Under the pieces are notes generated by a model. The model did not search any database, was not told the DNA's origin, and was given only the letters and a program-made list of their open reading frames with translations. The position numbers and the translations under genes were made by a program. Source: a virus (taxonomy: Duplodnaviria; Caudoviricetes). From it: a DNA stretch of 64,000 bases. Positions 1-64,000 of the stretch are shown piece by piece. Positions within the stretch are counted from its first letter, which is position 1. The number at the start of each line of letters is the position of its first letter. The DNA is taken from IMG/VR virus record IMGVR_UViG_3300044655_001017. One strand, written 5' to 3'.

Positions 1-2
1 CC

Positions 3-467
3 GAAGTTGCACAGAACATTCTTGCTGATCTTACTATTGCAGTAGAACAAGAATGTCCAATTGCTAAACAACTTGGTGCAGAAGGGGTCGGCGAGGGAAT
101 TGTTTGGCAATGTGTTACTCCTGGTTACGAACAATCACGCTTTATGTTTAAAGTTAAAGGTGAAAAACACAGTTCATCTAAAGTTAAAACACTAGCAAGT
201 GTTGATATTGAAAAGGTTAATTCTATTAATGAGTTTGCTGATACAGTAGTTACTGAATCTAGACTTACTCAAGGTTTAGAATACTTAAAAGTACACAACA
301 TTAGTATTGAACCTAAAAGCACTCCTGTATTCTTAAAATGGATTGCAGATGATGTTGTTAAAGAAGAAACTGATACGCTAGTTGCAAGTGAACTAGAAAT
401 CAAAGATGTAATAACAAGAGTTAAATATGTTGCACGTACATGGTTTTTAGCCCAAGAGGAAATGTAA
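3..467 (+). CDS. RNA ligase (Rnl2-like nucleotidyltransferase), 5'-truncated by window edge
   Basis: Frame is open from base 3; translation contains ligase motifs IV and V (GEGIVW ... FMFKVKGEKH). Confidence 0.7.
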   Translation, partial: EVAQNILADLTIAVEQECPIAKQLGAEGVGEGIVWQCVTPGYEQSRFMFKVKGEKHSSSKVKTLASVDIEKVNSINEFADTVVTESRLTQGLEYLKVHNISIEPKSTPVFLKWIADDVVKEETDTLVASELEIKDVITRVKYVARTWFLAQEEM

Positions 468-616
468 TGGAATTTTTAATAATGATAGCAATAGCGTACT
501 ACATAGCAGGTGCACTTTTTGCAACGTTGTCATTTGATAACAGTGATGATGCTGGAAGTTTAGTGTCATGGACACACCGCATGGTCTTTTGGCCAGTAGT
601 AATGTGGAGATGTTAA
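467..616 (+). CDS. small membrane hypothetical protein (49 aa)
   Basis: ATG overlaps the ligase stop (TAATG); hydrophobic MEFLIMIAIAYYIAGALF... Confidence 0.5.
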   Translation: MEFLIMIAIAYYIAGALFATLSFDNSDDAGSLVSWTHRMVFWPVVMWRC

Positions 617-619
617 GTA

Positions 620-853
620 ATGGTATCAACAGATGTAATTGTGATAGGAATGCTAAGTATTTCATACTTAATATTAGGGGCCGGGTGTGCTACAATTTTA
701 TCAAATGCACCAGTTGTTAAGCATAGTCCGTTTCGCAACTACTTTATTGTGATAGGATTCTTTTGTTGGCCACTATCACTCTTTTTAATTATAGCATTTG
801 GAATATATTATCCATTTGAAATACTATATAATTTACTAAAAGGAGAAAAATAA
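620..853 (+). CDS. small membrane hypothetical protein
   Basis: ORF track; two hydrophobic segments. Confidence 0.55.
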   Translation: MVSTDVIVIGMLSISYLILGAGCATILSNAPVVKHSPFRNYFIVIGFFCWPLSLFLIIAFGIYYPFEILYNLLKGEK

Positions 854-1119
854 TGCCACTAGTACCAATAGCGTTAGCAGTAGGAACTTTATTTGGAATT
901 GCAATTACTAAAACAGTTGCAGCTTTCAAGGAGATACAAAGACTGGATGAGTTAAAGAAATGATCAATAAAGGGTTAGCAGCAGGTATATTGTTTTATGT
1001 AACTTTATTAATGTATATACATGATAGTGGATACCTGTTGTCACCTATTGAATATTTAGTATTATCATTTAGCTGTTTACTTATTGGTGAAATGTTATAT
1101 CCAAAAGAATAAAAAACAC

Positions 1120-1147
1120 TTGACAAACAATTTTATTAGTGTATAAT
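1120..1147 (+). promoter_or_regulatory. sigma70-like early promoter
   Basis: TTGACA-16 nt-TATAAT upstream of groES; near-identical copy at 7134-7161. Confidence 0.75.
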
Positions 1148-1178
1148 ATGCACATACTAAACAACAAAGGTACACAAC

Positions 1179-1484
1179 ATGGCAGTAACACAAGAAAACG
1201 TAATTCCTTTGCACGATCGTATTGTTGTAAGACAAGATCCTGCAGAAAGCGTAACACAGGGTGGTATTTTAATTGCACCTGTTTCAAAAGAGAAATCTGT
1301 AATTGGAACAGTACTAGCAATAGGAACAGGGAAACATATGGATAATGGTCAGTTCCGAGAAATAAAAGTTGCAATTGGCGATAAAGTGTTATACGGAAAG
1401 CACGCTGGAGAGCCTATTAAATTACATGATGATGAAGTTATCATTATGCGTGAAGATGAAGTATTAGCTATCCTAAGAGATTAG
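1179..1484 (+). CDS. groES: co-chaperonin GroES
   Basis: PLHDRIVV..., GGILI, GTVLAIGTG, GDKVLYGKHAG, IMREDEVLAI motifs. Confidence 0.95.
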   Translation: MAVTQENVIPLHDRIVVRQDPAESVTQGGILIAPVSKEKSVIGTVLAIGTGKHMDNGQFREIKVAIGDKVLYGKHAGEPIKLHDDEVIIMREDEVLAILRD

Positions 1485-1496
1485 CAAAAAGAAAAT

Positions 1497-1615
1497 AGGT
1501 TTCCTACAGCAACAATTTAATATCTCAGTGTGTCGCAGGTTCAAATCCTGCACTGCTCGCAAGAGCGGTTAGCTCAGTTGGTAGAGTAATTGATCAAAAT
1601 TGTGAAACCTGTTAA
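1497..1615 (+). ncRNA. Y-RNA-like scaffold copy A with circularly permuted tRNA module
   Basis: AGGTTTC/GAAACCT stem, CTACAGCAA bulge; inside: T arm GCAGG-TTCAAAT-CCTGC, acceptor ACTGCTC-GCAA-GAGCGGT, D arm TAGCTCAGTTGGTAGAGTA. Confidence 0.75.
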
Positions 1616-1641
1616 AACTCCTTAAAAAATTAAAAAAAGTG

Positions 1642-1670
1642 TTGACACAGCAGTAACAATGTAGTACAAT
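1642..1670 (+). promoter_or_regulatory. sigma70-like promoter driving small-RNA cluster
   Basis: TTGACA-17 nt-TACAAT immediately 5' of scaffold copy B. Confidence 0.7.
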
Positions 1671-1676
1671 AGTTTT

Positions 1677-1734
1677 AGAATGTTAACAGCAACTTAAAAT
1701 CATTTTTGAATATGACTAAAATACATTCTGTTAA
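1677..1734 (+). ncRNA. Y-RNA-like scaffold copy B
   Basis: AGAATGT/ACATTCT stem, TAACAGCAA bulge, GTTAAA tail. Confidence 0.65.
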
Positions 1735-1744
1735 ATAGTTTTTT

Positions 1745-1823
1745 AGGTTTCCTACAGCAATACTTTGCAGAAGTGCGGAAAAGATGTTCCGTACATATTT
1801 GTAACACTATGTGGAACCTGTTA
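1745..1823 (+). ncRNA. Y-RNA-like scaffold copy C (three inner hairpins)
   Basis: AGGTTTC/GGAACCT stem, CTACAGCAA bulge, GTTAAA tail. Confidence 0.65.
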
Positions 1824-1829
1824 AAAAGT

Positions 1830-2072
1830 TTATTAAAAAGAACCCAACTATTGAAAAAACTTTTGCGCAAGCAAGCACAATGTGTTCTCCGGAAGGGGCA
1901 CAGTGGGTAGTTATAGACTGCGAGTTGTAATGAGTGAGAGTTTCAGGCAATTACAGTGCTTTGATTCTAGTTACTATGGTAGTCATGTTGGCGGAACTAG
2001 TAAAGGGCGTCTGTAAAACGTTGACCGCATCAGCTCGATGAAACCAAAACTTTACGGGGTTCTTTTTAATAA
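1830..2072 (+). ncRNA. unclassified structured RNA (~245 nt)
   Basis: Perfect 16-bp closing stem TTATTAAAAAGAACCC/GGGTTCTTTTTAATAA, several internal hairpins, no long ORF. Confidence 0.5.
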
Positions 2073-2077
2073 GTTTT

Positions 2078-2205
2078 AGAATGTTAACCGCATCATAATT
2101 TAATGGAAACTGGTGTCCTTAGGACGTGTAGGTGCAAGTCCTACAATGCAATATTGCATTTGGCGAAAGAGTAGACGCACTGGTAAATAAAATGCATTCT
2201 GATAA
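2078..2205 (+). ncRNA. Y-RNA-like scaffold copy D with permuted class-II (Leu-like) tRNA module
   Basis: AGAATGT/GCATTCT stem, TAACCGCAT bulge; variable-arm hairpin, T arm GTAGG-TGCAAGT-CCTAC, closed acceptor AATGCAA/TTGCATT, D arm TGGCGAAAGAGTAGACGC. Confidence 0.7.
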
Positions 2206-2220
2206 ACACATGAGGTAACT

Positions 2221-2433
2221 ATGAATACAGATTACGCACATGCAGAAGGATTTGCTACATTTACAGGGGATGTAAAAAGAGCATATGAAATATCAAGTTG
2301 GTGCAAGGATCGCAAATTAGTACACGAAGTTGATTATAAATATCATTGTCAACGAAGAGAAAATACTAACACGATAATATTTCAATTTAAAGATCCAAAG
2401 CAAGCTACATTAGCAAGATTGGTTTGGATTTAA
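2221..2433 (+). CDS. hypothetical protein
   Basis: ORF track; GAGG RBS. Confidence 0.6.
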   Translation: MNTDYAHAEGFATFTGDVKRAYEISSWCKDRKLVHEVDYKYHCQRRENTNTIIFQFKDPKQATLARLVWI

Positions 2434-2440
2434 CAGTTTT

Positions 2441-2504
2441 AGGATAGTAACAGCAACAATTTACATCGGACTCTTAATCTGGCAAGTAAATTCTATCCTG
2501 TTTA
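2441..2504 (+). ncRNA. Y-RNA-like scaffold copy E with Lys(CUU)-like anticodon hairpin
   Basis: AGGATAG/CTATCCT stem, TAACAGCAA bulge, inner CGGA-CTCTTAA-TCTG. Confidence 0.65.
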
Positions 2505-2519
2505 ACAACAAATAAACAT

Positions 2520-2810
2520 ATGACCAAATTATCTAAATTAACTAAAAGAAAATCAGATATTAGTTTTATTGATCCAACTACTATGGAAGTTAGATGCACA
2601 TTTAATCAGTGTGTTGATAAGTTTACAATTGGTGAATATGAAACTATACCAAAAGCTAACGGAAACGAGTATACTGTTTTTTATCATAAGTGCGCAGAAT
2701 GCGGTCAACGTGTTAAAGGACGTGGTGATAGTACAAAGGGTTGGTTTAAACATATAGACCGAGTAGTTGACGGCAGCAACAAGTTTTATTCTTCAAATAA
2801 AGAAGAATAA
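2520..2810 (+). CDS. hypothetical protein (Cys motifs, possible Zn-binding)
   Basis: ORF track; CAEC motif. Confidence 0.6.
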   Translation: MTKLSKLTKRKSDISFIDPTTMEVRCTFNQCVDKFTIGEYETIPKANGNEYTVFYHKCAECGQRVKGRGDSTKGWFKHIDRVVDGSNKFYSSNKEE

Positions 2811-2816
2811 GATTTT

Positions 2817-2905
2817 AGAATAGTAACAGCAAATTATTTAATGGTTCGATTCCATTATTGCTATCTTAGCGATAATGCTCAATGGTGAGCAAGCTATTCT
2901 GTTAA
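2817..2905 (+). ncRNA. Y-RNA-like scaffold copy F with minimal permuted tRNA module
   Basis: AGAATAG/CTATTCT stem, TAACAGCAA bulge; T arm AATGG-TTCGATT-CCATT, acceptor ATTGCTA/TAGCGAT closed by TCT, D arm GCTCAATGGTGAGC. Confidence 0.7.
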
Positions 2906-2907
2906 AG

Positions 2908-3022
2908 TTGTTATATTAAAATGTACTACAGCGTCTGATATCAACGTAAGTGTGGAGCACTGCTAGAGTCGCCCTTTAGTATACGGTTCGATTCCGTGAT
3001 GTAGTACATTTTAATATAACAA
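2908..3022 (+). ncRNA. tRNA-like RNA without canonical anticodon loop, in a 23-bp stem
   Basis: Perfect 23-bp inverted repeat (2908-2930/3000-3022) enclosing four hairpins including T arm ACGG-TTCGATT-CCGT. Confidence 0.5.
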
Positions 3023-3034
3023 AAGGAGATTAAT

Positions 3035-3217
3035 ATGGCCGGTAAAGGTAGTAGAGCAAGACCATTAAGCGTTAGCAAATCTCAGTTTGATGATAACTGG
3101 GATAAGATTTTTGGTAAGAAAGAAGAACCCAAAACAGAAATCATTTCAAACTCACACGGCAGTCATGCTAATAACGAAAATTTAGATAAAGGAACACAAG
3201 ATGGCGAACATCAGTAA
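3035..3217 (+). CDS. small hypothetical protein
   Basis: AAGGAG RBS; MAGKGSRARP...FDDNWDKIFGKK. Confidence 0.65.
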   Translation: MAGKGSRARPLSVSKSQFDDNWDKIFGKKEEPKTEIISNSHGSHANNENLDKGTQDGEHQ

Positions 3218-3434
3218 AGCAAATAGAACTGCAGATCCAAAAGTAACACGTAATGGCAGACCTAGACTTAAATTGCTAAACTTAGCTCAAGCTAAGACAG
3301 CACTTGAAAAAGCAGGTCGTGGACGTGATAAAAATAAAATTCGTAACAGAATTGTACTTTTAGAAAATCGTGCTAAAAAATTAGGTGTGTTAGATTTAGT
3401 CACAACTACAACTAATCATGCAGAACTTGTATAA
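3201..3434 (+). CDS. small basic hypothetical protein
   Basis: ORF track; overlaps the previous gene. Confidence 0.6.
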   Translation: MANISKANRTADPKVTRNGRPRLKLLNLAQAKTALEKAGRGRDKNKIRNRIVLLENRAKKLGVLDLVTTTTNHAELV

Positions 3435-3445
3435 ATAAAAAATAT

Positions 3446-3531
3446 GGGCAAGCGTCGCAGTAGGAGAGGCGAGATGGACTGTAAATTCATTACCACGTGT
3501 TGAGTAGATTCGATTTCTACCTTGCCCACCA
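3446..3531 (+). tRNA. tRNA-Tyr(GUA), long variable arm, atypical D arm
   Basis: GGGCAAG/CTTGCCC acceptor, loop CTGTAAA, TTCGA T loop, encoded CCA; TATAAATA late promoter at 3430-3437. Confidence 0.8.
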
Positions 3532-3546
3532 AATAACTAATATAAC

Positions 3547-4161
3547 ATGAACGTATGTAAACACTGCCAACAACCTGCACTTTATCCTCCAAAAACAAAA
3601 TGGGGAGGTTGGTGTTGTGTTGAAAGATTTTATGATTGTACTGGATTTAAGTTAAAACAAAAACTTGGAAAAGAACAATCATCTAAAATTACCGGATTTA
3701 TGCCTAACAATGTTCCTTGGAATAAAGGTAATATAGGTAATGGAACATTTAATGGAAAAACACATACTGAAGTAACTAAAATTTCTATTTCAAATTCAAT
3801 GAAAGGTAATCGAAATGCAAATCATCGAGGTGATCGGCAAAGTTATTACAATAACATTAGAATGGATTCAAAATGGGAAGTCGGTGTAGCTAAGTATTTT
3901 GACAACAATAAAGTTGAATGGAAATATAATGTACAAGGGTATCAATTATCTAATGGCAACTATTATTACCCAGACTTTTTTATATATGAAAATGGAAATT
4001 TTGTAAAATTAGTCGAAGTTAAAGGTTATTTTAGAGAATCAAACAAGGCTAAATTTGAAATGTTCCTTAATGAATATTCACATATTCAAATAGAGCTTTG
4101 GCAAAGAACAATGCTCTATGATTTAGGAATAATAAATAAATCAGGTTATGTTATTGAATAA
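3547..4161 (+). CDS. free-standing endonuclease, PD-(D/E)XK-like with NUMOD-type linker
   Basis: N-terminal Cys cluster, PWNKG motif, YYPDFFI...LVEVKGY catalytic pattern. Confidence 0.65.
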   Translation: MNVCKHCQQPALYPPKTKWGGWCCVERFYDCTGFKLKQKLGKEQSSKITGFMPNNVPWNKGNIGNGTFNGKTHTEVTKISISNSMKGNRNANHRGDRQSYYNNIRMDSKWEVGVAKYFDNNKVEWKYNVQGYQLSNGNYYYPDFFIYENGNFVKLVEVKGYFRESNKAKFEMFLNEYSHIQIELWQRTMLYDLGIINKSGYVIE

Positions 4162-4181
4162 CAGAAACCACCAATTATAAG

Positions 4182-4255
4182 TGTCCTTTAGTGTAATGGT
4201 AGCACAGCAGATTTTGATTCTGCTAGTATAGGTTCGAGCCCTGTAGGGACTGCCA
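4182..4255 (+). tRNA. tRNA-Gln(UUG)
   Basis: Cloverleaf, GCAGA-TTTTGAT-TCTGC anticodon arm, GGTTCGAG, CCA. Confidence 0.9.
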
Positions 4256-4263
4256 AATATTAT

Positions 4264-4338
4264 TCCCTAATAGCTCAGTGGTAGAGCAGGCGACTGTTAA
4301 TTGCCCGGTCGGTGGTTCGAGCCCATCTTAGGGAGCCA
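4264..4338 (+). tRNA. tRNA-Asn(GUU)
   Basis: TCCCTAA/TTAGGGA, loop CTGTTAA, CCA. Confidence 0.92.
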
Positions 4339-4343
4339 AACAA

Positions 4344-4647
4344 GTTTATTGGGATGTAGGCTTAAAAGCAGCCATCATTTAAAGAGTGACCCGCAAACTT
4401 TGCTAAAGTGATACTTAAACTTACGGCAGTGCGAAAGCAACCTGTGAGCGTATGTAACTGCGTTAATATAGAGTCCGGCAATATGCCTTAATGGCTGTTA
4501 CGAGTCTAAAGTGATTGCTATATTAAACGGATGAGGGAGGTACACCCTAATGTTAAGGATGTTTTTCCTAATAGTTAAACTTAACATGTCCGAGAGTTAA
4601 TTAGGATGTCGCAGACAGGTCTTTGGCGTAACAGCACACCACTAAAC
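4344..4647 (+). ncRNA. 23S rRNA L11-binding domain (H43-H44) mimic with ~240-nt insertion
   Basis: GGGATGTAGGCTTAAAAGCAGCCATCATTTAAAGAG (4351-4386) and GCGTAACAGCACAC (4626-4639) match the two halves of 23S nt ~1055-1105. Confidence 0.7.
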
Positions 4648-4748
4648 AACAGAAAACTTTCTCCATCAACGAAAGTGTAGTAGTTGTCATTTTTAAATGA
4701 TAGCTATTACTAAAGCACTAAATATCAAGTGTTTTAGTAATAGTTATT

Positions 4749-4824
4749 GCCAAAGTAGCTCAATAGGTAGAGCACTTCACTTGTAATGAAGATGTTGCGG
4801 GTTCAATTCCTGTCTTTGGCTCCA
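4749..4824 (+). tRNA. tRNA-Thr(UGU)
   Basis: GCCAAAG/CTTTGGC, loop CTTGTAA, CCA. Confidence 0.92.
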
Positions 4825-4832
4825 TATATTTA

Positions 4833-4920
4833 GGAAGGTTGCCAGAATGGTTAATGGAGCAGTTTGCTAAACTGTCGACCTGAAAAGGTCGTATAGGTTC
4901 GAGTCCTATACTTTCCGCCA
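4833..4920 (+). tRNA. tRNA-Ser(GCU)
   Basis: GGAAGGT/ACTTTCC, loop TTGCTAA, long variable arm, CCA. Confidence 0.92.
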
Positions 4921-5006
4921 TACAATAAATGATTTAATTAGTACTTGACTTATACAAAATTTAATGTATAATACACGCATTAGTTAAACAAATTACAGAT
5001 CATGTT

Positions 5007-5585
5007 ATGGAACAATACAAAAATAGTAACGGAACATATACTAGTCCAAAAAATAACAGGACTTATAAAAGTTTAAAAGCATTTACTGCCCACTGGCATT
5101 ATGCACACACAACAAATCCTAATGCATTTGCTGAACGATTATATAATGTAGCATGTCAGTATTGCAATAAAGAATATATGATTAGTAATCATAAACGACA
5201 TGAAGTTGCATGTTATTTAAATCCAATTAATATAAAAAAGTGCTGTGTTTGTGATAAACCAATTAAGAATTACAAGTACAGTAAAGGTACATGTTCTCAT
5301 AGTTGTTCTAATACACATTTTAAAGAGTTAAGAAATAAACCAGAAAAATATACGCAATATGCAACAATTTGTTGGTACTATCATGTTAAAGAATGCATAG
5401 TATGTAAAGAATCAAATATTGTAGCAGTACATCATTATAATGAAAATCATAATGATAATACACTATCAAATTTAGTTCCATTATGTCCTACTCATCACCA
5501 ATACATGCATAGTAGATTTAAAATCCAAATTCAACACATTGTTGATGAGTATGTATTAAATATGAAAATAAAATTTAGAGAATAG
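5007..5585 (+). CDS. HNH endonuclease with Zn-binding N-terminal region
   Basis: CIVC...VHHYNENH...NLVPLCPTHH HNH signature. Confidence 0.8.
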   Translation: MEQYKNSNGTYTSPKNNRTYKSLKAFTAHWHYAHTTNPNAFAERLYNVACQYCNKEYMISNHKRHEVACYLNPINIKKCCVCDKPIKNYKYSKGTCSHSCSNTHFKELRNKPEKYTQYATICWYYHVKECIVCKESNIVAVHHYNENHNDNTLSNLVPLCPTHHQYMHSRFKIQIQHIVDEYVLNMKIKFRE

Positions 5586-5595
5586 TGTGTTGTGT

Positions 5596-5668
5596 CAGGG
5601 TATAGCTGAGGTTGGTTTAGCACCGCGTTTGGGGCGCGGAGACGGGAGTTCGAATCTCTCTATCCTGA
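5596..5668 (+). tRNA. tRNA-Pro(UGG), no encoded CCA
   Basis: CAGGGTA/TATCCTG, loop TTTGGGG, GTTCGAA; followed by ACACAA rather than CCA. Confidence 0.85.
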
Positions 5669-5720
5669 CACAATACATTACTAAATGTAACCCAACATAG
5701 TACGCGAATACTATAGTTTT

Positions 5721-5773
5721 TGAATGCTAACAGCAATTATTACTTTCAATGGTGAATTTAATGCATTCAGTTA
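5721..5773 (+). ncRNA. Y-RNA-like scaffold copy G with Glu(UUC)-like anticodon hairpin
   Basis: TGAATGC/GCATTCA stem, TAACAGCAA bulge, inner loop CTTTCAA. Confidence 0.65.
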
Positions 5774-5795
5774 TAGTATTTGCATACAACAGTTT

Positions 5796-5853
5796 TGGAT
5801 GCTAACTGCAACTTTAAACTTTCTTTTTATGAAACTTAAAATGCATCCAGTTA
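5796..5853 (+). ncRNA. Y-RNA-like scaffold copy H
   Basis: TGGATGC/GCATCCA stem, TAACTGCAA bulge, inner TTTC-TTTTTAT-GAAA hairpin. Confidence 0.65.
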
Positions 5854-5864
5854 TTTAATCATAT

Positions 5865-5938
5865 GCGGGATTGGCATATGGGTTGTGCAATAGCCTTCCA
5901 AGCTATCTAAACGAGTTCGAGTCTCGTATCCCGCTCCA
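5865..5938 (+). tRNA. tRNA-Gly(UCC)
   Basis: GCGGGAT/ATCCCGC, loop CTTCCAA, CCA. Confidence 0.92.
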
Positions 5939-5963
5939 ATTAACAATTACATATAGGTATAAC

Positions 5964-6356
5964 ATGAAACTAACTATTACTGATAACAGTACGTTAAAAG
6001 AAGTAAGAACACGTACTCATAGAAGTAAAACTCAGCATAGTGCGCCAATTAAACATTTTAAAGGTAAAATAGATGGATTGCGTGTAATAGTAACTGAAAC
6101 AATAACAGGTAAGAAATTTTACTTTGTTATTCCTCATGCTGCATATCAACACATGAGATCTACTACATCAATTGAAATACTATTTGAACTAGATGGTTCT
6201 CCTTCTAAACAACGTCCTAGTACTAGTTATAATGCTATTCCGAATTGGTGGATATATCAAGTTCCATCAGAATGCCATATGTATGCTTATAGAATAGATA
6301 ATAGATCAAAAATACCAGTAAATTCAACTTTTAACAATCAATACAAAGAGGACTAA
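5964..6356 (+). CDS. hypothetical protein, possibly a degenerate endonuclease
   Basis: In-frame ATG at 5964 after tRNA-Gly; basic; no clear catalytic motif. Confidence 0.45.
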   Translation: MKLTITDNSTLKEVRTRTHRSKTQHSAPIKHFKGKIDGLRVIVTETITGKKFYFVIPHAAYQHMRSTTSIEILFELDGSPSKQRPSTSYNAIPNWWIYQVPSECHMYAYRIDNRSKIPVNSTFNNQYKED

Positions 6357-6357
6357 T

Positions 6358-6633
6358 ATGACATCAATTCAAGCAAAACACATTTTAGTAGAAACAGAAG
6401 ATCAAGCAAATGACTTGTATAATAAAGTAGTTAACGAAGGTGCAGACTTTGGCGCACTTGCTGCTGTAAATAGTAAATGTCCAAGTGGCCAAAACGGTGG
6501 TGACTTAGGACCGTTTGGTCGCGGTCAGATGGTTAAACCATTTGAAGATGCAGCTTTTGAATTAGGAATTGGTAACTTTAGTAAACCTGTTCAAACACAA
6601 TTTGGTTGGCACGTTATTCAACGTACTGGCTAA
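6358..6633 (+). CDS. ppiC: parvulin-type peptidyl-prolyl isomerase
   Basis: AKHILV, DFGALA...SKCPSGQNGGDLGPFGRGQMVKPFEDAAF, VQTQFGWHVI. Confidence 0.95.
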   Translation: MTSIQAKHILVETEDQANDLYNKVVNEGADFGALAAVNSKCPSGQNGGDLGPFGRGQMVKPFEDAAFELGIGNFSKPVQTQFGWHVIQRTG

Positions 6634-6640
6634 CAATTTT

Positions 6641-6741
6641 GGTATAGATACTGCAACACAACTATAGCTGGTCTGTGGTTTCACAGATAATCCTAGGACT
6701 CTTTACCTAGTATAAAAAAAGTAAGAACTACTATACCGTTA
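6641..6741 (+). ncRNA. Y-RNA-like scaffold copy I
   Basis: GGTATAG/CTATACC stem, ATACTGCAA bulge, two inner hairpins, GTTA tail. Confidence 0.6.
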
Positions 6742-6746
6742 AAAAT

Positions 6747-6886
6747 AGGATAGGTTCAGCAAACAGAATTTGTTAGTTTAATAACTAGCTTTCTGATTAG
6801 CTTGCACTAGAGGTCATTGTGCAAGCAGCAGTCGAGGGGCAATGCTCGACTGTAAAATAAACAACTAAACGCCCAAACTATCCTGC
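6747..6886 (+). ncRNA. Y-RNA-like scaffold copy J
   Basis: AGGATAG/CTATCCT stem, GTTCAGCAA bulge, inner hairpins GCTTGCAC/GTGCAAGC and CAGTCGAG/CTCGACTG. Confidence 0.6.
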
Positions 6887-6918
6887 ATTCTTCCACTAAC
6901 AACTTATAGAGGTATATT

Positions 6919-7095
6919 ATGTCTAATGAAGACGACGATGTATTTTTTACACTTGAACCAGATACACTTGCAGAAATTTTTGCAACTACTCATCAAAAAT
7001 TAGTAGATGGAGAGATTACACTTAATGAAGCCAATCGCATAGGAAGTAACATGCCAGAAGGTTGGGAATTTGAGTTTGAAGACGAAGAAGAATAA
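6919..7095 (+). CDS. small acidic hypothetical protein (58 aa)
   Basis: GAGG RBS; MSNEDDDVFF...EFEFEDEEE; followed by a terminator-like hairpin. Confidence 0.55.
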   Translation: MSNEDDDVFFTLEPDTLAEIFATTHQKLVDGEITLNEANRIGSNMPEGWEFEFEDEEE

Positions 7096-7133
7096 ACCGC
7101 TTAACACGCGGTTTTTTATTCTCTAAAAAATAG

Positions 7134-7161
7134 TTGACAAACAATTTTAATAGTGTATAAT
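7134..7161 (+). promoter_or_regulatory. sigma70-like promoter of the TROVE-like gene
   Basis: TTGACA-16 nt-TATAAT. Confidence 0.75.
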
Positions 7162-7178
7162 ACACAACATAAACAATA

Positions 7179-7217
7179 AGTTTATTAACAGCACATAATT
7201 TAATATAAACTGAGGAG
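7179..7217 (+). promoter_or_regulatory. scaffold copy K in the 5' UTR abutting the RBS (putative autoregulatory operator)
   Basis: AGTTTAT/ATAAACT stem, TAACAGCAC bulge, 3' G is the first base of GAGGAG. Confidence 0.6.
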
Positions 7218-7224
7218 AACACAC

Positions 7225-8637
7225 ATGAGTACATTTATCGAAGCAATTGCAAATCAAGAAGATCGTACCACTAACGGTATGAAAGCACGTAAATCAACCT
7301 CAAGTGCATTAGTCGATCTCTTCTTTAAGGCAGGTGCCTCGAGAGGTAAAAACATCACACCTGAGTTTGTTGCCGCCTATGTAGAAGATAAAGATCTTGC
7401 ATTACGTATTGCAGCTTGGGTACGCGATGTACGTGGTGGTGCAGGCGAACGCCAGTTGTTTAGAGATATTTTATTGTATCTTGAAAACTCAGATCCAGAT
7501 GCTGCTAAGAAACTTGCAGCTAAAGTTCCTGAACTTGGACGCTACGATGACTTACTTGTGTTCAAAACACAAAACTTAAAGGACTATGCATTTGCGTTAA
7601 TTAAAGATGCATTAGAAGCGCAAAATGGACTTGCTGCTAAATGGATTCCACGTAAAGGAGATACTGCGGTACAGTTACGCAATTACTTAGGGTGGTCTCC
7701 TAAACGTTATCGCAAAACACTTGTTTCACTTACTAAAGTAGTTGAAACACAAATGTGTGCTAACCAATGGGACACTATTAACTTTAGTCATGTTCCATCT
7801 GTAGCATCTTCACGCTACAAAAAAGCATTTGCTCGTCACACTGACAAGTATGCTGAATACATTGCTAAATTAGTTAAAGGTGATGATCCAACTGTTAAAG
7901 TTAACGCAGGTGCGATCTATCCATATGAAATCGTTAAGGGTTTAAGTGGTTGGTCTCAACCATCACTACTTGAAAAACAACACATTATTGCACAATGGGA
8001 CGCGTTACCTAACTATGTTGGTGATGCAAGCATTTTACCATTAGTTGATGTATCAGGATCCATGGGTTGTTCTGCAGGTAAAAGCAAAACTGTTACTTGT
8101 ATGGATGTTGCATTATCTTTAGGAATATACTTAGCAGATAAAAATGCTGGTAAGTTTAAAGATACATTCTTAACATTTAGCTCTAAACCAGAGTTAGTTA
8201 CACTAAACGGTAATGTAGTTGAGAAGTATGCGCAGATGTCAAAAAGTGATTGGCAAATGGGCACTAACTTACATGCAGCTTTTTCTAAGATTTTAGAAGT
8301 TGCAGTTAATGGTAATGTACCTGTTGAAGAAATGCCAAAGATACTTTTAATATTATCTGACATGCAATTTGATGCTTGTGTAACACATGATGATTCTGCA
8401 ATAAAAATGATTTGTCGTAAGTATGAAGATGCAGGATATACAGTACCACAAGTTGTGTTTTGGAACTTAAACTCACATGACAATGTGCCAGTTAAGTACA
8501 ATGCAAAAGGTGCAGCATTAGTAAGTGGATTTAGTCCAAGTATTATGACAAGTGTACTTGCAGCTGATATGGATGACTTTACTCCACAAGCAATTATGTT
8601 ACAAACAATTATGAATCCTAGATATGATATAGGATAA
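7225..8637 (+). CDS. DUF2828-family protein (TROVE/Ro60-like helical domain plus vWA MIDAS domain)
   Basis: RDVRGGAGERQLFR, LAAKWIPRKG, DVSGSM MIDAS, ILSDMQFD, VFWNL, VSGFSPS motifs. Confidence 0.8.
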   Translation: MSTFIEAIANQEDRTTNGMKARKSTSSALVDLFFKAGASRGKNITPEFVAAYVEDKDLALRIAAWVRDVRGGAGERQLFRDILLYLENSDPDAAKKLAAKVPELGRYDDLLVFKTQNLKDYAFALIKDALEAQNGLAAKWIPRKGDTAVQLRNYLGWSPKRYRKTLVSLTKVVETQMCANQWDTINFSHVPSVASSRYKKAFARHTDKYAEYIAKLVKGDDPTVKVNAGAIYPYEIVKGLSGWSQPSLLEKQHIIAQWDALPNYVGDASILPLVDVSGSMGCSAGKSKTVTCMDVALSLGIYLADKNAGKFKDTFLTFSSKPELVTLNGNVVEKYAQMSKSDWQMGTNLHAAFSKILEVAVNGNVPVEEMPKILLILSDMQFDACVTHDDSAIKMICRKYEDAGYTVPQVVFWNLNSHDNVPVKYNAKGAALVSGFSPSIMTSVLAADMDDFTPQAIMLQTIMNPRYDIG

Positions 8638-8788
8638 ATTCTACTGCAGATCCAGCACTTACTTTAAGTACTCTGCCTCGGCTGAAGCGAAATGACTGGA
8701 ATGGGCTGCTCTCACGGGGTTTAGTAGTTGTACCTGACACAAAAGAACAACTACACTTTTATCAACTAACTAACTACGAGGAAACACT

Positions 8789-9745
8789 ATGACAACTCAT
8801 CTAACGATAGCAGCAAAGCAAGGCGATTCTATATATGCTTATGTAGTAGAAAAAGAATATCCAAATACTACAATTACCTATAACTGGTATCGAGACGGAG
8901 AATGGTTACCTGGTAATCATTTAGATACCTATCTTTTAACACAAGCAGATGTTGGCCATGTTATACAAGAAAACACTACATTCACAACTGTTATTCCTGG
9001 CGTTATATGGTCGCAACGAACTGAGCCCGGATCATATGAACTTGGATTTAAAGTTCTTAATGTAAACGACTTACCAGAAGGTGAAGTAACTATTTCTGGA
9101 ATTACTGATGTTGCGCAAGCAGGAACATTATTAACTGCAACTAATACACTTAGTGACATTGACGGTTTAGGGTCTATTCGTTATCAATGGTTGCGAAATG
9201 GTAAAGTTATTACAGGAGCAACTTCTGATACTTATGCATTATCTGCAACTGATAATAATAAGAATATTAGCGTTAAAGCAAGTTACACTGATGCATTTGG
9301 TGCTAAAGAATCTGTTACTAGCGATAGTAACTTATTTAAAGTTGCAACTTTACCAAAAACAGGATACACATACGGTAATGACATAATTTTAGGAACACCA
9401 TTAGTTGATTTATTAACTGGTGGAAGAGGTTCTGATATTTTCGTATTTACTACGCCAAGTGCTAATAAATTAGTAATTGATACTATTACTGATTTTAAAT
9501 CATATCAAAACGATAAAATTGATGTAGCTGGCATTGATGCAAATACAACTAACGATGCAGTTACGCTTTATAACGATTCGTTTCAGTTTATTGGAACCGA
9601 TGAGTTTTCAGAGCCTGGACAGTTAAGATTTGATCCTATCACCCAGTTGTTAACTGGAAACACTGATTTAGATAGTACTCCTGAGTTTTCAGTAGTACTA
9701 ACTGGTGTTAAAAGTTTAACTGCTGCAGATTTTGCTGCACTATAA
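8789..9745 (+). CDS. Ig-like repeat protein with RTX/serralysin-type Ca-binding C-terminal domain
   Basis: YQWLRNG Ig-like repeats; LTGGRGSDIFVF, DTITDF, FIG...GQLRF...DLDSTPEFSVVLTGV C-terminus; no signal peptide. Confidence 0.7.
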   Translation: MTTHLTIAAKQGDSIYAYVVEKEYPNTTITYNWYRDGEWLPGNHLDTYLLTQADVGHVIQENTTFTTVIPGVIWSQRTEPGSYELGFKVLNVNDLPEGEVTISGITDVAQAGTLLTATNTLSDIDGLGSIRYQWLRNGKVITGATSDTYALSATDNNKNISVKASYTDAFGAKESVTSDSNLFKVATLPKTGYTYGNDIILGTPLVDLLTGGRGSDIFVFTTPSANKLVIDTITDFKSYQNDKIDVAGIDANTTNDAVTLYNDSFQFIGTDEFSEPGQLRFDPITQLLTGNTDLDSTPEFSVVLTGVKSLTAADFAAL

Positions 9746-9774
9746 ACTAACCATACATTTTAAACCATACACAC

Positions 9775-9803
9775 ATGCGCTGTAACAAGCGCATTTTTTT
9801 TAT
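9775..9803 (+). terminator. intrinsic terminator
   Basis: ATGCGC/GCGCAT hairpin followed by a T-run. Confidence 0.6.
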
Positions 9804-10108
9804 TTGTAGTATGTACTAAGTAACTTTAGCTCTGCGCTAGTTAAGTTGTTTTTGGCGCGATTTGCTTTCATAGACATAAACTGTATATTATCTTTTACAT
9901 ATCCTCTGGTTGAATCTATTCTATCAATAGAATAAGAATCATCTTCAGCTTTTCCATTATGCCACTTTAATGGCATTCCTAAAATAGGACATGAGATTGG
10001 AATTCCAATTTCGTCTAAATCTAAAGTAGTTAAATTAAAATCAAGTCCGCGTTTTTTAGCAGATTGTCTTAATCGATTAAGTATGATGTTTAAATCTCGT
10101 GGTTTCAT
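9800..10108 (-). CDS. HNH-like endonuclease (SIDRIDS..GY family)
   Basis: CPILG...SIDRIDSTRGYVKDNIQF...ANRAK. Confidence 0.7.
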   Translation of the reverse strand: MKPRDLNIILNRLRQSAKKRGLDFNLTTLDLDEIGIPISCPILGMPLKWHNGKAEDDSYSIDRIDSTRGYVKDNIQFMSMKANRAKNNLTSAELKLLSTYYK

Positions 10109-10180
10109 GTAAATATTTATTGACAAATGCATTGTACAATATATAATATGCACATACTTAACAACTACACAGGAGCTTAC

Positions 10181-10609
10181 ATGAAACGTTTACTTTTAGC
10201 AGCAACACTTGGTTTAACTACATTAACTACACATGCAATTTGTCCATCAACGTTAACTGGTAAGTTTTCAGGATCAGGGCAATATACAGAACAAGCAGTT
10301 ATTAGTAACACACCTATAATTAGTTATATTGAATATCATGTAGTGTCAGTTATATTTACAGGATCTACTATGGAAGTAGTAAGAGAATACTTTGCTGCAA
10401 CCGGTAGTGGCCAGCCTGCAGCACAAGAAATGCCAGGTGCGTCAACTGTAATGTATGATAAAAATACGTGTACTGGACAAATTGGCGGATATAAAGATCC
10501 TTTATATTTTGTAGTTAGTAATAGCGGAAACACTATTAAAATAGTACACGGCAAAGCACCAAATTCAAAAAATTTGTATGCAGAAACATGGGAGTTAAAC
10601 AAACAATGA
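10181..10609 (+). CDS. secreted hypothetical protein
   Basis: AGGAG RBS, signal peptide MKRLLLAATLG; sigma70 promoter upstream. Confidence 0.7.
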   Translation: MKRLLLAATLGLTTLTTHAICPSTLTGKFSGSGQYTEQAVISNTPIISYIEYHVVSVIFTGSTMEVVREYFAATGSGQPAAQEMPGASTVMYDKNTCTGQIGGYKDPLYFVVSNSGNTIKIVHGKAPNSKNLYAETWELNKQ

Positions 10610-11067
10610 GTACACTATATATGTTAGTAGGAGTCCCTAGTTCAGGTAAGTCAACATGGGTTGAACAACAATTATGGGCTAAGAATTGTGTGCATCTTAG
10701 CTCGGACAAGTTTATTGACGAGTATGCAGCTTCAGTTGGAAAAACATACAATGAGGTTTTTGATGAGTATATTAAAACTGCAACTCAACTTTTAACCAAA
10801 CGAGCTATTACTACAAACGTAGCTGAAACAAATGCAATTTGGGATCAGACTAATTTAACCGTTAAATCGCGTTCAAAAAAGTTAAAAATATTCTCGTGTT
10901 ATAAAAAGATTGCTGTTGTATTTGCAACACCAGACTCGGCTGAACTTGCAAGACGATTAGCAAGTCGTCCAGGTAAAACCATATCTGATGCAGTTATAGC
11001 ATCTATGACTAGTATATTTCAAATGCCAACTGAAGAAGAAGGCTTTGATGAAATTTGGCATGTATAG
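10606..11067 (+). CDS. P-loop kinase (AAA_33 / polynucleotide-kinase-like)
   Basis: GVPSSGKSTW Walker A, DQTNLT..SR, P.EEEGFDEI. Confidence 0.85.
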   Translation: MSTLYMLVGVPSSGKSTWVEQQLWAKNCVHLSSDKFIDEYAASVGKTYNEVFDEYIKTATQLLTKRAITTNVAETNAIWDQTNLTVKSRSKKLKIFSCYKKIAVVFATPDSAELARRLASRPGKTISDAVIASMTSIFQMPTEEEGFDEIWHV

Positions 11068-11075
11068 GAGAGTAA

Positions 11076-11606
11076 ATGGCAGATGTGTATGTGATTTCAG
11101 ATCCGCATTTTGGACATGTAGGTATTTGTAATTTTTTAAGACCAGACGGTACTAAAGTGCGTCCATGGGATACTTACGAGGAAATGGATGAAGAACTCGT
11201 TAAAAGGTTTAACGAAACTGTAAAACCTAATGACAAATTGTATATCCTAGGTGATGTTGCAATCAATCGTAGAGCATTACCTACACTAGCAAGATTACAC
11301 TGTAAAGATATGGTACTTATTAAAGGTAACCATGATATCTTTAGACTTAATGAGTATACTCCATATTTTAGAGACATTAGAGCATATCATGTTCAACAAA
11401 ATGTATTGTTAAGTCATATTCCAATTCACCCGTGTGAAATGAGTAGATGGCGTGGTCAGTTACACGGGCACTTGCATAGTAATGTTGTAATGAATGGAGA
11501 TGTACCTGATACTAGGTATGTAAATGTATGTGTTGAACACCATGACTTTAGACCAGTATTACTAAATGATATGATTGCACTAGTTAAAGAGCTAAATAAT
11601 AGTTGA
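11076..11606 (+). CDS. calcineurin-like metallophosphoesterase
   Basis: SDPHFGH, LGDV, GNHD, LSHIP, HGHLH motifs. Confidence 0.9.
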   Translation: MADVYVISDPHFGHVGICNFLRPDGTKVRPWDTYEEMDEELVKRFNETVKPNDKLYILGDVAINRRALPTLARLHCKDMVLIKGNHDIFRLNEYTPYFRDIRAYHVQQNVLLSHIPIHPCEMSRWRGQLHGHLHSNVVMNGDVPDTRYVNVCVEHHDFRPVLLNDMIALVKELNNS

Positions 11607-11665
11607 CGTAGCACATAAAATGTACTATAATATTACTTTACTTACACAACATGCGAGGTAACTAT

Positions 11666-11992
11666 ATGAAACACGTTTTATTTGCTACATTGTTATTAAC
11701 AGCAATTACATCAGTTGCAGAAGAATCACCTTACAATAAATTTAGTGCAAAAAATAACTTCACTAACAACACAAGTGTAGAATGGGTGCAAGTTGATGAT
11801 GTACGTGTAGGTTGTGATAATGAAAGTAGAAGACGTGGGTTGCCCGGGTATCCAACCGAAGTAGAAGCATGTTCATTTTGGAACAATTCATTGTTTGGAA
11901 ATACATGTATTATTATAACCCCACGTAACGTTTCGTATTGGACTTTTGGGCATGAGTTACGTCATTGTTTCCAAGGCAGATTTCATAAATAA
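11666..11992 (+). CDS. secreted protein with HExxH motif
   Basis: Signal peptide; GHELRHC near the C-terminus. Confidence 0.6.
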   Translation: MKHVLFATLLLTAITSVAEESPYNKFSAKNNFTNNTSVEWVQVDDVRVGCDNESRRRGLPGYPTEVEACSFWNNSLFGNTCIIITPRNVSYWTFGHELRHCFQGRFHK

Positions 11993-12004
11993 TTTAGGAG
12001 AGAC

Positions 12005-12223
12005 ATGAGTAAAGAAGACATAATAGAATTTCAGGGCAAAGTAGAAGAAGTATTACCGGGTAACATGTTTAGGATCAAAGTTGATAATAGTGAACATGTG
12101 CTAGTATGTTATACTAGCGGTAAACTTAAACGACATAAGATTAGAGTTATACAAGGTGACAGAGTTAAGATTGAAGTTTCCGGTTATGATTTGAACAAGG
12201 GTCGTGTAACGTATAGATTATAG
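12005..12223 (+). CDS. infA: translation initiation factor IF-1
   Basis: MSKEDIIEFQGKVEEVLPGNMFRIK...SGKLKRHKIRVIQGDRVKIE...GRVTYR. Confidence 0.95.
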   Translation: MSKEDIIEFQGKVEEVLPGNMFRIKVDNSEHVLVCYTSGKLKRHKIRVIQGDRVKIEVSGYDLNKGRVTYRL

Positions 12224-12231
12224 GAGGATTG

Positions 12232-13008
12232 ATGAAAATCGCGTATGCATCAGATTTGCATTTTGAATTTAGAGATTTGCATTTAGAAAACATCAAACCT
12301 GCTGATGTTTTAATCCTTGCAGGAGATATATTAAATGTTAGTAAACTTAAACGTCAGGCAGCAAATCATAAACGTGATAGCATTGATACTATCAATTTTT
12401 TCAATAACGTTACTGCTGCTTTTAAGCATGTTATTATGGTTATGGGAAATCACGAATATTATTCTTCAGATCTCACCACGGCGGTAGATGATCTAAAAGA
12501 GTTATTACCCTATCCTAACTTACACATCTTAGACGGTGAGTATTTAGAAATAGATAACAATTTGTTTATTTGTGGCACATTGTGGACTGACTTTAACAAT
12601 GAAGATCCATACACCGTAATAGGTGCCCCTAGGATGATAAATGATTTTAGAGTTATTCTTAATAATGGAAAAAAGTTATTTCCTGATGAGATCTTAGCAA
12701 GACACAAACACTTTGTTAAATGGGTTACTCAAGTTGACAAAATAGGGTACGAAAATGTTATACTTGTTACTCATCATTCACCTTCATATCAAACAATTGC
12801 AGATCACTATAAACATGATTATGCAATGAATGGACTGTTTGGATCTAATTTAGATCATTTGTTAACAATGTTTGACTATGCATTTTTTGGACATCAGCAT
12901 GATCCTAAAACTCCAGTTATACATGATTGTGTACTGCTTAATAATGCAAGGGGATATCCACACGAATCTTCCTTTACTGATTTCAAATTAAAATATATTA
13001 CTATATGA
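12232..13008 (+). CDS. calcineurin-like metallophosphoesterase
   Basis: SDLHFE, AGDI, GNHEYY, THHSP, FGHQH motifs. Confidence 0.9.
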   Translation: MKIAYASDLHFEFRDLHLENIKPADVLILAGDILNVSKLKRQAANHKRDSIDTINFFNNVTAAFKHVIMVMGNHEYYSSDLTTAVDDLKELLPYPNLHILDGEYLEIDNNLFICGTLWTDFNNEDPYTVIGAPRMINDFRVILNNGKKLFPDEILARHKHFVKWVTQVDKIGYENVILVTHHSPSYQTIADHYKHDYAMNGLFGSNLDHLLTMFDYAFFGHQHDPKTPVIHDCVLLNNARGYPHESSFTDFKLKYITI

Positions 13009-13015
13009 GGATACT

Positions 13016-13348
13016 ATGGATACAAAAAACTTAACACTAGCTCAGATAGATGCTCACATTCAAAGTTTAGAAGAAAAAATTAAAGATCTTGAAGGTCAAA
13101 TTCATGATTATCAAACTATTGTTAATGGATCAACAAAAACATGGAAAGATATGCTGCGAACTGAAATTATTCGTATGCTAGTTGAAAAAGATGACGACAT
13201 TAAAAACATTGGTTCAGATTCTGAACATGTTTTAATTAAAACTGCACTTGAGTTTAATTGTAATAAACGTCAGGAAACTGCTACAATTTTAGGGTATGGC
13301 CGCAATACTATTACTAAAAAAGTAGCCGAACTTAATATTGAAATCTAA
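13016..13348 (+). CDS. coiled-coil plus NtrC/Fis-type HTH protein
   Basis: C-terminus LIKTAL...KRQETATILGYGRNTITKKVAEL resembles the NtrC DNA-binding domain. Confidence 0.7.
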   Translation: MDTKNLTLAQIDAHIQSLEEKIKDLEGQIHDYQTIVNGSTKTWKDMLRTEIIRMLVEKDDDIKNIGSDSEHVLIKTALEFNCNKRQETATILGYGRNTITKKVAELNIEI

Positions 13349-13356
13349 AGGATACT

Positions 13357-13521
13357 ATGTCAGAAGAAAAATTATCAGTAAGCGATATGCTTAGAACTAC
13401 ATCAACAAACACTAATAACTTTTTAATTCAAGTTGCAGATCACATTGTTAACCTAGAACAACGAATTATTGAATTAGAACAAGAACTATTGGAGGCTAAA
13501 TGCAAAGACGAGAATATGTAG
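13357..13521 (+). CDS. small coiled-coil hypothetical protein
   Basis: AAGGA RBS; MSEEKLSVSDMLR...IIELEQELLE. Confidence 0.55.
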   Translation: MSEEKLSVSDMLRTTSTNTNNFLIQVADHIVNLEQRIIELEQELLEAKCKDENM

Positions 13522-13733
13522 ATGATACATGTGAGATCATTTGCGAAGATAACGGTAAAAAAATGGTAGTAGCTGTTGAATCGTTTAAGGAAAAGAAACA
13601 CCTTAACGTAGTAATTGATAAAAACGTTAAGTTGCATCTTGACTGGAATGGTCATCAATTTGAAGGCTATATGGGACAACTAAGTTTTGTTAGTAATGGT
13701 CCAGATATTACGGTTGTCAACGCTAAACGTTAG
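13500..13733 (+). CDS. hypothetical protein
   Basis: ORF track; GGAGG RBS. Confidence 0.65.
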   Translation: MQRREYVDDTCEIICEDNGKKMVVAVESFKEKKHLNVVIDKNVKLHLDWNGHQFEGYMGQLSFVSNGPDITVVNAKR

Positions 13734-13797
13734 TATTGACAAACTGTAACATTTACTGTATAATTATATTTTTATTACTTAACAAGGAGATACATAT

Positions 13798-14385
13798 ATG
13801 CCAGCTTTAATCCCAATGGTTGTAGAGTCGGAAGCAAAAGGTGAACGTTCATATGACATTTATAGTAGATTGCTCAAAGATCGGATTCTTATGCTTGATT
13901 CAGATGTTAACGAGCATTCTGCAAGTATTATTGTTGCTCAGTTGCTTTTTTTAGAAAGTCAAGGCAACGAAGATATTAGTTTCTTTATTAACAGCCCAGG
14001 CGGCGTTGTAACAGCAGGACTTGCAATTTATGATACTATGCAATTTATTAAACCAGATGTTGCAACTATAGTAATGGGTCAAGCATGCAGTATGGGTTCA
14101 TTGTTAGCAACAGCAGGTGCACCAGGTAAGCGTAAAATGCTACCAAACGCAAGACATATGATCCACCAGCCCAGCGGAGGCGCACGTGGTCAAGCCACTG
14201 ACATGTTAATTCAAGTTGAAGAAATCTTAAAAATGAAAAAATCTCTAACACAGATTTACGTTGATCACAACAGTAAAGGCAAAACGTTTGAACAGTTTGC
14301 TGCCGACATGGAGCGCGATTGCTTTATGTCCGCTACAGAGGCTTTGGAATATGGACTTATTGATGAAATTATTACTCGTCGCTAG
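13798..14385 (+). CDS. clpP: ATP-dependent Clp protease proteolytic subunit
   Basis: [45 protein letters not shown]; sigma70 promoter 13736-13764. Confidence 0.96.
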
Positions 14386-14536
14386 TATATTTTTAGCGGC
14401 ATACTTGTCTACAGGCTGTGTTGAACAGCCTGTACATCGTGAGTATTTACGTGATGGTAACTTTGATCACTACTACGAGCGACACTACAAACATCCAGGA
14501 CATCATCTTCCTTTAGAACATCATAAAGAAAGATAA
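14363..14536 (+). CDS. small His-rich predicted lipoprotein
   Basis: [19 protein letters not shown] lipobox-like signal; 8 His in the 39-aa mature part. Confidence 0.5.
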
Positions 14537-14545
14537 AAATAGTTC

Positions 14546-14619
14546 TTGACTTATGCGCTAGACCGTGTATAATATAGACTAAATTAATAACTGAGTAAAC
14601 TACTCAGTTATTATAAATA
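14546..14619 (+). promoter_or_regulatory. tandem early (sigma70-like) and late (TATAAATA) promoters of pmoC
   Basis: TTGACT-16 nt-TATAAT at 14546-14573; inverted repeat ~14585-14613; TATAAATA at 14612-14619. Confidence 0.6.
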
Positions 14620-14691
14620 CACTTAACTCGAGTTGAAGTTTAACGGGCGTTAGACTTCGTTTTTTATTTTCCCTTGCTTAGGAGAATTTTT

Positions 14692-15693
14692 ATGTCAGCT
14701 ACAATTGAAACGGTAAAAGCAGAAGCTAAAGAAGCTTCACTTTTGAACAAACCAGCTATGCTCGCAGGTGCAGCACTATATATAGTGTTTTACGGGTGGG
14801 TTCGTTGGTATGAGGGTGTTTATGGATGGTCAGCTGGTTTAGACTCATTTGCGCCAGAATTCGAAACATACTGGATGAACTTCCTATATATTGAAATGGT
14901 ACTAGAAATCGTAACCGCTTCTGTATTATGGGGTTATATCTGGAAAAGTCGTGATCGTAAAGTGATGTCAATCACACCACGTGAAGAATTGCGTCGTCAT
15001 TTCACACATTGGGTATGGTTAGTAATGTACGGTATCGCAATTTATTACGGTGCTTCATACTTTACAGAACAAGACGGTACATGGCATCAAACGATTGTCC
15101 GTGATACTGATTTTACACCAAGTCACGTTATTGAGTTTTATCTAAGTTATCCTATTTACATCATCACAGGCGTTTCTGCATTCTTATATGCTAAAACACG
15201 CTTGCCTACCTACCAAAAAGGTTTACCATTACAATACTTAGTATCAGTAATTGGACCTTTCATGATTCTTCCAAACGTTGGTTTAAACGAATGGGGTCAT
15301 ACTTTCAACACAGGAAGCTCATTATAGCAATGTAATGATGAAAACTCTGTGAAAACGGTGAACATCCAGAACGGACAATACCGTGCCAAGCTTAGAAATA
15401 AGAAGGTGTAACGACTATCCCGAAAGGGAGTACACTCAAGTGAGTGGAAGCGCAGAGCAACCTAAATGGTTGATGAGATAGTCTGCTCTAACTGGGAACA
15501 GTTAGCAGTTCATAAGAGAACGGTATAAGCGTAACGAACTTATATGAACATAGGCTGGTTTATGGAGGAGTTGTTTGTAGCCCCTCTACATTACGGGTTT
15601 GTATTTTTTGGATGGGCTGCACTTGGTGTATTAGGTGTAGTAAATATCGAAGTACAAGCAATATCTAAATTGTTGAAAAGCGATTTAGCTTAA
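14692..15693 (+). CDS. pmoC: particulate methane monooxygenase subunit C, two exons (14692-15305 and 15555-15693; 250 aa spliced)
   Basis: EQDGTWHQTIVRDTDFTPSH and LNEWGHTF|WFMEELFVAPLHYGFVFFGW PmoC signatures; AGGAG RBS before ATG 14692. Confidence 0.93.
15306..15554 (+). mobile_element. ORF-less group I intron (IA2-like), 249 nt
   Basis: 5' exon ends in U and intron ends in G; P3 CTCTGT/GCAGAG, P4 ACGGT/ACCGT, P7 GACTAT(15413)/ATAGTC(15478), P7.1, P7.2, P8, P9; removal restores the frame. Confidence 0.9.
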
Positions 15694-15700
15694 TTGATTA

Positions 15701-15724
15701 GAAAGGGGACCTAGGTCCCCTTTC
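15701..15724. terminator. bidirectional terminator-like palindrome between pmoC and the endonuclease gene
   Basis: Perfect 24-bp palindrome GAAAGGGGACCTAGGTCCCCTTTC. Confidence 0.6.
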
Positions 15725-16364
15725 TGCTTTTACAATTATCAAAATGATATCTTGTCATATTTCCTCGACCTTGTTTATTACAATGCGGGCAGGTTAGCAT
15801 ATCAGTTTCTTTATACTTTGGATTTTGTTTACAGTTATTAAAATGAAATCTTGTCATTACTGCTTTATTTCCAGATACTAAACAATGTGGACATTTTACT
15901 GGTATCATTGCAAGTTTAGATTCAGACACTTTTTTATTATGCTCAACTGTTTTAGGTTTACTCATACGTAATTTAGTTATATCAGATTTAATTCGTCCTT
16001 TTAACGATTCTGATAATTTTTGTTTATGTTGCATTGATAAAACTTTTCCTGTATTATCAGGTCTCGACAATGCTATCATTTGATTAACATACAACGGTGA
16101 TTCTACTACATTTAATAACGTATGCAATTTTTGTTCTTTTAAATACGCATCATCTCTCGTAGTATGTGTTGAAATGATATGTGTTTTAAATGAAGCAGGA
16201 TTATTTAATATTTCATCATCCCATAGTTTTTTATATTTTGTTGATGCTACAGAACCGTGATAATCACGGTTTACTAATTTACAAGATGACGAACCTATAT
16301 AAAACGGTGGTAATTTATTGCCAGTGTATACAGTTAGGTATACACAAAAATTATAAATATTCAT
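15711..16364 (-). CDS. free-standing GIY-YIG homing endonuclease with NUMOD3-like repeats
   Basis: CVYLT...FYIGSS, conserved E and N, HKQKLSESLKG / HNKKVSESK repeats, CPHC Zn modules. Confidence 0.85.
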   Translation of the reverse strand: MNIYNFCVYLTVYTGNKLPPFYIGSSSCKLVNRDYHGSVASTKYKKLWDDEILNNPASFKTHIISTHTTRDDAYLKEQKLHTLLNVVESPLYVNQMIALSRPDNTGKVLSMQHKQKLSESLKGRIKSDITKLRMSKPKTVEHNKKVSESKLAMIPVKCPHCLVSGNKAVMTRFHFNNCKQNPKYKETDMLTCPHCNKQGRGNMTRYHFDNCKSRKGT

Positions 16365-16613
16365 GTTGATACTCCTCTAAAGTATTAAAGTAGTTGGGAC
16401 GGCAATCCGCGAACTACACCTTTATTTATTATACATACTACTTTGAGGGGAGGAAAGTATGGTTAACATAGCAGACGAATTTGGAGCAGTAATGATTGCG
16501 ATAATCTTTACAATTATAACATTGATGGTTTTATTAGATTGTGACGAATAATTAGTTGACATTAATTGTTTATTGCTGTATAATAACATTTTTAATAATT
16601 ACTAGGAGTACAC

Positions 16614-17972
16614 ATGATCACTGCAATTTTAGAAGAGTTAGCTAATGAACCAAAAACTAACAGCAAAATTGATATTCTTAAACGCAACAGCACTAACGAA
16701 TTATTGAAAGATGTGTGCTTTTGTGCCACTAATAAATTACTTCCTTTTAACATCAAAAAAATTCCTGATTACACACCTAACACAGGAACACCTACAATGC
16801 TTCTTGACGAAGCAATTGTTCACTTACATGCATTAGCTGACCGTACTTATACAGGTCACGCAGGCATTGATCATCTTAAAAATATTTTAGAATCTGTAAC
16901 AGAACGTGATGCACAAGTTGTTATTAAAGTTATAAATAAAGACTTACGTTGCGGTGTACAAGCAGCTACAGTAAATAAAGTATGGAAAGGATTAATTCCA
17001 GAATTTCCATATCAACGTTGCTCATTACCTAAACATGTTAAACTTGATACTTGGCCCTGGTCTAAAGGCGTGTATTCACAGTTAAAAGCAGATGGCATGT
17101 ATATCAATGCTAACTTCTATGAAGACTTGTCTATTGAGTTATTAAGCAGAAGTGGTAACCCGATGCCATTAGAACCGTTTAAAAACATCATTGATTACAT
17201 GCAACGTAAAATGCATTGTAATACACAAACACATGGTGAACTTGTTGTAAAACGCGATGGTTTTATTTTACCACGTGAAATTGGCAATGGCATCTTAAAC
17301 AGTATAGCAGATGGCGGTTCGTTTGCTGAAAATGAAGAACCTTTATTTTTAATATGGGATCAAATTCCATTAGATGTTGCTGTACCAAAAGGTAAATGCA
17401 CTGTAGAATATGCTGATAGATACCACCCATTAAAAAATCAAGTTGCATCGCAAGCAGTAACTGATCGACAACATGTCAAAATGATTGAAACAAAATTAGT
17501 GTTTTCATGGGATGAAGCATTTAAACATTATCTTGAGTTAGTAGAACAAGGACTTGAAGGTACTATTATTAAACGTCCAGATGCTAAATGGCGTGACGGT
17601 ACAAGCAAAGATCAAGTTAAACTTAAACTTGAAGTAGATGTTGATTTAGAAATTGTAGCATTTACAGAAGGTAATGGTAAGAATGCTGCATTGTTTGGAT
17701 CTATTACATGTCAATCATCAGATAGCAAGTTAGTAGTTAACGTATCAGGATTTACAGATGATTTACGTAAAGACATCTTTAATCGCAAAGATGAATTATA
17801 TGGAACAATTGTAACAGTTAGATCCAACAACATTATGCCGCCAACATCAAGCAATCAATATTACAGTTTGTTTTTACCAAGATTTGTAGAATTCCGTAAA
17901 GACAAAACAGAAGCTGATTCATTAGAAAGAGTTCAGGATCAGTTTGATAGTGCAATGGGAAAGACTAAATGA
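16614..17972 (+). CDS. ATP-dependent DNA ligase
   Basis: QLKADG motif I, EGTIIK, WRDG...VKLK, LFLPRFVEFRKDK. Confidence 0.93.
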   Translation: MITAILEELANEPKTNSKIDILKRNSTNELLKDVCFCATNKLLPFNIKKIPDYTPNTGTPTMLLDEAIVHLHALADRTYTGHAGIDHLKNILESVTERDAQVVIKVINKDLRCGVQAATVNKVWKGLIPEFPYQRCSLPKHVKLDTWPWSKGVYSQLKADGMYINANFYEDLSIELLSRSGNPMPLEPFKNIIDYMQRKMHCNTQTHGELVVKRDGFILPREIGNGILNSIADGGSFAENEEPLFLIWDQIPLDVAVPKGKCTVEYADRYHPLKNQVASQAVTDRQHVKMIETKLVFSWDEAFKHYLELVEQGLEGTIIKRPDAKWRDGTSKDQVKLKLEVDVDLEIVAFTEGNGKNAALFGSITCQSSDSKLVVNVSGFTDDLRKDIFNRKDELYGTIVTVRSNNIMPPTSSNQYYSLFLPRFVEFRKDKTEADSLERVQDQFDSAMGKTK

Positions 17973-18163
17973 CCACACAGTCATACGACGCAGTAACAGG
18001 AAACCAGTGTCCGCGTTGCGGCGCTGGGATGCTAATAATAGTATCTAGGGATATGTTTATATGCGTGGATTGCCACGTAGAGTTTATAAAAGAACCATAC
18101 GTCCGACCTAAACCGGTCGGATGTGTTACACCAACCCTAACCAAAGACATTAAAAATGAATGA
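17969..18163 (+). CDS. small Zn-ribbon protein
   Basis: CPRC...CVDC. Confidence 0.55.
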   Translation: MTTQSYDAVTGNQCPRCGAGMLIIVSRDMFICVDCHVEFIKEPYVRPKPVGCVTPTLTKDIKNE

Positions 18164-18243
18164 AGAAGAATTGACAAGTATGCAAAGAGAATTTAAAATG
18201 TTAGAAGAATGCGCGTTAATATACTCAGCAATGGAGCCGGAAG

Positions 18244-18441
18244 ATGATGATTGATATTATAATTGTGTTTGCGGCAATGTTGACATTTTTTATATACTTT
18301 GCTCCAACACTAATAGCAAGCGAACGTGGACATAATAACTTTATGCCAATTTTTATTTTTAACTTCTTAGCCGGCTGGTCTGTAGTAGTATGGATTATTT
18401 GCTTAGGCTGGGCATTTTCAGACAACACTAGAAACCACTAA
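18244..18441 (+). CDS. superinfection immunity protein (T4 Imm-like)
   Basis: YFAPTLIA..RGH.N...IFIFNFLAGWS...W...L.WA pattern. Confidence 0.8.
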   Translation: MMIDIIIVFAAMLTFFIYFAPTLIASERGHNNFMPIFIFNFLAGWSVVVWIICLGWAFSDNTRNH

Positions 18442-18454
18442 TAAAAGGAAAACA

Positions 18455-18826
18455 ATGACAAACGTATTTACAGATCAAAAAACATTTATGATCGCCGGTG
18501 ATCAAACAGTTGACAATTACAACGAATCACAATATAATATGTACTTAGACTTAATCAAAGAAGAAGTACAAGAACTACAGGACGCAGTTGATCAAGATGA
18601 TAAAGTTGAACAACTTGATGCATTGATTGATATTTTAGTTGTAGTTGTGGGCGCGTTACATTCATTAGGTGCAGATGCCGAAGGTGCATGGAATGAAGTA
18701 ATTAGATCAAATATGTCTAAAGTAGATCCGGCTACTGGTAAAGTTATTAAAAGGGAAGATGGTAAGGTTCTAAAACCAGCTACATATTCCGCTCCTGAAC
18801 TAACACCATTTTTAACAAGAGGATAA
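18455..18826 (+). CDS. MazG-like / PRA-PH nucleotide pyrophosphohydrolase
   Basis: LIKEEVQEL...LDALIDILVV...SNMSK...REDGKVLKP. Confidence 0.85.
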   Translation: MTNVFTDQKTFMIAGDQTVDNYNESQYNMYLDLIKEEVQELQDAVDQDDKVEQLDALIDILVVVVGALHSLGADAEGAWNEVIRSNMSKVDPATGKVIKREDGKVLKPATYSAPELTPFLTRG

Positions 18827-18830
18827 ACAA

Positions 18831-19631
18831 ATGAGAAGTAACTATTGGTCATGCGGTAATTTTGCGGATTGGATCCGTGGTACAAAATATCCAGAATATG
18901 AGTCTAGTGAAGGGTGGAACTCTATTCAAAAACTTGCAAAGGCTACCCACCCACTTCGCTTTTGGATTGCAGAAGAACTACTTGATAAGATTCAAGATGT
19001 ATACATGTTTCCATCAGATACTTTTTACAATATTAAGTATTATATTGAAAACAGATGGGTTAGTCGTACACACGGGTTAACTGCACATCCTAAAGACATT
19101 AAACCAGGTAACTGGTGTGATGTTGGTTATAGATTTTTACCTTGTATGTTTAATGAACTAGTTGACTTTGTTGAAGTTGAACTTGCTTGGAGTTTTATTC
19201 GTTGGGATGATAAAGCACAATACGAAAAGTACAATGTTCCAAACTTTCATTGGAGATCATGGCGTAGTAAACAAGCCGGTTTAGATTACTTAGATTGGGC
19301 ATCAGAGTTAGTTTACGAAAATAAAGACAAAACACATTACGATCTATCTCCGCAAGCACTTGCTGCAATTGAAATAAAAAAATTGTACTTATGGTGGACT
19401 GAAGAATATCCTAAACGTAAAGATCCAATAGACGAATCAGGTCTTGGTGATTTTTACAATTACGAAGAAGAAAAGTATGGTACCATGTTTAACAATAACC
19501 GTACTAAAGAGGAAGAAGAAACATCATTAAAATTATTACTGCTTAGTAATGCTATCGAAGTAGCACAAGAACAAGAAGACGAAGATATGATGATTAGACT
19601 CATTAAAGTTAGACATCACATGTGGACATAG
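18831..19631 (+). CDS. hypothetical phage protein
   Basis: ORF track, 266 aa, Trp-rich. Confidence 0.75.
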   Translation: MRSNYWSCGNFADWIRGTKYPEYESSEGWNSIQKLAKATHPLRFWIAEELLDKIQDVYMFPSDTFYNIKYYIENRWVSRTHGLTAHPKDIKPGNWCDVGYRFLPCMFNELVDFVEVELAWSFIRWDDKAQYEKYNVPNFHWRSWRSKQAGLDYLDWASELVYENKDKTHYDLSPQALAAIEIKKLYLWWTEEYPKRKDPIDESGLGDFYNYEEEKYGTMFNNNRTKEEEETSLKLLLLSNAIEVAQEQEDEDMMIRLIKVRHHMWT

Positions 19632-19638
19632 GAATAAT

Positions 19639-20844
19639 ATGGCACTTAAGAAAAAAACAAAAGTAACCTCTGTTACAATACGTGAAAATGCTAAAAAGGA
19701 TAGCAGTCCTGTTTGGGACAACTGGGAAGATTGGACGCCTACTGAATATAGAAAAAAATGGCATAACGCTATGCAATACTATAACCTGCAGTTTAGCGTA
19801 AAAGATTTAAAACCTGCAGTTGTTAAATGGATGACACTAAATGGATGTAACACAGAATATATTAACACTTATAAAGCTACTAAAGATTGGCGCACAAGTA
19901 CTACTATGGGTTCTATTGCTTCTTGTCTTATCAGAGGTATGCCAGCTGTTCATGACACTTTTAATAACGGAAGAGATGCGTCTGCTTGGTTAAGAGATGC
20001 CATTGCTGCTACAGTTGAAGCAGGTGAAGTAGACATTGAGCCAGAAGAAGAAGGTGAAGTTAAAAAGCCAGCTGCAGTTATTAATATACAAGCTCGCGTA
20101 AAAGAAGCTGCAATTGGTATGACAGAAGTTATTGAAGATGCTGTAGACCAATGGATAACTAACGCAGCTACGTTTGATCCTAAAGCTATTAAAGTAATAA
20201 ATGCGCTTAAAGCTAAGGAAGCAAAAGCAGCGCATGCACGTATTATTAAAGACATGTACTCGCGTAATTTGTTGGAATTAGAAGAGCTTGCTGCTGGCAA
20301 ACCTGATGATGAAGAAAAGCACGATGCATATGAACAGTTACAAGAAGCATATAAACACAGAAGTAAAAGAGAAATTAAAAATTTAATTGCATTTTATAAA
20401 GAAGTTGAATCTGCGTGTACTATGTTAATTGAAGAAAGTAAAGTTAACAAAGCACCGCGTACTAAGAAAGCAGTACCTAAAGATAAGCTAGTTGAAAAAT
20501 TAAAATACTTAAAAATATTTGAACCATTAAAACTTGTTTCTATTAATCCTACTGAGATAGTAGGAGCTAAGACACTATGGGTTTACAATACTAAAACTAG
20601 ACGAATTGGTAAATTTGTAGCAGATGAGATGACAGGGCCATTAACCGTTAAAGGTTCTGCAATTTTAGGTTATGATGAGCATATGAGTATTCAAAAGACT
20701 ATTCGCAAGCCAGAGGAAAAACTTAAAGAGTTTAAAGCTGCTAATAAGATTATGCTACGAACGTTTATAGAAGACATTAATTCGACCGATACTAAAATGT
20801 CCGGTCGAATTAATGAAGATACTATTTTGTTAAAAATAGGTTAA
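19639..20844 (+). CDS. hypothetical phage protein
   Basis: ORF track, 401 aa; AGGA RBS. Confidence 0.8.
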   Translation: MALKKKTKVTSVTIRENAKKDSSPVWDNWEDWTPTEYRKKWHNAMQYYNLQFSVKDLKPAVVKWMTLNGCNTEYINTYKATKDWRTSTTMGSIASCLIRGMPAVHDTFNNGRDASAWLRDAIAATVEAGEVDIEPEEEGEVKKPAAVINIQARVKEAAIGMTEVIEDAVDQWITNAATFDPKAIKVINALKAKEAKAAHARIIKDMYSRNLLELEELAAGKPDDEEKHDAYEQLQEAYKHRSKREIKNLIAFYKEVESACTMLIEESKVNKAPRTKKAVPKDKLVEKLKYLKIFEPLKLVSINPTEIVGAKTLWVYNTKTRRIGKFVADEMTGPLTVKGSAILGYDEHMSIQKTIRKPEEKLKEFKAANKIMLRTFIEDINSTDTKMSGRINEDTILLKIG

Positions 20845-23800
20845 GAAATTTGCAAACTAAACGATCCCGACAGCGTCCCGGTATATCCTCTTACGCTAAT
20901 TGCAACTTCAGCTCCTACTGTAAAAGCTAGTGATATTGACTCGCCAATGTTTTGATTTTGTGCATTTCTTACTTGATCGAGATCATATTCAGTACCATTA
21001 ACTGCTAATACTACGTCAAACGGCACAACAGATGTTCCCATTACGGTAAACGTGTATGTTCTAGTATGCGTAGCTGTATAAAAATAAGACCATGGTGAAC
21101 TAGGAGTTATTGATCCGGAAACAAGTATTCCAGTAAATGGAACCACCGGTGCTGACACTGTTAATACTTGTGTACCACTAGTATAATTAACAATTCCTAT
21201 AAAATATGCTGATGCAAGATATGTATGGTCAGATCTGGCTGTATATGATGCAGTATTAAGTGTCCAAGATATAGTTTGTGGATTTGATGTAATTAAAGTC
21301 GACACCTCGGTACTCCAAGTACCAGCAGAAGTAGCAACTATAGCTATTGAACCGGTTAGTCCTACCCCGCCACTTAACGATCCGCTAAACGTTGATGAGC
21401 CTCCATTAGCAACAGGGTTTGGACTCCATGCAAATGTACCAATTGTTGGAGTAGTAGTAGCCTTAGTAGTAGTTGCCGGTGTAGCAGCTCCTATTGAATT
21501 ATACGGAGTAACATATATTGAGTAAGAAGTACTATGGGTTAATCCAGTAAAGGTATAATTTCTAGTACTTGCAGCTAATGCATTAGCGCCTGTAGTAACA
21601 TTAGTCGGTGAAGTAGCACCTACTTCCCATCCAGTTTCAACCCCACCGGTAAACGTTGCTGACCATGATATTGAAATTGACACTGCAGTTGATGTTACTG
21701 ATGATATCGTAGGCGTACTTGGTGCAACATTTACAGTAGTTGTTGCAAATGTTGCTGTTCCGGTTCCTACTGTTAATGATATATACCTTGACGTTAACGG
21801 TGATGTAGCCGATCGTACATACGGTATTAGTGTAAATGTGCCAGTGCTACTAGTTATAACATCTCCATATCCGCTTCCTGAAACTGTAAATTGTGAGGTA
21901 TTTGGAGAACTTGCTTGAAACCCAAAAGCTGTAGCATTTGATCCAGTAATTGTTATTCTAATAGAATACGACGATTCTAACCCTGTTACTGTGAATGCAT
22001 CCGGACTTATATTTGTATTAAGTGCAACTCCGGTTGTATTTCCAGAAAATGTAATTGTATTTGGTGTAGTAACCGGGGATCTATTAGTAATACTAAATGC
22101 ACTAGTATTTGTTTTAGTACCGACAGTAAGTGATAATGTGTTAGCACCACCCCATGTACTCGATGTGTATGCTGAAAATCCTATATAAATATCGCCACCA
22201 GATGTCGCAGTTACAGATATTCCAGACGATGGTATACTGTTAATGCCAGTAAGTCCGTGCATTAGGTACGGACTACTAAATCCTAATACCGACCACGATA
22301 TAAAAACTGTCGCGTATGGAGTCAATCCCGTTATAGTTGTAGCTGCACCAGTAACCGAACTTGGGGCAGGCGAAGTACTGGATCCAGGGGTTAATGTAAG
22401 AGCAAAATCATTCGGAGTAGTATCTGGATTAACAGTAAGTGTAACTGTAGTTCGTGTATGACCGTTAGGACTAAATGTAACCCTAAACTTGCAAGTACCA
22501 GAATTAACAGTAGGCGCTGTTATACTCCAACTACCGTTAGAATCTACAGACCCACTTATAAGTGCATTAGCGTCAGTTATATAGCCAGTTGATGAAATCC
22601 TGTCTATTACAAATGTGTTGTTAGCATATGCTCCCGAAATAGTTAATGTTGCTGAAGTTCCTGCTGTAAGTGATGTAGGACTCACTGTAAATACTTCGTC
22701 TGGTGTTGTTACTATAGTCCACCCGCCTTGGGTTGTGCCGCCTACACTAAACTCCATGCTAACTGCAGTTTTATAACTTCCACTAGCAGTACGTCTAAGA
22801 TATAATGTAAATTCACCTGAACCATTTGAAGTAGCATTACCTGATGTTGCATAGCCTGCCATTCCTGTAGCAAAAATAGTTCCGCTAAGACAACTAACGG
22901 GTATTGTTGTCCAACTAGGTTCGACTCCTTGAACTAATACTGAGGTATTTTGCTCACTGAGAAGATCACAGTCAAACCTTACTGGTAAGTCTCCTACGCG
23001 AGGTGATGGAATTAAGACTGGATTTAATGAAGTATCTCCAACTGTCATACTAATATTTCCATTTGAAAAATCGCCAATCGGAGATCCAGTTAATTGAAAC
23101 GTTATTGTTTCAGGACCTTCAGTTAAGTGATCTGCTGCCATCAAAAACGTTAATGATGCAATATTATTGTACACTACAAAAGATCCTGATGTTGCTAACG
23201 GCGCTATATTGTATGTATTATTAGCACCAGAAGTTGTCATTGATGAAAAATCAGCCGCCGATACTCCTGATATACTCCAGTTATAAGAAGTATTATTACT
23301 TACATTTGTTGTACTAATGCCAAATGTTGCAAAGCCACCGCCTTCGTCTACTGATGCTGCACTTCTTGTATATGTAAATACAGGCATTGGAGTTACACTT
23401 GCAGATGCTGTTGACGGTGAACTAGTGCCACCTAATGCATTTCTAGCAGATACTGAAAATGTTATATTACCACTAATGCGTGTACTAACTGAATCACCTA
23501 AGACTACTGATCCTACATTAGAAACAGTTTTTGATTGACCGCCTCCTGATACTATGTAAGTATATCCTAAATTAGTCCAACTAATAGTTGCAATACCTAT
23601 TCCTCCAGTTGCACTTACTCCTGTAGGAGGATTTGGATCTCTAGTAGTTACTGAAAATGTTCTAGTTCCGTCTCCTATCGCAAAAGTACTTGTAACAGTA
23701 GTTGTTTCACTAGATGACGCATTCATTCGAGCTTTGAAAACAATGTTACCACTTCCATCCGGAATTACAGTTGCAGTTGACACCCAACCAGTTGTTAATG

Positions 23801-25568
23801 AACTAGTACCAGCCTGGAACTGACCATTTGATGCCAATATTGCAATACCCGGTGTATTGTACCCTGGTTGGAACGTACCAATAGTAACTTGCGACATTTC
23901 AACATTAGTTGCACCTGGTTCTTGAATTGCAACCGAACCAATAGACCCGGTTTGTGGATCTGGTCTAATATCTGCAAGTGTGGTCATGTCAGTGTCTATA
24001 TATACTGATCCTGCTCTGTTATAAGTGTATATACGAATTGTATATTGTGTCCACCCAACTAATTGTGTAGCAGTATTTGATGTATTTGTTGTAGATGATA
24101 ACAACGCACTAGTGTCAACTGGGGTAGACATATTAGTTTTTAGATATGTGAATACTCGATAGTTATCTGCTGTTCTAGTTGAAGTAGTTGCAGCTAGAGT
24201 CCATTGTGATGAAATGTTGTTCATACCCGGAGTTAGTACAACATTAGTAACTGCAACTGGTAATTCTGGCCACGATCTTTCAGAAGTTGCTGTTGATAAT
24301 ACTGATTCGCCACTAACGTTAACTGCTGAAACTTGATACGAATGTAAACTATATACAGTTATACCAGTAGTGTCGTTTATTGGTGATGTTTTAGTGCCTA
24401 ACGATACTCCGTTCCTGTACAATACATAAGAATCTGCACCAGTAGTTGATCCCCAAGTAACTGTTATAGCAGTTTGACTTGTTGCAGTTGCAGTAGGAGC
24501 TGCAGGTTGCGCAGTTTTAGTAGTAAATGATGTTGTTGTTTCAGCCGTACCTGCTTCGTTGATAGTCTGAACTTTTACAGTATATAACGTAGCAGGATTA
24601 AATGACGCTGCTGGAGATGACGTAGAAGATGGATCAAGTGATCGGAACAGATTTGAAATTAACCCACTATTATAAACTTCAGTAAACGGCGACACGGCTA
24701 ACGTTGCAATTACTCTATAATTAATAACAACTGGACTAGTCGATGCTGACCAAGTAACTCTAACCGATGACGAAGTGATAATGGTACATGTAGCTGTTGA
24801 CACTGCAATTGGGAAATCTGGTAACGATCTTGTTGGAGCAGCTGCAGCAGACATTGGACCTACCCCGCCGGTACTCCTACCGGTAACCTTATAGGTATGT
24901 AATGAATAAGTTAACACAGTATGGTCATACGGCATTTGAACACCGGTTACAATTAACGTATCTGTTCCAGAAATAACTTCATAAACATCATAAGAAGATG
25001 CGTATGTTGCAGATGCTGTAACTCTTAATATATTTTTACTAATAACATTAACTACTGGGGTAGTTGGAGTTAGTGGCACGTTTTCTAATGTTAATAAATC
25101 TGCAATTGTTTCTGCAGTTGGTAATGGGGTAATTGCAGTGTTTGACGCTAACAAGTGAACTTTAAATGATGTACCTGCAGTTAACTCTGTTAAATTAGCA
25201 AATAGCTGTAACGGAATGGTTGTAAACTCTTGTATTGGACCATATACAATAGAATCAGTTGCTGCGTCTTTAACTGTAACAGTGTACTTATTACAAATAC
25301 CATCTGATGCTCCCCATGACACTCTAGCAGTAGTTTGGTAAACTAGTGTAAATTGCGGATTTTTTGGTTTACCAATATTTGATTTACCAAATCCGTCCCA
25401 AAGTGAAATTAGTGCTTGATCGTTAGGCTTTTGAAACAAATTACGCACAGTAACTTGATTTAATGAAATAGGTGTATTTGGCGCAAAAAACAATTCAACA
25501 TTAACTTGAGACATTGAAATCGAATTCTGAGCATTAGTAGATGGATTTCGTTCTAATGGTAGTGTCAT
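20841..25568 (-). CDS. fibronectin type III / Ig-repeat tail-associated protein
   Basis: 1575 aa, Thr/Ser-rich, repeated W...Y.V FN3 patterns; N-terminal ISMSQVNVEL motif typical of tail-fibre-associated proteins. Confidence 0.7.
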   Translation of the reverse strand: MTLPLERNPSTNAQNSISMSQVNVELFFAPNTPISLNQVTVRNLFQKPNDQALISLWDGFGKSNIGKPKNPQFTLVYQTTARVSWGASDGICNKYTVTVKDAATDSIVYGPIQEFTTIPLQLFANLTELTAGTSFKVHLLASNTAITPLPTAETIADLLTLENVPLTPTTPVVNVISKNILRVTASATYASSYDVYEVISGTDTLIVTGVQMPYDHTVLTYSLHTYKVTGRSTGGVGPMSAAAAPTRSLPDFPIAVSTATCTIITSSSVRVTWSASTSPVVINYRVIATLAVSPFTEVYNSGLISNLFRSLDPSSTSSPAASFNPATLYTVKVQTINEAGTAETTTSFTTKTAQPAAPTATATSQTAITVTWGSTTGADSYVLYRNGVSLGTKTSPINDTTGITVYSLHSYQVSAVNVSGESVLSTATSERSWPELPVAVTNVVLTPGMNNISSQWTLAATTSTRTADNYRVFTYLKTNMSTPVDTSALLSSTTNTSNTATQLVGWTQYTIRIYTYNRAGSVYIDTDMTTLADIRPDPQTGSIGSVAIQEPGATNVEMSQVTIGTFQPGYNTPGIAILASNGQFQAGTSSLTTGWVSTATVIPDGSGNIVFKARMNASSSETTTVTSTFAIGDGTRTFSVTTRDPNPPTGVSATGGIGIATISWTNLGYTYIVSGGGQSKTVSNVGSVVLGDSVSTRISGNITFSVSARNALGGTSSPSTASASVTPMPVFTYTRSAASVDEGGGFATFGISTTNVSNNTSYNWSISGVSAADFSSMTTSGANNTYNIAPLATSGSFVVYNNIASLTFLMAADHLTEGPETITFQLTGSPIGDFSNGNISMTVGDTSLNPVLIPSPRVGDLPVRFDCDLLSEQNTSVLVQGVEPSWTTIPVSCLSGTIFATGMAGYATSGNATSNGSGEFTLYLRRTASGSYKTAVSMEFSVGGTTQGGWTIVTTPDEVFTVSPTSLTAGTSATLTISGAYANNTFVIDRISSTGYITDANALISGSVDSNGSWSITAPTVNSGTCKFRVTFSPNGHTRTTVTLTVNPDTTPNDFALTLTPGSSTSPAPSSVTGAATTITGLTPYATVFISWSVLGFSSPYLMHGLTGINSIPSSGISVTATSGGDIYIGFSAYTSSTWGGANTLSLTVGTKTNTSAFSITNRSPVTTPNTITFSGNTTGVALNTNISPDAFTVTGLESSYSIRITITGSNATAFGFQASSPNTSQFTVSGSGYGDVITSSTGTFTLIPYVRSATSPLTSRYISLTVGTGTATFATTTVNVAPSTPTISSVTSTAVSISISWSATFTGGVETGWEVGATSPTNVTTGANALAASTRNYTFTGLTHSTSYSIYVTPYNSIGAATPATTTKATTTPTIGTFAWSPNPVANGGSSTFSGSLSGGVGLTGSIAIVATSAGTWSTEVSTLITSNPQTISWTLNTASYTARSDHTYLASAYFIGIVNYTSGTQVLTVSAPVVPFTGILVSGSITPSSPWSYFYTATHTRTYTFTVMGTSVVPFDVVLAVNGTEYDLDQVRNAQNQNIGESISLAFTVGAEVAISVRGYTGTLSGSFSLQIS

Positions 25569-26659
25569 TATTCTCTACCTTTTAACTCGTTAATTTCTAC
25601 TTGTTGTGCTTTAATACATTCAATTAACAACGGTATTAATTTTGAATAATCAACTGCTAACATGCCATTATCACGTTCATTAACTGCTTCTGGTAATACT
25701 GATTGCACTTCTTGTGCAATTACGCCAACATCGTATTTTTTAAATAACGCTTGGTCCTGTGTTGCATAAAAATCATCATTCCAGTTAAACGTATTGCCAG
25801 ATAATGCATTTAACTTGTTAATTGGATCATTAATAGGAGTAATATTTTCTTTTAATCTTTTATCTGATAAACTATACGCAGTAACGTTACCAGTTGCTGA
25901 AAAATCCCCGCCAACAGTTACATTACCGGTTGTTGCAATAGCTAACGGAGTAGCAAACGTACTAGTTGCAGTAATAGCCGCTGCAGCAGTAGTCGATGTA
26001 AATGTAGGCGATACTGCATATGCAACGGTACCGGAACCATTAAATGTAACTGTTGCTGGATTACTGTTAGTTGTATTAAAAGTTAATGTTGAGTTTAATG
26101 TTAATATTTTCCCATCAACACCATCAAATGTAAGTGATTTTTCAAAAGTTAACGTTTTATTATCAATCGTGCCAGTTGACGTAAATGTAAGAGATTTTTC
26201 AACACTTAACGTTTTTCCAGTTGCAATTGTTAATGTTGTAGTTGCACTTGACCCTGCAGAAGGAGCAGTAATAACTACTCGATTTATAGTATCTGAATAA
26301 CTAGGGTACCATTCATTACCGTTTATGCTGTCTACTACATACGTTAAATATATTGGTTTAAATACCTCAGCCGATACTGAAATTGAAACGTTACCTGTGC
26401 TAGCAATACTAAATTTTCCAGTTGGTATTAGCGTAAGTTGACCACCATTAACAAATGTTGGAGGAGGTATAATATTAACTATTTGTACAGTGCCACTAAC
26501 AAATGAAATTTGAGTAGTAGGTGAAATATTTGTAGCAGATGCAAGCGTTGGAGTAGCTGTTCCAACATCAGCTACTCCTACATAATCTAAAAATGCCAAT
26601 CGACCTAAATCGCCATTAGTTGGTACTTGGTTTGGTTTATTTCCAATAAAACTACTCAT
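25568..26659 (-). CDS. tail fibre protein with C-terminal S74 intramolecular chaperone
   Basis: SDKRLKENI, GVIAQEVQSVLPEAV, VDYSKLIPLLIECIK. Confidence 0.88.
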   Translation of the reverse strand: MSSFIGNKPNQVPTNGDLGRLAFLDYVGVADVGTATPTLASATNISPTTQISFVSGTVQIVNIIPPPTFVNGGQLTLIPTGKFSIASTGNVSISVSAEVFKPIYLTYVVDSINGNEWYPSYSDTINRVVITAPSAGSSATTTLTIATGKTLSVEKSLTFTSTGTIDNKTLTFEKSLTFDGVDGKILTLNSTLTFNTTNSNPATVTFNGSGTVAYAVSPTFTSTTAAAAITATSTFATPLAIATTGNVTVGGDFSATGNVTAYSLSDKRLKENITPINDPINKLNALSGNTFNWNDDFYATQDQALFKKYDVGVIAQEVQSVLPEAVNERDNGMLAVDYSKLIPLLIECIKAQQVEINELKGRE

Positions 26660-26722
26660 TATTTCAACCCTTTAATAAATGTGTGTATATCTTTAAAACT
26701 ATATTTTGTCATATTTAATTCC

Positions 26723-29700
26723 TTATTGAGTTGTAATCGATTGTATTTCTGCGTTAGTTAACTGTTTTGGATAATATGCAAATCTTGCAATTGTTTGCGC
26801 ACCTGCGTTATTACCAATGTTTAATCTAATCATACTACTTGTAATTATTGCAAGATTATCTGTTTCTGCTACAGTTCCATCATAGCTATATGCACATAAA
26901 TTAGCTTTATATGATAACGCGTGTGTTACTACACTATTTACTGTTGAGGTTGTTAATCCAGTAAAATTAAACTGTGTAAGCGACGCAGAAGTCCCATATG
27001 CATCATATACTAACGAACCTGATCCATTTGAACTACACCGTAGCGACATTACTGATGATGTATTAATATTTGCAATAGTGGCAGCACCGTAATCATTTAC
27101 TGTAGCCGAAATTGCAGTTGCACTATGCGACACAATTAATGTTCCTTCATCCGATCTATACCAGCTAGAAAAATTATTGCCATCAACATATGCATCATCT
27201 GAATTTCGTAACACTGCTAACGTAGTAGTTGGAATATAACTTGTTACAAATGCACCTTCTTCTAACTGAGCACCCCACATAATAATAGAATCACCTGATG
27301 TTGCAATTTTTATTGCAACACGATTGTCAGATGTTGAATTAGTAAACGTGTATCGAGTTAATGTTGGAGTGATAGTAACTGGATACCAGTTAGTTCCATT
27401 ATCCATTGTTATACTAATAATACCTGTTCCTGCTACACGTTGCAACCATACAGAGAATGTTCTATATACAGGCCCATTGTCAACACTACCTGATATTGCT
27501 ACAGTTGCATTTGCAGCCAATGCAGCAAATTTAATTGCAGTAGTGCCATCTGGTGCAATTACACCAGAATCAAGTGTTCTATCAATACTAGTATCAGTCC
27601 ACACTTTTGCTGCGCCAGTTGTTTCAAATGTTGCAGAAAATGTTAATTGATTAGTACGAGGTTCTTCAAGTAACAATCCGTTTGATACTCCAGTTACTGG
27701 GTTGTAATCAAATCTTGGTTGGCCTGCAACTGCAGTTTTTAAAATACCTTCTTCATTATAATAAGTTCCAATTGTATTACGAACAAACGTAATTCTTGGA
27801 TCCAATGTTCTGCTATTTGCAAAATCAAATATTACAGACGGTCTAATCTTTGGTCTTGATACACTTGCTGTTAACCCTTCAGCTGATGAATTAAATGTAC
27901 CGTTTGAAGTATCAAGCGAACTACCAGCAGCTAATTCCCAGGTTCCTGTAATTGTACCAGCAGTAGCAGTTGCACCAGTAGTAAGTGTAGTTGATTTTAA
28001 TGTATTATTAGTTCCGGAAATATCTAATGTTCCGTAAACTGTTGTAATATTATTTGTATTTGCATCACCTACTGATGTTAAGAAATCAAAGTTACCAGGA
28101 GTTGTTAACACTAATTTAGTTGTTGCTGGCGTATTTAACGCAGTAGATACAGTATCAACAATTTTATATCCGTCAACTTTTAATTGTTTAGTATCGATTT
28201 CACCTAACGACCCTGTTTGTACAATTTTTGAATTCTCACCAGTTGTAGTATACCCAATAACTGTATATGCACTAGCTTTGCCTGACGTAATGGTAGATGC
28301 AACCATAACACCTACTGATGTAAATGATGCATTTTTAACACCATCGCCTGCAATAACTATTGCTCCAGGAGTTAGTGTAGTTACTGCGCTATTTCCAGTC
28401 CCTGTTGTTAAGTTACCTAAAATTGTGCTATTTGGAATAAATTGCAACTTATCAATTGTAACACCTGTAGAGGTTGTAGTTGATGTGAGTAATTCAATCC
28501 ATCCGTTTGTTGCTACAAATTGAGCACTATTAAAACTTGCTACACCTAAATCTACTTGAGCAATACCAGTTGCATTTGCTCTAGTTGATGCTGCAGATAA
28601 CGATAGTTTACTCTGTGCAATTTGAGCAGTTGTACTAACCATGCTATTAACAATTTTACTAGATCCAATAGATGCTGTTAATATACCACCACTAAACGAT
28701 AATGATACGTCACCATTTACAGTTTCATTTAGCCATTTGCTTGTAACAGTATCATAAATTAAAACTTGTGCAGATGATAACGCCGAAACTGTAATGTTTA
28801 CATCGTCCATTTCTGAAATAGTATTGTTTGAATCAATTAAATCATCAACGTAACCTTTAGTAGCAGCATCAGTTGAAATTGCAGGAGTTAATACACCTGT
28901 TATACGATGTCCACCTAATGGTAAATCACCGATCATTGTTAACCCGCCATTTAATGGCATAAATCCTGGACCAATAAATGATGCAAACGGTAATGGAGAA
29001 CCACCGTGATCTAACCCTAGTCGTTTATCAATATATCCACGTACTGCACTTTGCACTGGAACCGAGTCAGCGGCATTGTTAGTCATTGATGAATCTGATG
29101 AAAACTCGTTAACTACTACTCCTCGACTAAAACCAAATCCTTCAATATTTGATAACGAGATTTTAGCACTAAAAGTTACAGTACCAGTACCTTGGTCTAC
29201 TGAGAAGAAACGTCCTACTCTAAATATACCATCTTGGTTAGTTGACACATAGAAACACCGTCCTACACCTTCGTCAAGTGTTTCATTTGAAATTTGACGA
29301 CTTAATGCAGGTTCACCATAAATTGAATATGGAATGTTAGTTGTGCTGTAACCTCCAGTACCGATGTCGCAGAAATCATGTCCAGTAGCACGACATGTAC
29401 TAATACGAGTTGTTACTTGAGCACCTACATTAATTGCATAACCAACTACTAATGTATATGATGAATTTGTATCAAATGGTTTACTAATACCTAGTGTACT
29501 ACTTGTTCCAGCTGTATTAGCTTTAGAAATTGTTGTTGTCCCAGATCCATAAGTACCTGGATTAAACGGATAAAATACAGTAGCATGAGTTGTGTCCGCT
29601 GCAGAAATTACTTGAACAAAACCATTGTATAACGTGTTGCTGTTACCTAGTATTTGGTACCATGTGTCAACTGTTGGAGTTTCACTTAACGCTTGGCATG

Positions 29701-32700
29701 TAAATGCTACCGAATACCCAGCAACACTATTATACGTTACCTCAGTTGGTGCACCTGCTGCAGTTACATTTTTTGAAGTATTTGTTCCAAATGTTCCAGG
29801 ATCACCTGAATATAATAACGACATTTGAGTTACTGTAATACCCGAAGATGATGTTGAGTCAATATAAACCGGAGTTGATAATACTACCGTTAATACTGCA
29901 GGAGTTCCTGTAAACACAGTACCCGGTGCAGGTGTAATAGTAACAGTTGGTTGTGTAGTATAACCGTACCCGCGTAATACAACTTTAACTTCGTTGATTG
30001 TACCATTAACTATTGTACACGTTGCAGTTGCTTGTTGAGTTGGCGACCCTCCCTCAATTGTTAACAACGGTGCAGCATCATACCCGCTACCACCTGTTGT
30101 TACATCAATTCTTAACACACTAGCAGCTAATGTTGCTCTAATAGGAGAGCCGTTTGGTGCCCAACATGACGGACTTACTACAATTTCATTAGTTGTTGGA
30201 TTAACTGATTGTACAATTGACCCTGCACTATTCATACGTGCTGTTTTAGGTGTTTGAATTGCAATTTGTAATGAAGTACCATTAGTAAAAGTAGTTAACT
30301 GCGGACCGCCTGCTGATGCACTTAATGTAAATGTAGTACCTGCAGGAGTAGTTTTTACATAATACGTAACAGTTGAATCTAACCCATTAGTAGTTGAAGT
30401 TGATGTAATTGGATCATTTACTACTAATTGATGACTAATACTAGTCGTAAATAAATTTGATGCAATAGTTGTAATAGTAACCTGTGATGTTACAACCATA
30501 CCTGCAACATAACCAGTAGTAGAACCAATAGTCAACGTAGTTTGATCAACTACGGCAGTTACACGATGTGAACCATTATATGCAGTATTTGAATTTCCTT
30601 CAACTGTGATAAAACTATCAACTTTTGGTAACAAATTATATTTGTTATAAGGAACATCAAAAGTTACAACTTTATTAACAACACTTCCAGTTTGTAATGT
30701 ACTACTGTTAAACGACATTGCAGGAGCTGCAGTTCCGTCGGCACTATTATTAATAATAGCATTAGATGAAACTTCAATATATCCATTAGCATTAACACCA
30801 AATGAGAAAATACTACCTGCCGACGGAGACCCAGTACCACCGCTTACAACTACTTCAGTTAACGCACTTGTGCTATTATATGTAGAACTTACTACAGTAC
30901 CTATAAATTCAATAACACTAGTACCTGCATTTTTACCAATAATTAACGATCCATCTTCAATAGTGCCTGCACTTCCTGAAACAGTTAATGTCGTTGACAC
31001 ATAACCAACAAATGTTCTAATTGCTGCAAATGTTGGAGATACATAACGTAAAACACGGTGTAATCGTCCGTTCCATGCAGTTATATAAGTACCTTTATTA
31101 ATTTGGTTAATTACTGCTAATTGTGATATTTGAGATATTGCAATTTTAGTATCACCAATTTTTGAACCTTGTGTAACAAATGAAAAGCTAATAGATTGAG
31201 TTGGTGTACTAGTTGGTGTTGCACTTAACGTAAGCGTTAGTGTTCCTGAACCAGAAACAGTTAATACAGTTTGTCCAGCAAACCCGATACCTGTAATAGT
31301 ATGTCCGGGTAAAATTGTTCCAACTACATTGTTAACTGTAATTGTAGTACTTGATGTACTACCGGACACGATTGTTGCAGTTATACTAGAATTTGGATCA
31401 CCGTTAATAATATTAATTGGATCAACATAGAAACTATAATATGCAAATGAATTATCACTTTGTAAAATTGCAATATTATTACCTAATAAGTCACCTGTAG
31501 ATTCTGTTAAGTTATATGCAATGATACGATATACATCATTTAAATTATCATTATATTGTAACGCAGTTGATGGTCTTGTTGGTTTAACGTTATCAACATT
31601 AATAAACTTCATATTTTTCATTGAACGAATCGTTACTACTTGCCCATGGTATAACTCTTTTGCTAAACCAGAAGTTGTAGTATTTGATTCACCCGATGAG
31701 CTTAAATTTAACTTAAGAACAATTTGGTTTGAAACTTGAATAGTTGTATACTCAACTGATGTGATTGAGTACTTAGTAATAATACCACCGTTAACTGTAT
31801 GGTCAATTTCTAAATTTGCACCATTAGTTGGGATATAATCATAACCAATGATCCATAGTGCAATTGCGGGAGAAGTGGCAGTTGGTGTCATTTCTGTACT
31901 AACTAGCCCTTGTTTATAAACCCGTGCAGTTTGAATCATATGATTCGCTAAGTTAGTACTGTCTGGTAACTCAGTTACGTCATAACCCGACGCCCTCATA
32001 CCGTAATTACCAAACGTGTTAGAACAACCAACACCTCTAACGTTACTACCGTTATTAGCCCATAACCCTGTGTGCGCATAATACGTAAATGTACATACCT
32101 GTTCAGTAAACGCACCATTTGTTGCAATAACACCATATGCTAAGTCGTTAAGCATAGCAAAGTCGTTACCTAACATCGAACGGTTACCGCCTGTTTCTAA
32201 ATTAACTCTTAAGTTAGCACCGTTATTTAAGAAAGTTGTTACGGTTGTTGCAACAGTTGTCATTGCAGCAGTCATTGTGTTATATGCAGTAGTATTTGCA
32301 CCATCTGCTAACGTTGGAAATACAACAGTTGGGGCAGATGTAAACGCACCATCTGCAATGTAATCAATTAACAGATCACACAATGAATTAACTGAAGTAA
32401 CATAGCTAGCTGGGGAACTAGGTGGGTTTGCGGTAATTTGTGTTAAATTGTTGCCAGGAGATTTAATCCAACTAGTGTTAGCATTGATGATGTATCCAAG
32501 TATAGTTTTTAACCGTGTTTGTGCACCTGTGCATACTAAAGTTATACCTTGAATGATAGCAGTACCATTAAAATAAAAAGAAATTGCACTATCGTAGGTT
32601 TGGCTATTACCGCCATAGAACACGTCATAAGTAATTGCATCAACAATATACCCGATATCACGTTCGCTAGTTAGCACGTTGTACTGCGGATAGTTACTAA

Positions 32701-35700
32701 GTGTAAAATTGCTTGCAATCCACGAACTAATTTCTGAGTTAATAAATGACTTATTAAGTTGAATAATATCACGAACTTTATTTTTATCAGCAGTTGCACT
32801 AGTTGACCATGTTAATGTTGGAGTTGCATTTACCCCATTCGATAGCATACTTGTTACTACACGCACATTATCTGTTAAAATAGATGTATTTGAAAAATAT
32901 TCATTACCTAGCGATGTAGCCTTATTAATACCTGCAACTGTTAAATCTTGCAATCCGCCAATCAACGCACTTGAATAAGGTCTTAAGAATGCTCTACCGG
33001 CATGTACTGAACGATAATTAGTTCCTAAAATAACATCAGTTGCAGCAGCATCAAGCACATATCCTACATCTCTCTGTGCTTTAACCTCATCATAACTAAG
33101 AGCTTGTGTGATTGGGTCATACATATAAGTAGTTGACGTATTTAATCGTAATACTACAGTTTTAGATGTTGCATCAAAACTTACAATATCATCAATCTGA
33201 TATCGTTTACCTCTTACATAAAACGAACATGGAGGTTGAGGTGGCCTAATATCAAGACCACTATTTGTTTCACCTACTACGGTTATAGTAAGACCGTAGT
33301 CTTCAATTTGAGTAATAGTTCCATATACCCTTCCGGCAAATCCGTCAATGAACATCCCGCCAGCAAATCGTTTATAGTTGTTACTTTGTGAAAAACTAGA
33401 ACATTCTTGAATATAAGGAGACTTAGTTTTAATGTTACCTTCTGGATCAAGTACCATACCAAATCCGCCATGTCCTTGGAATGTAACACCAATAATACGA
33501 TTTCCTTCATTACATAAGAATACGTCAATTAATTTATTATTCTTAGCAGTACTTGTTACATCTAATGGATTAGTTAAATAATGACGTCCATAATTGATAG
33601 TTCCAAATATTTTCCAATCATTGGCTTCATATAAACCGGCATTTGTAAACGGATAAATTACTGTACAGTTAAACGTATTACCGCTTACAGAGTCAATTAC
33701 GGCTTTACCTCGTTTTGCATTACCATTAGTAACATTGGTATCGGCAACAACTTTTCCAACCCAACTTAACAATGCTTGATAATTGTCACTTAGAGTAACA
33801 ACAATCTTATTAGTAACACCATCAAGTGTTGCAGTGATACCTTCAGGAGCGTAATTTGTTCCAGTGTAATCAACTAACCCAACTTCTAAACCATCAATAA
33901 CTGCATCGCGATAGAAAAATATTTTACGCCATGGACTTTGACTGATTCGATCTTTAGGACGAATTAGTGTCCTACGCATTTCATCACCACGTATTGAAAC
34001 GTTTGGTGGAAGTCTTAATGGATAATCTTCGTAGTAAATACCGCTTTCAACAAAAATTGTAATATTTAAATCTTGAACAGTTTCGCCAAATTCTAATTGT
34101 TCGTTAACTTTAAAAAATCCCGGTTTAGTTAACCGAACTTGAATAGTGTCAACATCTGGTAATACACCAACACCGGATGTATCTTCACCTGGTGCATATT
34201 TTACAATACTTGCATACGCCTCAGATGCTATAATTGACGGAGTTACACCAACTGCTGGCGCGCCAACGCCTACTACTACTTTTGCAGGAAAAATATCATT
34301 GTTTAACGGAGATCCTTGATCTACGAACCCACGGCCGCCATTATCAACAGCAATATGCCATATGCCAGTACCGTACGACGGTGTTGATGCTGCACTTATA
34401 CCAAATTGGATAATATTAGTAATAGTTTGCATACCTGATAAAAATTCATCTTGTGTTGTTTCGTCAGTGACACTAGTAGTTGTGCCAGTTACTCCAATTG
34501 ATGCAGACGGACATTGCGATATAGATGAGAACGAATATACTTGTGCAATTAGTTGATACCTGATTGCAGAAGTTTTAGTTAACACTTGTAAACCAACTCT
34601 AGTTGCAAATTGCAATGCATCTAGTGATTGTAAATAATGTGTTCCTCCAACTGCAATAGTTCTTGCGCTTGCATTTTTATAAAAACTTTTTCCAGAGGTA
34701 ACTGACTGTAACGTTCCTCCAGTAATTAAATCAATTGATAACCCGTCAATAATGTTACCTATATCTCTAAAACAGCGTGATTCGTCATATACAAATCCAC
34801 CTGCAAACTTTTCAGACACATATGTTGTAGTGCTAGTAGTAATTGCAGTAATATTAGATAAAATTAAATTACGCAACCGAATTGATGTAGTGTATGTACT
34901 ACCAACAAATGTTTCTAAATTAACAGGCACTGCTTCAGTAACTGATAAGTTTAATACTCCTATAATTGAATTAAATTTAGTATCAATTAACAACGCAACT
35001 TTGTTTGTTGTATCGCCGGTTATATTACCAGTAATATACGATAATGTTTTAGTTCTTGCAGTATTAATCACGTCTTGAGTAATAAGGGTAGATCCAATAA
35101 TGCTAAGTTGTTGAGCTGCACGAAAACTTGCAGTAGTTCCGCCAAATGTTATATCATAACAAATTGCAACAACAATATTGTTAACTTCTTGTATAAGTTT
35201 TGGAACATTGATTGTAATATTAGATGCAGTACCAGGACCGTATGTAGCAACAATTCCGCCAGGACCGCTAACAGTGTCTGTTGCAATAGTACTAATTACT
35301 GAATACGTAAGTATTGATCTTGCTTGTGATATCATTGCAGTAGTAATGCCAGTATTAACTGTTACTGTTAATAATGGATAACTTGGTAATTGTGTTGGTA
35401 CAGAACCAGATTCAACAATATCAATAATTGTTTGAAATAACGTTGCAATCTTATCTTGATTGTCAGTATCATTAATTACTGGGTAAAACTGATCCATATA
35501 CCACGAAGTTGATGTAGTTAATCCAGTAGTATAAACACTACGAGTAGTTTCAATTGCAGTAAACACTGTTTGTAATTCAACTGCACTGGTTAAAATATTT
35601 GGATACGCAATGCTTACTGGAACATTTAAAAAGTCAGTTACTATAGTTGCAATCAACTCAACATTGTTAGTTACTGAATCAGTTGCAACTTCTCCCTGCA

Positions 35701-38272
35701 GTAATGTGTCATTTCTGTATTGCCTAACTGATTGCTGATATGTAACTCCTACAATATCGTTTGCAATAATAGGCCGTACTAAACTAGATATATTCCTAAT
35801 TGCCGCAATGCATGCTTCTTTTTCTGAAGAATTAAGGTAGCTAGTAGTTGGTGTAGGCCAGTATTGTTTAGCAGCATACACGCTTTGACTGTTTCCACCG
35901 TATGTTAAATCGTATACTAAACTCCAAATAACATATTTTACATCTCGATTAGATAATGCTCTATCATATATTACATTTGGATATTCAGAACTTAAAAATG
36001 CTAATGTTTCTGCTTGAATAAATGCAATATTTTCTAACAATAGCTGTTTAGCTGATGCATGTCCAATTGGGTCCCAGGTTAGTCTACCAGTTCCATTAGT
36101 AGTTAACGGGATTGCACTGCCGCCTAATGACGTTGCTAATTTAAAATTGTTAGTTGTTCTATTAACTACATAATAATTAGTTTGAATTGAAATGCCAGTA
36201 GTTATTGATATTTGTTCAAATGATATAATATCACCATTTGCAAAACTGTGATTTAATAATGTAACTAAGTCACCCGAATCAGTAAATGAAACTGCTTTGC
36301 CTAACGGTGTAAGTTGTGCAGGATAACTTACATTTGGTAATATGCCATCAACAACATATTCTGCTATTAATTTAGTGTTTGCTTTGATTAACGCAGTTGC
36401 AACTGGCAAATTCTTAACTGCCGGAGTTAACAATAAAATATTAATTAAATTGTGTCTATCAATTGTGCCAACTACGGTAAATTGATCAACAATTAATCCC
36501 GTAGTGCCTTTATCAAAACTAATTGACGACGCAGTAGCAGCAGTCACAATGTAAGAAATAACTGCCCCACCGCTTAACGATGTTAATGTAACCGGAGATG
36601 TCGTAATGGTTTTGCTTGTAAACGTTGCATTAATATGAACACGGCTACCTACTGGGTAAATTATTGACGATTGTGTAGCAAACGTTATTGTTATAATTGA
36701 CCCATTACATACTGCAGAAACTAATGTAATTGGATTAACAGTTAACATTGATGCTAACTCAGTAGCACTTATTTTAGTATTAGCATTTTTAAATGCAATA
36801 CCTGCTTGGATACTTTGATAATTTGACTGAAATAATGCATCATATGCAAGTGCATCAATTATTTGTCCAGTATATGTTTGTAATGCTGCGGGGTTGTATG
36901 AAAAATCAATAATTTGATCTCTTACAAACTTAATTGTTTCAACCCACTGTATTAATCCATCACTAGTTGGATAATCGTGTATGTAACTCACACCTTCCCA
37001 GTATGAATTGTAATTAGTACCTGATACACTTGAATTTGGATTTGTAGAACCTAATAACACATCGTTTCCAATGCTTGTTAACAACGATGAAATTTTAGAT
37101 GCAAGTTCGGCATGATTATATACATACGGATTAACATATTTTTTATTAATGTATGCAATAGTTTCAGCTTGAATAAACTCACGATTTGCTTGCAATAAAT
37201 TAAAGGCCGACACATAACTAGCAGTTCCGCTATTTCCGCCGGTTAATGTAACTTTTTGAATTGTTGAAAAACTTTGATCCGGCCCGACAGTATACGATAC
37301 ACGTTGTTTATAAGGGCCTGGTTCTTGACTTGCAATTGATATCAATGATTCAGCGTGTAATAATGCAGACCCGAATGATTTAAATGCATAATTCCAAAAT
37401 CTACCTTCTTTACCTACAGGAGTTCTTGATTGTAAATCATCGCCACTAGTTGCAACAAATAGATTAACAGTACTTGAAAATGTTTTATTATCAACATAAA
37501 ATGCAGTAGCCGCTTGTAGATCTTCTTTATTATCAGCACCAATCGTTCCTGCTAAATCTTTAGGATGATCGTTTAGATATAATGGACCAGACATTGTATC
37601 ACCACCGCGATACACTGCATTTTTACGAGGTAATACTTCAGTTGATAAGTAGTTGCCAGTTAATGTTGAATCATATGCAGGATTAGTAGTATCAGGTACT
37701 GTTGGTTCGTTTCGTGCATTAACCGGACCAGGTACAATTACCCCTGTTGAATCTACTATACCGATTGTGCCATCTTCAGTTAATCGAACATAATTTCGGT
37801 TAGCATACCCAACGTTAACTGGTAATTGATCAAATGTTGTTTGTGTATCCCATACAAGATTAAATGCATCAACTATTTCTTGGCTTGGGTCAGGAACACG
37901 ACCTACCGGATTTAAATTTATGTTAAGTGGAAATTTAATTTCAGGTGAAATATCATCCGAAATCTTTGCAGCACGTGATGAAAATGTTACAGTATGAGTA
38001 TCTGTTTCAGTGTTATCTGCAATAACAATATCAATGTTTGTGCCTGGAATAATGGTTCGAGCAGCTAGTCTACTGCCATCTGCACTACCCATAATAAGTT
38101 GGTTTCCAACGTACTCGGTTCCATCACCTAATTGTGAAAGTGTTATGCGTCCTTGACCAAAAATACTATAAATTTCATTAAAGTTTTCGTTAACCTTACG
38201 AAACGAGTCACGTATACTGTCACCAGTTCCGTCGTTACCTTGTACTCCGATATCAATTATCTGTTTTGCCAT
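26723..38272 (-). CDS. giant structural (tail/baseplate fibre) protein with C-terminal LamG/ConA-like domain
   Basis: 3849 aa; N-terminal IDIGVQGNDGTGDSIRDSFRKVNENF motif; repeated RDxGYxxDAxxYD helical units. Confidence 0.75.
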   Translation of the reverse strand: MAKQIIDIGVQGNDGTGDSIRDSFRKVNENFNEIYSIFGQGRITLSQLGDGTEYVGNQLIMGSADGSRLAARTIIPGTNIDIVIADNTETDTHTVTFSSRAAKISDDISPEIKFPLNINLNPVGRVPDPSQEIVDAFNLVWDTQTTFDQLPVNVGYANRNYVRLTEDGTIGIVDSTGVIVPGPVNARNEPTVPDTTNPAYDSTLTGNYLSTEVLPRKNAVYRGGDTMSGPLYLNDHPKDLAGTIGADNKEDLQAATAFYVDNKTFSSTVNLFVATSGDDLQSRTPVGKEGRFWNYAFKSFGSALLHAESLISIASQEPGPYKQRVSYTVGPDQSFSTIQKVTLTGGNSGTASYVSAFNLLQANREFIQAETIAYINKKYVNPYVYNHAELASKISSLLTSIGNDVLLGSTNPNSSVSGTNYNSYWEGVSYIHDYPTSDGLIQWVETIKFVRDQIIDFSYNPAALQTYTGQIIDALAYDALFQSNYQSIQAGIAFKNANTKISATELASMLTVNPITLVSAVCNGSIITITFATQSSIIYPVGSRVHINATFTSKTITTSPVTLTSLSGGAVISYIVTAATASSISFDKGTTGLIVDQFTVVGTIDRHNLINILLLTPAVKNLPVATALIKANTKLIAEYVVDGILPNVSYPAQLTPLGKAVSFTDSGDLVTLLNHSFANGDIISFEQISITTGISIQTNYYVVNRTTNNFKLATSLGGSAIPLTTNGTGRLTWDPIGHASAKQLLLENIAFIQAETLAFLSSEYPNVIYDRALSNRDVKYVIWSLVYDLTYGGNSQSVYAAKQYWPTPTTSYLNSSEKEACIAAIRNISSLVRPIIANDIVGVTYQQSVRQYRNDTLLQGEVATDSVTNNVELIATIVTDFLNVPVSIAYPNILTSAVELQTVFTAIETTRSVYTTGLTTSTSWYMDQFYPVINDTDNQDKIATLFQTIIDIVESGSVPTQLPSYPLLTVTVNTGITTAMISQARSILTYSVISTIATDTVSGPGGIVATYGPGTASNITINVPKLIQEVNNIVVAICYDITFGGTTASFRAAQQLSIIGSTLITQDVINTARTKTLSYITGNITGDTTNKVALLIDTKFNSIIGVLNLSVTEAVPVNLETFVGSTYTTSIRLRNLILSNITAITTSTTTYVSEKFAGGFVYDESRCFRDIGNIIDGLSIDLITGGTLQSVTSGKSFYKNASARTIAVGGTHYLQSLDALQFATRVGLQVLTKTSAIRYQLIAQVYSFSSISQCPSASIGVTGTTTSVTDETTQDEFLSGMQTITNIIQFGISAASTPSYGTGIWHIAVDNGGRGFVDQGSPLNNDIFPAKVVVGVGAPAVGVTPSIIASEAYASIVKYAPGEDTSGVGVLPDVDTIQVRLTKPGFFKVNEQLEFGETVQDLNITIFVESGIYYEDYPLRLPPNVSIRGDEMRRTLIRPKDRISQSPWRKIFFYRDAVIDGLEVGLVDYTGTNYAPEGITATLDGVTNKIVVTLSDNYQALLSWVGKVVADTNVTNGNAKRGKAVIDSVSGNTFNCTVIYPFTNAGLYEANDWKIFGTINYGRHYLTNPLDVTSTAKNNKLIDVFLCNEGNRIIGVTFQGHGGFGMVLDPEGNIKTKSPYIQECSSFSQSNNYKRFAGGMFIDGFAGRVYGTITQIEDYGLTITVVGETNSGLDIRPPQPPCSFYVRGKRYQIDDIVSFDATSKTVVLRLNTSTTYMYDPITQALSYDEVKAQRDVGYVLDAAATDVILGTNYRSVHAGRAFLRPYSSALIGGLQDLTVAGINKATSLGNEYFSNTSILTDNVRVVTSMLSNGVNATPTLTWSTSATADKNKVRDIIQLNKSFINSEISSWIASNFTLSNYPQYNVLTSERDIGYIVDAITYDVFYGGNSQTYDSAISFYFNGTAIIQGITLVCTGAQTRLKTILGYIINANTSWIKSPGNNLTQITANPPSSPASYVTSVNSLCDLLIDYIADGAFTSAPTVVFPTLADGANTTAYNTMTAAMTTVATTVTTFLNNGANLRVNLETGGNRSMLGNDFAMLNDLAYGVIATNGAFTEQVCTFTYYAHTGLWANNGSNVRGVGCSNTFGNYGMRASGYDVTELPDSTNLANHMIQTARVYKQGLVSTEMTPTATSPAIALWIIGYDYIPTNGANLEIDHTVNGGIITKYSITSVEYTTIQVSNQIVLKLNLSSSGESNTTTSGLAKELYHGQVVTIRSMKNMKFINVDNVKPTRPSTALQYNDNLNDVYRIIAYNLTESTGDLLGNNIAILQSDNSFAYYSFYVDPINIINGDPNSSITATIVSGSTSSTTITVNNVVGTILPGHTITGIGFAGQTVLTVSGSGTLTLTLSATPTSTPTQSISFSFVTQGSKIGDTKIAISQISQLAVINQINKGTYITAWNGRLHRVLRYVSPTFAAIRTFVGYVSTTLTVSGSAGTIEDGSLIIGKNAGTSVIEFIGTVVSSTYNSTSALTEVVVSGGTGSPSAGSIFSFGVNANGYIEVSSNAIINNSADGTAAPAMSFNSSTLQTGSVVNKVVTFDVPYNKYNLLPKVDSFITVEGNSNTAYNGSHRVTAVVDQTTLTIGSTTGYVAGMVVTSQVTITTIASNLFTTSISHQLVVNDPITSTSTTNGLDSTVTYYVKTTPAGTTFTLSASAGGPQLTTFTNGTSLQIAIQTPKTARMNSAGSIVQSVNPTTNEIVVSPSCWAPNGSPIRATLAASVLRIDVTTGGSGYDAAPLLTIEGGSPTQQATATCTIVNGTINEVKVVLRGYGYTTQPTVTITPAPGTVFTGTPAVLTVVLSTPVYIDSTSSSGITVTQMSLLYSGDPGTFGTNTSKNVTAAGAPTEVTYNSVAGYSVAFTCQALSETPTVDTWYQILGNSNTLYNGFVQVISAADTTHATVFYPFNPGTYGSGTTTISKANTAGTSSTLGISKPFDTNSSYTLVVGYAINVGAQVTTRISTCRATGHDFCDIGTGGYSTTNIPYSIYGEPALSRQISNETLDEGVGRCFYVSTNQDGIFRVGRFFSVDQGTGTVTFSAKISLSNIEGFGFSRGVVVNEFSSDSSMTNNAADSVPVQSAVRGYIDKRLGLDHGGSPLPFASFIGPGFMPLNGGLTMIGDLPLGGHRITGVLTPAISTDAATKGYVDDLIDSNNTISEMDDVNITVSALSSAQVLIYDTVTSKWLNETVNGDVSLSFSGGILTASIGSSKIVNSMVSTTAQIAQSKLSLSAASTRANATGIAQVDLGVASFNSAQFVATNGWIELLTSTTTSTGVTIDKLQFIPNSTILGNLTTGTGNSAVTTLTPGAIVIAGDGVKNASFTSVGVMVASTITSGKASAYTVIGYTTTGENSKIVQTGSLGEIDTKQLKVDGYKIVDTVSTALNTPATTKLVLTTPGNFDFLTSVGDANTNNITTVYGTLDISGTNNTLKSTTLTTGATATAGTITGTWELAAGSSLDTSNGTFNSSAEGLTASVSRPKIRPSVIFDFANSRTLDPRITFVRNTIGTYYNEEGILKTAVAGQPRFDYNPVTGVSNGLLLEEPRTNQLTFSATFETTGAAKVWTDTSIDRTLDSGVIAPDGTTAIKFAALAANATVAISGSVDNGPVYRTFSVWLQRVAGTGIISITMDNGTNWYPVTITPTLTRYTFTNSTSDNRVAIKIATSGDSIIMWGAQLEEGAFVTSYIPTTTLAVLRNSDDAYVDGNNFSSWYRSDEGTLIVSHSATAISATVNDYGAATIANINTSSVMSLRCSSNGSGSLVYDAYGTSASLTQFNFTGLTTSTVNSVVTHALSYKANLCAYSYDGTVAETDNLAIITSSMIRLNIGNNAGAQTIARFAYYPKQLTNAEIQSITTQ

Positions 38273-38351
38273 ATTAAGTTACACCCCTTCTGTGAACATA
38301 TCGTTTATGGTATTTATCAAAAAAATTTTATAATCTTAATGTAAATACAAT

Positions 38352-38639
38352 ATGGTCATCTCTACTGAATACATAACAACATTATATGCTCGCACTAGTA
38401 AACTAGGTGTAGAGCATACATATGTTCGAAAGAAAACTATTATAATTTTACGATGTGATAGTTGTAGTACAATTTTTAATCGTGAAAAAGGTTCAATGGA
38501 TCCTGCAAGATTATCTAATCAATTTTATCATGTTTGTAGTAGTTGTGATGCTAAAAAATTTGCACAATCAAAAGGAGTTGAACGAAGAAAAATATGGGAA
38601 ATGCCAGTTAGTAGTCTAAAGACATTAGGCCAATTATAA
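38352..38639 (+). CDS. Zn-finger hypothetical protein
   Basis: CDSC...CSSC. Confidence 0.65.
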   Translation: MVISTEYITTLYARTSKLGVEHTYVRKKTIIILRCDSCSTIFNREKGSMDPARLSNQFYHVCSSCDAKKFAQSKGVERRKIWEMPVSSLKTLGQL

Positions 38640-38658
38640 ATATGAAAAAGGAGATTTT

Positions 38659-38991
38659 ATGTTTAAATTTATTAAATCATTATTTAAAAGAAAACCAACT
38701 AACACTGAAGTAGAATCAAAATGTCCGTTCTTAGTACATACTGATATTGGTGAAAGTATTGTCATTAAAGAAGTTAAATTGGAAGATGTAAAACCAAAGA
38801 CACGCAAACCAAAAGCAACACAATTAAAAGAAGTTAACTTAGTTGAAGATCCAGTAGTAGCTAAAGGAGTTAAACCTGCAGCTAAGAAAACCAAACCTAA
38901 ACAAGTTAAATCTGAACCTGCAAAAATTGTGCAACTTGTACAACCGTTACCAACTAAGAAAAAAGGTCGTCCTAAAAAAGATAAGGTATAG
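38659..38991 (+). CDS. Lys/Pro-rich hypothetical protein
   Basis: AAGGAG RBS; TATAAATA upstream. Confidence 0.65.
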   Translation: MFKFIKSLFKRKPTNTEVESKCPFLVHTDIGESIVIKEVKLEDVKPKTRKPKATQLKEVNLVEDPVVAKGVKPAAKKTKPKQVKSEPAKIVQLVQPLPTKKKGRPKKDKV

Positions 38992-39065
38992 TAGATACAT
39001 ATAAATTTGCAATATTTGCACAAGTATGTTATTATAATACTTTATATTAACTAAGAGGTGCTACT

Positions 39066-40061
39066 GTGAAAAAAATTGGATTTGCTTGCAAATATGTTAA
39101 TAGAACTAAAACTGGATTTGAATCTGTTAAAGAATTAAATATGGGTGCTACTACAGTTGCATGGTTAGGACGCCAATCTACACAAGTAGCAGAAAAAAAG
39201 TTGTGGGACATTGCAATGCAAAATCTCACAGCAACTTCTAATCTCATTAGAAAGGTAGGTACTTTAGATGAACACTTACGTATGGTTCGTATTGGGTCTG
39301 ATGTTATTCCAATGTATACTCATGAGTTATATCGCAGCTTTTGGCAAGAACCATCAAGAATTAAAATTATCGAACAAAACTTATCTAAGATTGGACAATA
39401 TGCTAAAGATGCTAATATTCGTCTCAGTTTTCATCCTGGTCAGTTTGTCTGCATTGCTAGCGACAGAGATGATGTCATTACTCGATCTTTGGAAGAACTT
39501 GAATATCATGCTGACATGGCAAGATTTATGGGATTCGGTCAGTCTAAATTAGATCTTAAGATTAATGTACATGTTAGTGGTAGACGTGGCATAGCAGGTT
39601 TTGATGCTGCATGGCAACGAATGAGTCCAGAACTGCGTAACTGCTTAACATTAGAGAACGACGAGTACCAACAAGGTTTAGATGAGTTGTTAGCGTTGAA
39701 AGACAAGGTCGGTATCGTGCTTGATATACATCATCATTTTATTAAAACAGGCGAATATATAAAAGCATCTGATCCTAGAATACAAGGTGTACTTGAAAGT
39801 TGGCAAGGTGTTAGACCAACATTCCATTACAGTCAATCAAAATCAGAATTAATACCTCGTACTGGTATGACAACTATGGAAACATTACTTGAATCTACTT
39901 CTAAAAGTAAATTACGAGCTCATAGTGATTTTTATACAAATAAAGATATTAACAGATGGGCACTAACACATCTTGAATGGGGTAACATGATGGCGGAATC
40001 TAAAGCTAAGAACCTAGCATCATTTGAACTGTTTGACCAGTTTAAAGAAGAATTTATGTAA
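39066..40061 (+). CDS. uvsE: UV DNA damage endonuclease
   Basis: GFACK, RIGSD, RLSFHPGQF, LTLENDE, LDIHHH, PTFHYS, RAHSD. Confidence 0.9.
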   Translation: MKKIGFACKYVNRTKTGFESVKELNMGATTVAWLGRQSTQVAEKKLWDIAMQNLTATSNLIRKVGTLDEHLRMVRIGSDVIPMYTHELYRSFWQEPSRIKIIEQNLSKIGQYAKDANIRLSFHPGQFVCIASDRDDVITRSLEELEYHADMARFMGFGQSKLDLKINVHVSGRRGIAGFDAAWQRMSPELRNCLTLENDEYQQGLDELLALKDKVGIVLDIHHHFIKTGEYIKASDPRIQGVLESWQGVRPTFHYSQSKSELIPRTGMTTMETLLESTSKSKLRAHSDFYTNKDINRWALTHLEWGNMMAESKAKNLASFELFDQFKEEFM

Positions 40062-40066
40062 TCAAT

Positions 40067-40095
40067 AAAAAAGGCAGCTTACGCTGCCTTTTTTC
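40067..40095. terminator. bidirectional terminator
   Basis: AAAAAGGCAGC-TTAC-GCTGCCTTTTT between convergent genes. Confidence 0.75.
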
Positions 40096-40629
40096 TTATC
40101 CTGTATATCTACAATGGCTTTTGCGAGTTTCCCACAGCTCAACTGCAGTAACCTTTGCTACATCACCTATACGTGATTGAGCATATTCAAACAAATACTT
40201 ACAAATGTTTTCACTAGTTGGTACAAAATCTACTAGTACAAAACTGTTATAATGTAATTGTTCACCTTCAGTTAATCCAACCCAGTTGTAACTTCCTAAG
40301 TTAGTAAAGTTTGCAAATGGGTGTTTGGCTTTGCTCCATTCGTTACCTGTAATTAACTTAAAGTTTGGATCATTGATATCAATCATAAACTTATGATCTA
40401 GCACATCATCTACAAATTGTTTCATAAAGTTTAAATTCTTAAAGTCTGTAACCATTTCTGAATGATCTAACGTATCAGAACCTAAAAATACTTTAATTGA
40501 ATAGCTGTGTCCGTGTAAATGCTTGCAGGCACAGTCAGTTGAAATACTTAACTCAACATGATTTAATTTTTGTGCCCATACTCTGTGTCCCATTTCAAAA
40601 TGAAACTCTTTATCTATTTCCCATTTCAT
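40096..40629 (-). CDS. queD: 6-carboxytetrahydropterin synthase (QueD/PTPS family)
   Basis: KEFHFEMGHR, CKHLHGHSY, LDHKF, PTSEN, LWET. Confidence 0.9.
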   Translation of the reverse strand: MKWEIDKEFHFEMGHRVWAQKLNHVELSISTDCACKHLHGHSYSIKVFLGSDTLDHSEMVTDFKNLNFMKQFVDDVLDHKFMIDINDPNFKLITGNEWSKAKHPFANFTNLGSYNWVGLTEGEQLHYNSFVLVDFVPTSENICKYLFEYAQSRIGDVAKVTAVELWETRKSHCRYTG

Positions 40630-40686
40630 ATAATTGCCTGTCTATTAAAAAGCTATATTATATAATCATTGCTTCAAGAAGTCAAC

Positions 40687-41064
40687 CTACTTCTTCATAT
40701 CAGCACAACTATCTACTGCTGGACTGTTGCCAGTTGTTTCTTTACAATTCACAATAATCTTTATTTGGTCAAGATCTGATGTAATCTCATTTAATATTTG
40801 ATATTCAGAATGCACCGCCCTAACTATTTTACCAATTGCACTAACTGTCCAATACCACCAATTTACACTAACTATTAAACTAACCGAAATAATTCCCCAC
40901 CAAATTAAATTATTATTAAAACTAGAAAGATAAAACCAACTAACAATTATACCAATAACTGCTACTACTACTAACGAACTAGCATATAACCATAATCTAC
41001 GCTGCTGATAGATCACTTCTAACTCGACAGTATGATCTGTTATTTTATTTCTCACATCATCCAT
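40687..41064 (-). CDS. membrane hypothetical protein
   Basis: Two TM-like segments; ATG overlaps the upstream stop. Confidence 0.6.
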   Translation of the reverse strand: MDDVRNKITDHTVELEVIYQQRRLWLYASSLVVVAVIGIIVSWFYLSSFNNNLIWWGIISVSLIVSVNWWYWTVSAIGKIVRAVHSEYQILNEITSDLDQIKIIVNCKETTGNSPAVDSCADMKK

Positions 41065-42521
41065 TACGCTCCTAATAAGCCAAACGGTTTCCACTCTCCC
41101 GGGGTGCCCGATTGTATACATATCCAGCCAACGTATCCATTAGTTGTTGGATTTTCATTCCAACAAATGTCACCTTTACAAAAGGATCCGTTGGATGGAA
41201 TACTTACACTATTTACAAACTTCTTATTGTTAAAACTTACAGTTCCATTAACTGATAAACTAACAGTAGGATCAGGATTAGAAATACCAATAGACAACGG
41301 CCCAAATACTTTAACTGGCCTGCGCATATCTTTAGTTGACCCTACAATTATTTCAGTTGCAGTAGCATACATTACATCGGTATTATTTGCAAGAATTGAT
41401 ATACTGTCATTTGAAGAAACAGTACTTACAGTAATTGCATCTACAGTTAACGGGTTTGCTAATGTAACTGACCCATTTAACCATGTACTGCCGTTTACTG
41501 TTAACTCTGTTAATTTACCTAATGTAACTAACGACGAATTTATTACCTTTAACCCTAATGCATTACTAGTAAGTACTTCTTCTCCGTTAATAAAGTATGA
41601 GTTTCCATTAGCTATGTCAAAAGACTCAGATGACCACACTCTTGATGGATCATCTATTAATACTAACTTCTTAGAAGAACTAGCAGAGTTCCACACTAAC
41701 CCTTTGTCGTAAATATTATTGTCTTTAGTAGCATTAAATTCTACAGAACTTGACCGATTAATTCGTACATCGGATACTATCGAATCTGCATATATTGAAC
41801 CAAAAACTCGTAACACTCCTGACTTACTAATTTGATCACTAATGTGAATTTCGCCAGAATTTTTTATAGTCATGCGAGCAGTATTATCACTAATAAATGC
41901 AATATCATGATTTGAATGAGTGCCAATCGATGCTAACCCGGATGCCGGACTACCAATAGTAATTTCAACATTATTATCTAAAATACTAATAGCTGCATTT
42001 GGTTCGTCTGTGCCTAACCCTAACCTTGCAGTAGTTTCGTCAAAGAATGCAAACCCGCCTAATGATGCAGTACCAATTACTGATAATGCAGTTAACGCAC
42101 CAACTTGTCTAAGGTTACTTCTAGTAATAGTTTGTCCTAAACTATTTGAACTTAGCACTGGAATGTTATCAATCATATATGACGAATCTACTGATAAGTC
42201 AAAGTTGCTATTTGTCCATATACGATTACCTGTACGGTAAATTAGTTGCACTGATCCTGCATCGCAATTCCAAGTAATCCCCTTGCCGTTGAGTTCGTCA
42301 AACGTCTTTGCATGCCAGTTACCAAAATCAGTAGTCTCAGAAATTAATTTTTTAACTCGCAAAACATCAGCTGTAATCTCACGTGATGATAAATCACCAT
42401 TGATATTAACCGATCCGTATGCAATGATATTGCCTTTAATAGCAAGGTTACTGTGTATTTCGGATACTGATAATTTATTAATAATAACAGTATCGTCTTG
42501 AATAGTAAATAAATGTGTCAT
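41064..42521 (-). CDS. structural hypothetical protein
   Basis: 485 aa with an internal duplication (KGITW/KGLVW); C-terminal GDICWN...GWICI..GTPGEWKPFG. Confidence 0.65.
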   Translation of the reverse strand: MTHLFTIQDDTVIINKLSVSEIHSNLAIKGNIIAYGSVNINGDLSSREITADVLRVKKLISETTDFGNWHAKTFDELNGKGITWNCDAGSVQLIYRTGNRIWTNSNFDLSVDSSYMIDNIPVLSSNSLGQTITRSNLRQVGALTALSVIGTASLGGFAFFDETTARLGLGTDEPNAAISILDNNVEITIGSPASGLASIGTHSNHDIAFISDNTARMTIKNSGEIHISDQISKSGVLRVFGSIYADSIVSDVRINRSSSVEFNATKDNNIYDKGLVWNSASSSKKLVLIDDPSRVWSSESFDIANGNSYFINGEEVLTSNALGLKVINSSLVTLGKLTELTVNGSTWLNGSVTLANPLTVDAITVSTVSSNDSISILANNTDVMYATATEIIVGSTKDMRRPVKVFGPLSIGISNPDPTVSLSVNGTVSFNNKKFVNSVSIPSNGSFCKGDICWNENPTTNGYVGWICIQSGTPGEWKPFGLLGA

Positions 42522-42608
42522 AGTTAAGTCTCTTTTTAATATTTATCATAACTATGGCGAAGTATTATACACGCAGAAATCTTATAAATACTGCAAACGA
42601 GAACAAAT

Positions 42609-44963
42609 ATGGCACTAACTGTTTGGACACAATCCTCCGGGTCTCTTGGAACATTTCAAGAAGGCCTTAATTTTGAATTACAATTACCTGTTGCTAATGA
42701 CAACGGTGTTACATACACTAAAATATCTGGTGAGTTGCCTAACGGCTTATGGTTAAGTGATAATCGCATTCTTGGTACTCCGTACGAAGTTTTGCGAGAT
42801 ACATCATCATCATTCTGTATCCGCGCTAGTAAAAATAATCAAATTTCTGATAGAACATTTACTATCACAGTTACTGGCCCAGATAACCCAGTAATATTAA
42901 CACCTGCAGGATTATTAGATATTGGCATATACAAACAACTTTATGTTGTAGACGATGCGTTTGTAAACTATCAAATAGACGCATTTGATTCTGATATAAT
43001 TGCCGGACAACGGTTAACTTATTATATCACCAACGGCACGTTGCCGCCAGGGTTATCACTTACTCCTGATGGTAAAATTTACGGTGTAGTTGAATCTGTT
43101 ACTACGTTACAACCTGCTGAAGGAAATGGAACATACGATCACGGGTATTATGACGCCGGACCTTATGATTTTGCAAATCAACAACGACAAAATGGTTATG
43201 ACGAACTAAAATATGATTATATTGGGTACGATTTCTTTTTTGTAAATCAACCTCGAACACTTAACAGATTTTATGAGTTTGTAGTAGCAGTAACTGACGG
43301 TGATACATTAACTCCGCCGCATCACACATTTCAAATTTACGTAGTTAATCCTGATACGTTTAGGGCAGATTCTGAATCATTAGTTTCTAATGCTAAATGG
43401 TTTACGTCCGATGTATCTTACATTCAAGCTCCGGTATGGCTTACTCCTTCTGACTTAGGAACATTTAGAGCAAACAATTATGTTACGTTTGTGTTAGATG
43501 TTTTTGATACAACTGCTGTATATTATGAAGTTGACGACATTACAAAGTTGCCACCTAATATGAACATTGACTTAATAACAGGCGAAATATACGGCCGTGT
43601 TCCTGTACAACCGGCAGTTACTACAACCTACACGTTTACAGTAACTGCTATTAGATATGGAGACGTTGACACTGACGAAACAAACCGTGCGTCAAGAACA
43701 TTCACTGTTAAAATTATAGGCGAACTTGATAGTATTATTACATGGAACACTTCAGCTAACCTGGGACGAATTAATGCAGGTTATGTATCAACGTTTAACA
43801 TTAATGCATCTAGTTCTATAAAAGATGCACAAATAACATATGTGATAACAGGTGGAAAATTACCACCCGGATTAACCCTATCATATGACGGTGAAATATT
43901 AGGTACAGTATCACAATTTTCTAATCAGATTAATTTTGACAATAGAACTACTGTATTTGATGTTAATGCATCAGTATATCGAGTTACGTTTGACACGTAC
44001 AATTTAAAGAAAGCGCCCGGTCAACATCTTAACATAACTGATTATATGTTAACTCCAAATTTAGGTACTCGTGCTCATAATACATTTTTTGATTCTAATG
44101 CAACAACTATCGGAAAAGCAATAAATTCAACTACGTTTAATAACTCTAATATTAAAAATGGTCTTATATCATTTGATCTAACACCTATTACTAAAACAAC
44201 ATTTGATAACAACAATACTACTATTGATCGTGTTTATAATTTTACTGTTGAAGCATACGACCAGTATTTCATTAGTGCAATTTCTAAAACTTTTACTATA
44301 GCAGTTGATACACCAAATGAAATTGATTACAGTAACATATATGTTAAACCGTATATGACACCTAGTCATAGGGCAATATGGTCTAAATTTATTAATAACC
44401 CGTCTATTTTTACTCCAGATAACTTATACAGACAATACGATTCAATGTTTGGGTTACAATCAACGTTATCTATGATAATATATGCTGGCATTGAAACTAA
44501 ACATATTTCAGCTTATAACGAATTATTATCTGAACAGGTTAAACGATTTAAATTTGGAAATTTACAAAAAGCAATTGCATATATTTCCGGTACTAAAACT
44601 CCGGTATACGAAGTAATTTACGTTAATATGGTAGATCCATTATTAGAAGACACATTGTATGCAAAGGACAACGTTACTATGTGGAGATCGCAAATATCAA
44701 ATGTTGGTGAAGTTAGGTGGGATTACTTACCATTATGGATGCGATCTATACAACCGGGTGATAGAAAACAATTAGGTTTTGTATTAGGGGTGCCACTCTG
44801 TTATTGTAAGAATGGCGCAGCTGACGAGATTTTATTAAACATTAAATATAGTAATTTTGATTTTAAATTACTTGATTATACAGTTGACAGATTTACAATA
44901 ACTAAAGTTAACGGCTACGATGCCGATAAATATATTGTATTTAACAATAGGAACCACATATGA
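42609..44963 (+). CDS. baseplate-like structural protein with putative Ig (He_PIG) repeats
   Basis: G.LPPGL.L...G.I.G repeats; TATAAATA late promoter ~42584. Confidence 0.65.
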   Translation: MALTVWTQSSGSLGTFQEGLNFELQLPVANDNGVTYTKISGELPNGLWLSDNRILGTPYEVLRDTSSSFCIRASKNNQISDRTFTITVTGPDNPVILTPAGLLDIGIYKQLYVVDDAFVNYQIDAFDSDIIAGQRLTYYITNGTLPPGLSLTPDGKIYGVVESVTTLQPAEGNGTYDHGYYDAGPYDFANQQRQNGYDELKYDYIGYDFFFVNQPRTLNRFYEFVVAVTDGDTLTPPHHTFQIYVVNPDTFRADSESLVSNAKWFTSDVSYIQAPVWLTPSDLGTFRANNYVTFVLDVFDTTAVYYEVDDITKLPPNMNIDLITGEIYGRVPVQPAVTTTYTFTVTAIRYGDVDTDETNRASRTFTVKIIGELDSIITWNTSANLGRINAGYVSTFNINASSSIKDAQITYVITGGKLPPGLTLSYDGEILGTVSQFSNQINFDNRTTVFDVNASVYRVTFDTYNLKKAPGQHLNITDYMLTPNLGTRAHNTFFDSNATTIGKAINSTTFNNSNIKNGLISFDLTPITKTTFDNNNTTIDRVYNFTVEAYDQYFISAISKTFTIAVDTPNEIDYSNIYVKPYMTPSHRAIWSKFINNPSIFTPDNLYRQYDSMFGLQSTLSMIIYAGIETKHISAYNELLSEQVKRFKFGNLQKAIAYISGTKTPVYEVIYVNMVDPLLEDTLYAKDNVTMWRSQISNVGEVRWDYLPLWMRSIQPGDRKQLGFVLGVPLCYCKNGAADEILLNIKYSNFDFKLLDYTVDRFTITKVNGYDADKYIVFNNRNHI

Positions 44964-45571
44964 GTAGTATTATAACCAACACAATTCTTACTAACTATCC
45001 AGTAGCAGGAGTTGATAACGATAGTCAAGGATTCCGTGATAATTTTACGAGAATTCAAGCAGCATTGGCACAGGCTAAAGCCGAGCTTATACAATTTGAA
45101 AATAAAGCATTATTAAAAACTAATTTAAATGCCACTGACACAAATCCAGTTACTAGTGATTTAGTTGGGGGAATTATTTTAAATGGAAGATACAATAAAT
45201 TCTATGGTGCTAGTAATTACTTAGTTAATGAAGAAGTTGACGGCGTCGGTGTTAGTGATGTTACCGTTAGTATTTCGTTATGGGATGGAATATATCAATC
45301 TTTTGCATTGGCTCAAGATACAACAGTTACATTTATTCAATGGCCAGATGACGGACAATACGGAAATATTAGAGTGCAGTTTACTGCATCAACGTCGACT
45401 GATGTAACCTTAACTTCAATTACGTCGTCAAATGGCGGAACAGTAATTCCAGATGTGTCGTTTCCTGCATTAACAATTACTAATGATGCGTATTATGTAA
45501 TTGAAGCATGGAGTGTAGATCACGGTGCAACTGTATTTTTAAAATACATTGGTAAATTTAATAAACCATAA
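44960..45571 (+). CDS. structural hypothetical protein
   Basis: YPVAGVDNDSQGFRDNF N-terminus typical of jumbo-phage structural genes. Confidence 0.65.
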   Translation: MSSIITNTILTNYPVAGVDNDSQGFRDNFTRIQAALAQAKAELIQFENKALLKTNLNATDTNPVTSDLVGGIILNGRYNKFYGASNYLVNEEVDGVGVSDVTVSISLWDGIYQSFALAQDTTVTFIQWPDDGQYGNIRVQFTASTSTDVTLTSITSSNGGTVIPDVSFPALTITNDAYYVIEAWSVDHGATVFLKYIGKFNKP

Positions 45572-45579
45572 AGGTAATT

Positions 45580-45810
45580 ATGCATCCATTAGTAAACGAT
45601 TTATCAACATTAAAAACTGCTGATATTGAAGCTAAAATAAATGATTTAACAAAAAAGTATTTTATGACTTCAAATTTTGAAGTACAATGCCAAATCTCAT
45701 CTATATTAGACTCTTACAAAGAAGAAGTAGGAAGACGACAAGCTGAAGAATGGAATAAAGTGATGGAATCAAGAAATAAAGGACTTGACAAATTAATAAA
45801 TGTAAGTTAA
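45580..45810 (+). CDS. hypothetical protein
   Basis: ORF track. Confidence 0.65.
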   Translation: MHPLVNDLSTLKTADIEAKINDLTKKYFMTSNFEVQCQISSILDSYKEEVGRRQAEEWNKVMESRNKGLDKLINVS

Positions 45811-45819
45811 AATACATAC

Positions 45820-46326
45820 ATGAAATTAGACAAATTTGCAAATCCAATTTTTAACGAAGCTGATGTGTTTGATGCCCTGTATGCAGGGCATCAGTCAGCA
45901 ATCTCAAATATCGTAGTTGAAGATAACTACGAATTTTTACAATTATCAAACATAGCAGAAATAACCTTTGCTAAAAATTTAGAAACATTAGACACTACTG
46001 TTGAAGAGTACGACAGTATTAATCAACAACATTGGTTTATGCCTGAACAGTATTATACATTTAATATACAAGAATATTGCATTAGTAAATGCAACTCCTT
46101 AGATGAACAAACTAGGGTTATTGAAGAATTGGCTGAATTTAAAAATAGAAATTTAATGCAAGTATTACAATGGTTAAAATATTTTGTCGATACTTGTTTA
46201 GCTGAAAACATAATATGGGGTGTAGGTAGAGGGTCTAGTGTTTCAAGTTTTGTATTATATTTGTTAAATGTTCATAGAATTCATAGCATTAAATATAATT
46301 TAGACTGGCGAGAGTTTCTAAGATAA
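45820..46326 (+). CDS. stand-alone fragment of DNA polymerase III alpha (DnaE-like)
   Basis: WGVGRGSSVSSFVLYLL.V.RI.SIKYNL..REFL corresponds to the DnaE GRGS region; only 168 aa. Confidence 0.7.
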   Translation: MKLDKFANPIFNEADVFDALYAGHQSAISNIVVEDNYEFLQLSNIAEITFAKNLETLDTTVEEYDSINQQHWFMPEQYYTFNIQEYCISKCNSLDEQTRVIEELAEFKNRNLMQVLQWLKYFVDTCLAENIIWGVGRGSSVSSFVLYLLNVHRIHSIKYNLDWREFLR

Positions 46327-46352
46327 GTATACACAACAATAAGGAGAATAAT

Positions 46353-46679
46353 ATGTCAGATTTTCATAAATCAGCTAGAGGTAAAGTCGTCGATATGAAT
46401 CGACTAATGAGTCAAAATGAACTAATGGTTGCAGTTAGCAATGTTAAAATTAATGCACGCGGGGATGAACTCGGGCCAGGCGGGCAAATTATTCGTAATC
46501 AAAATAGTGGAGAATCTAGCTATGTAGGGGTTCCGGTTGAACACCGTTCATTTGGAAATAATTTAACGCAACCACTAGTACGCCCTGAAGTAGTTACAGA
46601 AGCGCCAAATGCATTAGTACAACCAATTCCTGAACCTATAGAAAATAAACCATTAGAAAAAACATCAAAAGGCAAATAA
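46353..46679 (+). CDS. hypothetical protein
   Basis: AAGGAG RBS; NARGDELGPGGQII motif. Confidence 0.7.
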   Translation: MSDFHKSARGKVVDMNRLMSQNELMVAVSNVKINARGDELGPGGQIIRNQNSGESSYVGVPVEHRSFGNNLTQPLVRPEVVTEAPNALVQPIPEPIENKPLEKTSKGK

Positions 46680-47059
46680 TGATTAAAGGTGAGTTAGATA
46701 CAATTCATGATAACGTACTTGTTACAGATATGAATTTTGCAGAACAAGTTACTACAGGCGGCATTATTGTCGGAAGTGACAACGGTAAAACTGAAGGTAT
46801 TAAACCTCGATGGGGTAAAGTATTCAAAATTGGTCCAGACCAACATGATGTAAAAGTTGGTGATTGGATCTTAGTAGAACACGGTCGATGGACTCGAGGA
46901 GTTCAACTCGAAGATGAAAACGGCAACGTTGCTACTATTAGACGAGTTGAAACTACATCAATTTTAGCAGTCTCTGATCATTTACCTACGGATATTAATC
47001 TAGGCGCGTCAAACGCATCAACTGTACAAGAGTTCGACTTTAGTCAACCAATGTACTAA
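46679..47059 (+). CDS. GroES-like co-chaperonin (second paralog)
   Basis: DNVLV, TTGGIIV, RWGKVFKIGP, VKVGDWILVEHGRW. Confidence 0.8.
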   Translation: MIKGELDTIHDNVLVTDMNFAEQVTTGGIIVGSDNGKTEGIKPRWGKVFKIGPDQHDVKVGDWILVEHGRWTRGVQLEDENGNVATIRRVETTSILAVSDHLPTDINLGASNASTVQEFDFSQPMY

Positions 47060-47135
47060 TCAACATGAGTAATGGAGAACTTGACATTCTCCATTACTTA
47101 CTATATAATATACTTTTTAAACACAACAAAAAGGC

Positions 47136-48062
47136 ATGCAAATGGCAACAACATCATTATGGGTTGAAAAATATCGTCCAAATACAATAGATAGCTACGT
47201 ATTTAGAGATCAGCAGCAAAAAAATCAAATAGACGGGTGGATTAAACAGCAAAGCATTCCACATCTACTGTTTAGTGGTAGTGCCGGTATTGGTAAAACT
47301 ACACTTGCAAAAATATTGTTTAATGAACTAGATATTGAACCATTAGACATTTTAGAAATTAACGGATCAAGAACTAACTCAGTTGACGACGTTCGTAACT
47401 TAATTACTAACTTTGTACAAATGATTCCGTTTGGTGACTTTAAAGTTGTATTATTAGACGAAGCAGATTACTTATCAGTGAATGCACAAGCAGCATTGCG
47501 TGGGGTTATGGAAGAATATCATAACACTGCAAGATTTTTACTTACATGTAACTATCCGCATAAAATTATTCCTGCTATACATTCAAGATGTCAAGGGTTT
47601 CATATTGAAAAAGTTGATATTGTAGAATTTACTGCAAGGGTAGCTACTATTTTAGTAGAAGAAAATGTTGATTTTGATTTAGACACACTTGATACTTTTG
47701 TTAAAGCAACTTACCCAGATCTACGAAAATGTATTAATACAGTACAGATGAACAGTTTAAGTGGTACGCTTGCGTCACCATCATATAGCGATACTGGTAG
47801 CGGCGACTATAAAGTAGAAATGGTAGAATTATTTAAAGCAGGTAAAATATCCGATGCCCGTAAACTGCTATGTTCTCAAGCACGACCAGAAGAGATGGAA
47901 GAAATCTATAGATGGTTATATGATAATGTAGAAATATTTGGTAACGAGACACTACAAAATAAAGCTATCCTTATTATTAAACAAGGACTAGTTGATCATA
48001 CTATTATTGCAGATGCAGAGATTAATTTATCTGCTACATTAATACGATTAGGCAATCTGTAA
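47136..48062 (+). CDS. clamp loader small subunit (RFC-like AAA+)
   Basis: LWVEKYRP, GSAGIGKTT, LLDEADYL, AIHSRC, DLRKCIN. Confidence 0.92.
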   Translation: MQMATTSLWVEKYRPNTIDSYVFRDQQQKNQIDGWIKQQSIPHLLFSGSAGIGKTTLAKILFNELDIEPLDILEINGSRTNSVDDVRNLITNFVQMIPFGDFKVVLLDEADYLSVNAQAALRGVMEEYHNTARFLLTCNYPHKIIPAIHSRCQGFHIEKVDIVEFTARVATILVEENVDFDLDTLDTFVKATYPDLRKCINTVQMNSLSGTLASPSYSDTGSGDYKVEMVELFKAGKISDARKLLCSQARPEEMEEIYRWLYDNVEIFGNETLQNKAILIIKQGLVDHTIIADAEINLSATLIRLGNL

Positions 48063-48123
48063 ACTTGCAGTAATGCATTTAATATAGTATAATATGTTTT
48101 TATTTAATTACTAAGGAGCAACT

Positions 48124-48333
48124 ATGTTGTTAATTTATTTTAAGGTGCTAGCTGTATTATTATTCTTTCTACTACAGTTTATTTTTGTACTACCGTACTA
48201 CATGTCATCAAACGAATGGTGGGAATTTACACTAGGTTGGTTTATTTTATTAATCATTGATCCAATTGTAATTTACAAATTATGGAAGGATGCAGTTAAA
48301 CCCGTTGACGAACTTTTTAAGGATGTGAAATAA
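48124..48333 (+). CDS. membrane hypothetical protein
   Basis: AAGGAG RBS; two hydrophobic segments. Confidence 0.55.
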   Translation: MLLIYFKVLAVLLFFLLQFIFVLPYYMSSNEWWEFTLGWFILLIIDPIVIYKLWKDAVKPVDELFKDVK

Positions 48334-48380
48334 TAACTACACTATTATTTCTCAATTATCTTTACCTCAGGTGATTACTT

Positions 48381-48812
48381 ATGAAACTTAAATTCAAACA
48401 ATACTATATGAATATTGCATACGAATCTGCAAACTTATCACATGCGATAAAATTAAAAGTTGGAGCAGTAATTGTTACCGAAACCGGGGTTATGCTTACT
48501 TCGTGGAATGGAACTCCGATTGGGTGGGATAATGTCTGCGAAGACGAAATGGATACAATTCAAACTAGTAATTCATATCTTAAAACTAAACCAGAAGTTA
48601 TTCATGCTGAGAGCAATTGCATATCAAAATTAGCAAAATCAACTGAAACTGGTAAAGGTGCTTTTATGTTTATTACACATGCTCCATGCATTGAATGTGC
48701 TAAATTAATATATCAAACTGGAATTACTAAAGTATTCTACACAGAAACTTATCGCAGTGCCGCCGGACTTGAGTTTTTAGAAAAATGTGGTATAACTGTT
48801 GAAAAATTATAA
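48381..48812 (+). CDS. dCMP deaminase family protein
   Basis: KVGAVIV, NGTP.G, HAESN, HAPCIEC. Confidence 0.9.
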   Translation: MKLKFKQYYMNIAYESANLSHAIKLKVGAVIVTETGVMLTSWNGTPIGWDNVCEDEMDTIQTSNSYLKTKPEVIHAESNCISKLAKSTETGKGAFMFITHAPCIECAKLIYQTGITKVFYTETYRSAAGLEFLEKCGITVEKL

Positions 48813-48815
48813 AAA

Positions 48816-48839
48816 TAGCAGCTGACTAGTCAGCTGCTA
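48816..48839. terminator. bidirectional terminator-like palindrome
   Basis: Perfect 24-bp palindrome TAGCAGCTGACTAGTCAGCTGCTA between convergent genes. Confidence 0.6.
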
Positions 48840-48856
48840 GTTCTATTTTAAAACTT

Positions 48857-49588
48857 CTAACTTTCCCCGTAGAGTGCCAAAACCTCTTTTACTGCGTTAT
48901 GGCGTTCAATATCTTTATGCGTAAAATACGCAACATCAATATGGCTTAATGCCGTTTTATTATTATCTAATCTATCAATAAATTCTAATAAACCGTTATC
49001 GTGCAAGCGATCAGCTTGTGCTAAATCTCCTGTTACAACCATACGTGAATTTTCCCCTAATCTAGTAAGAGCCATCTTCATTTGATTAGGAGTTGTATTT
49101 TGAGCTTCGTCAAAAATGATATACGCATTTTTGAAAGTTCTCCCTCTCATATAACTTAGTGGACTAATTTCAATATCACCCTCAGCTAGAAATTTTGCAA
49201 TGTCTGTCTGATGGTAATACTCTCCGAATACATCAAAAATAGGTCTTGTCCATGGCGCCATCTTTTCATTTAATGTGCCTGGTAAGAACCCTAATTCTTC
49301 ATCTACCGATACTGCTGGTCTAGTTACAATAATCTTATCTATTAACCCTTCCTGAAATAATTTAATCCCATTTTGAACTGCTAACATCGTTTTCCCTGTA
49401 CCTGCCGGTCCAACTGCAAACACAATGCTAGTATCTTCATCTTGTAGCATTGCGACATATTCTTTCTGACTCTGGTTGCGCGGGTTTAATGTTACGCTGT
49501 ATCTTTTTGGTTTAATCAATTTTGGTTGTTGAAACTCAACTATGTTAACTTGCGATGTGAAACGTTTTTGTACTCGTTTTTGGGCCAT
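48857..49588 (-). CDS. phoH: PhoH-like ATPase
   Basis: GPAGTGKT, LGFLPG, YMRGRTF, DEAQN, GDLAQAD. Confidence 0.95.
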   Translation of the reverse strand: MAQKRVQKRFTSQVNIVEFQQPKLIKPKRYSVTLNPRNQSQKEYVAMLQDEDTSIVFAVGPAGTGKTMLAVQNGIKLFQEGLIDKIIVTRPAVSVDEELGFLPGTLNEKMAPWTRPIFDVFGEYYHQTDIAKFLAEGDIEISPLSYMRGRTFKNAYIIFDEAQNTTPNQMKMALTRLGENSRMVVTGDLAQADRLHDNGLLEFIDRLDNNKTALSHIDVAYFTHKDIERHNAVKEVLALYGES

Positions 49589-49738
49589 ATAGTGTAACTC
49601 CTAGTTTTTTGTTAGAATGGTAGTACCCACAGCGACATGGATACTACACAGTTATTTAATGAAAGGGAGTTAAATATAAAGAAATACCGGTTGATTTTAA
49701 ACCAGGATAAATAAGTGTAAACGTTTTAGGATATTATT

Positions 49739-50326
49739 ATGCAACACGATGTATTAGATATTATTAAAAACATTCAAGATCTATATGAAAACAACTCAAG
49801 TCTAGCAGTATTAAAAGATTTTGAACGAGTGCTTGACGAACTAGATTTGTATGTTTATGACAACTGGGAAGATGGAGAATTAGCATATGGACCAAAAGTA
49901 GACCGTCATTGGATTACTGTTGGATTTATGTGGCCAAGAGATAAAATGCCTAACCCGGACGGTGGAAAACGATTAGTTGATTTAGGATGTAAAGTTAAGT
50001 ATCAAAAATCACATATGGTTGAGCCAAGAAACATTAAAACACCAGAAGACATACGACCGGGTACTAAAAAAGGTAAATTAGACCGACATCCAATTTGGAT
50101 TGTAGAAATGCAAATGCCAAAAAAATTAGCATTTGATATGTATAAAGGTTATATGGATAAGCTAAAAAATGAAAACATAGAACCACCAAAAGAACCAGCA
50201 CAGCCAGCTCCTGCACCGGGCGGAGCACCAGCACCGGGCGGAATGCCTCCAGCAGCAGGCGGAATGCCTCCAGCAGGCGGAATGCCTCCAGCAGTAGGCG
50301 GGGCACCAGCTCCTGCACCAATGTAA
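49739..50326 (+). CDS. conserved jumbo-phage hypothetical protein with Pro/Ala/Gly tail
   Basis: DFERVLDELDLYVYDNWEDGEL...MPNPDGGKRL; GGMPPA repeats. Confidence 0.75.
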   Translation: MQHDVLDIIKNIQDLYENNSSLAVLKDFERVLDELDLYVYDNWEDGELAYGPKVDRHWITVGFMWPRDKMPNPDGGKRLVDLGCKVKYQKSHMVEPRNIKTPEDIRPGTKKGKLDRHPIWIVEMQMPKKLAFDMYKGYMDKLKNENIEPPKEPAQPAPAPGGAPAPGGMPPAAGGMPPAGGMPPAVGGAPAPAPM

Positions 50327-50334
50327 GGACAAAC

Positions 50335-51063
50335 ATGATTACAGAAAGCTTACACTCGCAGGATCTTAAAAACTTAGTTAAAAAAGTTTTTGAAATTGAC
50401 TCTTATAAAAGTAAAATAGGTGACGACCAAGATGTGGTAGTGTTATCGTTTACTGTTGATCACGAAGACCCTGCAAAAGATTTAGAAAATTTTGTAGAAA
50501 TGGGTTATGATTTTGTACTTGATGCAGATGTTAGTCCCGGTGAAACTGATGACGGTAATTACAAAGTGTTTATTGAATTAGAACGCAGTAGACATACTGC
50601 TGAACAAATTTTAGAGTTATTAACCGGCATTGAAAAACTAACAGGAATGTCTGATATGAGATTTAGATATTTTAAAAGTTTTAAAAGCCAAGATGCTAAT
50701 TTAGAAAATTTAACCTCAACTATTCCGGTTGATAAAAATGCATATGATATTGCAACTAAACGAGACAAATTAGACAACTTTAGTAATTTCTTTTCAAATA
50801 GTTTTTCAGACAAGGTTGAAGTAACTAACGAATCTATTACATTTAAAAGAATATGGACCGAGCCATTGTCATTTGAGATAATTACTAGTGGTCCTAAACA
50901 AACAGTTTATAACGCAATACAAGGTCCAATTATGTTGGAAGGTAGTTCTATTGCAGAAGTAATGTACTTTACAAAATGCATAGGTAACTACAATATTACC
51001 AAGGTTGGTAATACATTTATATTTGAAAACAGCGGATGGGCTGTTGCATTGGAGAAAAAATAA
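50335..51063 (+). CDS. hypothetical phage protein
   Basis: ORF track, 242 aa. Confidence 0.75.
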   Translation: MITESLHSQDLKNLVKKVFEIDSYKSKIGDDQDVVVLSFTVDHEDPAKDLENFVEMGYDFVLDADVSPGETDDGNYKVFIELERSRHTAEQILELLTGIEKLTGMSDMRFRYFKSFKSQDANLENLTSTIPVDKNAYDIATKRDKLDNFSNFFSNSFSDKVEVTNESITFKRIWTEPLSFEIITSGPKQTVYNAIQGPIMLEGSSIAEVMYFTKCIGNYNITKVGNTFIFENSGWAVALEKK

Positions 51064-51683
51064 TGGCATTTACATTTACAGAAGCACACTTGGCAAAAAT
51101 TATTCCAGGTAACTCATACATTTCAGAATGGTATGACGCGTTATCATCTATCTTACCAGAATACGATATTAACACACCGGAACGTGTTGCAGCATTTCTT
51201 GCACAAACTGCACACGAAAGCGGTAACTATACTGCATTAAAAGAAAACTTAAATTATAAAGCAGCAACATTACTAAAAGTATTTCCTAAATATTTTCCAA
51301 ATGCAGCATTAGCAGAATCATATGCAGGTAAACCAGAAAAAATTGCTAGCAAAGTATACGGCAGTCGTATGGGCAACGGCGATGAATCTACAGGCGAAGG
51401 ATTTAAATTTTGTGGTCGTGGACTTATCCAATTAACAGGTAAAGATAACTATACACGTTTTGCAGAAAGTTTAGAAATGGATATTAACGAAACAATTGAA
51501 TACTTAGAAACATTTGAAGGCGCTGTACAAAGTGCTTGCTGGTTTTGGGAAACTAATAACTTAAACCAATGGGCTGATAAAGGTGATATCGTTACACTTA
51601 CTAAACGCATTAATGGCGGAACTATTGGTTTAGAAGACCGCAAGCACCACTACCAGAATGCAATCAAAGTATTGAGTGCATAA
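51063..51683 (+). CDS. glycoside hydrolase family 19 endolysin
   Basis: AAFLAQTAHES, ENLNY, GRGLIQLTGKDNY, TKRINGG. Confidence 0.92.
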   Translation: MAFTFTEAHLAKIIPGNSYISEWYDALSSILPEYDINTPERVAAFLAQTAHESGNYTALKENLNYKAATLLKVFPKYFPNAALAESYAGKPEKIASKVYGSRMGNGDESTGEGFKFCGRGLIQLTGKDNYTRFAESLEMDINETIEYLETFEGAVQSACWFWETNNLNQWADKGDIVTLTKRINGGTIGLEDRKHHYQNAIKVLSA

Positions 51684-52183
51684 TGTTTATCTTACATTTC
51701 CTCCCTGATTCATATTTACTTTGGGCGGTTAACACAATCCTGCTATTAGGTGCTATTGGTACTATAGCAGGATTTTTTATTAAGTTTATTCCATTTTTAA
51801 ATCATTACAAACTATTGTTAAATATACTGTCAACATTTTTACTAGTTGTAGGAGTTTACTTTAAAGGTGGTTATGGTGTTGAGATGGAGTGGCGTAACCG
51901 TGTAGCAGAACTTGAACAAAAAATAGCGATAGCAGAAGCCCAATCAAAAGAGGTTAATATCCAAATTGAAACTCGTGTGGTGGAAAAAGTAAAAGTTATT
52001 AAGGAAAAAGTATATGCAACCAAAAAAATTATTCAAGAACACAAAGAGATTATTAACGCTGAGTGTACTGTTCCTGATGTTGCAAGGGTGCTCTACAACA
52101 GTGCCGTTAACAATGAGCTTCCCGCAGGTACCTCCGTCCTTGATGGAGCCAGCACCAACGTTAAAGACATTATCTCAAACTAA
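51683..52183 (+). CDS. inner-membrane spanin (Rz-like)
   Basis: N-terminal TM segments plus coiled coil, directly after the endolysin. Confidence 0.6.
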   Translation: MFILHFLPDSYLLWAVNTILLLGAIGTIAGFFIKFIPFLNHYKLLLNILSTFLLVVGVYFKGGYGVEMEWRNRVAELEQKIAIAEAQSKEVNIQIETRVVEKVKVIKEKVYATKKIIQEHKEIINAECTVPDVARVLYNSAVNNELPAGTSVLDGASTNVKDIISN

Positions 52184-52313
52184 ACCAGAACTAAGTGATA
52201 TATTAGAAAATGCTAGTGAGAATTACGGTTCTTACTATGAACTACGAGAACGATATCTTGCATGGCAAGATTGGTACAAACAACAAACGAAAATATATGA
52301 GGACGTAAAATGA
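52014..52313 (+). CDS. outer-membrane spanin lipoprotein (Rz1-like), overlapping
   Basis: Shifted-frame overlap with the previous gene; LQGC lipobox followed by a Pro-rich segment. Confidence 0.6.
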   Translation: MQPKKLFKNTKRLLTLSVLFLMLQGCSTTVPLTMSFPQVPPSLMEPAPTLKTLSQTKPELSDILENASENYGSYYELRERYLAWQDWYKQQTKIYEDVK

Positions 52314-52714
52314 AAAGAGTATTAGCAGTTATTTTACTTAGTATGCTATCTGGTTGCGCAGCAATGGATGCGTATTTTATGGCAAAATTTGATCAAAACG
52401 AATATCAATTAATCAATGACGTTCGGAGTCTTTCGCAAATAGGATCAGAGTTTTGTAGTAATCAACAACAAATGGTTCCTATTGTAGATCGTATATATTT
52501 AAAAAGTATTGAATTTAAAAACTATGCTGAATTTATACCAGAAAACAAAGTAACTATGAAACTATCAGAATCATTAATGGATTTAACAGAACCATTACAT
52601 GTACGATATCATAAAACAGAAAAAATAAGTGAAGCATATTGTAAACAAAAAATGGATATTTTAACAAAAGCGGCAACTACAATTGCCCAAACTATAGGGA
52701 GTAAACCACGATGA
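52310..52714 (+). CDS. lipoprotein, hypothetical
   Basis: LSGC lipobox. Confidence 0.65.
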   Translation: MKRVLAVILLSMLSGCAAMDAYFMAKFDQNEYQLINDVRSLSQIGSEFCSNQQQMVPIVDRIYLKSIEFKNYAEFIPENKVTMKLSESLMDLTEPLHVRYHKTEKISEAYCKQKMDILTKAATTIAQTIGSKPR

Positions 52715-52980
52715 GTACACAAGATATTTTAAATAGTTTAAGCGGATACGATACTGTTAAAAGTCACGCTCTTGCAGATGCAGCAGCAGAACTTAAAGGA
52801 TTAACTGAAGACTTTCAAAACGGTGTAATTAGCGCGTCTGAATATGAAGAACTATTACAAGATATTTCTACAACTGGAATTATCATCGAAGATGCGGCAG
52901 CACTTAACGCACAAACTGAATTAAACAAAATTATAAACACTGCAATCACAATTGCATCAACCGCTGCAAAAGCAATTTAA
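52711..52980 (+). CDS. hypothetical protein
   Basis: ORF track. Confidence 0.65.
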   Translation: MSTQDILNSLSGYDTVKSHALADAAAELKGLTEDFQNGVISASEYEELLQDISTTGIIIEDAAALNAQTELNKIINTAITIASTAAKAI

Positions 52981-52997
52981 ATACAAGGAACGTACCA

Positions 52998-53468
52998 ATG
53001 GAACAAAACGAGGATTTTATGACAAAATACTGGCGCCCAATGATGGCAATGACATACATGATTACATGTTTGTTTGACTTCGTGCTAGGACCGATATTAT
53101 ATAACATTTTGCAATACTACAACCCAGGTCAAAACTTAGACATGTGGCAACCATTAACATTACAAGGTGGTGGGCTTTATCACATTGCAATGGGTGTTGT
53201 ATTAGGTATCTCAGCACACGGCCGTACACAAGAAAAAATTGCTGGTCCTAATTTACCAGATTTTAGCAGCTTTACTCCACCGCTAGCGGCTCCAGCACCT
53301 GCGCCCGTATATGCTCCAGCACCTGCGCCTGTATATGCTCCAGCACCTGCGCCTGTATATGCTCCAGCACCCGTAGTAGAAGCAGCGCCGGAACCAGTAG
53401 TTGAAAAGGCTCCTGTTAGAAAAAGAGCAATAGCAAAACCAATTCCAAAATCAGATGACCCAATCTAA
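52998..53468 (+). CDS. putative holin with PAPVYA repeat tail
   Basis: WRPMMA TM, HIAMGVVLG...GRTQEK pattern; located in the lysis cluster. Confidence 0.55.
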   Translation: MEQNEDFMTKYWRPMMAMTYMITCLFDFVLGPILYNILQYYNPGQNLDMWQPLTLQGGGLYHIAMGVVLGISAHGRTQEKIAGPNLPDFSSFTPPLAAPAPAPVYAPAPAPVYAPAPAPVYAPAPVVEAAPEPVVEKAPVRKRAIAKPIPKSDDPI

Positions 53469-53477
53469 GGATAACTT

Positions 53478-53708
53478 ATGAAAAAACTATTATCACTAAT
53501 TATTATTAGCATGTTAGCAGCACCAGTTGCGTATGCAAATCACGAAGAAGGACACGTTGGTCCAACTACTAAAGAAGTTTGCAAAACTGTAAAAGGTAAG
53601 AAACAATGTAAAACTATCAAAGTTCATAAGAAATTTGAAGGTAAAAAAGTTCCACCTAAAAAAGCAGTTGTAAAACCTGCTCCAAAAAAAGTAGTAAAAC
53701 GTAAATAA
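53478..53708 (+). CDS. small secreted basic protein
   Basis: Signal peptide, Lys-rich, two Cys. Confidence 0.6.
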   Translation: MKKLLSLIIISMLAAPVAYANHEEGHVGPTTKEVCKTVKGKKQCKTIKVHKKFEGKKVPPKKAVVKPAPKKVVKRK

Positions 53709-53782
53709 TCAAAATATTGACAGGTCAGGTCTTGTATAGTATAATTACTATACAAACTGACCTTTTTTATGAGAAATTAACC

Positions 53783-54616
53783 ATGACAGACTTTTATTCA
53801 AAATTAGGTGTGTCCAACGACGCATCACAAGACGATATTAAAAAAGCATATCGTTCGTTAGCAAACAAACATCACCCTGACAAAGGCGGAAACCAGGCAA
53901 CGTTTAAAGATATTTCAGTAGCGTATGATACGTTAAGTGATCCACAAAAACGTCAAGAATATGACATGCAACAAAATGGACACCAATTTAGTGGATTTGG
54001 AGGGGGACAACATTTCCATTTTGATATGAATGATGTATTTGGACAGCATGCGCATTTTACAAATATGTTTGGAAATGGGTTTAGACAACAACAACGTAAT
54101 AAAGATTTAAATCTACAAGTGCAAGTAACATTAGTTGAATCATTTAACGGTAAACAAGTAGATGCAACATTTAATTTACCCAGTGGTAGACCTCAAACCG
54201 TTTCTATAAACGTACCTGCAGGCATTGATCACGGAGACGCTATCCGATATAACGGATTAGGTGACGATTCTATCTCCGGTATTCCTCGAGGAAATCTTAA
54301 TGTTACTATTCATGTACTGCCAGATCGTAACTTTAGACGTGAAGGTAATGATTTATATACTACATTAGATATTAATCCAATTGAAGCAATGATTGGATGT
54401 ATTAAACCGGTTAACACTATTACCGGAGGAACTATTGATTTAACAATTAGACCTGGAGTAGAAACAGGAACAAAATTTGCAAACGGTTCCGGTTTTACTA
54501 ATTTACATAGTAAACAAGTTGGACAATTTATTACAATTATTAATATTAAAGTTCCTGCAATTACTGATCCTTCATTAATTTCACAATTAAAAATATTAAA
54601 CAGTCAAATAAATTGA
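53783..54616 (+). CDS. DnaJ/CbpA-type co-chaperone (J domain without Zn finger)
   Basis: DFYSKLGV...KHHPDKGG, G/F-rich linker, DnaJ C-terminal domain. Confidence 0.92.
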   Translation: MTDFYSKLGVSNDASQDDIKKAYRSLANKHHPDKGGNQATFKDISVAYDTLSDPQKRQEYDMQQNGHQFSGFGGGQHFHFDMNDVFGQHAHFTNMFGNGFRQQQRNKDLNLQVQVTLVESFNGKQVDATFNLPSGRPQTVSINVPAGIDHGDAIRYNGLGDDSISGIPRGNLNVTIHVLPDRNFRREGNDLYTTLDINPIEAMIGCIKPVNTITGGTIDLTIRPGVETGTKFANGSGFTNLHSKQVGQFITIINIKVPAITDPSLISQLKILNSQIN

Positions 54617-54674
54617 CTTTTAATTGTAATAGTGTATAATATAACTTTATTAACAACTACACAAGGAACTTATT

Positions 54675-56969
54675 ATGGTTGAACCAAGCGAAAATTTACA
54701 AGCAATTTTTGATAAAGCTATCTCGTCTGCAAAAAATATGCATCACGAGTATGTAACACTTGAGCATGTATTGTTCGCAATGCTCATGGAGGATAAAGCA
54801 TTTACTGACTCACTAGACCATTTTGGTGCTGACACTTTATTTTTAAAAAATGTAGTTCTTGACCATTTGCAATCAAAATGTCACGAAATTACTACAGTTG
54901 ATGTAGTCGTTAAACCTAAGAAAACACAAGCAGTTGAACGCTCATTAAATCGCGCATTTACGCAAGTGTTGTTTAACGGTGGCACACGTATTGAACCGGC
55001 TGACTTCTTTTTAGCTATGTTGGGAGAAAAACGATCTTGGGCGTTTTATTATGTAGCACAAGTAAACATTACTAAAGAGAAATATGCCGAATACGTTCAA
55101 AATGTTACGTTAGATGAAGATACACCTGCAGGTGCAGCTAAACCTAATTCACAAACACACAAAGCGTTACAGGCGTATACTACTAATTTAAACGAGGAAG
55201 TTAAGAATAGTAAAATTGATCCTGTTATTGGCCGTGTAGATGAATTAGAACACATCGCACTAGCACTCGGACGTCGCAGTAAAAACAATGTTATTATGGT
55301 AGGTGATCCGGGCGTAGGTAAAACTGCAATTGCTGAAGGGCTTGCATTTAATATTGTAAATGGATCAGTTCCTGAGTTCCTTATAGATTATACTGTGTAT
55401 AATTTAGACATTGCTGCAATGTTAGCAGGTTCTAAATACCGAGGTGATTTTGAAGAACGTTTTAAACAAGTAATCAAATCATTACAAAAACTTGGTAAAT
55501 GCGTATTGTTTATTGATGAAGCACACATGATTAGTGGCGCAGGTGCATCAGGTAGTTCATCAAACGACTTAGCAAATATGATGAAACCTGCATTAAGCAA
55601 AGGCAATATTAAAGTTATTGCATCAACTACATGGGACGAGTATCGTAAACACTTTGAGAAAGATCGGGCATTGATGCGCAGATTCCAACGTATTACAGTT
55701 GATGAACCTACTCAAGAAATGACTTTACAAATTCTTAAAGGTATTAAGAAATATTACGAAGGACATCACAAACTTAAAATTAAGGACGAGGCATTGCAAG
55801 CGTCAATTAAATTATCTGTAAAATATCAAGCAGATAAAAAATTACCTGATAAAGCAATTGACTTAATTGACTGTGCGTGTTCACGATTTAACTTAAAAAT
55901 TGCTGATCAACGGGTAGTTACTGAAGCTGATATTCAGTTTGAATTAGCTAAAATGGTTAACATGCCAGTTGAACAAATTATGCAAACTGAAACTAGTTCG
56001 CTAATTACCCTACAAGAAAAACTTGAAGCTGAGGTATTTGGTCAAGATACTGCGTTAACTGAAATTGTTGATAAAATTATGGTTGCACAAGCAGGTTTAA
56101 AATCAGAAAATAAACCAATTGGCAGCTTTGTATTTATGGGGCCTACCGGTTGCGGTAAAACTGAGACTGCTAAGGCACTTGCTAAACATTTAAATACTAA
56201 ATTATTGCGATTTGATATGTCAGAATATCAAGAGAAACACAGTATTAGTAAACTGATTGGTAGTCCTCCTGGTTATGTAGGATTTGAAGATAATGCAGGT
56301 CTTTTGATTACACAAATTCAAGAGAATCCTAATGCTGTACTATTGTTTGACGAGATTGAAAAATCGCATCCTGACGTATCTACTGTATTATTACAAATGA
56401 TGGACAACGGGTTTATTACAGGATCAAATGGTAAACAAGCTGATTGTCGTCACATTGTATTAATTTTAACTACTAATGCCGGCGCTCAAACTGCAGAAAA
56501 GAATCAAATTGGTTTTGGTGCTCAAGAAAAAGACTATTCAGATGCAGATCTTAAGAAATTCCTATCGCCTGAATTCCGTAACAGATTAGATGGTGTTATT
56601 ACATTTAACAAGTTAAGTAAAGATTCAATGGTAAAAGTTATTAACAAGTTCATTGATGAAGTACGTGATCAGGTTAAAGACAAAGGTATTCGTATTAAGA
56701 TTGATAAGTTTGCAACTAATTGGTTGTTAGAAAAAGGTTTTGATCCTAAAATGGGTGCTAGACCACTACATCGCATTATTGATAAAGAGATCAAACGTGA
56801 TCTTGCTAAAATGATGTTATTTGGTGATCTTAAAACTGGCGGGTGGCTAACTGTTACAGTAGTAGATGATAACATTTCACTTGTTGCTAAACCTAAGTTA
56901 GCTAAAGTACCACTACTTACTGCTAAAGAAGTACTTACTAGTGTATTTAGTGTTGAAGATGCAGATTAA
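54675..56969 (+). CDS. clpA: ATP-dependent Clp protease ATP-binding subunit (ClpA-like)
   Basis: Clp N-domain, GDPGVGKT and GPTGCGKT Walker A motifs, IGF loop, no ClpB middle domain. Confidence 0.9.
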   Translation: MVEPSENLQAIFDKAISSAKNMHHEYVTLEHVLFAMLMEDKAFTDSLDHFGADTLFLKNVVLDHLQSKCHEITTVDVVVKPKKTQAVERSLNRAFTQVLFNGGTRIEPADFFLAMLGEKRSWAFYYVAQVNITKEKYAEYVQNVTLDEDTPAGAAKPNSQTHKALQAYTTNLNEEVKNSKIDPVIGRVDELEHIALALGRRSKNNVIMVGDPGVGKTAIAEGLAFNIVNGSVPEFLIDYTVYNLDIAAMLAGSKYRGDFEERFKQVIKSLQKLGKCVLFIDEAHMISGAGASGSSSNDLANMMKPALSKGNIKVIASTTWDEYRKHFEKDRALMRRFQRITVDEPTQEMTLQILKGIKKYYEGHHKLKIKDEALQASIKLSVKYQADKKLPDKAIDLIDCACSRFNLKIADQRVVTEADIQFELAKMVNMPVEQIMQTETSSLITLQEKLEAEVFGQDTALTEIVDKIMVAQAGLKSENKPIGSFVFMGPTGCGKTETAKALAKHLNTKLLRFDMSEYQEKHSISKLIGSPPGYVGFEDNAGLLITQIQENPNAVLLFDEIEKSHPDVSTVLLQMMDNGFITGSNGKQADCRHIVLILTTNAGAQTAEKNQIGFGAQEKDYSDADLKKFLSPEFRNRLDGVITFNKLSKDSMVKVINKFIDEVRDQVKDKGIRIKIDKFATNWLLEKGFDPKMGARPLHRIIDKEIKRDLAKMMLFGDLKTGGWLTVTVVDDNISLVAKPKLAKVPLLTAKEVLTSVFSVEDAD

Positions 56970-57564
56970 TACTACTAAAAAATTATACAAAGGCAAATAC
57001 CAGTACAATATTGTGCTGGTATGCGCATTTAGTCATGTATTTAGAGGTCCTGATAGTAATGCATATTTTAATAGAATTAATCGTGAAGAAAAGTTACTTA
57101 ACACTAATAACACATGGCGATCACCGTTAGATCTAGCATATACTATGGAGATTTATAACAAACTAGCAGATATGGATGACTACAGTACTCGAGTTGAATT
57201 TCCTACAGTTACAATTTACACTAATGAATATAGCAACATTATTAGACTACGTGATATTAATGTAGATAAAGTTCGCAGTATTAGTATGCCGCCTGCTAAT
57301 TTAACAGCAGGTACAGTTTACATGCCAACAATGAACTACGAATTTCGTGTTACTATTGGCAGAACTGAGAAACAGTATTTAGATTTCTTAGAATGGGCAG
57401 ATGCTATTAACAAATTACGAGTTACTAACGGCTGTAGAGAAATGTTGTTGCAGCAAGCTAGTTACGGCGGCGGGCATTTTTACGTAACCGGTGAAAATAT
57501 GTTGCTCATGTGTAAAATGCAACTTGCAGGTATAAAACTTACAGTTGACCGGATAGTGCATTAA
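56959..57564 (+). CDS. hypothetical phage protein
   Basis: ORF track. Confidence 0.7.
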   Translation: MQINTTKKLYKGKYQYNIVLVCAFSHVFRGPDSNAYFNRINREEKLLNTNNTWRSPLDLAYTMEIYNKLADMDDYSTRVEFPTVTIYTNEYSNIIRLRDINVDKVRSISMPPANLTAGTVYMPTMNYEFRVTIGRTEKQYLDFLEWADAINKLRVTNGCREMLLQQASYGGGHFYVTGENMLLMCKMQLAGIKLTVDRIVH

Positions 57565-57595
57565 GTATAAATATACTAATAACACGGGATTAACT

Positions 57596-57970
57596 ATGCG
57601 TATTAAAGATCTACTTGAAAATGCTCACTTTAAAAGTGAAGAGTTTATTAAACAATCTGAGGACGGTAATGAGATTGATTTTGATTTAACCGAAGATTTA
57701 GTTTTCTTTTTAAACAACGACGACGATGCGTATCGCCGGCACCTTTTACCTGCAGTGTATAACTTTATTGATAAACAAAAAGCAGGTAACAACCCTAAAT
57801 ATACTATTTTTAAAACTGCAGTAGCAGATGGTTATAAACGGTATACTAAAGAATACCCTATGCGAGAGCTACCAACTGAAATAGATACTAAAATTTGGAA
57901 GTTATCTTGTAAGAAAATCTTTAATGACGTATCTAAAGATATGAAAGACGGTACTTACGACCACACTTAA
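57596..57970 (+). CDS. hypothetical phage protein
   Basis: TATAAATA upstream; ORF track. Confidence 0.7.
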   Translation: MRIKDLLENAHFKSEEFIKQSEDGNEIDFDLTEDLVFFLNNDDDAYRRHLLPAVYNFIDKQKAGNNPKYTIFKTAVADGYKRYTKEYPMRELPTEIDTKIWKLSCKKIFNDVSKDMKDGTYDHT

Positions 57971-57990
57971 CATTATATAGAGGTAATAAC

Positions 57991-59706
57991 ATGGCAGGAA
58001 TTGCACATCCTGAAGATCTTATCATTAATGAAGGATCTAACGGCGCCCATCGAGCAGTTAATGAATTAACTAGTCTTTCTTATAACACTAACACATTAAC
58101 TATCAAATGGGACGGGTTTCCTGCTATAGTTTTTGGTCGCAACAGTAACGGCACACTAGTGTTTGTTGATAAACACATGTTCAAACAAATCGCCGCTGGC
58201 AAACTCAACTTTACTACTATTAGAGATTACGATAATGCTCGTAACGTTAATCGTAGTGACCTATGGGACAAAGAAGATATCTTACGCCCTGCATTAGAAA
58301 GAATTATCCCAAACGTAACTGATACTTATTATATGGGCGACTTGTTATGGGCTGGGATTCCTTCTAGTAATACTAATTCATTTGTCTTTAAACCTAACAC
58401 TGTTGAGTATCAGGTTAAACATAACAGCGACCTAGGACGATCAATTTCTAACAGTGTAGGAGGAATTGCAGTCCATACCTTTTTTCCAGGATTAACTGCA
58501 GAAGACGAGCCTATTACTGGATTTAACGGATTTTCAGAATGTAAAGATATTACGTTTATTGCAACTGAGATGACAACTAAACCAATTATTAGTATAAACA
58601 ACGCATTATTATTAACTGCACAACACGCAATAACAACACACAGTAACGCTGTAGACGCGTTTATTGCTAAATTAACAGAGTTAAAATGTAAATGTGTAAT
58701 TACTGCAATAGGTCCATTTATTTCTAGTATGATTGAGTCTGGTAATATAGAAACTAATATAGTTTTAAGATTTATTGAATTTGCAACACCTAGATTTACT
58801 CAATCTGCTCGCACTAAACTGTTTTCTCCAAATGGAAACTTACGCAACGACATTTATATTGGTATTGTAGGATTATGGGAAATATGGAGTGCAATTTATA
58901 ATCTTAAATTAGATATTAAACGTCAGATAGATGTCCATCAACTGTACAGTGCTGTACAACCTGTAATAAATAGTATTATAAGTCACGAAGGCTATGTGTG
59001 CGGTGCCGGTGTTAACAAAATAAAAATTGTTAATCGATTAGAATTTAGTCGTGCTAACTTTTCTAAATACAAAGTTTCTGCAGAGGAAATTAAAGAAAAA
59101 AGTAACATGCCAATGGCAACTTTTTGCTTTGGTAGAATGAATCCTCCTACAGTTGGACATAAGAAAGTTATACAACAAACGGTAGCACTTGGAAAAGAAC
59201 ATGCATATATTTTTGCAAGTAATAAACATGACCCTAAAAGTGATCCATTAGAGTACGATGTTAAAACCGAATTTATTAAAAAAATTTATCCTGATTATTC
59301 TAACTTTATGGTAACTGAATATGTTAGAGATCCATGGCAAGCTGCATGCTGGTTGTATGATAGAGGATACCGACACATGACTTTTGTTGCAGGCAGTGAT
59401 AGACTAGGAAACAATACTAGAAGTTTAGAAACTGCACTTAACAATTGGAATAGTGGTCCATCTCGCACAACTGATTATGCTCGCGGCCCAAACGGTAGAG
59501 AACATGTAGTATTAAAATTTGTTAGCAGTGGAGATCGTAAAGATGAAACTAATAACGCTAGTGGTACATTAGCACGTGAATACGCTAAAATAGGTGACAA
59601 GATTAATTTCCAACTAATAACTGGTGTAAGTGAAGATATTACAGTGTGTGGTAAAACCTTATATGAAGCTACTAGAGAGGGAATGAATGTACAACGGAAT
59701 GAATAA
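57991..59706 (+). CDS. two-domain protein: N-terminal KWDG (DUF6267-like) domain plus C-terminal cytidylyltransferase-like domain
   Basis: HPED...TIKWDGFPAIVFG; FGRMNPPTVGHKKV, VAGSDR, SGT..RE. Confidence 0.7.
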   Translation: MAGIAHPEDLIINEGSNGAHRAVNELTSLSYNTNTLTIKWDGFPAIVFGRNSNGTLVFVDKHMFKQIAAGKLNFTTIRDYDNARNVNRSDLWDKEDILRPALERIIPNVTDTYYMGDLLWAGIPSSNTNSFVFKPNTVEYQVKHNSDLGRSISNSVGGIAVHTFFPGLTAEDEPITGFNGFSECKDITFIATEMTTKPIISINNALLLTAQHAITTHSNAVDAFIAKLTELKCKCVITAIGPFISSMIESGNIETNIVLRFIEFATPRFTQSARTKLFSPNGNLRNDIYIGIVGLWEIWSAIYNLKLDIKRQIDVHQLYSAVQPVINSIISHEGYVCGAGVNKIKIVNRLEFSRANFSKYKVSAEEIKEKSNMPMATFCFGRMNPPTVGHKKVIQQTVALGKEHAYIFASNKHDPKSDPLEYDVKTEFIKKIYPDYSNFMVTEYVRDPWQAACWLYDRGYRHMTFVAGSDRLGNNTRSLETALNNWNSGPSRTTDYARGPNGREHVVLKFVSSGDRKDETNNASGTLAREYAKIGDKINFQLITGVSEDITVCGKTLYEATREGMNVQRNE

Positions 59707-60110
59707 TGAAACGATATACAACTGAAGATATACGAAAATTTGAGATTGCGGTAAATGAAATGAAACGTAGTTTAATCCGTGAAGGTAAACTACGTCAATC
59801 CTCAAAAGATGCAGCATCTGGGTTAGATGTATGGCCTGCATTAAATAACAACAATAATCCATACGATGCTTATAGATTTGGTATTGCACTGGCAGGGGCG
59901 CCTGATTTTAAAACTGATAAAAAAGGTCCAAACGGTGGAGATTTTATGACATTGTCATTTACTAGTGGCGATGAAGAAATATTAAATTCAGCTGCAAAAC
60001 AAATGGGCGTTAGCAGATCATCTGTTGCATCAAAAAAATCTAAAGAAACAGATGATGTACATAAAGTTAGTCCAGTTGCTAATAAAAAGCGTAACCGGTA
60101 TGGGGTTTAG
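59706..60110 (+). CDS. hypothetical phage protein
   Basis: ORF track. Confidence 0.7.
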   Translation: MKRYTTEDIRKFEIAVNEMKRSLIREGKLRQSSKDAASGLDVWPALNNNNNPYDAYRFGIALAGAPDFKTDKKGPNGGDFMTLSFTSGDEEILNSAAKQMGVSRSSVASKKSKETDDVHKVSPVANKKRNRYGV

Positions 60111-60113
60111 AAT

Positions 60114-60374
60114 GTGAAACAATATAAAATAACATCTGAAAATATATTACAAGACAGTCCTGATGACTGTTTTCTTGCACCCGACGATCCAATACAAGAA
60201 CTAAAGATCGCTCATTATTTAGGTGGACTTGGTGCCGATGCTAGATTACACGAATATCGCGCAAAGAAAACTGAACAAAAAACGTTCAGTGATGAGCGCG
60301 GTAAATATCAACGCGAAAATAATATCAAACCCGGAACTCCTGCATGGTTTGAACTATGGAGTAAACCGTTATGA
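60114..60374 (+). CDS. hypothetical phage protein
   Basis: GTG start; IKPGTPAWFELW C-terminus. Confidence 0.65.
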   Translation: MKQYKITSENILQDSPDDCFLAPDDPIQELKIAHYLGGLGADARLHEYRAKKTEQKTFSDERGKYQRENNIKPGTPAWFELWSKPL

Positions 60375-60622
60375 AAATTAGAGAAATTATATCAGAAACT
60401 GCATCAGCAGGTGCTACTAGTTCTGCAAGTATTGGTACAGTTCCTAACCCACATATTAGCCCAGGTACCGCTAGAGGCAAAAAATCATATACAGGATCGC
60501 CCGGAAAAAGCGGAACTAAATCGCCTCCTCAGCCATCACCAACAAAACAAAAACCAACTGACAATGCATTAGATATGAAGGGTGTTAGCTTATTTGGTGG
60601 CGGAACTATTAAAAGAGGCTAA
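60371..60622 (+). CDS. hypothetical phage protein
   Basis: MKIREII; ASAGATSSASI motif. Confidence 0.65.
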   Translation: MKIREIISETASAGATSSASIGTVPNPHISPGTARGKKSYTGSPGKSGTKSPPQPSPTKQKPTDNALDMKGVSLFGGGTIKRG

Positions 60623-60644
60623 ATATACAATAACGGAGTTTACC

Positions 60645-62192
60645 ATGACACACAGAAAAAAACTTTCAGAATTTGCAGGTCTCGAAGTAGAGTTGCCAAA
60701 AATTGAATTATCAGAACCGACTGTTGACATTGCATCAAATGAACTACAGCAGGATACACACGACGTTAATGCTGACGACGAAGGTGCAATGATGAAAGCT
60801 GACTTATACAAGTTAGCAAAATACAGCGTTAAATTATTTAAAAAAATAGAAGACGAAGATCAATTTGAATCTTGGGTACAGGCTAAAATTACAAAAGCTG
60901 CAGATTATATTTCTTCAGTTTACCATTACCTAGAATACGAAATGAAGTTTAGCGAATACGGCGATAAGATAGAGAATAGCGATATGTACTCAGAAAGTGA
61001 AAAAAGACAAATGAAAAATGCATTAATGGAAGCAAAGAAATCTCTTGCTGCCCTTAAAATTAACCAAGCTGACAAACTTAACCCGTTATCAGAAGCTAGA
61101 CGTAGTAGTAGCAAACCAGAAGTTAACTTTACTAAAGATGATTTAACCAGTTTACAAAACATTGCTGATTTAAACACATTAAAAACTAGAGCACTTGATT
61201 TAATCACAACACCCTCTAAACATCCAGTTACTCCTGATCTAGTTAACTATTCTAAGAACGCACTTGAAAATTGTAAAACACCGGCTGCAGTAATTATTTT
61301 CATGTACAATATGTTGTTAGGTGGTGAAGGGCTTGCAGTTATTGGTACACGCCACGGTATGGATGCTAGTCATTACAGAAAATCACGCGGTGGACTTAAA
61401 GATCCTGGTGAATTTAAAGAAGGCTTTAACGAAGTGTGTAGCGCATGCGGTGGTGCAGGCCATGTTGAAAAGAAAATCCCAGAAGCTACTAGAGTAAAAG
61501 TTGAAAAATATAATCGTCAAGCTAAAGCATTTAGTGCTGCTTCAAAACGGTTAGATAAAAATAAAAATGGTATTCCGGATGATATGGAAAGTGATGCCGG
61601 TGGTGAAGAATTTACTGCTACAAAAAAAGCAGCTCCAAAAAAATCATCGCCATTTGATAAAGAAGAATCTAAACCAAAAAAATCAGCTCCTAAAAAATCA
61701 TCTGATAACGAAGACGATTGTGACTCAGATAGTGAAAAACCTGATTCAAAAAAATCAGCTCCTAAAAAAGATAGCGGAAATCCATTTGCAAAAAAATCAG
61801 CTCCTAAAAAAGAAAAATCTGAAGAAGGTGATTCTAAAACAGAAAGCATGTTTGGCGGATCAGTATATGGTGAATCAGTAACACCTGTTAAAAAAACAAG
61901 TGGTGTAGCTGATAAAAAAGGCGGAAATCTATTTGCTAAAAAAGATGATGCTAAAAAAGACGGCGGCAAAGAGTTTGGAAAAGCATTAGACAAAGCTAGA
62001 GCAGATGTTAAAGAATCTGCTAAAGAAAAAGCTAAAAAAGATTACGATAAAGATGGCAAAATTGAAACCGGCAAAGAAGAACATAAAGGTTCTGTTGATA
62101 ATGCCATTAAATCATCTAAAGAAAAAGAATGCATGAACGAATCAGTTGAGTTAACACGTTTGAGAGAAATTACTTCACGAGTGATTAGATAA
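60645..62192 (+). CDS. hypothetical phage protein with KKSAPKK low-complexity repeats
   Basis: GGAG RBS before ATG 60645; WVQAKITKAADYI domain; single CxxCxGxG. Confidence 0.75.
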   Translation: MTHRKKLSEFAGLEVELPKIELSEPTVDIASNELQQDTHDVNADDEGAMMKADLYKLAKYSVKLFKKIEDEDQFESWVQAKITKAADYISSVYHYLEYEMKFSEYGDKIENSDMYSESEKRQMKNALMEAKKSLAALKINQADKLNPLSEARRSSSKPEVNFTKDDLTSLQNIADLNTLKTRALDLITTPSKHPVTPDLVNYSKNALENCKTPAAVIIFMYNMLLGGEGLAVIGTRHGMDASHYRKSRGGLKDPGEFKEGFNEVCSACGGAGHVEKKIPEATRVKVEKYNRQAKAFSAASKRLDKNKNGIPDDMESDAGGEEFTATKKAAPKKSSPFDKEESKPKKSAPKKSSDNEDDCDSDSEKPDSKKSAPKKDSGNPFAKKSAPKKEKSEEGDSKTESMFGGSVYGESVTPVKKTSGVADKKGGNLFAKKDDAKKDGGKEFGKALDKARADVKESAKEKAKKDYDKDGKIETGKEEHKGSVDNAIKSSKEKECMNESVELTRLREITSRVIR

Positions 62193-62194
62193 TC

Positions 62195-62749
62195 ATGGAC
62201 ATGAAGAAAATTCTACAGGCAATGGATTCAGTTAAAACATCTGCTCCTATAGAAAATACAAATGACATGAAACAATTTATGTCAATTGTAACCGAAGGAT
62301 CTAATCCTCATAAAGTTGCATTGCCTATACAAATGGCAATGCAACACTATGCTAAACCAGTTGAAGAAGAATTAACTACAAAACAAACTAGACCATCATT
62401 ACTTAAACAGTATATGGCAGAAGCATCTGCAGAACAAGATGCAGTTCAATCTACTAAAGATGCTAGCCTTAAAATGTATGCTCAAAAGATTGCATATAAA
62501 GTAATGGGCGAGTCTGCAGATCTAAGATTAGGACCGCCAAACGCCGAATCTAATCCACAAGACGTGGTCAAAGTAGACATTCCGTTACTAATGCGTTTAT
62601 TAGAATACGCTAGAGAAGATGCACAAACTGACATAGATTTACACAATGTAACAGAAATGTTAATTAAGTTGAGTGCAAAAGGTAATGTTCTAACAATGGA
62701 TCATTATAATCAAATCGTAAGCAATCAGAGGACAGACGATGAATTTTAG
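62195..62749 (+). CDS. hypothetical phage protein
   Basis: DIPLLMRLLEYAREDA domain. Confidence 0.7.
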   Translation: MDMKKILQAMDSVKTSAPIENTNDMKQFMSIVTEGSNPHKVALPIQMAMQHYAKPVEEELTTKQTRPSLLKQYMAEASAEQDAVQSTKDASLKMYAQKIAYKVMGESADLRLGPPNAESNPQDVVKVDIPLLMRLLEYAREDAQTDIDLHNVTEMLIKLSAKGNVLTMDHYNQIVSNQRTDDEF

Positions 62750-64000
62750 AGAATTAATGGACACTCTCGATAAGATTAATAAACCAATGTTATCAGAAGC
62801 GTTAACACTATCGGCAATTATTGCAATAACATCAGGATATGAACAAGATGACAAAGTTCGTATTCCTAAGTTAGCAGATCTTGCTAAACAAAACGGGTTA
62901 GAAGGGTTAGTTGATCCAGTAACTGGTCATTATATTAGTAACGAAGGCGATGAAGATGACGAAGTTCCCTTTGAAGTTGGCCAAAAATTAGCACAGGCTG
63001 GGTTACTTCCTAAAAATGCTAGATTAGAACAAGCAGGTTGGTTTGATAATCAAGACGTTTGGAATAAAGCAAATGCAGGATTAGTTGATCAAAGTTCGCA
63101 GATATCAGGTCAAGCAAATGATCTTGCTGACAAGATTAAAAAATTACAAGAGTTGTTTGGCAAATATGTTGAATTGTATAATAAAAAACATTCTGTAAAA
63201 ACAGGTGCTGCTCCAGTAGCAGGTGCTACTCCTCCTGGAATAGTTCCGCAAGGCGCACAAAATGTAATGAATCAAGCACACACTATGTTTAACAATGCAA
63301 CTGCAAATATGCCAGGAATGCAAGCTGCAATGAATAATATTCCAGGAATTAACAATATTCCTCCTGCAGTGAAAGAATCACAAGGTTTATCAAATGCGCT
63401 AATTGAGTCATTTGGGTACAATGTAGTAACAGAGGATGCTACAAGTGATCTAGCTGCAAAAGCAGTAGGTAAACGAATTCCCGGTTTAGGGTTAGCATTT
63501 GGTGCAAAAGACGCATATGACAGAGCTCAAAAGGGCGACTGGGCCGGAGCCGGTATAGCCGGTCTTTCAGGTCTTGCGTCGACTATTCCAGGTCTTGGTA
63601 CTGCAGCATCAATTGGATTAGATGGAGTTAACGCTGTTCGCGATTATGAATCAGATGATTCTAACGATATAGCCCCTACTAGTAACCCAATTGCACAACT
63701 ACAACAAATAATTGGTGCAACTCCTGATGGAAAATTTGGTCCAAAATCAGCAAAAGCATTGTCAGTTTGGCAAGAAAAAAATGGATTAATCCCAACTGGA
63801 AAACCGGATGCGCAAACATACGCAAAAGCAGGAATTGATATGAAACAACAAACTGTAGCAGAATCAATTGCATCACTACGTGACAGATTAGAAGCAATTG
63901 AAAACCAACCACATTTAGATGAAGGTGTAGGCGATTGGCTTAAAACTGGCTATAACGCAGCCAAAACTGCAGGAAAAGAATTTATGGGCGGATTTAACCG
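62739..64000 (+). CDS. large protein with peptidoglycan-binding domain, 3'-truncated by window edge
   Basis: Open frame MNFRELMDTLDKI... to the end; LQQIIGATPDGKFGPKS...WQEKNGL..TGKPDAQT. Confidence 0.7.
   Translation, partial: MNFRELMDTLDKINKPMLSEALTLSAIIAITSGYEQDDKVRIPKLADLAKQNGLEGLVDPVTGHYISNEGDEDDEVPFEVGQKLAQAGLLPKNARLEQAGWFDNQDVWNKANAGLVDQSSQISGQANDLADKIKKLQELFGKYVELYNKKHSVKTGAAPVAGATPPGIVPQGAQNVMNQAHTMFNNATANMPGMQAAMNNIPGINNIPPAVKESQGLSNALIESFGYNVVTEDATSDLAAKAVGKRIPGLGLAFGAKDAYDRAQKGDWAGAGIAGLSGLASTIPGLGTAASIGLDGVNAVRDYESDDSNDIAPTSNPIAQLQQIIGATPDGKFGPKSAKALSVWQEKNGLIPTGKPDAQTYAKAGIDMKQQTVAESIASLRDRLEAIENQPHLDEGVGDWLKTGYNAAKTAGKEFMGGFN

What the first reader, a model, noticed from the sequence alone, without database searches (positions are those of the whole stretch)
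1497..8637. Candidate phage Ro60/Y-RNA-like system: TROVE-vWA (DUF2828) protein plus ten dispersed copies of a new small-RNA scaffold
Seen: ten intergenic elements (1497, 1677, 1745, 2078, 2441, 2817, 5721, 5796, 6641, 6747) share one architecture: an often AGTTTT-like leader, a 7-bp stem that differs in sequence but stays paired (AGGTTTC/GAAACCT, AGAATGT/ACATTCT, AGGATAG/CTATCCT, TGGATGC/GCATCCA, GGTATAG/CTATACC), a conserved 5'-side bulge of consensus (T/C)AAC-N-GCAA, a variable cargo domain, then a GTTA-like tail. They surround the tRNAs and end at a gene with a helical N-terminal region and a vWA MIDAS (DVSGS). Known: Ro60/Rsr is TROVE plus vWA and binds Y RNAs through a stem with a conserved internal loop; bacterial YrlA RNAs carry tRNA-like domains and rsr often lies near RNA-ligase genes. 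Inference: this is a divergent Ro-like RNP in which one protein scaffolds many cargo RNAs. The bulge sequence differs from the canonical Y RNA motif, so it may be an undescribed family.
Basis: partly seen in the sequence, partly recalled or inferred. Interest (0 to 1): 0.92.

Follow-up and report, generated by a model that had tools for sequence, protein, structure and literature searches.

The report
Phage Ro60-like protein with handle RNAs
A freshwater T4-like phage encodes a ring-shaped protein that folds like the RNA-surveillance protein Ro60, plus ten small RNAs (and a copy on the gene's own ribosome-binding site) that share one conserved 'handle'. The same protein-RNA pairing recurs in phages of very different bacteria, and I found no published description of the RNA half.

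Summary
All ten elements are at the stated coordinates. Each has a 7-bp terminal stem, a single-stranded N-T-W-C-A-G-C-A-A next to the 5' strand, a variable cargo and a G-T-T tail. An eleventh copy sits in the 5' UTR of the gene and abuts its Shine-Dalgarno.

- **Protein.** The 470-aa protein (Pfam DUF2828 + DUF7788) folds as a Ro60-like ring plus vWA domain (Z 21.5 to Xenopus Ro60).
- **RNA.** In about 90 related loci the handle is 263:5 strand-biased. 86% of motif-only anchors have a perfect complementary 3' strand, against about 1% in the control. 82 of 83 loci carry it within 3 kb upstream of the gene.
- **Range.** It flanks homologues at 30-50% identity in cultured phages of seven of eight further host genera.
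- **Expression.** Metatranscriptome contigs cover the array but not the flank.

The best reading is a Ro60/Y-RNA-like particle with its own handle. Binding itself is untested.

Already known: phage Ro60-Y RNA particles, and homologue Bas63 gp130 as a Ro60-like counter-defence protein. The RNA family matches no Rfam family at threshold; its nearest match, below threshold, is the Dictyostelium Class I RNAs. This scan has noted the same pairing before on DNA of many other genomes.

The parts
3..467 (+). C-terminal part of an RNA ligase gene (context: RNA-repair theme)
   Evidence: PHROG 548 'RNA ligase', E 1.2e-24. An RNA ligase also lies directly upstream of the DUF2828 gene in phage GAP32.
1497..1610 (+). 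E1: handle AGGTTTC/GAAACCT + CTACAGCAA. The cargo is a YrlA-like permuted tRNA-like body (T arm, hairpin, D arm).
   Evidence: Rfam YrlA RF02553 scores 35.8 bits on 1512-1606, E 9.4e-6, below the gathering score of 69.
1642..1670 (+). Sigma-70-like promoter (11 of 12). The expected start is about 1677, the first base of E2.
   Evidence: The start site is inferred from spacing only.
1677..1729 (+). E2: 53-nt handle RNA, AGAATGT/ACATTCT + TAACAGCAA
   Evidence: (72 bits). RF01414 scores 18.1 bits.
1745..1819 (+). E3: handle AGGTTTC/GGAACCT (one G-U pair) + CTACAGCAA, hairpin cargo
   Evidence: RF01414 scores 17.5 bits.
2078..2200 (+). E4: handle AGAATGT/GCATTCT (one G-U pair) + TAACCGCAT. The cargo has a T-arm-like hairpin.
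   Evidence: E 2e-4, not in the training set.
2441..2499 (+). E5: 59-nt handle RNA, AGGATAG/CTATCCT + TAACAGCAA. The cargo hairpin has the 7-nt loop CUCUUAA.
2817..2900 (+). E6: handle AGAATAG/CTATTCT + TAACAGCAA. The cargo is T arm, hairpin, D arm.
   Evidence: E 5e-6, not in the training set.
5721..5769 (+). E7: 49-nt handle RNA, TGAATGC/GCATTCA + TAACAGCAA
   Evidence: (80 bits).
5796..5849 (+). E8: 54-nt handle RNA, TGGATGC/GCATCCA + TAACTGCAA. The cargo loop is UUUUUAU.
6641..6737 (+). E9: handle GGTATAG/CTATACC + ATACTGCAA, multi-hairpin cargo
   Evidence: E 0.026, not in the training set.
6747..6884 (+). E10: handle AGGATAG/CTATCCT + GTTCAGCAA, 115-nt three-hairpin cargo, atypical tail GCATTC
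   Evidence: Not found by model R1.
7094..7114 (+). Intrinsic-terminator-like hairpin that ends the upstream unit
7134..7161 (+). Consensus sigma-70 promoter (12 of 12) of the DUF2828 gene
7179..7211 (+). Minimal handle in the 5' UTR: AGTTTAT + TAACAGCAC + 10 nt + ATAAACT, directly followed by the GAGGAG Shine-Dalgarno (7212-7217)
   Evidence: 47 bits. A handle hairpin ends 42 nt or less before the ATG in 68 of 76 distinct upstream regions of homologues.
7225..8637 (+). 470-aa DUF2828 + DUF7788 protein: Ro60-like helical-repeat ring plus vWA domain with MIDAS
   Evidence: Pfam. PHROG 850 'RNA-binding protein', 3e-141. AF2 model pLDDT 92.4. Foldseek top 13 all Ro60/TROVE. Z 21.5, 408 aa aligned, rmsd 3.8 A to 1yvr. 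37% identical to Bas63 gp130.
3446..5938 (+). Seven canonical tRNA genes (Tyr, Gln, Asn, Thr, Ser, Pro, Gly) interleaved with the handle RNAs
   Evidence: ARAGORN; Rfam tRNA.

Best explanation
The gene at 7225-8637 encodes a Ro60-like ring protein of the DUF2828/DUF7788 family. The ten upstream elements are small RNAs that serve as its Y-RNA-like partners.

Each RNA has two parts:
- A constant 'handle' that is the protein-binding site. It consists of a 7-bp stem joining the 5' and 3' ends (consensus AGGATNN/NNATCCT in this clade), the single-stranded NTWCAGCAA, and a 3' GUU.
- A variable cargo that the particle displays. Three cargoes are permuted tRNA-like bodies of the YrlA type. Several others are anticodon-arm-like hairpins.

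The RNAs are made from tRNA-operon transcripts and from at least one promoter of their own.

By analogy with Ro60-Y RNA particles, the cargoes probably tether the ring to, or act as decoys for, host enzymes that act on tRNA. Candidates are nucleases, repair enzymes and modification enzymes. That would fit the counter-defence phenotype published for the homologue Bas63 gp130.

The minimal handle that abuts the gene's Shine-Dalgarno would let free protein repress its own translation. Output would then match the supply of RNA partners.

Shown here: the fold, the RNA structure, the two-way co-occurrence, and presence in RNA libraries. Inferred: binding, the decoy or tether role, and autoregulation.
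For: Protein:
- Full-length Ro60 fold. Foldseek E 5e-9 to 6e-6, with the top 13 hits all Ro60/TROVE. VIA Z 21.5, 408 of 470 residues aligned, and the next non-Ro hits are vWA-only at Z about 10.
- MIDAS residues are invariant.

RNA:
- 263 versus 5 strand bias.
- 86% versus about 1% pairing in a test that did not select for pairing, with stem positions 3, 4, 6 and 7 varying.
- The terminal stem forms in free MFE folds of all eleven copies.

Linkage of RNA and gene:
- 82 of 83 loci carry a handle within 3 kb upstream of the gene, and 126 hits lie in the last 500 nt.
- 68 of 76 distinct 5' UTRs carry a handle next to the Shine-Dalgarno.
- Of 77 loci fetched by the RNA pattern alone, 33 hold the gene in the stored piece, with 39 of 39 motifs on its strand. 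Two of five others, including the only complete genome, hold it elsewhere in the record.
- Handles flank homologues at 30-50% identity in phages of Synechococcus, E. coli, Vibrio, Campylobacter, Listeria, Mycobacterium, Staphylococcus and Fusobacterium.

Body and handle:
- E1 combines this handle with a YrlA-type body (35.8 bits). The body is the same as in YrlA, and the handle differs along with the protein family.

Expression:
- Long metatranscriptome contigs with few differences cover 1178-2208, 3034-4650, 5692-6887 and 7440-8615 in 4 runs from 2 studies. Positions 8800-12000 are almost empty.

Precedents:
- Phage Ro60 binds phage Y-like RNAs and host PNPase (PMC12135203).
- Bas63 gp130, 37% identical, counters the ppl defence (PMC11482910). 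Four unannotated handle RNAs lie among its tRNAs.
Against: - No binding data exist.
- Bas63 gp130 expressed alone from a plasmid rescued T7, which has no handle RNAs. The protein can therefore act without phage-encoded partners.
- The protein fails the sequence definition of TROVE, and the handle is unlike the Ro60-binding helix of known Y RNAs.
- GAP32 showed no convincing handle within 5 kb of its gene.
- The RNA evidence comes from assembled contigs. These cannot show ends, strand or discrete small RNAs.
- In this clade the first five stem pairs are nearly invariant, so covariation rests mainly on positions 3, 4, 6 and 7.
Confidence: 0.72

Rival explanations
1. The handle is a processing or stability module of tRNA-operon transcripts. 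On this reading host RNases (RNase P, E or Z) or the phage RNA ligase recognise a 7-bp acceptor-stem-like helix with A/U-rich flanks. The DUF2828 gene is then only a syntenic neighbour of the tRNA region and not a binding partner.
For: - The stem has the length of a tRNA acceptor stem.
- Leaders and tails are A/U-rich.
- The elements sit among tRNAs.
- The neighbouring 239-nt RNA appears end-joined in RNA libraries.
- gp130 works without handle RNAs in T7.
Against: - A handle sits in the gene's own 5' UTR in 68 of 76 upstream regions, away from any tRNA.
- Handles follow the gene in phages where no tRNA gene is annotated within 2 kb of it: LeBron, Staphylococcus S-CoN_Ph8 and Fnu1.
- The single-stranded CAGCAA is conserved from Actinobacteria phages to cyanophages although these hosts have different RNases.
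Confidence: 0.12
2. The handles are only regulatory sites and sponges for the protein. The UTR copy represses translation and the upstream copies titrate the protein. The cargoes have no role of their own, and the protein's real substrates are host RNAs.
For: - The UTR copy abuts the Shine-Dalgarno.
- gp130 alone suffices against ppl.
- Canonical Ro60 also binds misfolded host RNAs (background cited in PMC12135203).
Against: - The cargoes are elaborate. They include YrlA-type tRNA-like bodies that recur across lineages.
- The modules are kept in strains that have lost the ORFs between them.
Confidence: 0.1
3. The motif acts at the DNA level, as a promoter or operator (TAGGAT and TAGAAT resemble a -10 box) or as a recombination or homing site at module borders.
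For: - The T-AGGAT / T-AGAAT part of the leader and stem fits TAnnnT.
- ORF insertions and deletions fall at module borders.
Against: - The 3' complement is present in 86% of anchors against about 1% in the control.
- The stem sequence is not conserved in distant phages, for example TGAGCGC in LeBron and AGACCAA in Felix O1-like phages, yet pairing and CAGCAA are.
- Strand bias is 263:5.
- The region is present in RNA libraries.
Confidence: 0.03

Closest known systems
Ro60 (Rsr/TROVE) with Y RNAs: bacterial Rsr-YrlA/YrlB, mycobacteriophage YrlA (Chen et al. 2014, PMC4201824; Rfam RF02553), and Thermus phage phiLo Ro60 with Yrl1/Yrl2 and PNPase (PMC12135203)
   Same: - Ring of helical repeats plus a vWA/MIDAS domain (Z 21.5).
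- Small RNAs encoded beside the gene, with 5' and 3' ends paired in a stem.
- Some RNAs carry a permuted tRNA-like body in the YrlA order.
- RNA ligase genes lie nearby.
- Encoded by phages.
   Different: - No TROVE Pfam match. The family is DUF2828/DUF7788 with only about 13% identity to Ro60.
- The handle (7-bp stem plus single-stranded NTWCAGCAA plus GUU) is unlike the known Ro60-binding helix or the GNCGAA / CGAA motifs named in those papers.
- There are up to ten RNAs per locus, against one to four.
- A copy sits on the gene's own ribosome-binding site.
Bas63 (Escherichia phage JohannRWettstein) gp130, PhageMaP preprint (PMC11482910)
   Same: - Same protein family: 37% identity over the full length, E 2e-95.
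- The gene lies next to the tRNA array.
- The authors noted the Ro60-like structure and guessed that some annotated tRNA genes may be Y RNAs.
   Different: - The preprint defines no RNA partners. The four handle RNAs I find among the Bas63 tRNAs are unannotated.
- The counter-defence function (against ppl) was shown for Bas63, not for this phage.
- There the RNAs lie downstream of the gene; here they lie upstream.
Dictyostelid Class I RNAs (Rfam RF01414; Kjellin et al. 2021, PMC7919456)
   Same: - Short terminal stem joining the two ends, and the motif CUUACAGCAA immediately 3' of the 5' strand.
- A variable remainder.
- Conserved start (A)AG and end CUGU. The phage version is AG-stem-NTWCAGCAA ... 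stem-CU-GUU.
- Four copies here are 49-59 nt long.
- Run alone over whole phage records, RF01414 gives its best hits exactly on handle RNAs.
   Different: - Scores are far below Rfam's threshold: 17.5-23.1 bits against 41.5.
- The linker is one nucleotide shorter.
- Many phage copies carry long structured cargo.
- The dictyostelid RNAs have a eukaryotic promoter (DUSE), and their only shown direct binder is the RRM protein Rnp1A.
- I could not check whether dictyostelids encode a DUF2828 protein.

Membership tests
DUF2828/DUF7788 proteins (PF11443 + PF25043; PHROG 850) | Both Pfam domains above their gathering scores, in this order | tested here: met
   PF11443 scores 86.2 bits (cut-off 29) and PF25043 scores 164 bits (cut-off 27.1). 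PHROG 850 E 3e-141.
Ro60 / TROVE (Rsr) | TROVE domain recognisable by sequence (PF05731) | tested here: not met
   No TROVE hit at E 0.01 or better. phmmer against PDB found nothing. A profile against PDB gave Ro60/TROVE chains only at E 0.05-0.4, mostly over the MIDAS stretch.
Ro60 / TROVE (Rsr) | Helical-repeat ring followed by a vWA domain | tested here: met
   AF2 model pLDDT 92.4. The ten best VIA matches are all Ro60, Z 12.6-21.5, with 385-413 residues aligned. Foldseek E down to 5e-9.
Ro60 / TROVE (Rsr) | MIDAS motif DxSxS ... T ... D in the vWA domain | tested here: met
   D275, S277, S279, T347 and D379 are invariant in 66 homologues. DVSGS is read in the sequence.
Ro60 / TROVE (Rsr) | Binds the terminal stem of Y RNAs on the ring surface and RNA ends in the cavity | not testable with these tools
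   No protein-RNA prediction or assay is available here. Only co-occurrence was shown.
YrlA (Rfam RF02553) | Score at or above the gathering threshold of 69 bits | tested here: not met
   E1 cargo 1512-1606 scores 35.8 bits, E 9.4e-6. No other element matched.
YrlA (Rfam RF02553) | T arm, hairpin and D arm in permuted order, enclosed by a stem formed from the RNA ends | tested here: met
   Met for E1 and E6, and partly for E4. Not met for the other seven.
Dictyostelid Class I RNA (Rfam RF01414) | Score at or above the gathering threshold of 41.5 bits | tested here: not met
   17.5-18.1 bits for E1-E3. The best in other phages is 23.1 bits.
Dictyostelid Class I RNA (Rfam RF01414) | Short stem joining the 5' and 3' ends, with the conserved motif (CCUUACAGCAA) directly 3' of the 5' strand | tested here: inconclusive
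   Same position and the same ACAGCAA core. The phage consensus NTWCAGCAA is one nucleotide shorter. 34 of 37 curated D. discoideum RNAs carry ACAGCAA (counted by eye).
Dictyostelid Class I RNA (Rfam RF01414) | Conserved termini: start (A)AG, end CUGU | tested here: met
   In phage elements stem position 1 is A in 89% and position 2 is always G (required by the descriptor). The 3' strand ends C-T, followed by G-T-T. Staphylococcus phage copies start AAG.
Dictyostelid Class I RNA (Rfam RF01414) | DUSE promoter about 60 nt upstream; occurs in Dictyostelia | tested here: not met
   This is a bacteriophage context with sigma-70-type promoters.

The most novel reading that the evidence does not exclude
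The phage handle RNAs and the Class I RNAs of Dictyostelia would be one RNA family, or two convergent ligands for one protein fold. DUF2828/DUF7788-type Ro-like proteins also occur in eukaryotes. Such a protein would then be the missing partner of the Class I RNAs, an abundant RNA class of unknown mechanism that its describers report as unique to social amoebae.
Probability: 0.12. Interest if true: 0.9.

Novelty: new variant of a known kind. Interest (0 to 1): 0.74.

Why it matters
Ro60-Y RNA particles are studied in animals and in a few bacteria and phages. This would be a second, much larger viral branch:

- The protein family has more than 6,000 clusters at 50% identity.
- It occurs in 706 cultured phage records.
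- One member has a published counter-defence phenotype.
- Its RNA half has, as far as I could find, no description in the papers searched and no matching Rfam family.

Defining the handle has three practical uses:
- Hidden RNA genes can be annotated in well-used phages: Felix O1-like, Listeria P100-like, Staphylococcus, Campylobacter and mycobacteriophage cluster L.
- It gives a precise, mutable binding site for biochemistry.
- It makes the idea of modular tRNA-part decoys mounted on one scaffold testable.

The resemblance to the Dictyostelium Class I RNAs offers a concrete hypothesis for an RNA class whose mechanism is unknown.

Tried and rejected
- **Covariance model R1.** Built from five short copies, it proved too specific to this clade's loop content: only 27 hits at E 0.001 or better in 600 kb. 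I replaced it with a sequence-plus-pairing descriptor with strand and swapped-stem controls. Alignment A3 was not used for covariation.
- **Loose descriptor.** Without the tail and G2 constraints it has a high background, about 30 hits per strand per 64 kb, so it was dropped.
- **Sequence identity searches.** Megablast of the region against cultured phages found nothing. phmmer against PDB found nothing.
- **Own genome.** The window's assembly is not held.
- **Avesson et al. 2011.** This paper names the four Class I RNA-binding proteins, but it is not in the library.
- **Does Dictyostelium encode a DUF2828 protein?** I could not settle this. Organisms are hidden in the AFDB cluster search. Swiss-Prot structures gave no Dictyostelium entry. 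The Atlas clusters are mostly viral. The literature on DUF2828, PF11443 and DUF7788 is empty of function.
- **Leader-tail pairing.** I considered pairing of the U-run leader with the A-run tail as an extended bulged helix. It fits only about 6 of 10 copies and is not supported by the family logo.
- **TAAC/GTTA pseudoknot.** Rejected on geometry, because the two segments leave opposite ends of the 7-bp helix.
- **GAP32.** No convincing handle within 5 kb of its gene, even with a relaxed scan.

Full report
**1. What is in the sequence**

The stretch 1-9000 is phage DNA with all genes on the + strand. In order it holds:
- the end of an RNA ligase gene (3-467; PHROG 548);
- small ORFs;
- a GroES gene (1179-1484);
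- seven tRNA genes;
- two homing-endonuclease-like ORFs;
- a parvulin gene (6358-6633);
- a 470-codon gene at 7225-8637.

Each has:
- a 7-bp stem that closes the element;
- nine mostly unpaired bases of the form (N)(T/A)(A/T)C-N-GCA(A/T) directly after the 5' strand;
- a cargo of 26 to 115 nt;
- the 3' strand, followed by G-T-T in nine of ten cases.

The stem forms in unconstrained MFE folds of every copy. I found an eleventh, minimal copy at 7179-7211. It lies between the gene's consensus promoter (7134-7161, 12 of 12) and its start codon. Its 3' strand is followed at once by the GAGGAG Shine-Dalgarno.

**2. Is it more than chance?**

- A covariance model built from five short copies finds E6, E4 and E9, which it had never seen, at E 5e-6, 2e-4 and 0.026. 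E1 and E3 are marginal, and E10 is missed.
- In 1.03 Mb made up of the window and 89 loci that encode homologues, a tight descriptor gives 263 hits on the gene strand and 5 on the other.
- In a test that does not select for pairing, I took 235 distinct 5' anchors defined by sequence alone. Of these, 202 (86%) have an exact 7-nt complement plus G within 270 nt downstream.
- When stems are swapped among anchors the mean is 2.8 and the maximum 9. None of 34 minus-strand anchors pairs.
- Stem positions 3, 4, 6 and 7 vary. Positions 1, 2 and 5 are nearly fixed in this clade (AGGAT-N-N).

The elements are therefore structured, strand-specific RNA features.

**3. The protein**

- Pfam gives DUF2828 plus DUF7788. 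PHROGs gives family 850, 'RNA-binding protein'.
- The family is very large: 6,162 clusters at 50% identity with E 0.001 or better.
- An AlphaFold2 model built on 66 diverse homologues has pLDDT 92.4 and pTM 0.90.
- Foldseek against the PDB returns 13 significant hits, all Ro60/TROVE proteins over the full length, E 5e-9 to 6e-6.
- VIA-align gives Z 21.5 to Xenopus Ro60 (1yvr): 408 residues aligned, rmsd 3.8 A, 13% identity. All ten best entries are Ro60. The next matches cover only the vWA domain at Z about 10.
- The MIDAS residues are invariant.
- By sequence the protein does not qualify as TROVE.

It is a distant structural relative of Ro60, not a member of the Pfam TROVE family.

**4. Linkage between RNA and protein**

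From gene to RNA:
- 82 of 83 loci with upstream sequence carry at least one handle within 3 kb upstream of the gene. 126 hits lie in the last 500 nt.
- In 68 of 76 distinct upstream regions a handle hairpin ends 42 nt or less before the ATG, usually right against the Shine-Dalgarno.

From RNA to gene:
- I fetched 77 viral loci with the pattern TTTTAGGATNNNTWCAGCAA alone. 33 hold a DUF2828 gene in the stored piece, and all 39 motifs are on its strand.
- Of five others examined record-wide, two have the gene elsewhere, including the only complete genome. The three without it are fragments estimated 6-17% complete.

Across large distances (30-50% protein identity), handles of the form stem + NNNCAGCAA ... 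stem + G lie directly beside the gene in these cultured phages:
- Synechococcus phage BUCT-ZZ01 (three upstream);
- a Felix O1-like coliphage (four in the tRNA array downstream);
- Vibrio phage K566 (one);
- Campylobacter phage F352 (one in the 5' UTR);
- Listeria phage LP-Mix_6.2 (three upstream);
- mycobacteriophage LeBron (three downstream);
- with a relaxed scan, Staphylococcus phage S-CoN_Ph8 (three downstream) and Fusobacterium phage Fnu1 (one in the 5' UTR).

Only GAP32 showed none. In these distant phages the stem sequences differ completely, but pairing and CAGCAA persist.

**5. The cargoes**

- E1, E6 and in part E4 hold a T arm, a hairpin and a D arm in the permuted order typical of YrlA. 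E1 matches Rfam YrlA at 35.8 bits (E 9.4e-6), below the threshold of 69.
- Related loci carry similar bodies.
- The body is thus that of a known Ro60 partner, while the handle differs together with the protein family. I take this as the strongest internal argument that the handle is the protein-binding module.
- The short copies carry single hairpins. Those of E5 (CUCUUAA) and E8 (UUUUUAU) have 7-nt loops shaped like tRNA-Lys anticodon loops. In such A/T-rich sequence this could be chance.

**6. Expression**

- Fourteen lake-water metagenomes hold the stretch as DNA. Four freshwater metatranscriptome runs from two studies hold parts of it.
- Their contigs, with few differences, cover 1178-2208, 3034-3439 + 4180-4650, 5692-5959 + 6354-6887 and 7440-8615. 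Positions 8800-12000 are nearly empty. DNA carry-over is therefore an unlikely explanation.
- Contigs cannot show ends or strand, so discrete small RNAs remain to be shown.
- The same contigs come from strains that lack the small ORFs 2221-2433, 2520-2810, 3547-4161 and 5964-6356. Three of the four joints (2208>2435, 2502>2812, 3439>4180) fall at the edges of RNA genes (E4/E5, E5/E6, tRNA-Tyr/tRNA-Gln). The fourth (5959>6354) lies about 20 nt after tRNA-Gly. The RNA modules are the conserved units.
- A promoter-like site at 1642-1670 (11 of 12) would start transcription at about 1677, the first base of E2 (inference from spacing).

**7. How it most likely works**

- Shown: a Ro60-fold protein; a structured RNA family with a constant handle and variable, often tRNA-like, cargo; tight two-way co-occurrence; presence in RNA.
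- Inferred: the ring binds the handle, as Ro60 binds the terminal stem of Y RNAs.
- Inferred: the cargoes recruit or decoy host factors that recognise tRNA parts.
- Inferred: the UTR handle lets free protein block its own ribosome-binding site.

The inference leans on three precedents:
- Bacterial Rsr-YrlA (PMC4201824).
- Thermus phage phiLo Ro60, which binds two phage Y-like RNAs and host PNPase (PMC12135203).
- Bas63 gp130. I confirmed that bas63_0130 is a homologue: 37% identity, E 2e-95. The PhageMaP preprint reports it as Ro60-like and as a counter to the ppl defence (PMC11482910).

One point against an obligatory RNA partner: gp130 alone rescued T7, which lacks handle RNAs. Four handle RNAs lie unannotated among the Bas63 tRNAs, which makes Bas63 the obvious test system.

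**8. Comparison with the known**

No Rfam family reaches its threshold on the elements. Besides YrlA on E1, the only family that aligns is Dicty_Class_I_RNA (RF01414), at 17.5-18.1 bits on E1-E3.

The likeness is detailed:
- Kjellin et al. (PMC7919456) describe a 6-bp stem joining the ends, an 11-nt motif CCUUACAGCAA next to the 5' strand, a variable rest, a start AAG and an end CUGU.
- The curated D. discoideum RNAs read GTTGAC-CTTACAGCAA...GTCAAC-TG, and 34 of 37 carry ACAGCAA.
- The phage consensus reads AGGATNN-NTWCAGCAA...NNATCCT-GTT, one nucleotide shorter in the linker.
- Run alone over whole phage records, RF01414 puts its best hits exactly on handle RNAs of a Listeria phage (23.1 and 19.1 bits) and of a Felix O1-like phage (20.1 and 14.9 bits). 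All are below the threshold of 41.5. Hits at E 1 or better also occur in 7 of 14 control genomes.

[quoted passage not shown] DUF2828/DUF7788 proteins do occur in eukaryotes; for example a 'Plant/T31B5-30 protein' is among the AFDB cluster hits. I could not determine whether dictyostelids have one. I therefore rate common ancestry or a shared protein partner as possible but unlikely (about 0.12).

**9. Novelty and verdict**

Already known:
- Phage-encoded Ro60 with Y-like RNAs.
- The Ro60-likeness and counter-defence role of one DUF2828 protein, in a preprint that also guessed at Y RNAs.

Apparently new:
- The RNA family itself: its handle, its range across phages of at least eight bacterial genera, and the modular cargoes.
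- The near-universal copy on the gene's own leader.

This makes it a new variant of a known kind.

Earlier notes of this scan describe the same pairing on DNA of many other genomes (346 notes in at least 282 genomes matched the search words). I re-tested their main claims here. This window stands out for the number of copies: ten plus the UTR copy.

Noticed in passing
window 1830-2068: This is an unclassified structured RNA of about 239 nt between E3 and E4, closed by the 13-bp stem TTAAAAAGAACCC/GGGTTCTTTTTAA. It appears end-joined in RNA libraries. Contigs from two runs of two studies wrap round (2068>1830 at depth 180; 2069>1829 at depth 25.5) with an overlap of about 30 nt. The back-joined junction is absent from two DNA collections in which the linear junction occurs 2 + 3 times. 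The element is single-copy in five related DNA loci. It is a candidate circular RNA, and an RNA ligase gene lies 1.4 kb upstream. A tandem duplication in some strain is not excluded.
   Followed up: partly
window 4350-4385 (within the 4340-4745 spacer between tRNA-Asn and tRNA-Thr): 36 nt are 94% identical to E. coli 23S rRNA, with 7 places per genome. rRNA contigs of other organisms align there in the metatranscriptomes. The piece heads a roughly 400-nt non-coding stretch that is present in RNA contigs.
   Followed up: partly
window 2208>2435, 2502>2812, 3439>4180, 5959>6354: Metatranscriptome contigs of related strains lack the small ORFs 2221-2433, 2520-2810, 3547-4161 (endonuclease-like) and 5964-6356. 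Three of the four joints fall at the borders of RNA genes (E4/E5, E5/E6, tRNA-Tyr/tRNA-Gln); the fourth, 5959>6354, lies about 20 nt after tRNA-Gly. The ORFs look like insertions between conserved RNA modules.
   Followed up: no
window 2441-2499 (E5) and 5796-5849 (E8): The cargo hairpins have 7-nt loops, CUCUUAA and UUUUUAU, with the shape of tRNA-Lys (CUU / UUU) anticodon loops. They could be anticodon-nuclease decoys, or chance in A/T-rich sequence.
   Followed up: no
window 2920-3015: A hairpin of about 20 bp (TTATATTAAAATGTACTACA / TGTAGTACATTTTAATATAA) encloses a segment with a T-arm-like ACGGTTCGATTCCGT. ARAGORN does not call it a tRNA, and it has no handle motif.
   Followed up: no
window 15296-15505: A group I intron, Rfam RF00028, 69.2 bits, above threshold.
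   Followed up: no
L098 3504-4769 and 10396-11443; L094 7855-9066: RNA-repair genes accompany the DUF2828 gene in other phages. In GAP32 an RNA ligase lies directly upstream and a CCA-adding/phosphodiesterase gene lies 4 kb downstream. In Listeria phage LP-Mix_6.2 an RtcB-type ligase lies 1.3 kb downstream. This recalls the bacterial rsr-rtcB neighbourhood.
   Followed up: no
L095 6532-6594, 6609-6668, 6681-6739: The three handle RNAs of Staphylococcus phage S-CoN_Ph8 start AAG and carry (C)TTACAGCAA (third copy GTACAGCAA). They are closer to the Dictyostelium Class I consensus than this window's copies. They overlap short annotated 'hypothetical protein' ORFs.
   Followed up: no
L216 3254-3320, 3421-3478, 3876-3943, 3963-4088: Bas63 (Escherichia phage JohannRWettstein) has four unannotated handle RNAs between its annotated tRNA genes, downstream of gp130. 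Two (3876-3943 and 3963-4088) overlap annotated minus-strand ORFs, bas63_0137 (3930-4082) in the case of 3963-4088.
   Followed up: partly

What the first reader, a model, noticed from the sequence alone, without database searches (positions are those of the whole stretch)
1497..2905. Three scaffold copies carry circularly permuted tRNAs opened at the anticodon loop
Seen: in copies A (1497), D (2078) and F (2817) the order is T arm, acceptor helix closed by a short loop (GCAA in A), then D arm, i.e. 3' half before 5' half. In A the anticodon stem (ATTGA/TCAGT) is intact and leads into the scaffold; D has a Leu-like long variable arm and a GGCGAAAGAGTAGACGC D arm. They have no CCA end and cannot be aminoacylated as they stand. 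Known: this is the YrlA-type tRNA-mimic topology. Inference: independent captures of different tRNAs into one scaffold, acting as elbow mimics or decoys for tRNA-binding enzymes.
Basis: partly seen in the sequence, partly recalled or inferred. Interest (0 to 1): 0.75.

Follow-up and report, generated by a model that had tools for sequence, protein, structure and literature searches.

The report
Rearranged tRNA mimics on phage Y-like RNAs
Three small RNA genes of a large freshwater phage carry tRNA bodies with the two halves in swapped order and a sealed acceptor end, mounted on a shared "handle" that travels with a Ro60-like ring protein; they look like a new variant of bacterial tRNA-mimicking Y RNAs, not like working tRNAs.

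Summary
Copies A (1497-1616), D (2078-2206) and F (2817-2906) each run T arm, acceptor helix closed by a 3-4 nt loop, then D arm. They keep tRNA connector lengths (0, 2 and 1 nt) and have no CCA.

- A is a complete class I body.
- D is a class II (Leu-like) body with five compensatory pairs across three phage variants.
- F is a top half with no anticodon stem, so "opened at the anticodon loop" fits A and D only.

All three sit in a common handle: a 7-bp covarying stem, a YWACAGCAA bulge and a G(U)U tail. The window holds 10 such units, plus one in the 5' UTR of gene 7225-8637. That gene (DUF2828/DUF7788) folds like Ro60.

Handle units accompany the gene in 75 of 80 viral loci fetched by the protein alone. 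They are still beside homologues of only 38-48% identity. An RNA ligase gene lies just upstream.

Best reading: these are Y-RNA-like partner RNAs of a divergent Ro60, with YrlA-type tRNA-mimic cargo. They fail YrlA membership (35.8 bits against a cut-off of 69; no GNCGAA motif). Maturation into real tRNAs is unlikely.

This scan has already noted the same protein-RNA system, and its likeness to Dictyostelium Class I RNAs, on other genomes. I found no published description. Function is inferred, not shown.

The parts
1497..1616 (+). Handle unit A. P1 1497-1503 pairs with 1604-1610; bulge CUACAGCAA 1504-1512; P2 1512-1518 pairs with 1597-1603; permuted class I tRNA-like core 1525-1593 with the acceptor closed by GCAA; tail GUUAAA.
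   Evidence: MFE equals the permuted cloverleaf, z -2.77; YrlA 35.8 bits; ARAGORN after un-permuting; acceptor stem replaced but still paired in L118
2078..2206 (+). Handle unit D. P1 2078-2084 pairs with 2194-2200; bulge UAACCGCAU; permuted class II (Leu-like) tRNA-like core 2109-2184 with the acceptor closed by AUAU; tail GAUAAA.
   Evidence: covariation on window/L120/L121: 28 pairs, 100% paired, 5 compensatory; fold z only -0.41
2817..2906 (+). Handle unit F. P1 2817-2823 pairs with 2894-2900; bulge UAACAGCAA 2824-2832; tRNA top-half mimic 2840-2890 (T arm, 7-bp acceptor-like helix closed by UCU, D-like arm); no anticodon stem.
   Evidence: z -3.13; nearly invariant in L118, L120 and L121
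1677..1735 (+). Handle unit B, short hairpin cargo.
   Evidence: skipped in some RNA-library contigs (1673->1739)
1745..1825 (+). Handle unit C, GC-rich hairpin cargo.
2441..2505 (+). Handle unit E. Cargo is P2 plus a 5-bp stem with the 7-nt anticodon-like loop CUCUUAA.
   Evidence: z -2.42; the same cargo type is common in other loci
5721..5775 (+). Handle unit G, short cargo.
5796..5855 (+). Handle unit H. Cargo hairpin with 7-nt loop UUUUUAU (UUUCCAU in L108).
6641..6744 (+). Handle unit I (GGUAUAG / AUACUGCAA ... CUAUACC / GUUAAAA).
6747..6887 (+). Handle unit J (AGGAUAG / GUUCAGCAA ... CUAUCCU / GCA), 115-nt structured cargo.
7179..7217 (+). Minimal handle in the 5' UTR of the Ro60-like gene. 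Its 3' strand runs into the GAGGAG ribosome-binding site. Candidate autoregulatory operator.
   Evidence: the same arrangement with a covarying P1 in about all of 76 related loci; 12/12 promoter at 7134-7161
7225..8637 (+). Ro60-like protein (Pfam DUF2828 + DUF7788, vWA with DxSxS; phrog_850 'RNA-binding protein').
   Evidence: AF2 model pLDDT 77; the Foldseek top 12 PDB hits are all Ro60/TROVE, including Thermus phage phiLo Ro60, E 6e-8 to 2e-4, full length
3..467 (+). C-terminal 154 aa of an RNA ligase. The full 366-aa gene is seen in the near-identical locus L118.
   Evidence: PF09414, E 3.6e-9; phrog_548 RNA ligase, E 5e-52
1120..1147 (+). Consensus sigma-70-type promoter (12/12) ahead of cpn10 (1179-1484). 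Unit A follows the cpn10 stop by 12 nt. A second promoter (11/12) at 1642-1670 precedes unit B.

Best explanation
A, D and F are stable non-coding RNAs, not tRNA genes. Each has two modules.

Module 1 is a handle shared by at least 10 RNAs of this phage: a terminal 7-bp stem, the single-stranded motif YWACAGCAA on the 5' side, and a G(U)U 3' tail. Inferred: the handle is the binding site of the phage's Ro60-like ring protein (7225-8637), as the terminal stem and 5'-strand motif of Y RNAs bind Ro60.

Module 2 is a cargo. Here it is a circularly permuted tRNA body (T arm, sealed acceptor helix, D arm; plus an anticodon stem in A and D).

Inferred: the cargo presents the tRNA elbow and acceptor/T minihelix to proteins that recognise tRNA shape. 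It either brings them to the Ro60-like particle or keeps them off real tRNAs. It cannot itself be charged or decoded. The neighbouring RNA ligase gene and tRNA cluster suggest a role in tRNA damage surveillance or repair, or in countering host tRNA-cutting defences during infection.

Shown: the structures, their conservation, and the gene-RNA association. Inferred: protein binding and the biological role.
For: Structure:
- MFE folds, connector lengths 0/2/1 nt and the invariant tRNA residues of A are read.
- ARAGORN accepts un-permuted A and D, and 0 of 1000 shuffles.
- D has 5 compensatory pairs in four helices. A has a wholesale acceptor-stem replacement that keeps pairing and a stable tetraloop.
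- YrlA model hits fall below threshold on A (35.8 bits) and on cargos in five other loci (26-36 bits).

Handle:
- 150 of 213 motif sites have the adjacent 7-mer perfectly paired downstream, against 9-51 at shifted registers. Four P1 positions show several Watson-Crick pair types.

Link to the protein:
- The model folds like Ro60.
- 75 of 80 viral loci fetched by the protein alone carry units on the gene strand, 324 against 85 on the other strand.
- A handle abuts the ribosome-binding site of the gene in about all of 76 loci.
- Units still flank homologues of 38-48% identity in MAG contigs and in L202.

Context and expression:
- RNA ligase upstream.
- Contigs from freshwater metatranscriptome libraries of three studies cover A, C, D, E and F.

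Precedent:
- YrlA and phage Ro60-Yrl particles (PMC4201824; PMC12135203).
Against: - No binding data of any kind.
- The handle lacks the GNCGAA/CGAA motif of known Ro60 partners, and Pfam does not call the protein TROVE.
- The Ro60 likeness rests on a medium-confidence model (pLDDT 77, TM 0.5-0.6).
- D folds no better than shuffles (z -0.41), and its T and D loops lack the U55 and G18 needed for a canonical elbow.
- Most of the 80 co-occurrence loci belong to one phage clade (66-99% identity), so part of the association may be shared descent.
- RNA-library contigs cannot show transcript ends and may include DNA.
- Which tRNA-binding protein is engaged is unknown.
Confidence: 0.6

Rival explanations
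1. Free decoys. The tRNA-like RNAs act on their own as sponges or competitive inhibitors for host tRNA-targeting defence nucleases or other tRNA-binding enzymes. The handle would only stabilise or process them, and the Ro60-like protein would play no part.
For: The same array and related phages display anticodon-like 7-nt loops (E, H; many CU-NNN-AA loops). Phages are known to counter anticodon nucleases with tRNAs and RNA repair (PMC7824862). An RNA ligase lies next door.
Against: A, D and F lack the anticodon loop that such nucleases cut. The handle follows the Ro60-like gene down to 38% identity and sits on its ribosome-binding site, which a mere stabiliser would not explain.
Confidence: 0.18
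2. RNase P substrates. Like M. smegmatis YrlA, units with a 7-bp acceptor helix (A, F) are cut in the closing loop and receive CCA. This gives a two-piece, possibly chargeable tRNA-like RNA held together by the handle.
For: Chen et al. [quoted passage not shown] A and F have a 7-bp acceptor stacked on a 5-bp T stem with no spacer.
Against: Acceptor length is not conserved: 6 bp in the L118 form of A, and 6 versus 8 bp in D variants. The closing loops are stable tetraloops (GCAA, CUUG). There is no conserved discriminator or trailer.
Confidence: 0.1
3. Processing punctuation plus decayed tRNA genes. The handles are cleavage or stability signals of the polycistronic tRNA-region transcripts, and the tRNA-like pieces are remnants of rearranged tRNA genes without a function.
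For: The units lie among tRNA genes and are co-transcribed with mRNAs (promoters). Small ORFs and unit B come and go between strains.
Against: Compensatory changes keep every helix of D and the acceptor of A paired. The T / closed acceptor / D order recurs with unrelated sequences in many phages. Sealed tetraloop acceptors are not what decay produces.
Confidence: 0.07
4. True permuted tRNA genes. The transcript is cut at the handle, circularised or rejoined by the phage RNA ligase, and opened at the acceptor loop to give functional tRNAs, as in the red alga Cyanidioschyzon merolae (from my own knowledge).
For: 3' half precedes 5' half. A ligase gene is adjacent. No tRNA-Lys or tRNA-Leu gene lies in the window's cluster.
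Against: No residues that could form a 7-nt anticodon loop: in A the flanks pair as P2. F has no anticodon stem. D has G55 and no G18G19. Acceptor helices of 6-8 bp are closed by 3-4 nt. Many family members carry only an anticodon-like hairpin or non-tRNA cargo. No back-joined forms appeared in the RNA contigs, which is weak evidence.
Confidence: 0.04

Closest known systems
Bacterial and phage YrlA-type Y RNAs with Ro60/Rsr (Chen et al. 2014, PMC4201824; Rfam RF02553)
   Same: The 5' and 3' ends form a stem, followed by a conserved single-stranded motif on the 5' strand. The distal module is a tRNA mimic in the order T arm, acceptor-like stem-loop, D arm. Encoded near a Ro60-type ring protein and, as in Salmonella rsr-yrlBA-rtcBA, near an RNA ligase.
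   Different: The motif is YWACAGCAA, not GNCGAA(N)G. The protein is DUF2828/DUF7788, similar to Ro60 only by fold. The best Rfam score is 35.8 against a cut-off of 69. There are ten or more units per phage with interchangeable cargos, including class II bodies, a top half only, and bare anticodon-like hairpins.
Thermus phage phiLo Ro60 with Yrl1/Yrl2 (PMC12135203; PDB 9KOP, 9L5Y)
   Same: A phage-encoded Ro60 ring with small RNAs encoded just upstream. It is the best structural match of the window's protein. It is proposed to engage host RNA enzymes (PNPase).
   Different: The phiLo RNAs carry CGAA in a bulge and no tRNA-like domain is reported. Sequence identity to the window's protein is about 15%.
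Dictyostelid Class I RNAs (Kjellin et al. 2021, PMC7919456; Rfam RF01414)
   Same: Start (A)AG; a 6-7 bp terminal stem conserved in pairing but not in sequence; the motif CCUUACAGCAA directly after the 5' strand; a variable remainder; end CUGU; about 60 nt. The phage handle has the same order and nearly the same motif. RF01414 gives weak hits on A, B and C (17-18 bits) and 27 bits in L185.
   Different: Eukaryotic, reported as unique to Dictyostelia. Known to bind an RRM protein, and no tRNA-like cargo is described. Scores are below the 41.5-bit cut-off. I did not test whether dictyostelids encode a DUF2828 protein.
Permuted tRNA genes of Cyanidioschyzon merolae and two-piece tmRNA genes (from my own knowledge)
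   Same: The 3' half of a tRNA-type fold is encoded upstream of the 5' half.
   Different: Those are matured into functional, CCA-ended molecules. Here the acceptor end is sealed, no anticodon loop can form, and ARAGORN finds no tmRNA.

Membership tests
YrlA (Rfam RF02553) | Score at or above the curated gathering cut-off (69 bits) | tested here: not met
   A scores 35.8 bits, E about 1e-5. D and F give no hit at E <= 10.
YrlA (Rfam RF02553) | tRNA-like domain in the order T arm, acceptor-like stem-loop, D arm | tested here: met
   A, D and F. The aligned model positions for A cover all three arms.
YrlA (Rfam RF02553) | Ro60-binding module with GNCGAAN0-1G on the 5' strand of the terminal stem (PMC4201824) | tested here: not met
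   The 5'-strand motif is CUACAGCAA (A), UAACCGCAU (D) and UAACAGCAA (F).
YrlA (Rfam RF02553) | Encoded next to a TROVE/Ro60 orthologue | tested here: inconclusive
   A Ro60-like fold lies 4.3-5.7 kb downstream, but Pfam calls it DUF2828/DUF7788, not TROVE.
YrlA (Rfam RF02553) | tRNA-type modifications (pseudouridine 55, D) and binding by Ro60 in vivo | not testable with these tools
   Needs RNA from infected cells.
tRNA (RF00005 / ARAGORN) | Cloverleaf in 5'-to-3' order with a free acceptor end and a 7-nt anticodon loop | tested here: not met
   Neither tool calls them in native order. The acceptor is sealed by 3-4 nt and there is no anticodon loop.
Permuted tRNA genes (C. merolae type) | The termini can be joined to restore an anticodon loop or another tRNA segment, and the acceptor-side spacer is removable to give a CCA end | tested here: not met
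   The flanks of the anticodon stem pair as P2 (A) or are AU-rich linkers (D). F has no anticodon stem. Acceptor length varies from 6 to 8 bp.
Dictyostelium Class I RNA (RF01414) | Gathering score of 41.5 bits; terminal stem plus 11-nt motif plus CUGU end | tested here: inconclusive
   The architecture and motif core match. Scores are 17-27 bits.
Ro60/TROVE protein (for gene 7225-8637) | HEAT-repeat ring plus a C-terminal vWA domain with a MIDAS site | tested here: met
   The Foldseek top 12 hits are all Ro60, full length, TM 0.35-0.60. DVSGSMG motif. PDB sequence search gave no hit, so this is a fold-level match only.

The most novel reading that the evidence does not exclude
The handle RNAs are a modular display library. 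The phage's Ro60-like particle presents separate pieces of tRNAs: whole bodies without an anticodon loop (A, D), a top half (F) and bare anticodon-like loops (E, G, H). These would act as baits that capture or misdirect host tRNA-cutting defence nucleases, or recruit the phage RNA ligase to damaged tRNAs. That would be an RNA-based counter-defence of a kind not described. The same handle in Dictyostelium Class I RNAs would then point to an unrecognised Ro60-like RNP in eukaryotes.
Probability: 0.22. Interest if true: 0.85.

Novelty: new variant of a known kind. Interest (0 to 1): 0.62.

Why it matters
Y RNAs with tRNA-like domains are known, but what the tRNA mimic is for remains unsolved. This phage family offers a natural experiment. 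One conserved handle carries many interchangeable cargos: full permuted tRNA bodies of both classes, top halves and anticodon-like loops. It sits next to a highly conserved Ro60-like gene and an RNA ligase, in very many environmental phage genomes; the protein family has more than 7,000 clusters at 50% identity.

If the handle does bind the DUF2828 protein, three things follow:
- A large 'domain of unknown function' family, also present in plants and fungi, gets an RNA partner and a testable function.
- A new class of Y-like RNAs is defined.
- The unexplained Class I RNAs of social amoebae gain a concrete hypothesis.

For annotation, these elements explain many unannotated gaps inside phage tRNA arrays.

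Tried and rejected
- Whole genome: none is held for this window. The nearest record, G002, is a 20%-complete fragment carrying only the same tRNA cluster. I could not ask whether the phage has its own tRNA-Lys or tRNA-Leu.
- Isoacceptor assignment: BLAST of A against E. coli genomes gives only weak tRNA-Lys matches (E 0.5) and a tRNA-Lys|tRNA-Gly junction hit. D gives none. Comparison with 391 and then 947 ARAGORN tRNAs from the fetched loci matches only the generic D and T arms, with no consistent amino-acid type. So calling A Lys-like is not established. D is class II and Leu-like by its D arm only.
- PDB sequence search with the protein: no hit. Pfam on the truncated ligase ORF: no hit, resolved with the full gene from L118.
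- Literature: 'DUF2828' gives 5 unrelated papers. 'ACAGCAA' with Ro60 gives nothing relevant. tRNA-like/decoy/anticodon nuclease searches found no description of such RNAs.
- Exhaustive profile search: its top 150 are all close phage-type proteins, so it did not show whether Dictyostelium has the family. The search among longer proteins found plant, fungal and algal members but no dictyostelid, which is not evidence of absence.
- RNA-library contigs: there is no cover over 2238-2429 and 2558-2811. The three joints (1673->1739, 2208->2435, 2502->2812) remove unit B and the two small ORFs. L108 and L120 DNA lack ORF 2520-2810, so I read the joints as strain differences, not splicing. Contigs cannot give RNA ends, strand or level.
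- P0274 (2H phosphoesterase fused to DUF2828) lies on a eukaryote-like contig with no handle units nearby.
- PHROG and Pfam scans of larger window ORFs found no CCA-adding enzyme, RtcB or polynucleotide kinase, only two phosphoesterases of unclear role.
Full report
**What is there**

The window is a 35% G+C phage segment. It carries cpn10, a tRNA cluster, HNH-type nucleases, a parvulin and tail-fibre genes.

By eye, and then by regex, the region 1497-5855 holds eight units of one design, all on the + strand. Each has a 7-nt segment, then YWAC-N-GCA(A), a variable insert, the exact complement of the first 7-mer, and then G(U)U. Two more units with slightly different motif letters lie at 6641-6744 and 6747-6887. 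A minimal one lies at 7179-7217.

**The three cargos**

Copy A reads, after the handle and a second 7-bp helix: UCAGU, GUGUC, a T arm (GCAGG-UUCAAAU-CCUGC), ACUGCUC, GCAA, GAGCGGU, UA, a D arm (GCUC-AGUUGGUA-GAGU), A, AUUGA.
- This is a class I tRNA read from position 39 to 72 and then from 1 to 31.
- U8, A14, G15/C48, G18G19, G53-C61 and the U54-U55-C56-R57-A58 loop are all present.
- The connectors have tRNA length: 0 nt from T stem to acceptor, 2 nt from acceptor to D stem, 1 nt from D stem to anticodon stem.
- The minimum-free-energy fold of the whole unit is exactly this structure (z = -2.77).
- Rfam's YrlA model aligns to 1512-1606 end to end at 35.8 bits, E about 1e-5.

Copy D has the same order with a 4-bp variable arm, a 3-bp D stem and the loop AAAGAGUAGA, which makes it a class II, Leu-like body.
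- Its T loop is UGCAAGU and its D loop has no GG. Positions 55 and 18, which pair in tRNA, have both changed.
- Its energy is not better than shuffles (z = -0.41), so its case rests on comparison.
- In the three variants available (window, L120, L121) all 28 proposed pairs are standard pairs in all sequences.
- Five pairs changed on both sides, in the anticodon stem, variable arm, T stem and acceptor stem. Sliding the partners by 1-3 columns gives 29-42% pairing and at most one such pair.

Copy F is a 5-bp T arm with loop UUCGAUU, directly followed by a 7-bp helix closed by UCU, then AA, and a 4-bp arm with loop AAUGGU (z = -3.13). It has no anticodon stem and no variable region. It is a top-half mimic rather than a tRNA opened at the anticodon loop.

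Putting the halves of A and D back in tRNA order with a placeholder loop makes ARAGORN call both as tRNAs. None of 500 shuffles of each is called, nor is the native order.

In the close relative L118, the acceptor helix of A is replaced by an unrelated 6-bp helix with a CUUG loop, while everything around it is unchanged.

None of the three has CCA. I could not assign isoacceptor identities with confidence.

**The handle is real and widespread**

A pattern scan of viral contigs, followed by a fetch of 80 loci using only the protein of gene 7225-8637, gave 199 distinct good units.
- Anchoring on the motif alone, 150 of 213 sites have the adjacent 7-mer perfectly paired to a downstream 7-mer followed by G. 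At shifted registers the count is 9-51.
- Pairs 3, 4, 6 and 7 of the stem occur as several Watson-Crick types.
- Cargos fall into classes: 55-68 nt units with a 5-bp stem and a 7-nt CU-NNN-AA-like loop; 105-136 nt units with tRNA-like bodies; and 230-250 nt structured inserts.
- 36 of the 199 carry a T-loop consensus. Wherever a full set of arms is present the order is T, closed acceptor, D.
- Some cargos keep an intact anticodon arm and are broken instead between the D arm and the anticodon stem (for example L103:2041-2158 and L136:1641-1757). Sequences differ widely between phages. This supports repeated acquisition of tRNA bodies rather than one ancestral event.
- Five such cargos in other loci also give YrlA hits below threshold, at 26-36 bits.

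**Link to a Ro60-like protein**

Gene 7225-8637 is DUF2828 plus DUF7788, with a DxSxS vWA motif. PHROGs calls it an RNA-binding protein.
- An AlphaFold model built from 32 homologues has pLDDT 77 and pTM 0.76. Its twelve best PDB matches are all Ro60/TROVE, over the full length. They are led by the Ro60 of Thermus phage phiLo, with E from 6e-8 to 2e-4.
- Of the 80 loci fetched by the protein, 75 have units on the gene's strand: 324 against 85 on the other strand under a relaxed pattern.
- In about all of 76 loci, a unit lies directly before the start codon with its 3' strand touching the Shine-Dalgarno sequence, and its stem covaries. This is the arrangement expected for a protein that binds its own leader.
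- Homologues of only 38-48% identity, in contigs binned with diverse bacteria, still have typical units next to the gene (L202).
- The gene ending at 467 is an RNA ligase. This recalls the rsr-yrlBA-rtcBA operon.
- Near-consensus promoters stand before cpn10 plus A, before B, and before the Ro60-like gene.
- Contigs from RNA libraries of three freshwater studies cover A, C, D, E and F. That is consistent with transcription, but contigs cannot prove it or show ends.

**Interpretation**

The simplest account is that these are Y-RNA-like partners of a divergent Ro60, and that A, D and F carry YrlA-type tRNA mimics.

They do not qualify as YrlA. They score below the cut-off, they lack the GNCGAA motif, and the protein is not recognised as TROVE by sequence.

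Maturation into working tRNAs is unlikely, for four reasons:
- No anticodon loop can be formed.
- F lacks the anticodon stem.
- D lacks U55 and G18G19.
- Acceptor helices vary from 6 to 8 bp and are sealed by stable short loops.

RNase P cleavage in the loop, as shown for M. smegmatis YrlA, remains possible for A and F. What the mimic recruits or blocks is unknown.

Three things suggest a role in tRNA damage control or counter-defence, but this is inference: the presence in the same array of anticodon-like loops, the ligase, and the known use of tRNA cleavage by host defences.

**Relation to what is known, and to this scan**

I found no paper describing this handle or linking DUF2828 to Ro60 or to small RNAs.

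The handle matches the published description of dictyostelid Class I RNAs point for point: start AG, a covarying terminal stem, the motif ..UACAGCAA, a variable rest, the end CUGU, and about 60 nt.

After I had reached these readings, a look-up showed that earlier reports of this scan describe the same protein-RNA pairing and the Class I likeness on other genomes, and that first-stage notes on this window list the ten copies and the leader copy. My tests agree with them.

This finding adds three things: a detailed anatomy and the comparative support for the three permuted tRNA bodies, the evidence that one of them (D) has an altered elbow, and the point that F is only a top half.

Noticed in passing
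window 2921-3012: A 92-nt element closed by a 10-bp stem, with three internal hairpins. The last is a canonical T arm (ACGG-UUCGAUU-CCGU). It is a native-order tRNA-like fold that ARAGORN and Rfam do not call; MFE -27.8 kcal/mol.
   Followed up: partly
window 1830-2072: A 243-nt G+C-richer structured RNA closed by a stem of about 15 bp (MFE -67.8 kcal/mol), lying between units C and D with no handle motif. RNA-library contigs cover it, with the highest contig depth in run X17.
   Followed up: partly
window 2221-2433 and 2520-2810: Two small ORFs (70 and 96 aa, no family) lie between RNA units and are skipped exactly in RNA-library contigs. ORF 2520-2810 is also missing from L108 and L120 DNA. 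Unit B (1677-1735) is skipped in two runs. The RNA units are the stable part of this region and the ORFs are variable.
   Followed up: partly
window 5796-5855 versus L108:4587-4646: The 7-nt cargo loop of unit H differs at just the two middle positions between close phages (UUUUUAU versus UUUCCAU), while stem and handle are kept.
   Followed up: no
L153:2790-2922, L155:7878-8008, L159:9326-9456, L186:1508-1637: In several tRNA-like cargos the acceptor helix is closed not by a tetraloop but by a conserved 15-17 nt loop, CAAGCCUAAA(A/C)AGCAG. This loop contains a second copy of the AACAGCA-type motif.
   Followed up: no
all handle units, e.g. window 1684-1689 with 1728-1733: The bulge segment AACAG is complementary to CUGUU (the end of the 3' stem strand plus the tail). 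This alternative helix excludes P1 and is conserved across the family. It could be a switch or could have no meaning.
   Followed up: no
window 4340-4745: About 400 nt without an ORF or an Rfam match lie between tRNA-Asn and tRNA-Thr. A first-stage note reads it as a mimic of the 23S rRNA L11-binding region; I did not examine it.
   Followed up: no
P0274 / L201:345-3062: A 905-aa protein on a eukaryote-like contig fuses a 2H phosphoesterase (PF13563, '2'-5' RNA ligase') to DUF2828/DUF7788. This is a domain link between the family and RNA-end chemistry. Plants, fungi and algae also hold long DUF2828 proteins.
   Followed up: partly
window 11076-11606 and 12229-13008: Two phosphoesterase genes (phrog_547; calcineurin-like PF00149) lie a few kb downstream of the Ro60-like gene. 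They could be RNA end-healing enzymes, but this is untested.
   Followed up: no

Follow-up and report, generated by a model that had tools for sequence, protein, structure and literature searches.

Why would a phage carry, inside a cluster of tRNA genes, a copy of a functional domain of the ribosome? The locus that raises this question lies in a window of 64,000 nt (the whole stretch of DNA that was analysed), from the Caudoviricetes record IMGVR_UViG_3300044655_001017, a jumbo phage from lake water. At 4344–4647 on the plus strand is a non-coding RNA of roughly 304 nt in which both halves of the 23S rRNA GTPase-associated centre (GAC) can be read directly. In bacterial 23S rRNA this centre corresponds to E. 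coli positions 1051–1108, a 58-nt fragment that binds uL11 and thiostrepton. The element is part of a seven-tRNA cluster: tRNA-Asn (GUU; 4264–4338, +), a likely co-transcript, ends 5 nt before it, and tRNA-Thr (4749–4824) begins 101 nt after it, both identified with ARAGORN and Rfam. No ORF longer than 39 aa overlaps the element, and its relatives show insertions and deletions of 1–2 nt, which together indicate that it is non-coding.

All parts of the element are on the plus strand. A closing stem replaces the top of helix H42: its 5’ strand, GUUUAUUG (4344–4351), pairs with its 3’ strand, CACUAAAC (4640–4647), at seven of eight positions by standard pairs, the exception being a single U·C mismatch, and the mature 3’ end is likely just beyond. 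Within the stem, the 5’ half of the GAC, GGAUGUAGGCUUAAAAGCAGCCAUCAUUUAAAGAGU (4352–4387), corresponds to E. coli 1055–1090 and contains G1055, G1056, H43 (1057–1081), the turn U1082–A1086, and G1087, A1088, G1089 and U1090. The H43 hairpin (4354–4378) reads AUG UA GGC UUAAAAGCA GCC AU CAU, with UUAAAAGCA as its 9-nt loop. An insert domain of 234 nt (4388–4621), specific to this lineage, then leaves H44 between 1090 and 1091 on a base helix of GACC (4388–4391) and GGUC (4618–4621). A UUUG linker (4622–4625) joins that helix to the 3’ half of the GAC, GCGUAACAGCACAC (4626–4639, E. coli 1091–1104), also a direct read, in which the H44 hairpin is G1091 C1092, GUAACA, G1099 C1100, followed by A1101, C1102, A1103 and C1104. 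An earlier note on this DNA had described a match to H43, an H44 half about 240 nt later, an insert bracketed by GACC/GGTC, and a closing stem, all set between tRNA-Asn and tRNA-Thr without other rRNA. Every part of this layout held – the H44 half starts 238 nt past the H43 half, the closing stem has 8 bp, and the limits given for the element, 4344 and 4647, are the exact ends of that stem.

The core is identical to E. coli rrlH at 44 of 50 positions, and the six differences are U1061A, G1068A, A1089G, A1090U, U1097C and U1101A. All of the bases that make tertiary contacts are kept: U1060/A1088, U1082/A1086, G1071, C1072 and A1073, G1091–C1100, C1092–G1099, and G1093/A1098 (the roles of these bases are those in the 1HC8 and 1MMS structures). 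H43 has two stems of 3 bp each, the U1060/N1061 bulge and the 9-nt loop UUAGAAGCA. A 35-nt H43 pattern allowing up to three mismatches occurs once in the window and not at all in 100 shuffled sequences; the match to the GAC is not due to chance. Rfam detects it weakly, with a sub-threshold match of LSU_rRNA_bacteria (model positions 1096–1145, 20.3 bits, E 3e-4) that covers only 4352–4394, and no other Rfam 15 model matches the element up to E 10.

The phage element thus has the secondary structure and the tertiary-contact nucleotides of the bacterial GAC. It differs from the rRNA in its place between tRNA genes, in the opening of H44 at 1090/1091 by the 234-nt domain, in a YUUUR linker and A1101 instead of the rRNA arrangement, and in a plain covarying stem where rRNA has H42 with its kink-turn. 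A continuous H44 inside a 23S rRNA gene is not what is found here – the element stands alone – and Rfam 15 finds no other rRNA sequence in the 64 kb. Since H44 is split by the insert and the window is without other rRNA, the element is domain-like yet not rRNA.

The same plan was found on about 160 viral contigs in two scans of IMG/VR. In scan 1, the H44-side word TTGGCGTRACAGCACAC was found in 97 stretches (101 occurrences), and 95 of the 101 had an H43-like motif 92–407 nt upstream, making them composite elements. Scan 2 was independent, anchored on H43 without reference to H44; it added 74 loci, about 67 of them with an H44-like hairpin 27–338 nt downstream, and in none of the loci was H44 directly adjacent as it is in real rRNA. 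Many of the contigs are large: 38 of the first 80 listed in scan 1 are longer than 100 kb. With BLASTN, the split arrangement was also located in three jumbo phages, GAP32, CBB and XaC1, each time in a gap without annotation. The family plan has six features – a closing stem, H43, an insert of 27–400 nt after GAGU (1087–1090), the YUUUR linker, H44, and A1101 – and the window has all six. The length and sequence of the insert differ completely between lineages, and the core is constant.

In 596 Gb of prokaryotic genomes the word had 63 matches. Fourteen of these were composite, mostly in metagenome bins; the other 49 had no H43 motif upstream and were set aside, as were matches in Paenibacillus and Staphylococcus ‘phage’ records, which are genuine 23S rRNA. 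Because only 14 of the 63 prokaryotic matches are composite, the family is essentially viral and specific to phages. No description of it was found in Rfam 15 or in full-text literature searches, so that the element does not fall into a non-coding RNA family described there.

A covariance model built from short members, R1, scores GAP32, CBB, XaC1 and the window's relatives at 76–90 bits, and genuine 23S rRNA at 53–65 bits. A relative 98% identical to the window's element (L124) aligns to R1 end to end with 90.2 bits. The alignment of the window itself was limited to 4342–4496 (50.9 bits, E 2.4e-12) whether or not filters were used, since R1 does not cope with the long insert.

Two comparisons with rRNA argue for one old origin of the family and not for repeated capture from hosts, as judged from these sequences. 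One is that the family shares its insert site, its YUUUR linker and A1101, which rRNA lacks; the other is that GAP32 and CBB have GAGU at 1087–1090, where the rRNA of their enterobacterial hosts has GAAA. There is also a sub-class in which the insert contains a second ribosomal motif. In six long members (L012, L016, L049, L072, L083 and L242) the insert has a bulged-G/GAGA hairpin, AGUACGAGAGGA, like that of the sarcin-ricin loop (SRL), and it sits on covarying stems; these six RNAs therefore imitate the ribosome's factor-binding site in both of its RNA halves. The window's element has no such hairpin at up to three mismatches.

The fold is under selection. Pairs were counted in 77 unique members and in 63 members collected without reference to H44. 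Among the 77, the closing stem covaries, with one of its positions UA in 32, AU in 15, GC in 10 and CG in 9; the 1058–1080 pair is UA in 25, AU in 12, GC in 12 and CG in 2; and the 1082–1086 pair is UA in 30 and CG in 15. U1060/A1088 is unchanged in 51 of 51, and A1077 and UAA1083–85 are invariant. Among the 63, the 1092–1099 pair shows compensatory changes from CG to UA, and 56 have CUUUG, UUUUG, AUUUG, UUUUA or CUUUA as the linker. A1101, where rRNA has U, is conserved in 92% of them and can pair with U1090; A1067 is kept in 89% and A1095 in 95%. Applied to 27 short members, RNAalifold recovers the closing stem, H43, the insert base helix and H44, with compensatory changes at 14 of the 21 predicted pairs, including all eight pairs of the closing stem. 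The insert base helix covaries as well (GC in 17, AU in 9–10). These results support the main claim of the earlier note, that the element copies the structure of the uL11-binding GAC outside rRNA and adds a large domain to it.

Eight variants of the window's own lineage are known, and they show how the insert changes. A 76-nt block (4456–4531) is identical in all eight when they are aligned. Because this block does not vary, its helices – a possible 8-bp helix (4464–4471/4518–4525) and hairpins – are predictions from energy. Elsewhere the insert has a GAAA hairpin (4430–4439), a second hairpin (4534–4548) and a helix at 4550–4557/4580–4587; this helix has compensatory changes within the lineage, as have 4537/4545, 4413/4455 and 4393/4610. 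The minimum free energy of the insert is not better than that of shuffled sequences (z = −1.0), and the remaining fold is a weak prediction from energy. RNAalifold, run on the full-length element, mis-folds the core.

Several identities for the insert were tried and rejected. Local alignment to E. coli 23S, 16S and 5S rRNA gave scores of 23, 20 and 18, at the level of shuffled sequences (mean 21.7), and a 5S-like stretch was discarded because it lies in a segment that is variable in L123. A kink-turn at the base of the insert was considered by eye: the strand with the bulge would suit one, but the strand facing it forms ordinary pairs. Group I and group II introns have no model match at E up to 10 in 4300–4760. 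A diversity-generating template is not indicated either, as the window has no second H43 segment and R1 finds no further copy.

Six sites have three states among the eight variants: core positions 1061, 1068 and 1097 (window 4358, 4365 and 4632), the loop bases 4543 and 4544, and 4449. The three core sites are near the exposed A1067 and A1095/A1096, and may reflect relaxed constraint or diversifying selection beside A1067 and A1095. Across 310 nt, 1061 and 1068 are the sole differences between the window and L008. The insert changes less in this lineage than do some loop positions of the core.

The word TAACAGCAC in the H44 half is shared with an element at 7186, and the earlier note had wondered whether it linked the GAC copy to a bulge in that scaffold. 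It is a coincidence: the window has 2 copies with 0.99 expected, and the C at 1097 is not conserved, being C, U or A in the closest relatives. The element at 7186 belongs to a separate family of small elements, unrelated to the H44 word, that share YAACNGCAM. This word occurs 35 times in the window (10.8 expected), for example at 1684, 2448, 2824, 5728, 5803 and 7186, with several copies just past the 5’ strand of short intergenic stems (5714–5770, 5790–5852 and 7177–7213).

Linkage to tRNA genes is a property of the family and not only of the window. A tRNA gene lies within 500 nt of the element in 50 of 94 loci, always on the same strand and often at a distance of 0–13 nt; this fits release of the RNA by tRNA-processing enzymes. 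Between tRNA-Tyr and tRNA-Gln of the window's cluster is an ORF of 204 aa (3547–4161) with a DUF1064 domain, endonuclease-like, which may be a mobile nuclease. Downstream of the element, a spacer follows position 4650; its 30 nt are deleted in L110 and L123, and elsewhere it is 30–40 nt long and variable. Next comes a predicted A/U-rich hairpin of 19 bp (4690–4748, +) that abuts tRNA-Thr at 4749. This hairpin is conserved in all relatives, with changes from C-G to U-A and from G·U to G-C. It is probably a processing signal of the precursor, outside the mature RNA, and may be a site for RNase III or another enzyme that processes the tRNA precursor. The flanks of the module formed by element, spacer and hairpin vary: L008, L121, L122 and L190–L192 have another tRNA upstream or none, and the downstream sequence also differs between the window and close relatives. 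That close relatives carry the module in different flanks suggests that it moves by recombination.

Many metagenomes of lake water contain the stretch in the window, as do metatranscriptomes of freshwater. Four runs in two studies gave RNA contigs (4180–4643, 4292–4675, 4180–4650 and 4191–4646) that span the element and indicate its transcription; they join it to tRNA-Gln and tRNA-Asn, cross it in full without a joint, and have no loose ends on the 3’ side. No RNA contigs were found over 4690–5000. The 3’ end is probably just after the closing stem, the contigs being a hint to this, as carry-over of DNA is possible; they likewise hint that at least some of the transcripts run from tRNA-Gln through tRNA-Asn into the element. 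Excision of the insert, which the earlier note had raised, is contradicted: the contigs of all four runs cross the insert unspliced and no Rfam intron is present, and the insert is therefore retained in the RNA.

What the RNA might bind was approached through the genes that accompany it. An all-versus-all BLASTP of the ORFs at 94 loci gave no recurrent neighbour gene, with no cluster extending beyond four near-identical loci. The survey of phage records with a family member covered 50, of which 23 are at least 90% complete; none of the 50 has uL11 or RelA_SpoT, and one has an EF-Tu-type GTPase (GTP_EFTU). The earlier note had proposed a decoy for L11, RelA or an rRNA-targeting toxin, and no homologue in these phages singles out one such target. 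The bL12 model matched proteins of 113–129 aa in six of the 50 (G007, G010, G018, G019, G020 and G034; L116–L120), but these are unrelated small proteins whose sole common feature is the LTG(L/W/Y)GLKEAKD motif of the bL12 C-terminal helix, with which bL12 contacts GTPases. The records nearest to the window phage have no bL12-like protein. DUF7788 is present in nine of the 50, including GAP32 and CBB. In the window it is part of a DUF2828/DUF7788 protein of 470 aa (7225–8637, 2.6 kb downstream), TROVE/vWA-like and annotated by PHROG as ‘RNA-binding protein’; occurring in only nine of the 50 phages, it is not an obligate partner. The window also has genes for protein folding and turnover: GroES, a parvulin-type PPIase, DnaJ and a Lon-like ATP-dependent protease (1179–1484, 6358–6633, 53717–54616 and 54675–56969).

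Since the phages share no recurrent gene for a partner protein, that partner is probably supplied by the host and common to all bacteria. The range of the family leads to a similar expectation: this large and old family is restricted to phages, most of them big, whatever the phylum of the host, and its target is therefore probably some universal part of bacterial translation.

The explanation we favour, tentatively and at somewhat less than an even chance, is that the element is an off-ribosome imitation of the GAC that binds a host component, most likely uL11 and possibly the stalk with it. Enzymes of tRNA processing would release the element from the tRNA precursor, and the RNA would accumulate as a stable species acting away from the ribosome. 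Its putative target is free or exchangeable uL11, possibly with the stalk proteins uL10 and bL12, and the resulting RNP would withdraw stalk proteins from the ribosome or display them elsewhere. Steps that depend on the stalk, such as activation of RelA or recruitment of GTPases, might then be altered to the benefit of the phage, although the benefit is conjecture, and the 234-nt insert would be a second, lineage-specific domain. As a small domain, the GAC folds autonomously, and it must have this tertiary fold for L11 to bind (PMC6239185). We favour uL11 because this fold is what it recognises, and because the bases that build the fold are kept more strictly than A1067, which contacts factors. 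Against a uL11 decoy is the abundance it would need to compete with tens of thousands of ribosomes. The six members with an SRL copy also count against it, as they point to recognition by a factor or toxin and not by uL11 alone.

A broader form of binding to uL11 is conceivable, though we consider it unlikely: the RNA might form a free-standing ‘stalk base’ with host uL11 and with uL10/bL12 or a phage bL12-like protein, some members adding the SRL. It would be a replica, off the ribosome, of the docking site for translation factors, trapping GTPases or RelA or soaking up immune toxins directed there. If so, the rapid turnover at 1061, 1068 and 1097 would be the trace of an arms race with whatever binds there.

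The element could also be a decoy against a host defence, competitor toxin or thiopeptide that is directed at the GAC and binds, cleaves or modifies H43/H44, sparing the ribosomes that translate phage mRNA; this too we think doubtful. Phage tRNAs are thought to counter defences that target tRNA, and a decoy among phage tRNA genes would parallel them. A toxin with such a target exists, since Tre23 ADP-ribosylates H44 at 1095–1098 and blocks EF-G (PMC8661411). The sub-class with a copy of the SRL, the other classic target of ribotoxins, speaks for a decoy as well. Weighing against it, a stoichiometric decoy is poorly suited to a catalytic toxin, we know of no anti-phage system aimed at the GAC, and, given how different the hosts of these phages are, the weapon would have to be almost universal. 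The three-state sites 1061, 1068 and 1097, beside the exposed A1067 and A1095/A1096, would suit an arms race, but fast sites such as 1061 are also among the least constrained in rRNA (PMC6239185), so relaxed constraint explains them equally well.

Rather less probable in our estimate is that the RNA imitates the docking site for factors, binding EF-G, EF-Tu, IF2, RF3 or RelA off the ribosome, alone or with stalk proteins, so that host translation would be retuned or the stringent response blocked. A1067 and A1095 are kept in 80–95% of members, and the six long members with GAC and SRL carry both halves of the factor-binding site. EF-G reportedly binds oligoribonucleotides of the GAC and of the SRL in isolation (Munishkin and Wool 1997). 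The small proteins with the factor-binding motif of the bL12 C-terminus, encoded by six of the 50 phages, may also point this way. Across both sets of members, however, A1067 is A in 80–89% and G or C in 11–20%, where in rRNA it is near-universal. The window's own element lacks the SRL, and the affinity of factors for isolated GAC RNA is weak relative to that of uL11.

In another reading, which we regard as improbable, the core is a scaffold only: the stable GAC junction would clamp the ends, block exonucleases and display the insert, which would carry a lineage-specific function. Inserts that vary wholly by lineage in length (27–400 nt) and sequence around a constant core fit this, as do the invariant 76-nt block and an insert that changes less than some of the core loops. 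A clamp, though, would need neither the exact tertiary contacts of rRNA nor the exposed loop bases A1067, A1095, G1093 and A1098 to be conserved in phages of many hosts, and the members with inserts of 27–45 nt imply that the core alone appears sufficient.

That the element has no function of its own, as a captured rRNA fragment with an intron or mobile insert or as a decaying remnant, is very improbable: the core is rRNA-derived and interrupted, and this phage does have a group I intron elsewhere (15296–15505; Rfam, 69 bits), but no Rfam intron lies in the insert at E 10, the RNA contigs are unspliced, and strong covariation, family signatures foreign to rRNA, the number of loci (about 160) and purifying selection on an invariant block of the insert all speak against it.

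Binding to uL11 and its alternatives can be addressed directly, because assays for uL11, thiostrepton and EF-G exist. Three cultured phages (GAP32, CBB and XaC1) carry the family, and biochemists have studied no small rRNA domain more closely than its core. If the element is a decoy or a factor trap, it would add a new level at which phages control host translation or immunity, and would offer a natural RNA scaffold that folds by itself and accepts inserts of 27–400 nt.

Copies of tRNAs and of a few ribosomal proteins are known from viruses. As far as we could find, there is no description of a viral RNA that acts in trans and reproduces an entire functional domain of rRNA. Among phage RNAs, the closest in setting are GOLLD, ROOL and the stable RNAs of the T4 tRNA cluster, which are also phage-borne, structured and adjacent to tRNA genes. 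GOLLD and ROOL, both in Rfam 15, do not match the element at E 10, and we know of none of these RNAs that imitates an rRNA domain. Bacterial and phage Y RNAs, which associate with Ro60 (TROVE), likewise combine a long terminal stem with a module that mimics an RNA of translation. That module is tRNA-like in YrlA and rRNA-like in the phage element, which has no match to Rfam Y_RNA. The leaders of ribosomal-protein operons (the L10(L12)4 site of rplJ, and those for L1, S8, S15 and L20) are nearest in principle, as they copy a protein-binding site of rRNA off the ribosome, though no Rfam leader family matches the element. These leaders are cis-acting parts of cellular mRNA that reproduce only a local motif, whereas the phage element is linked to tRNA genes, reproduces the whole tertiary domain and putatively acts in trans.
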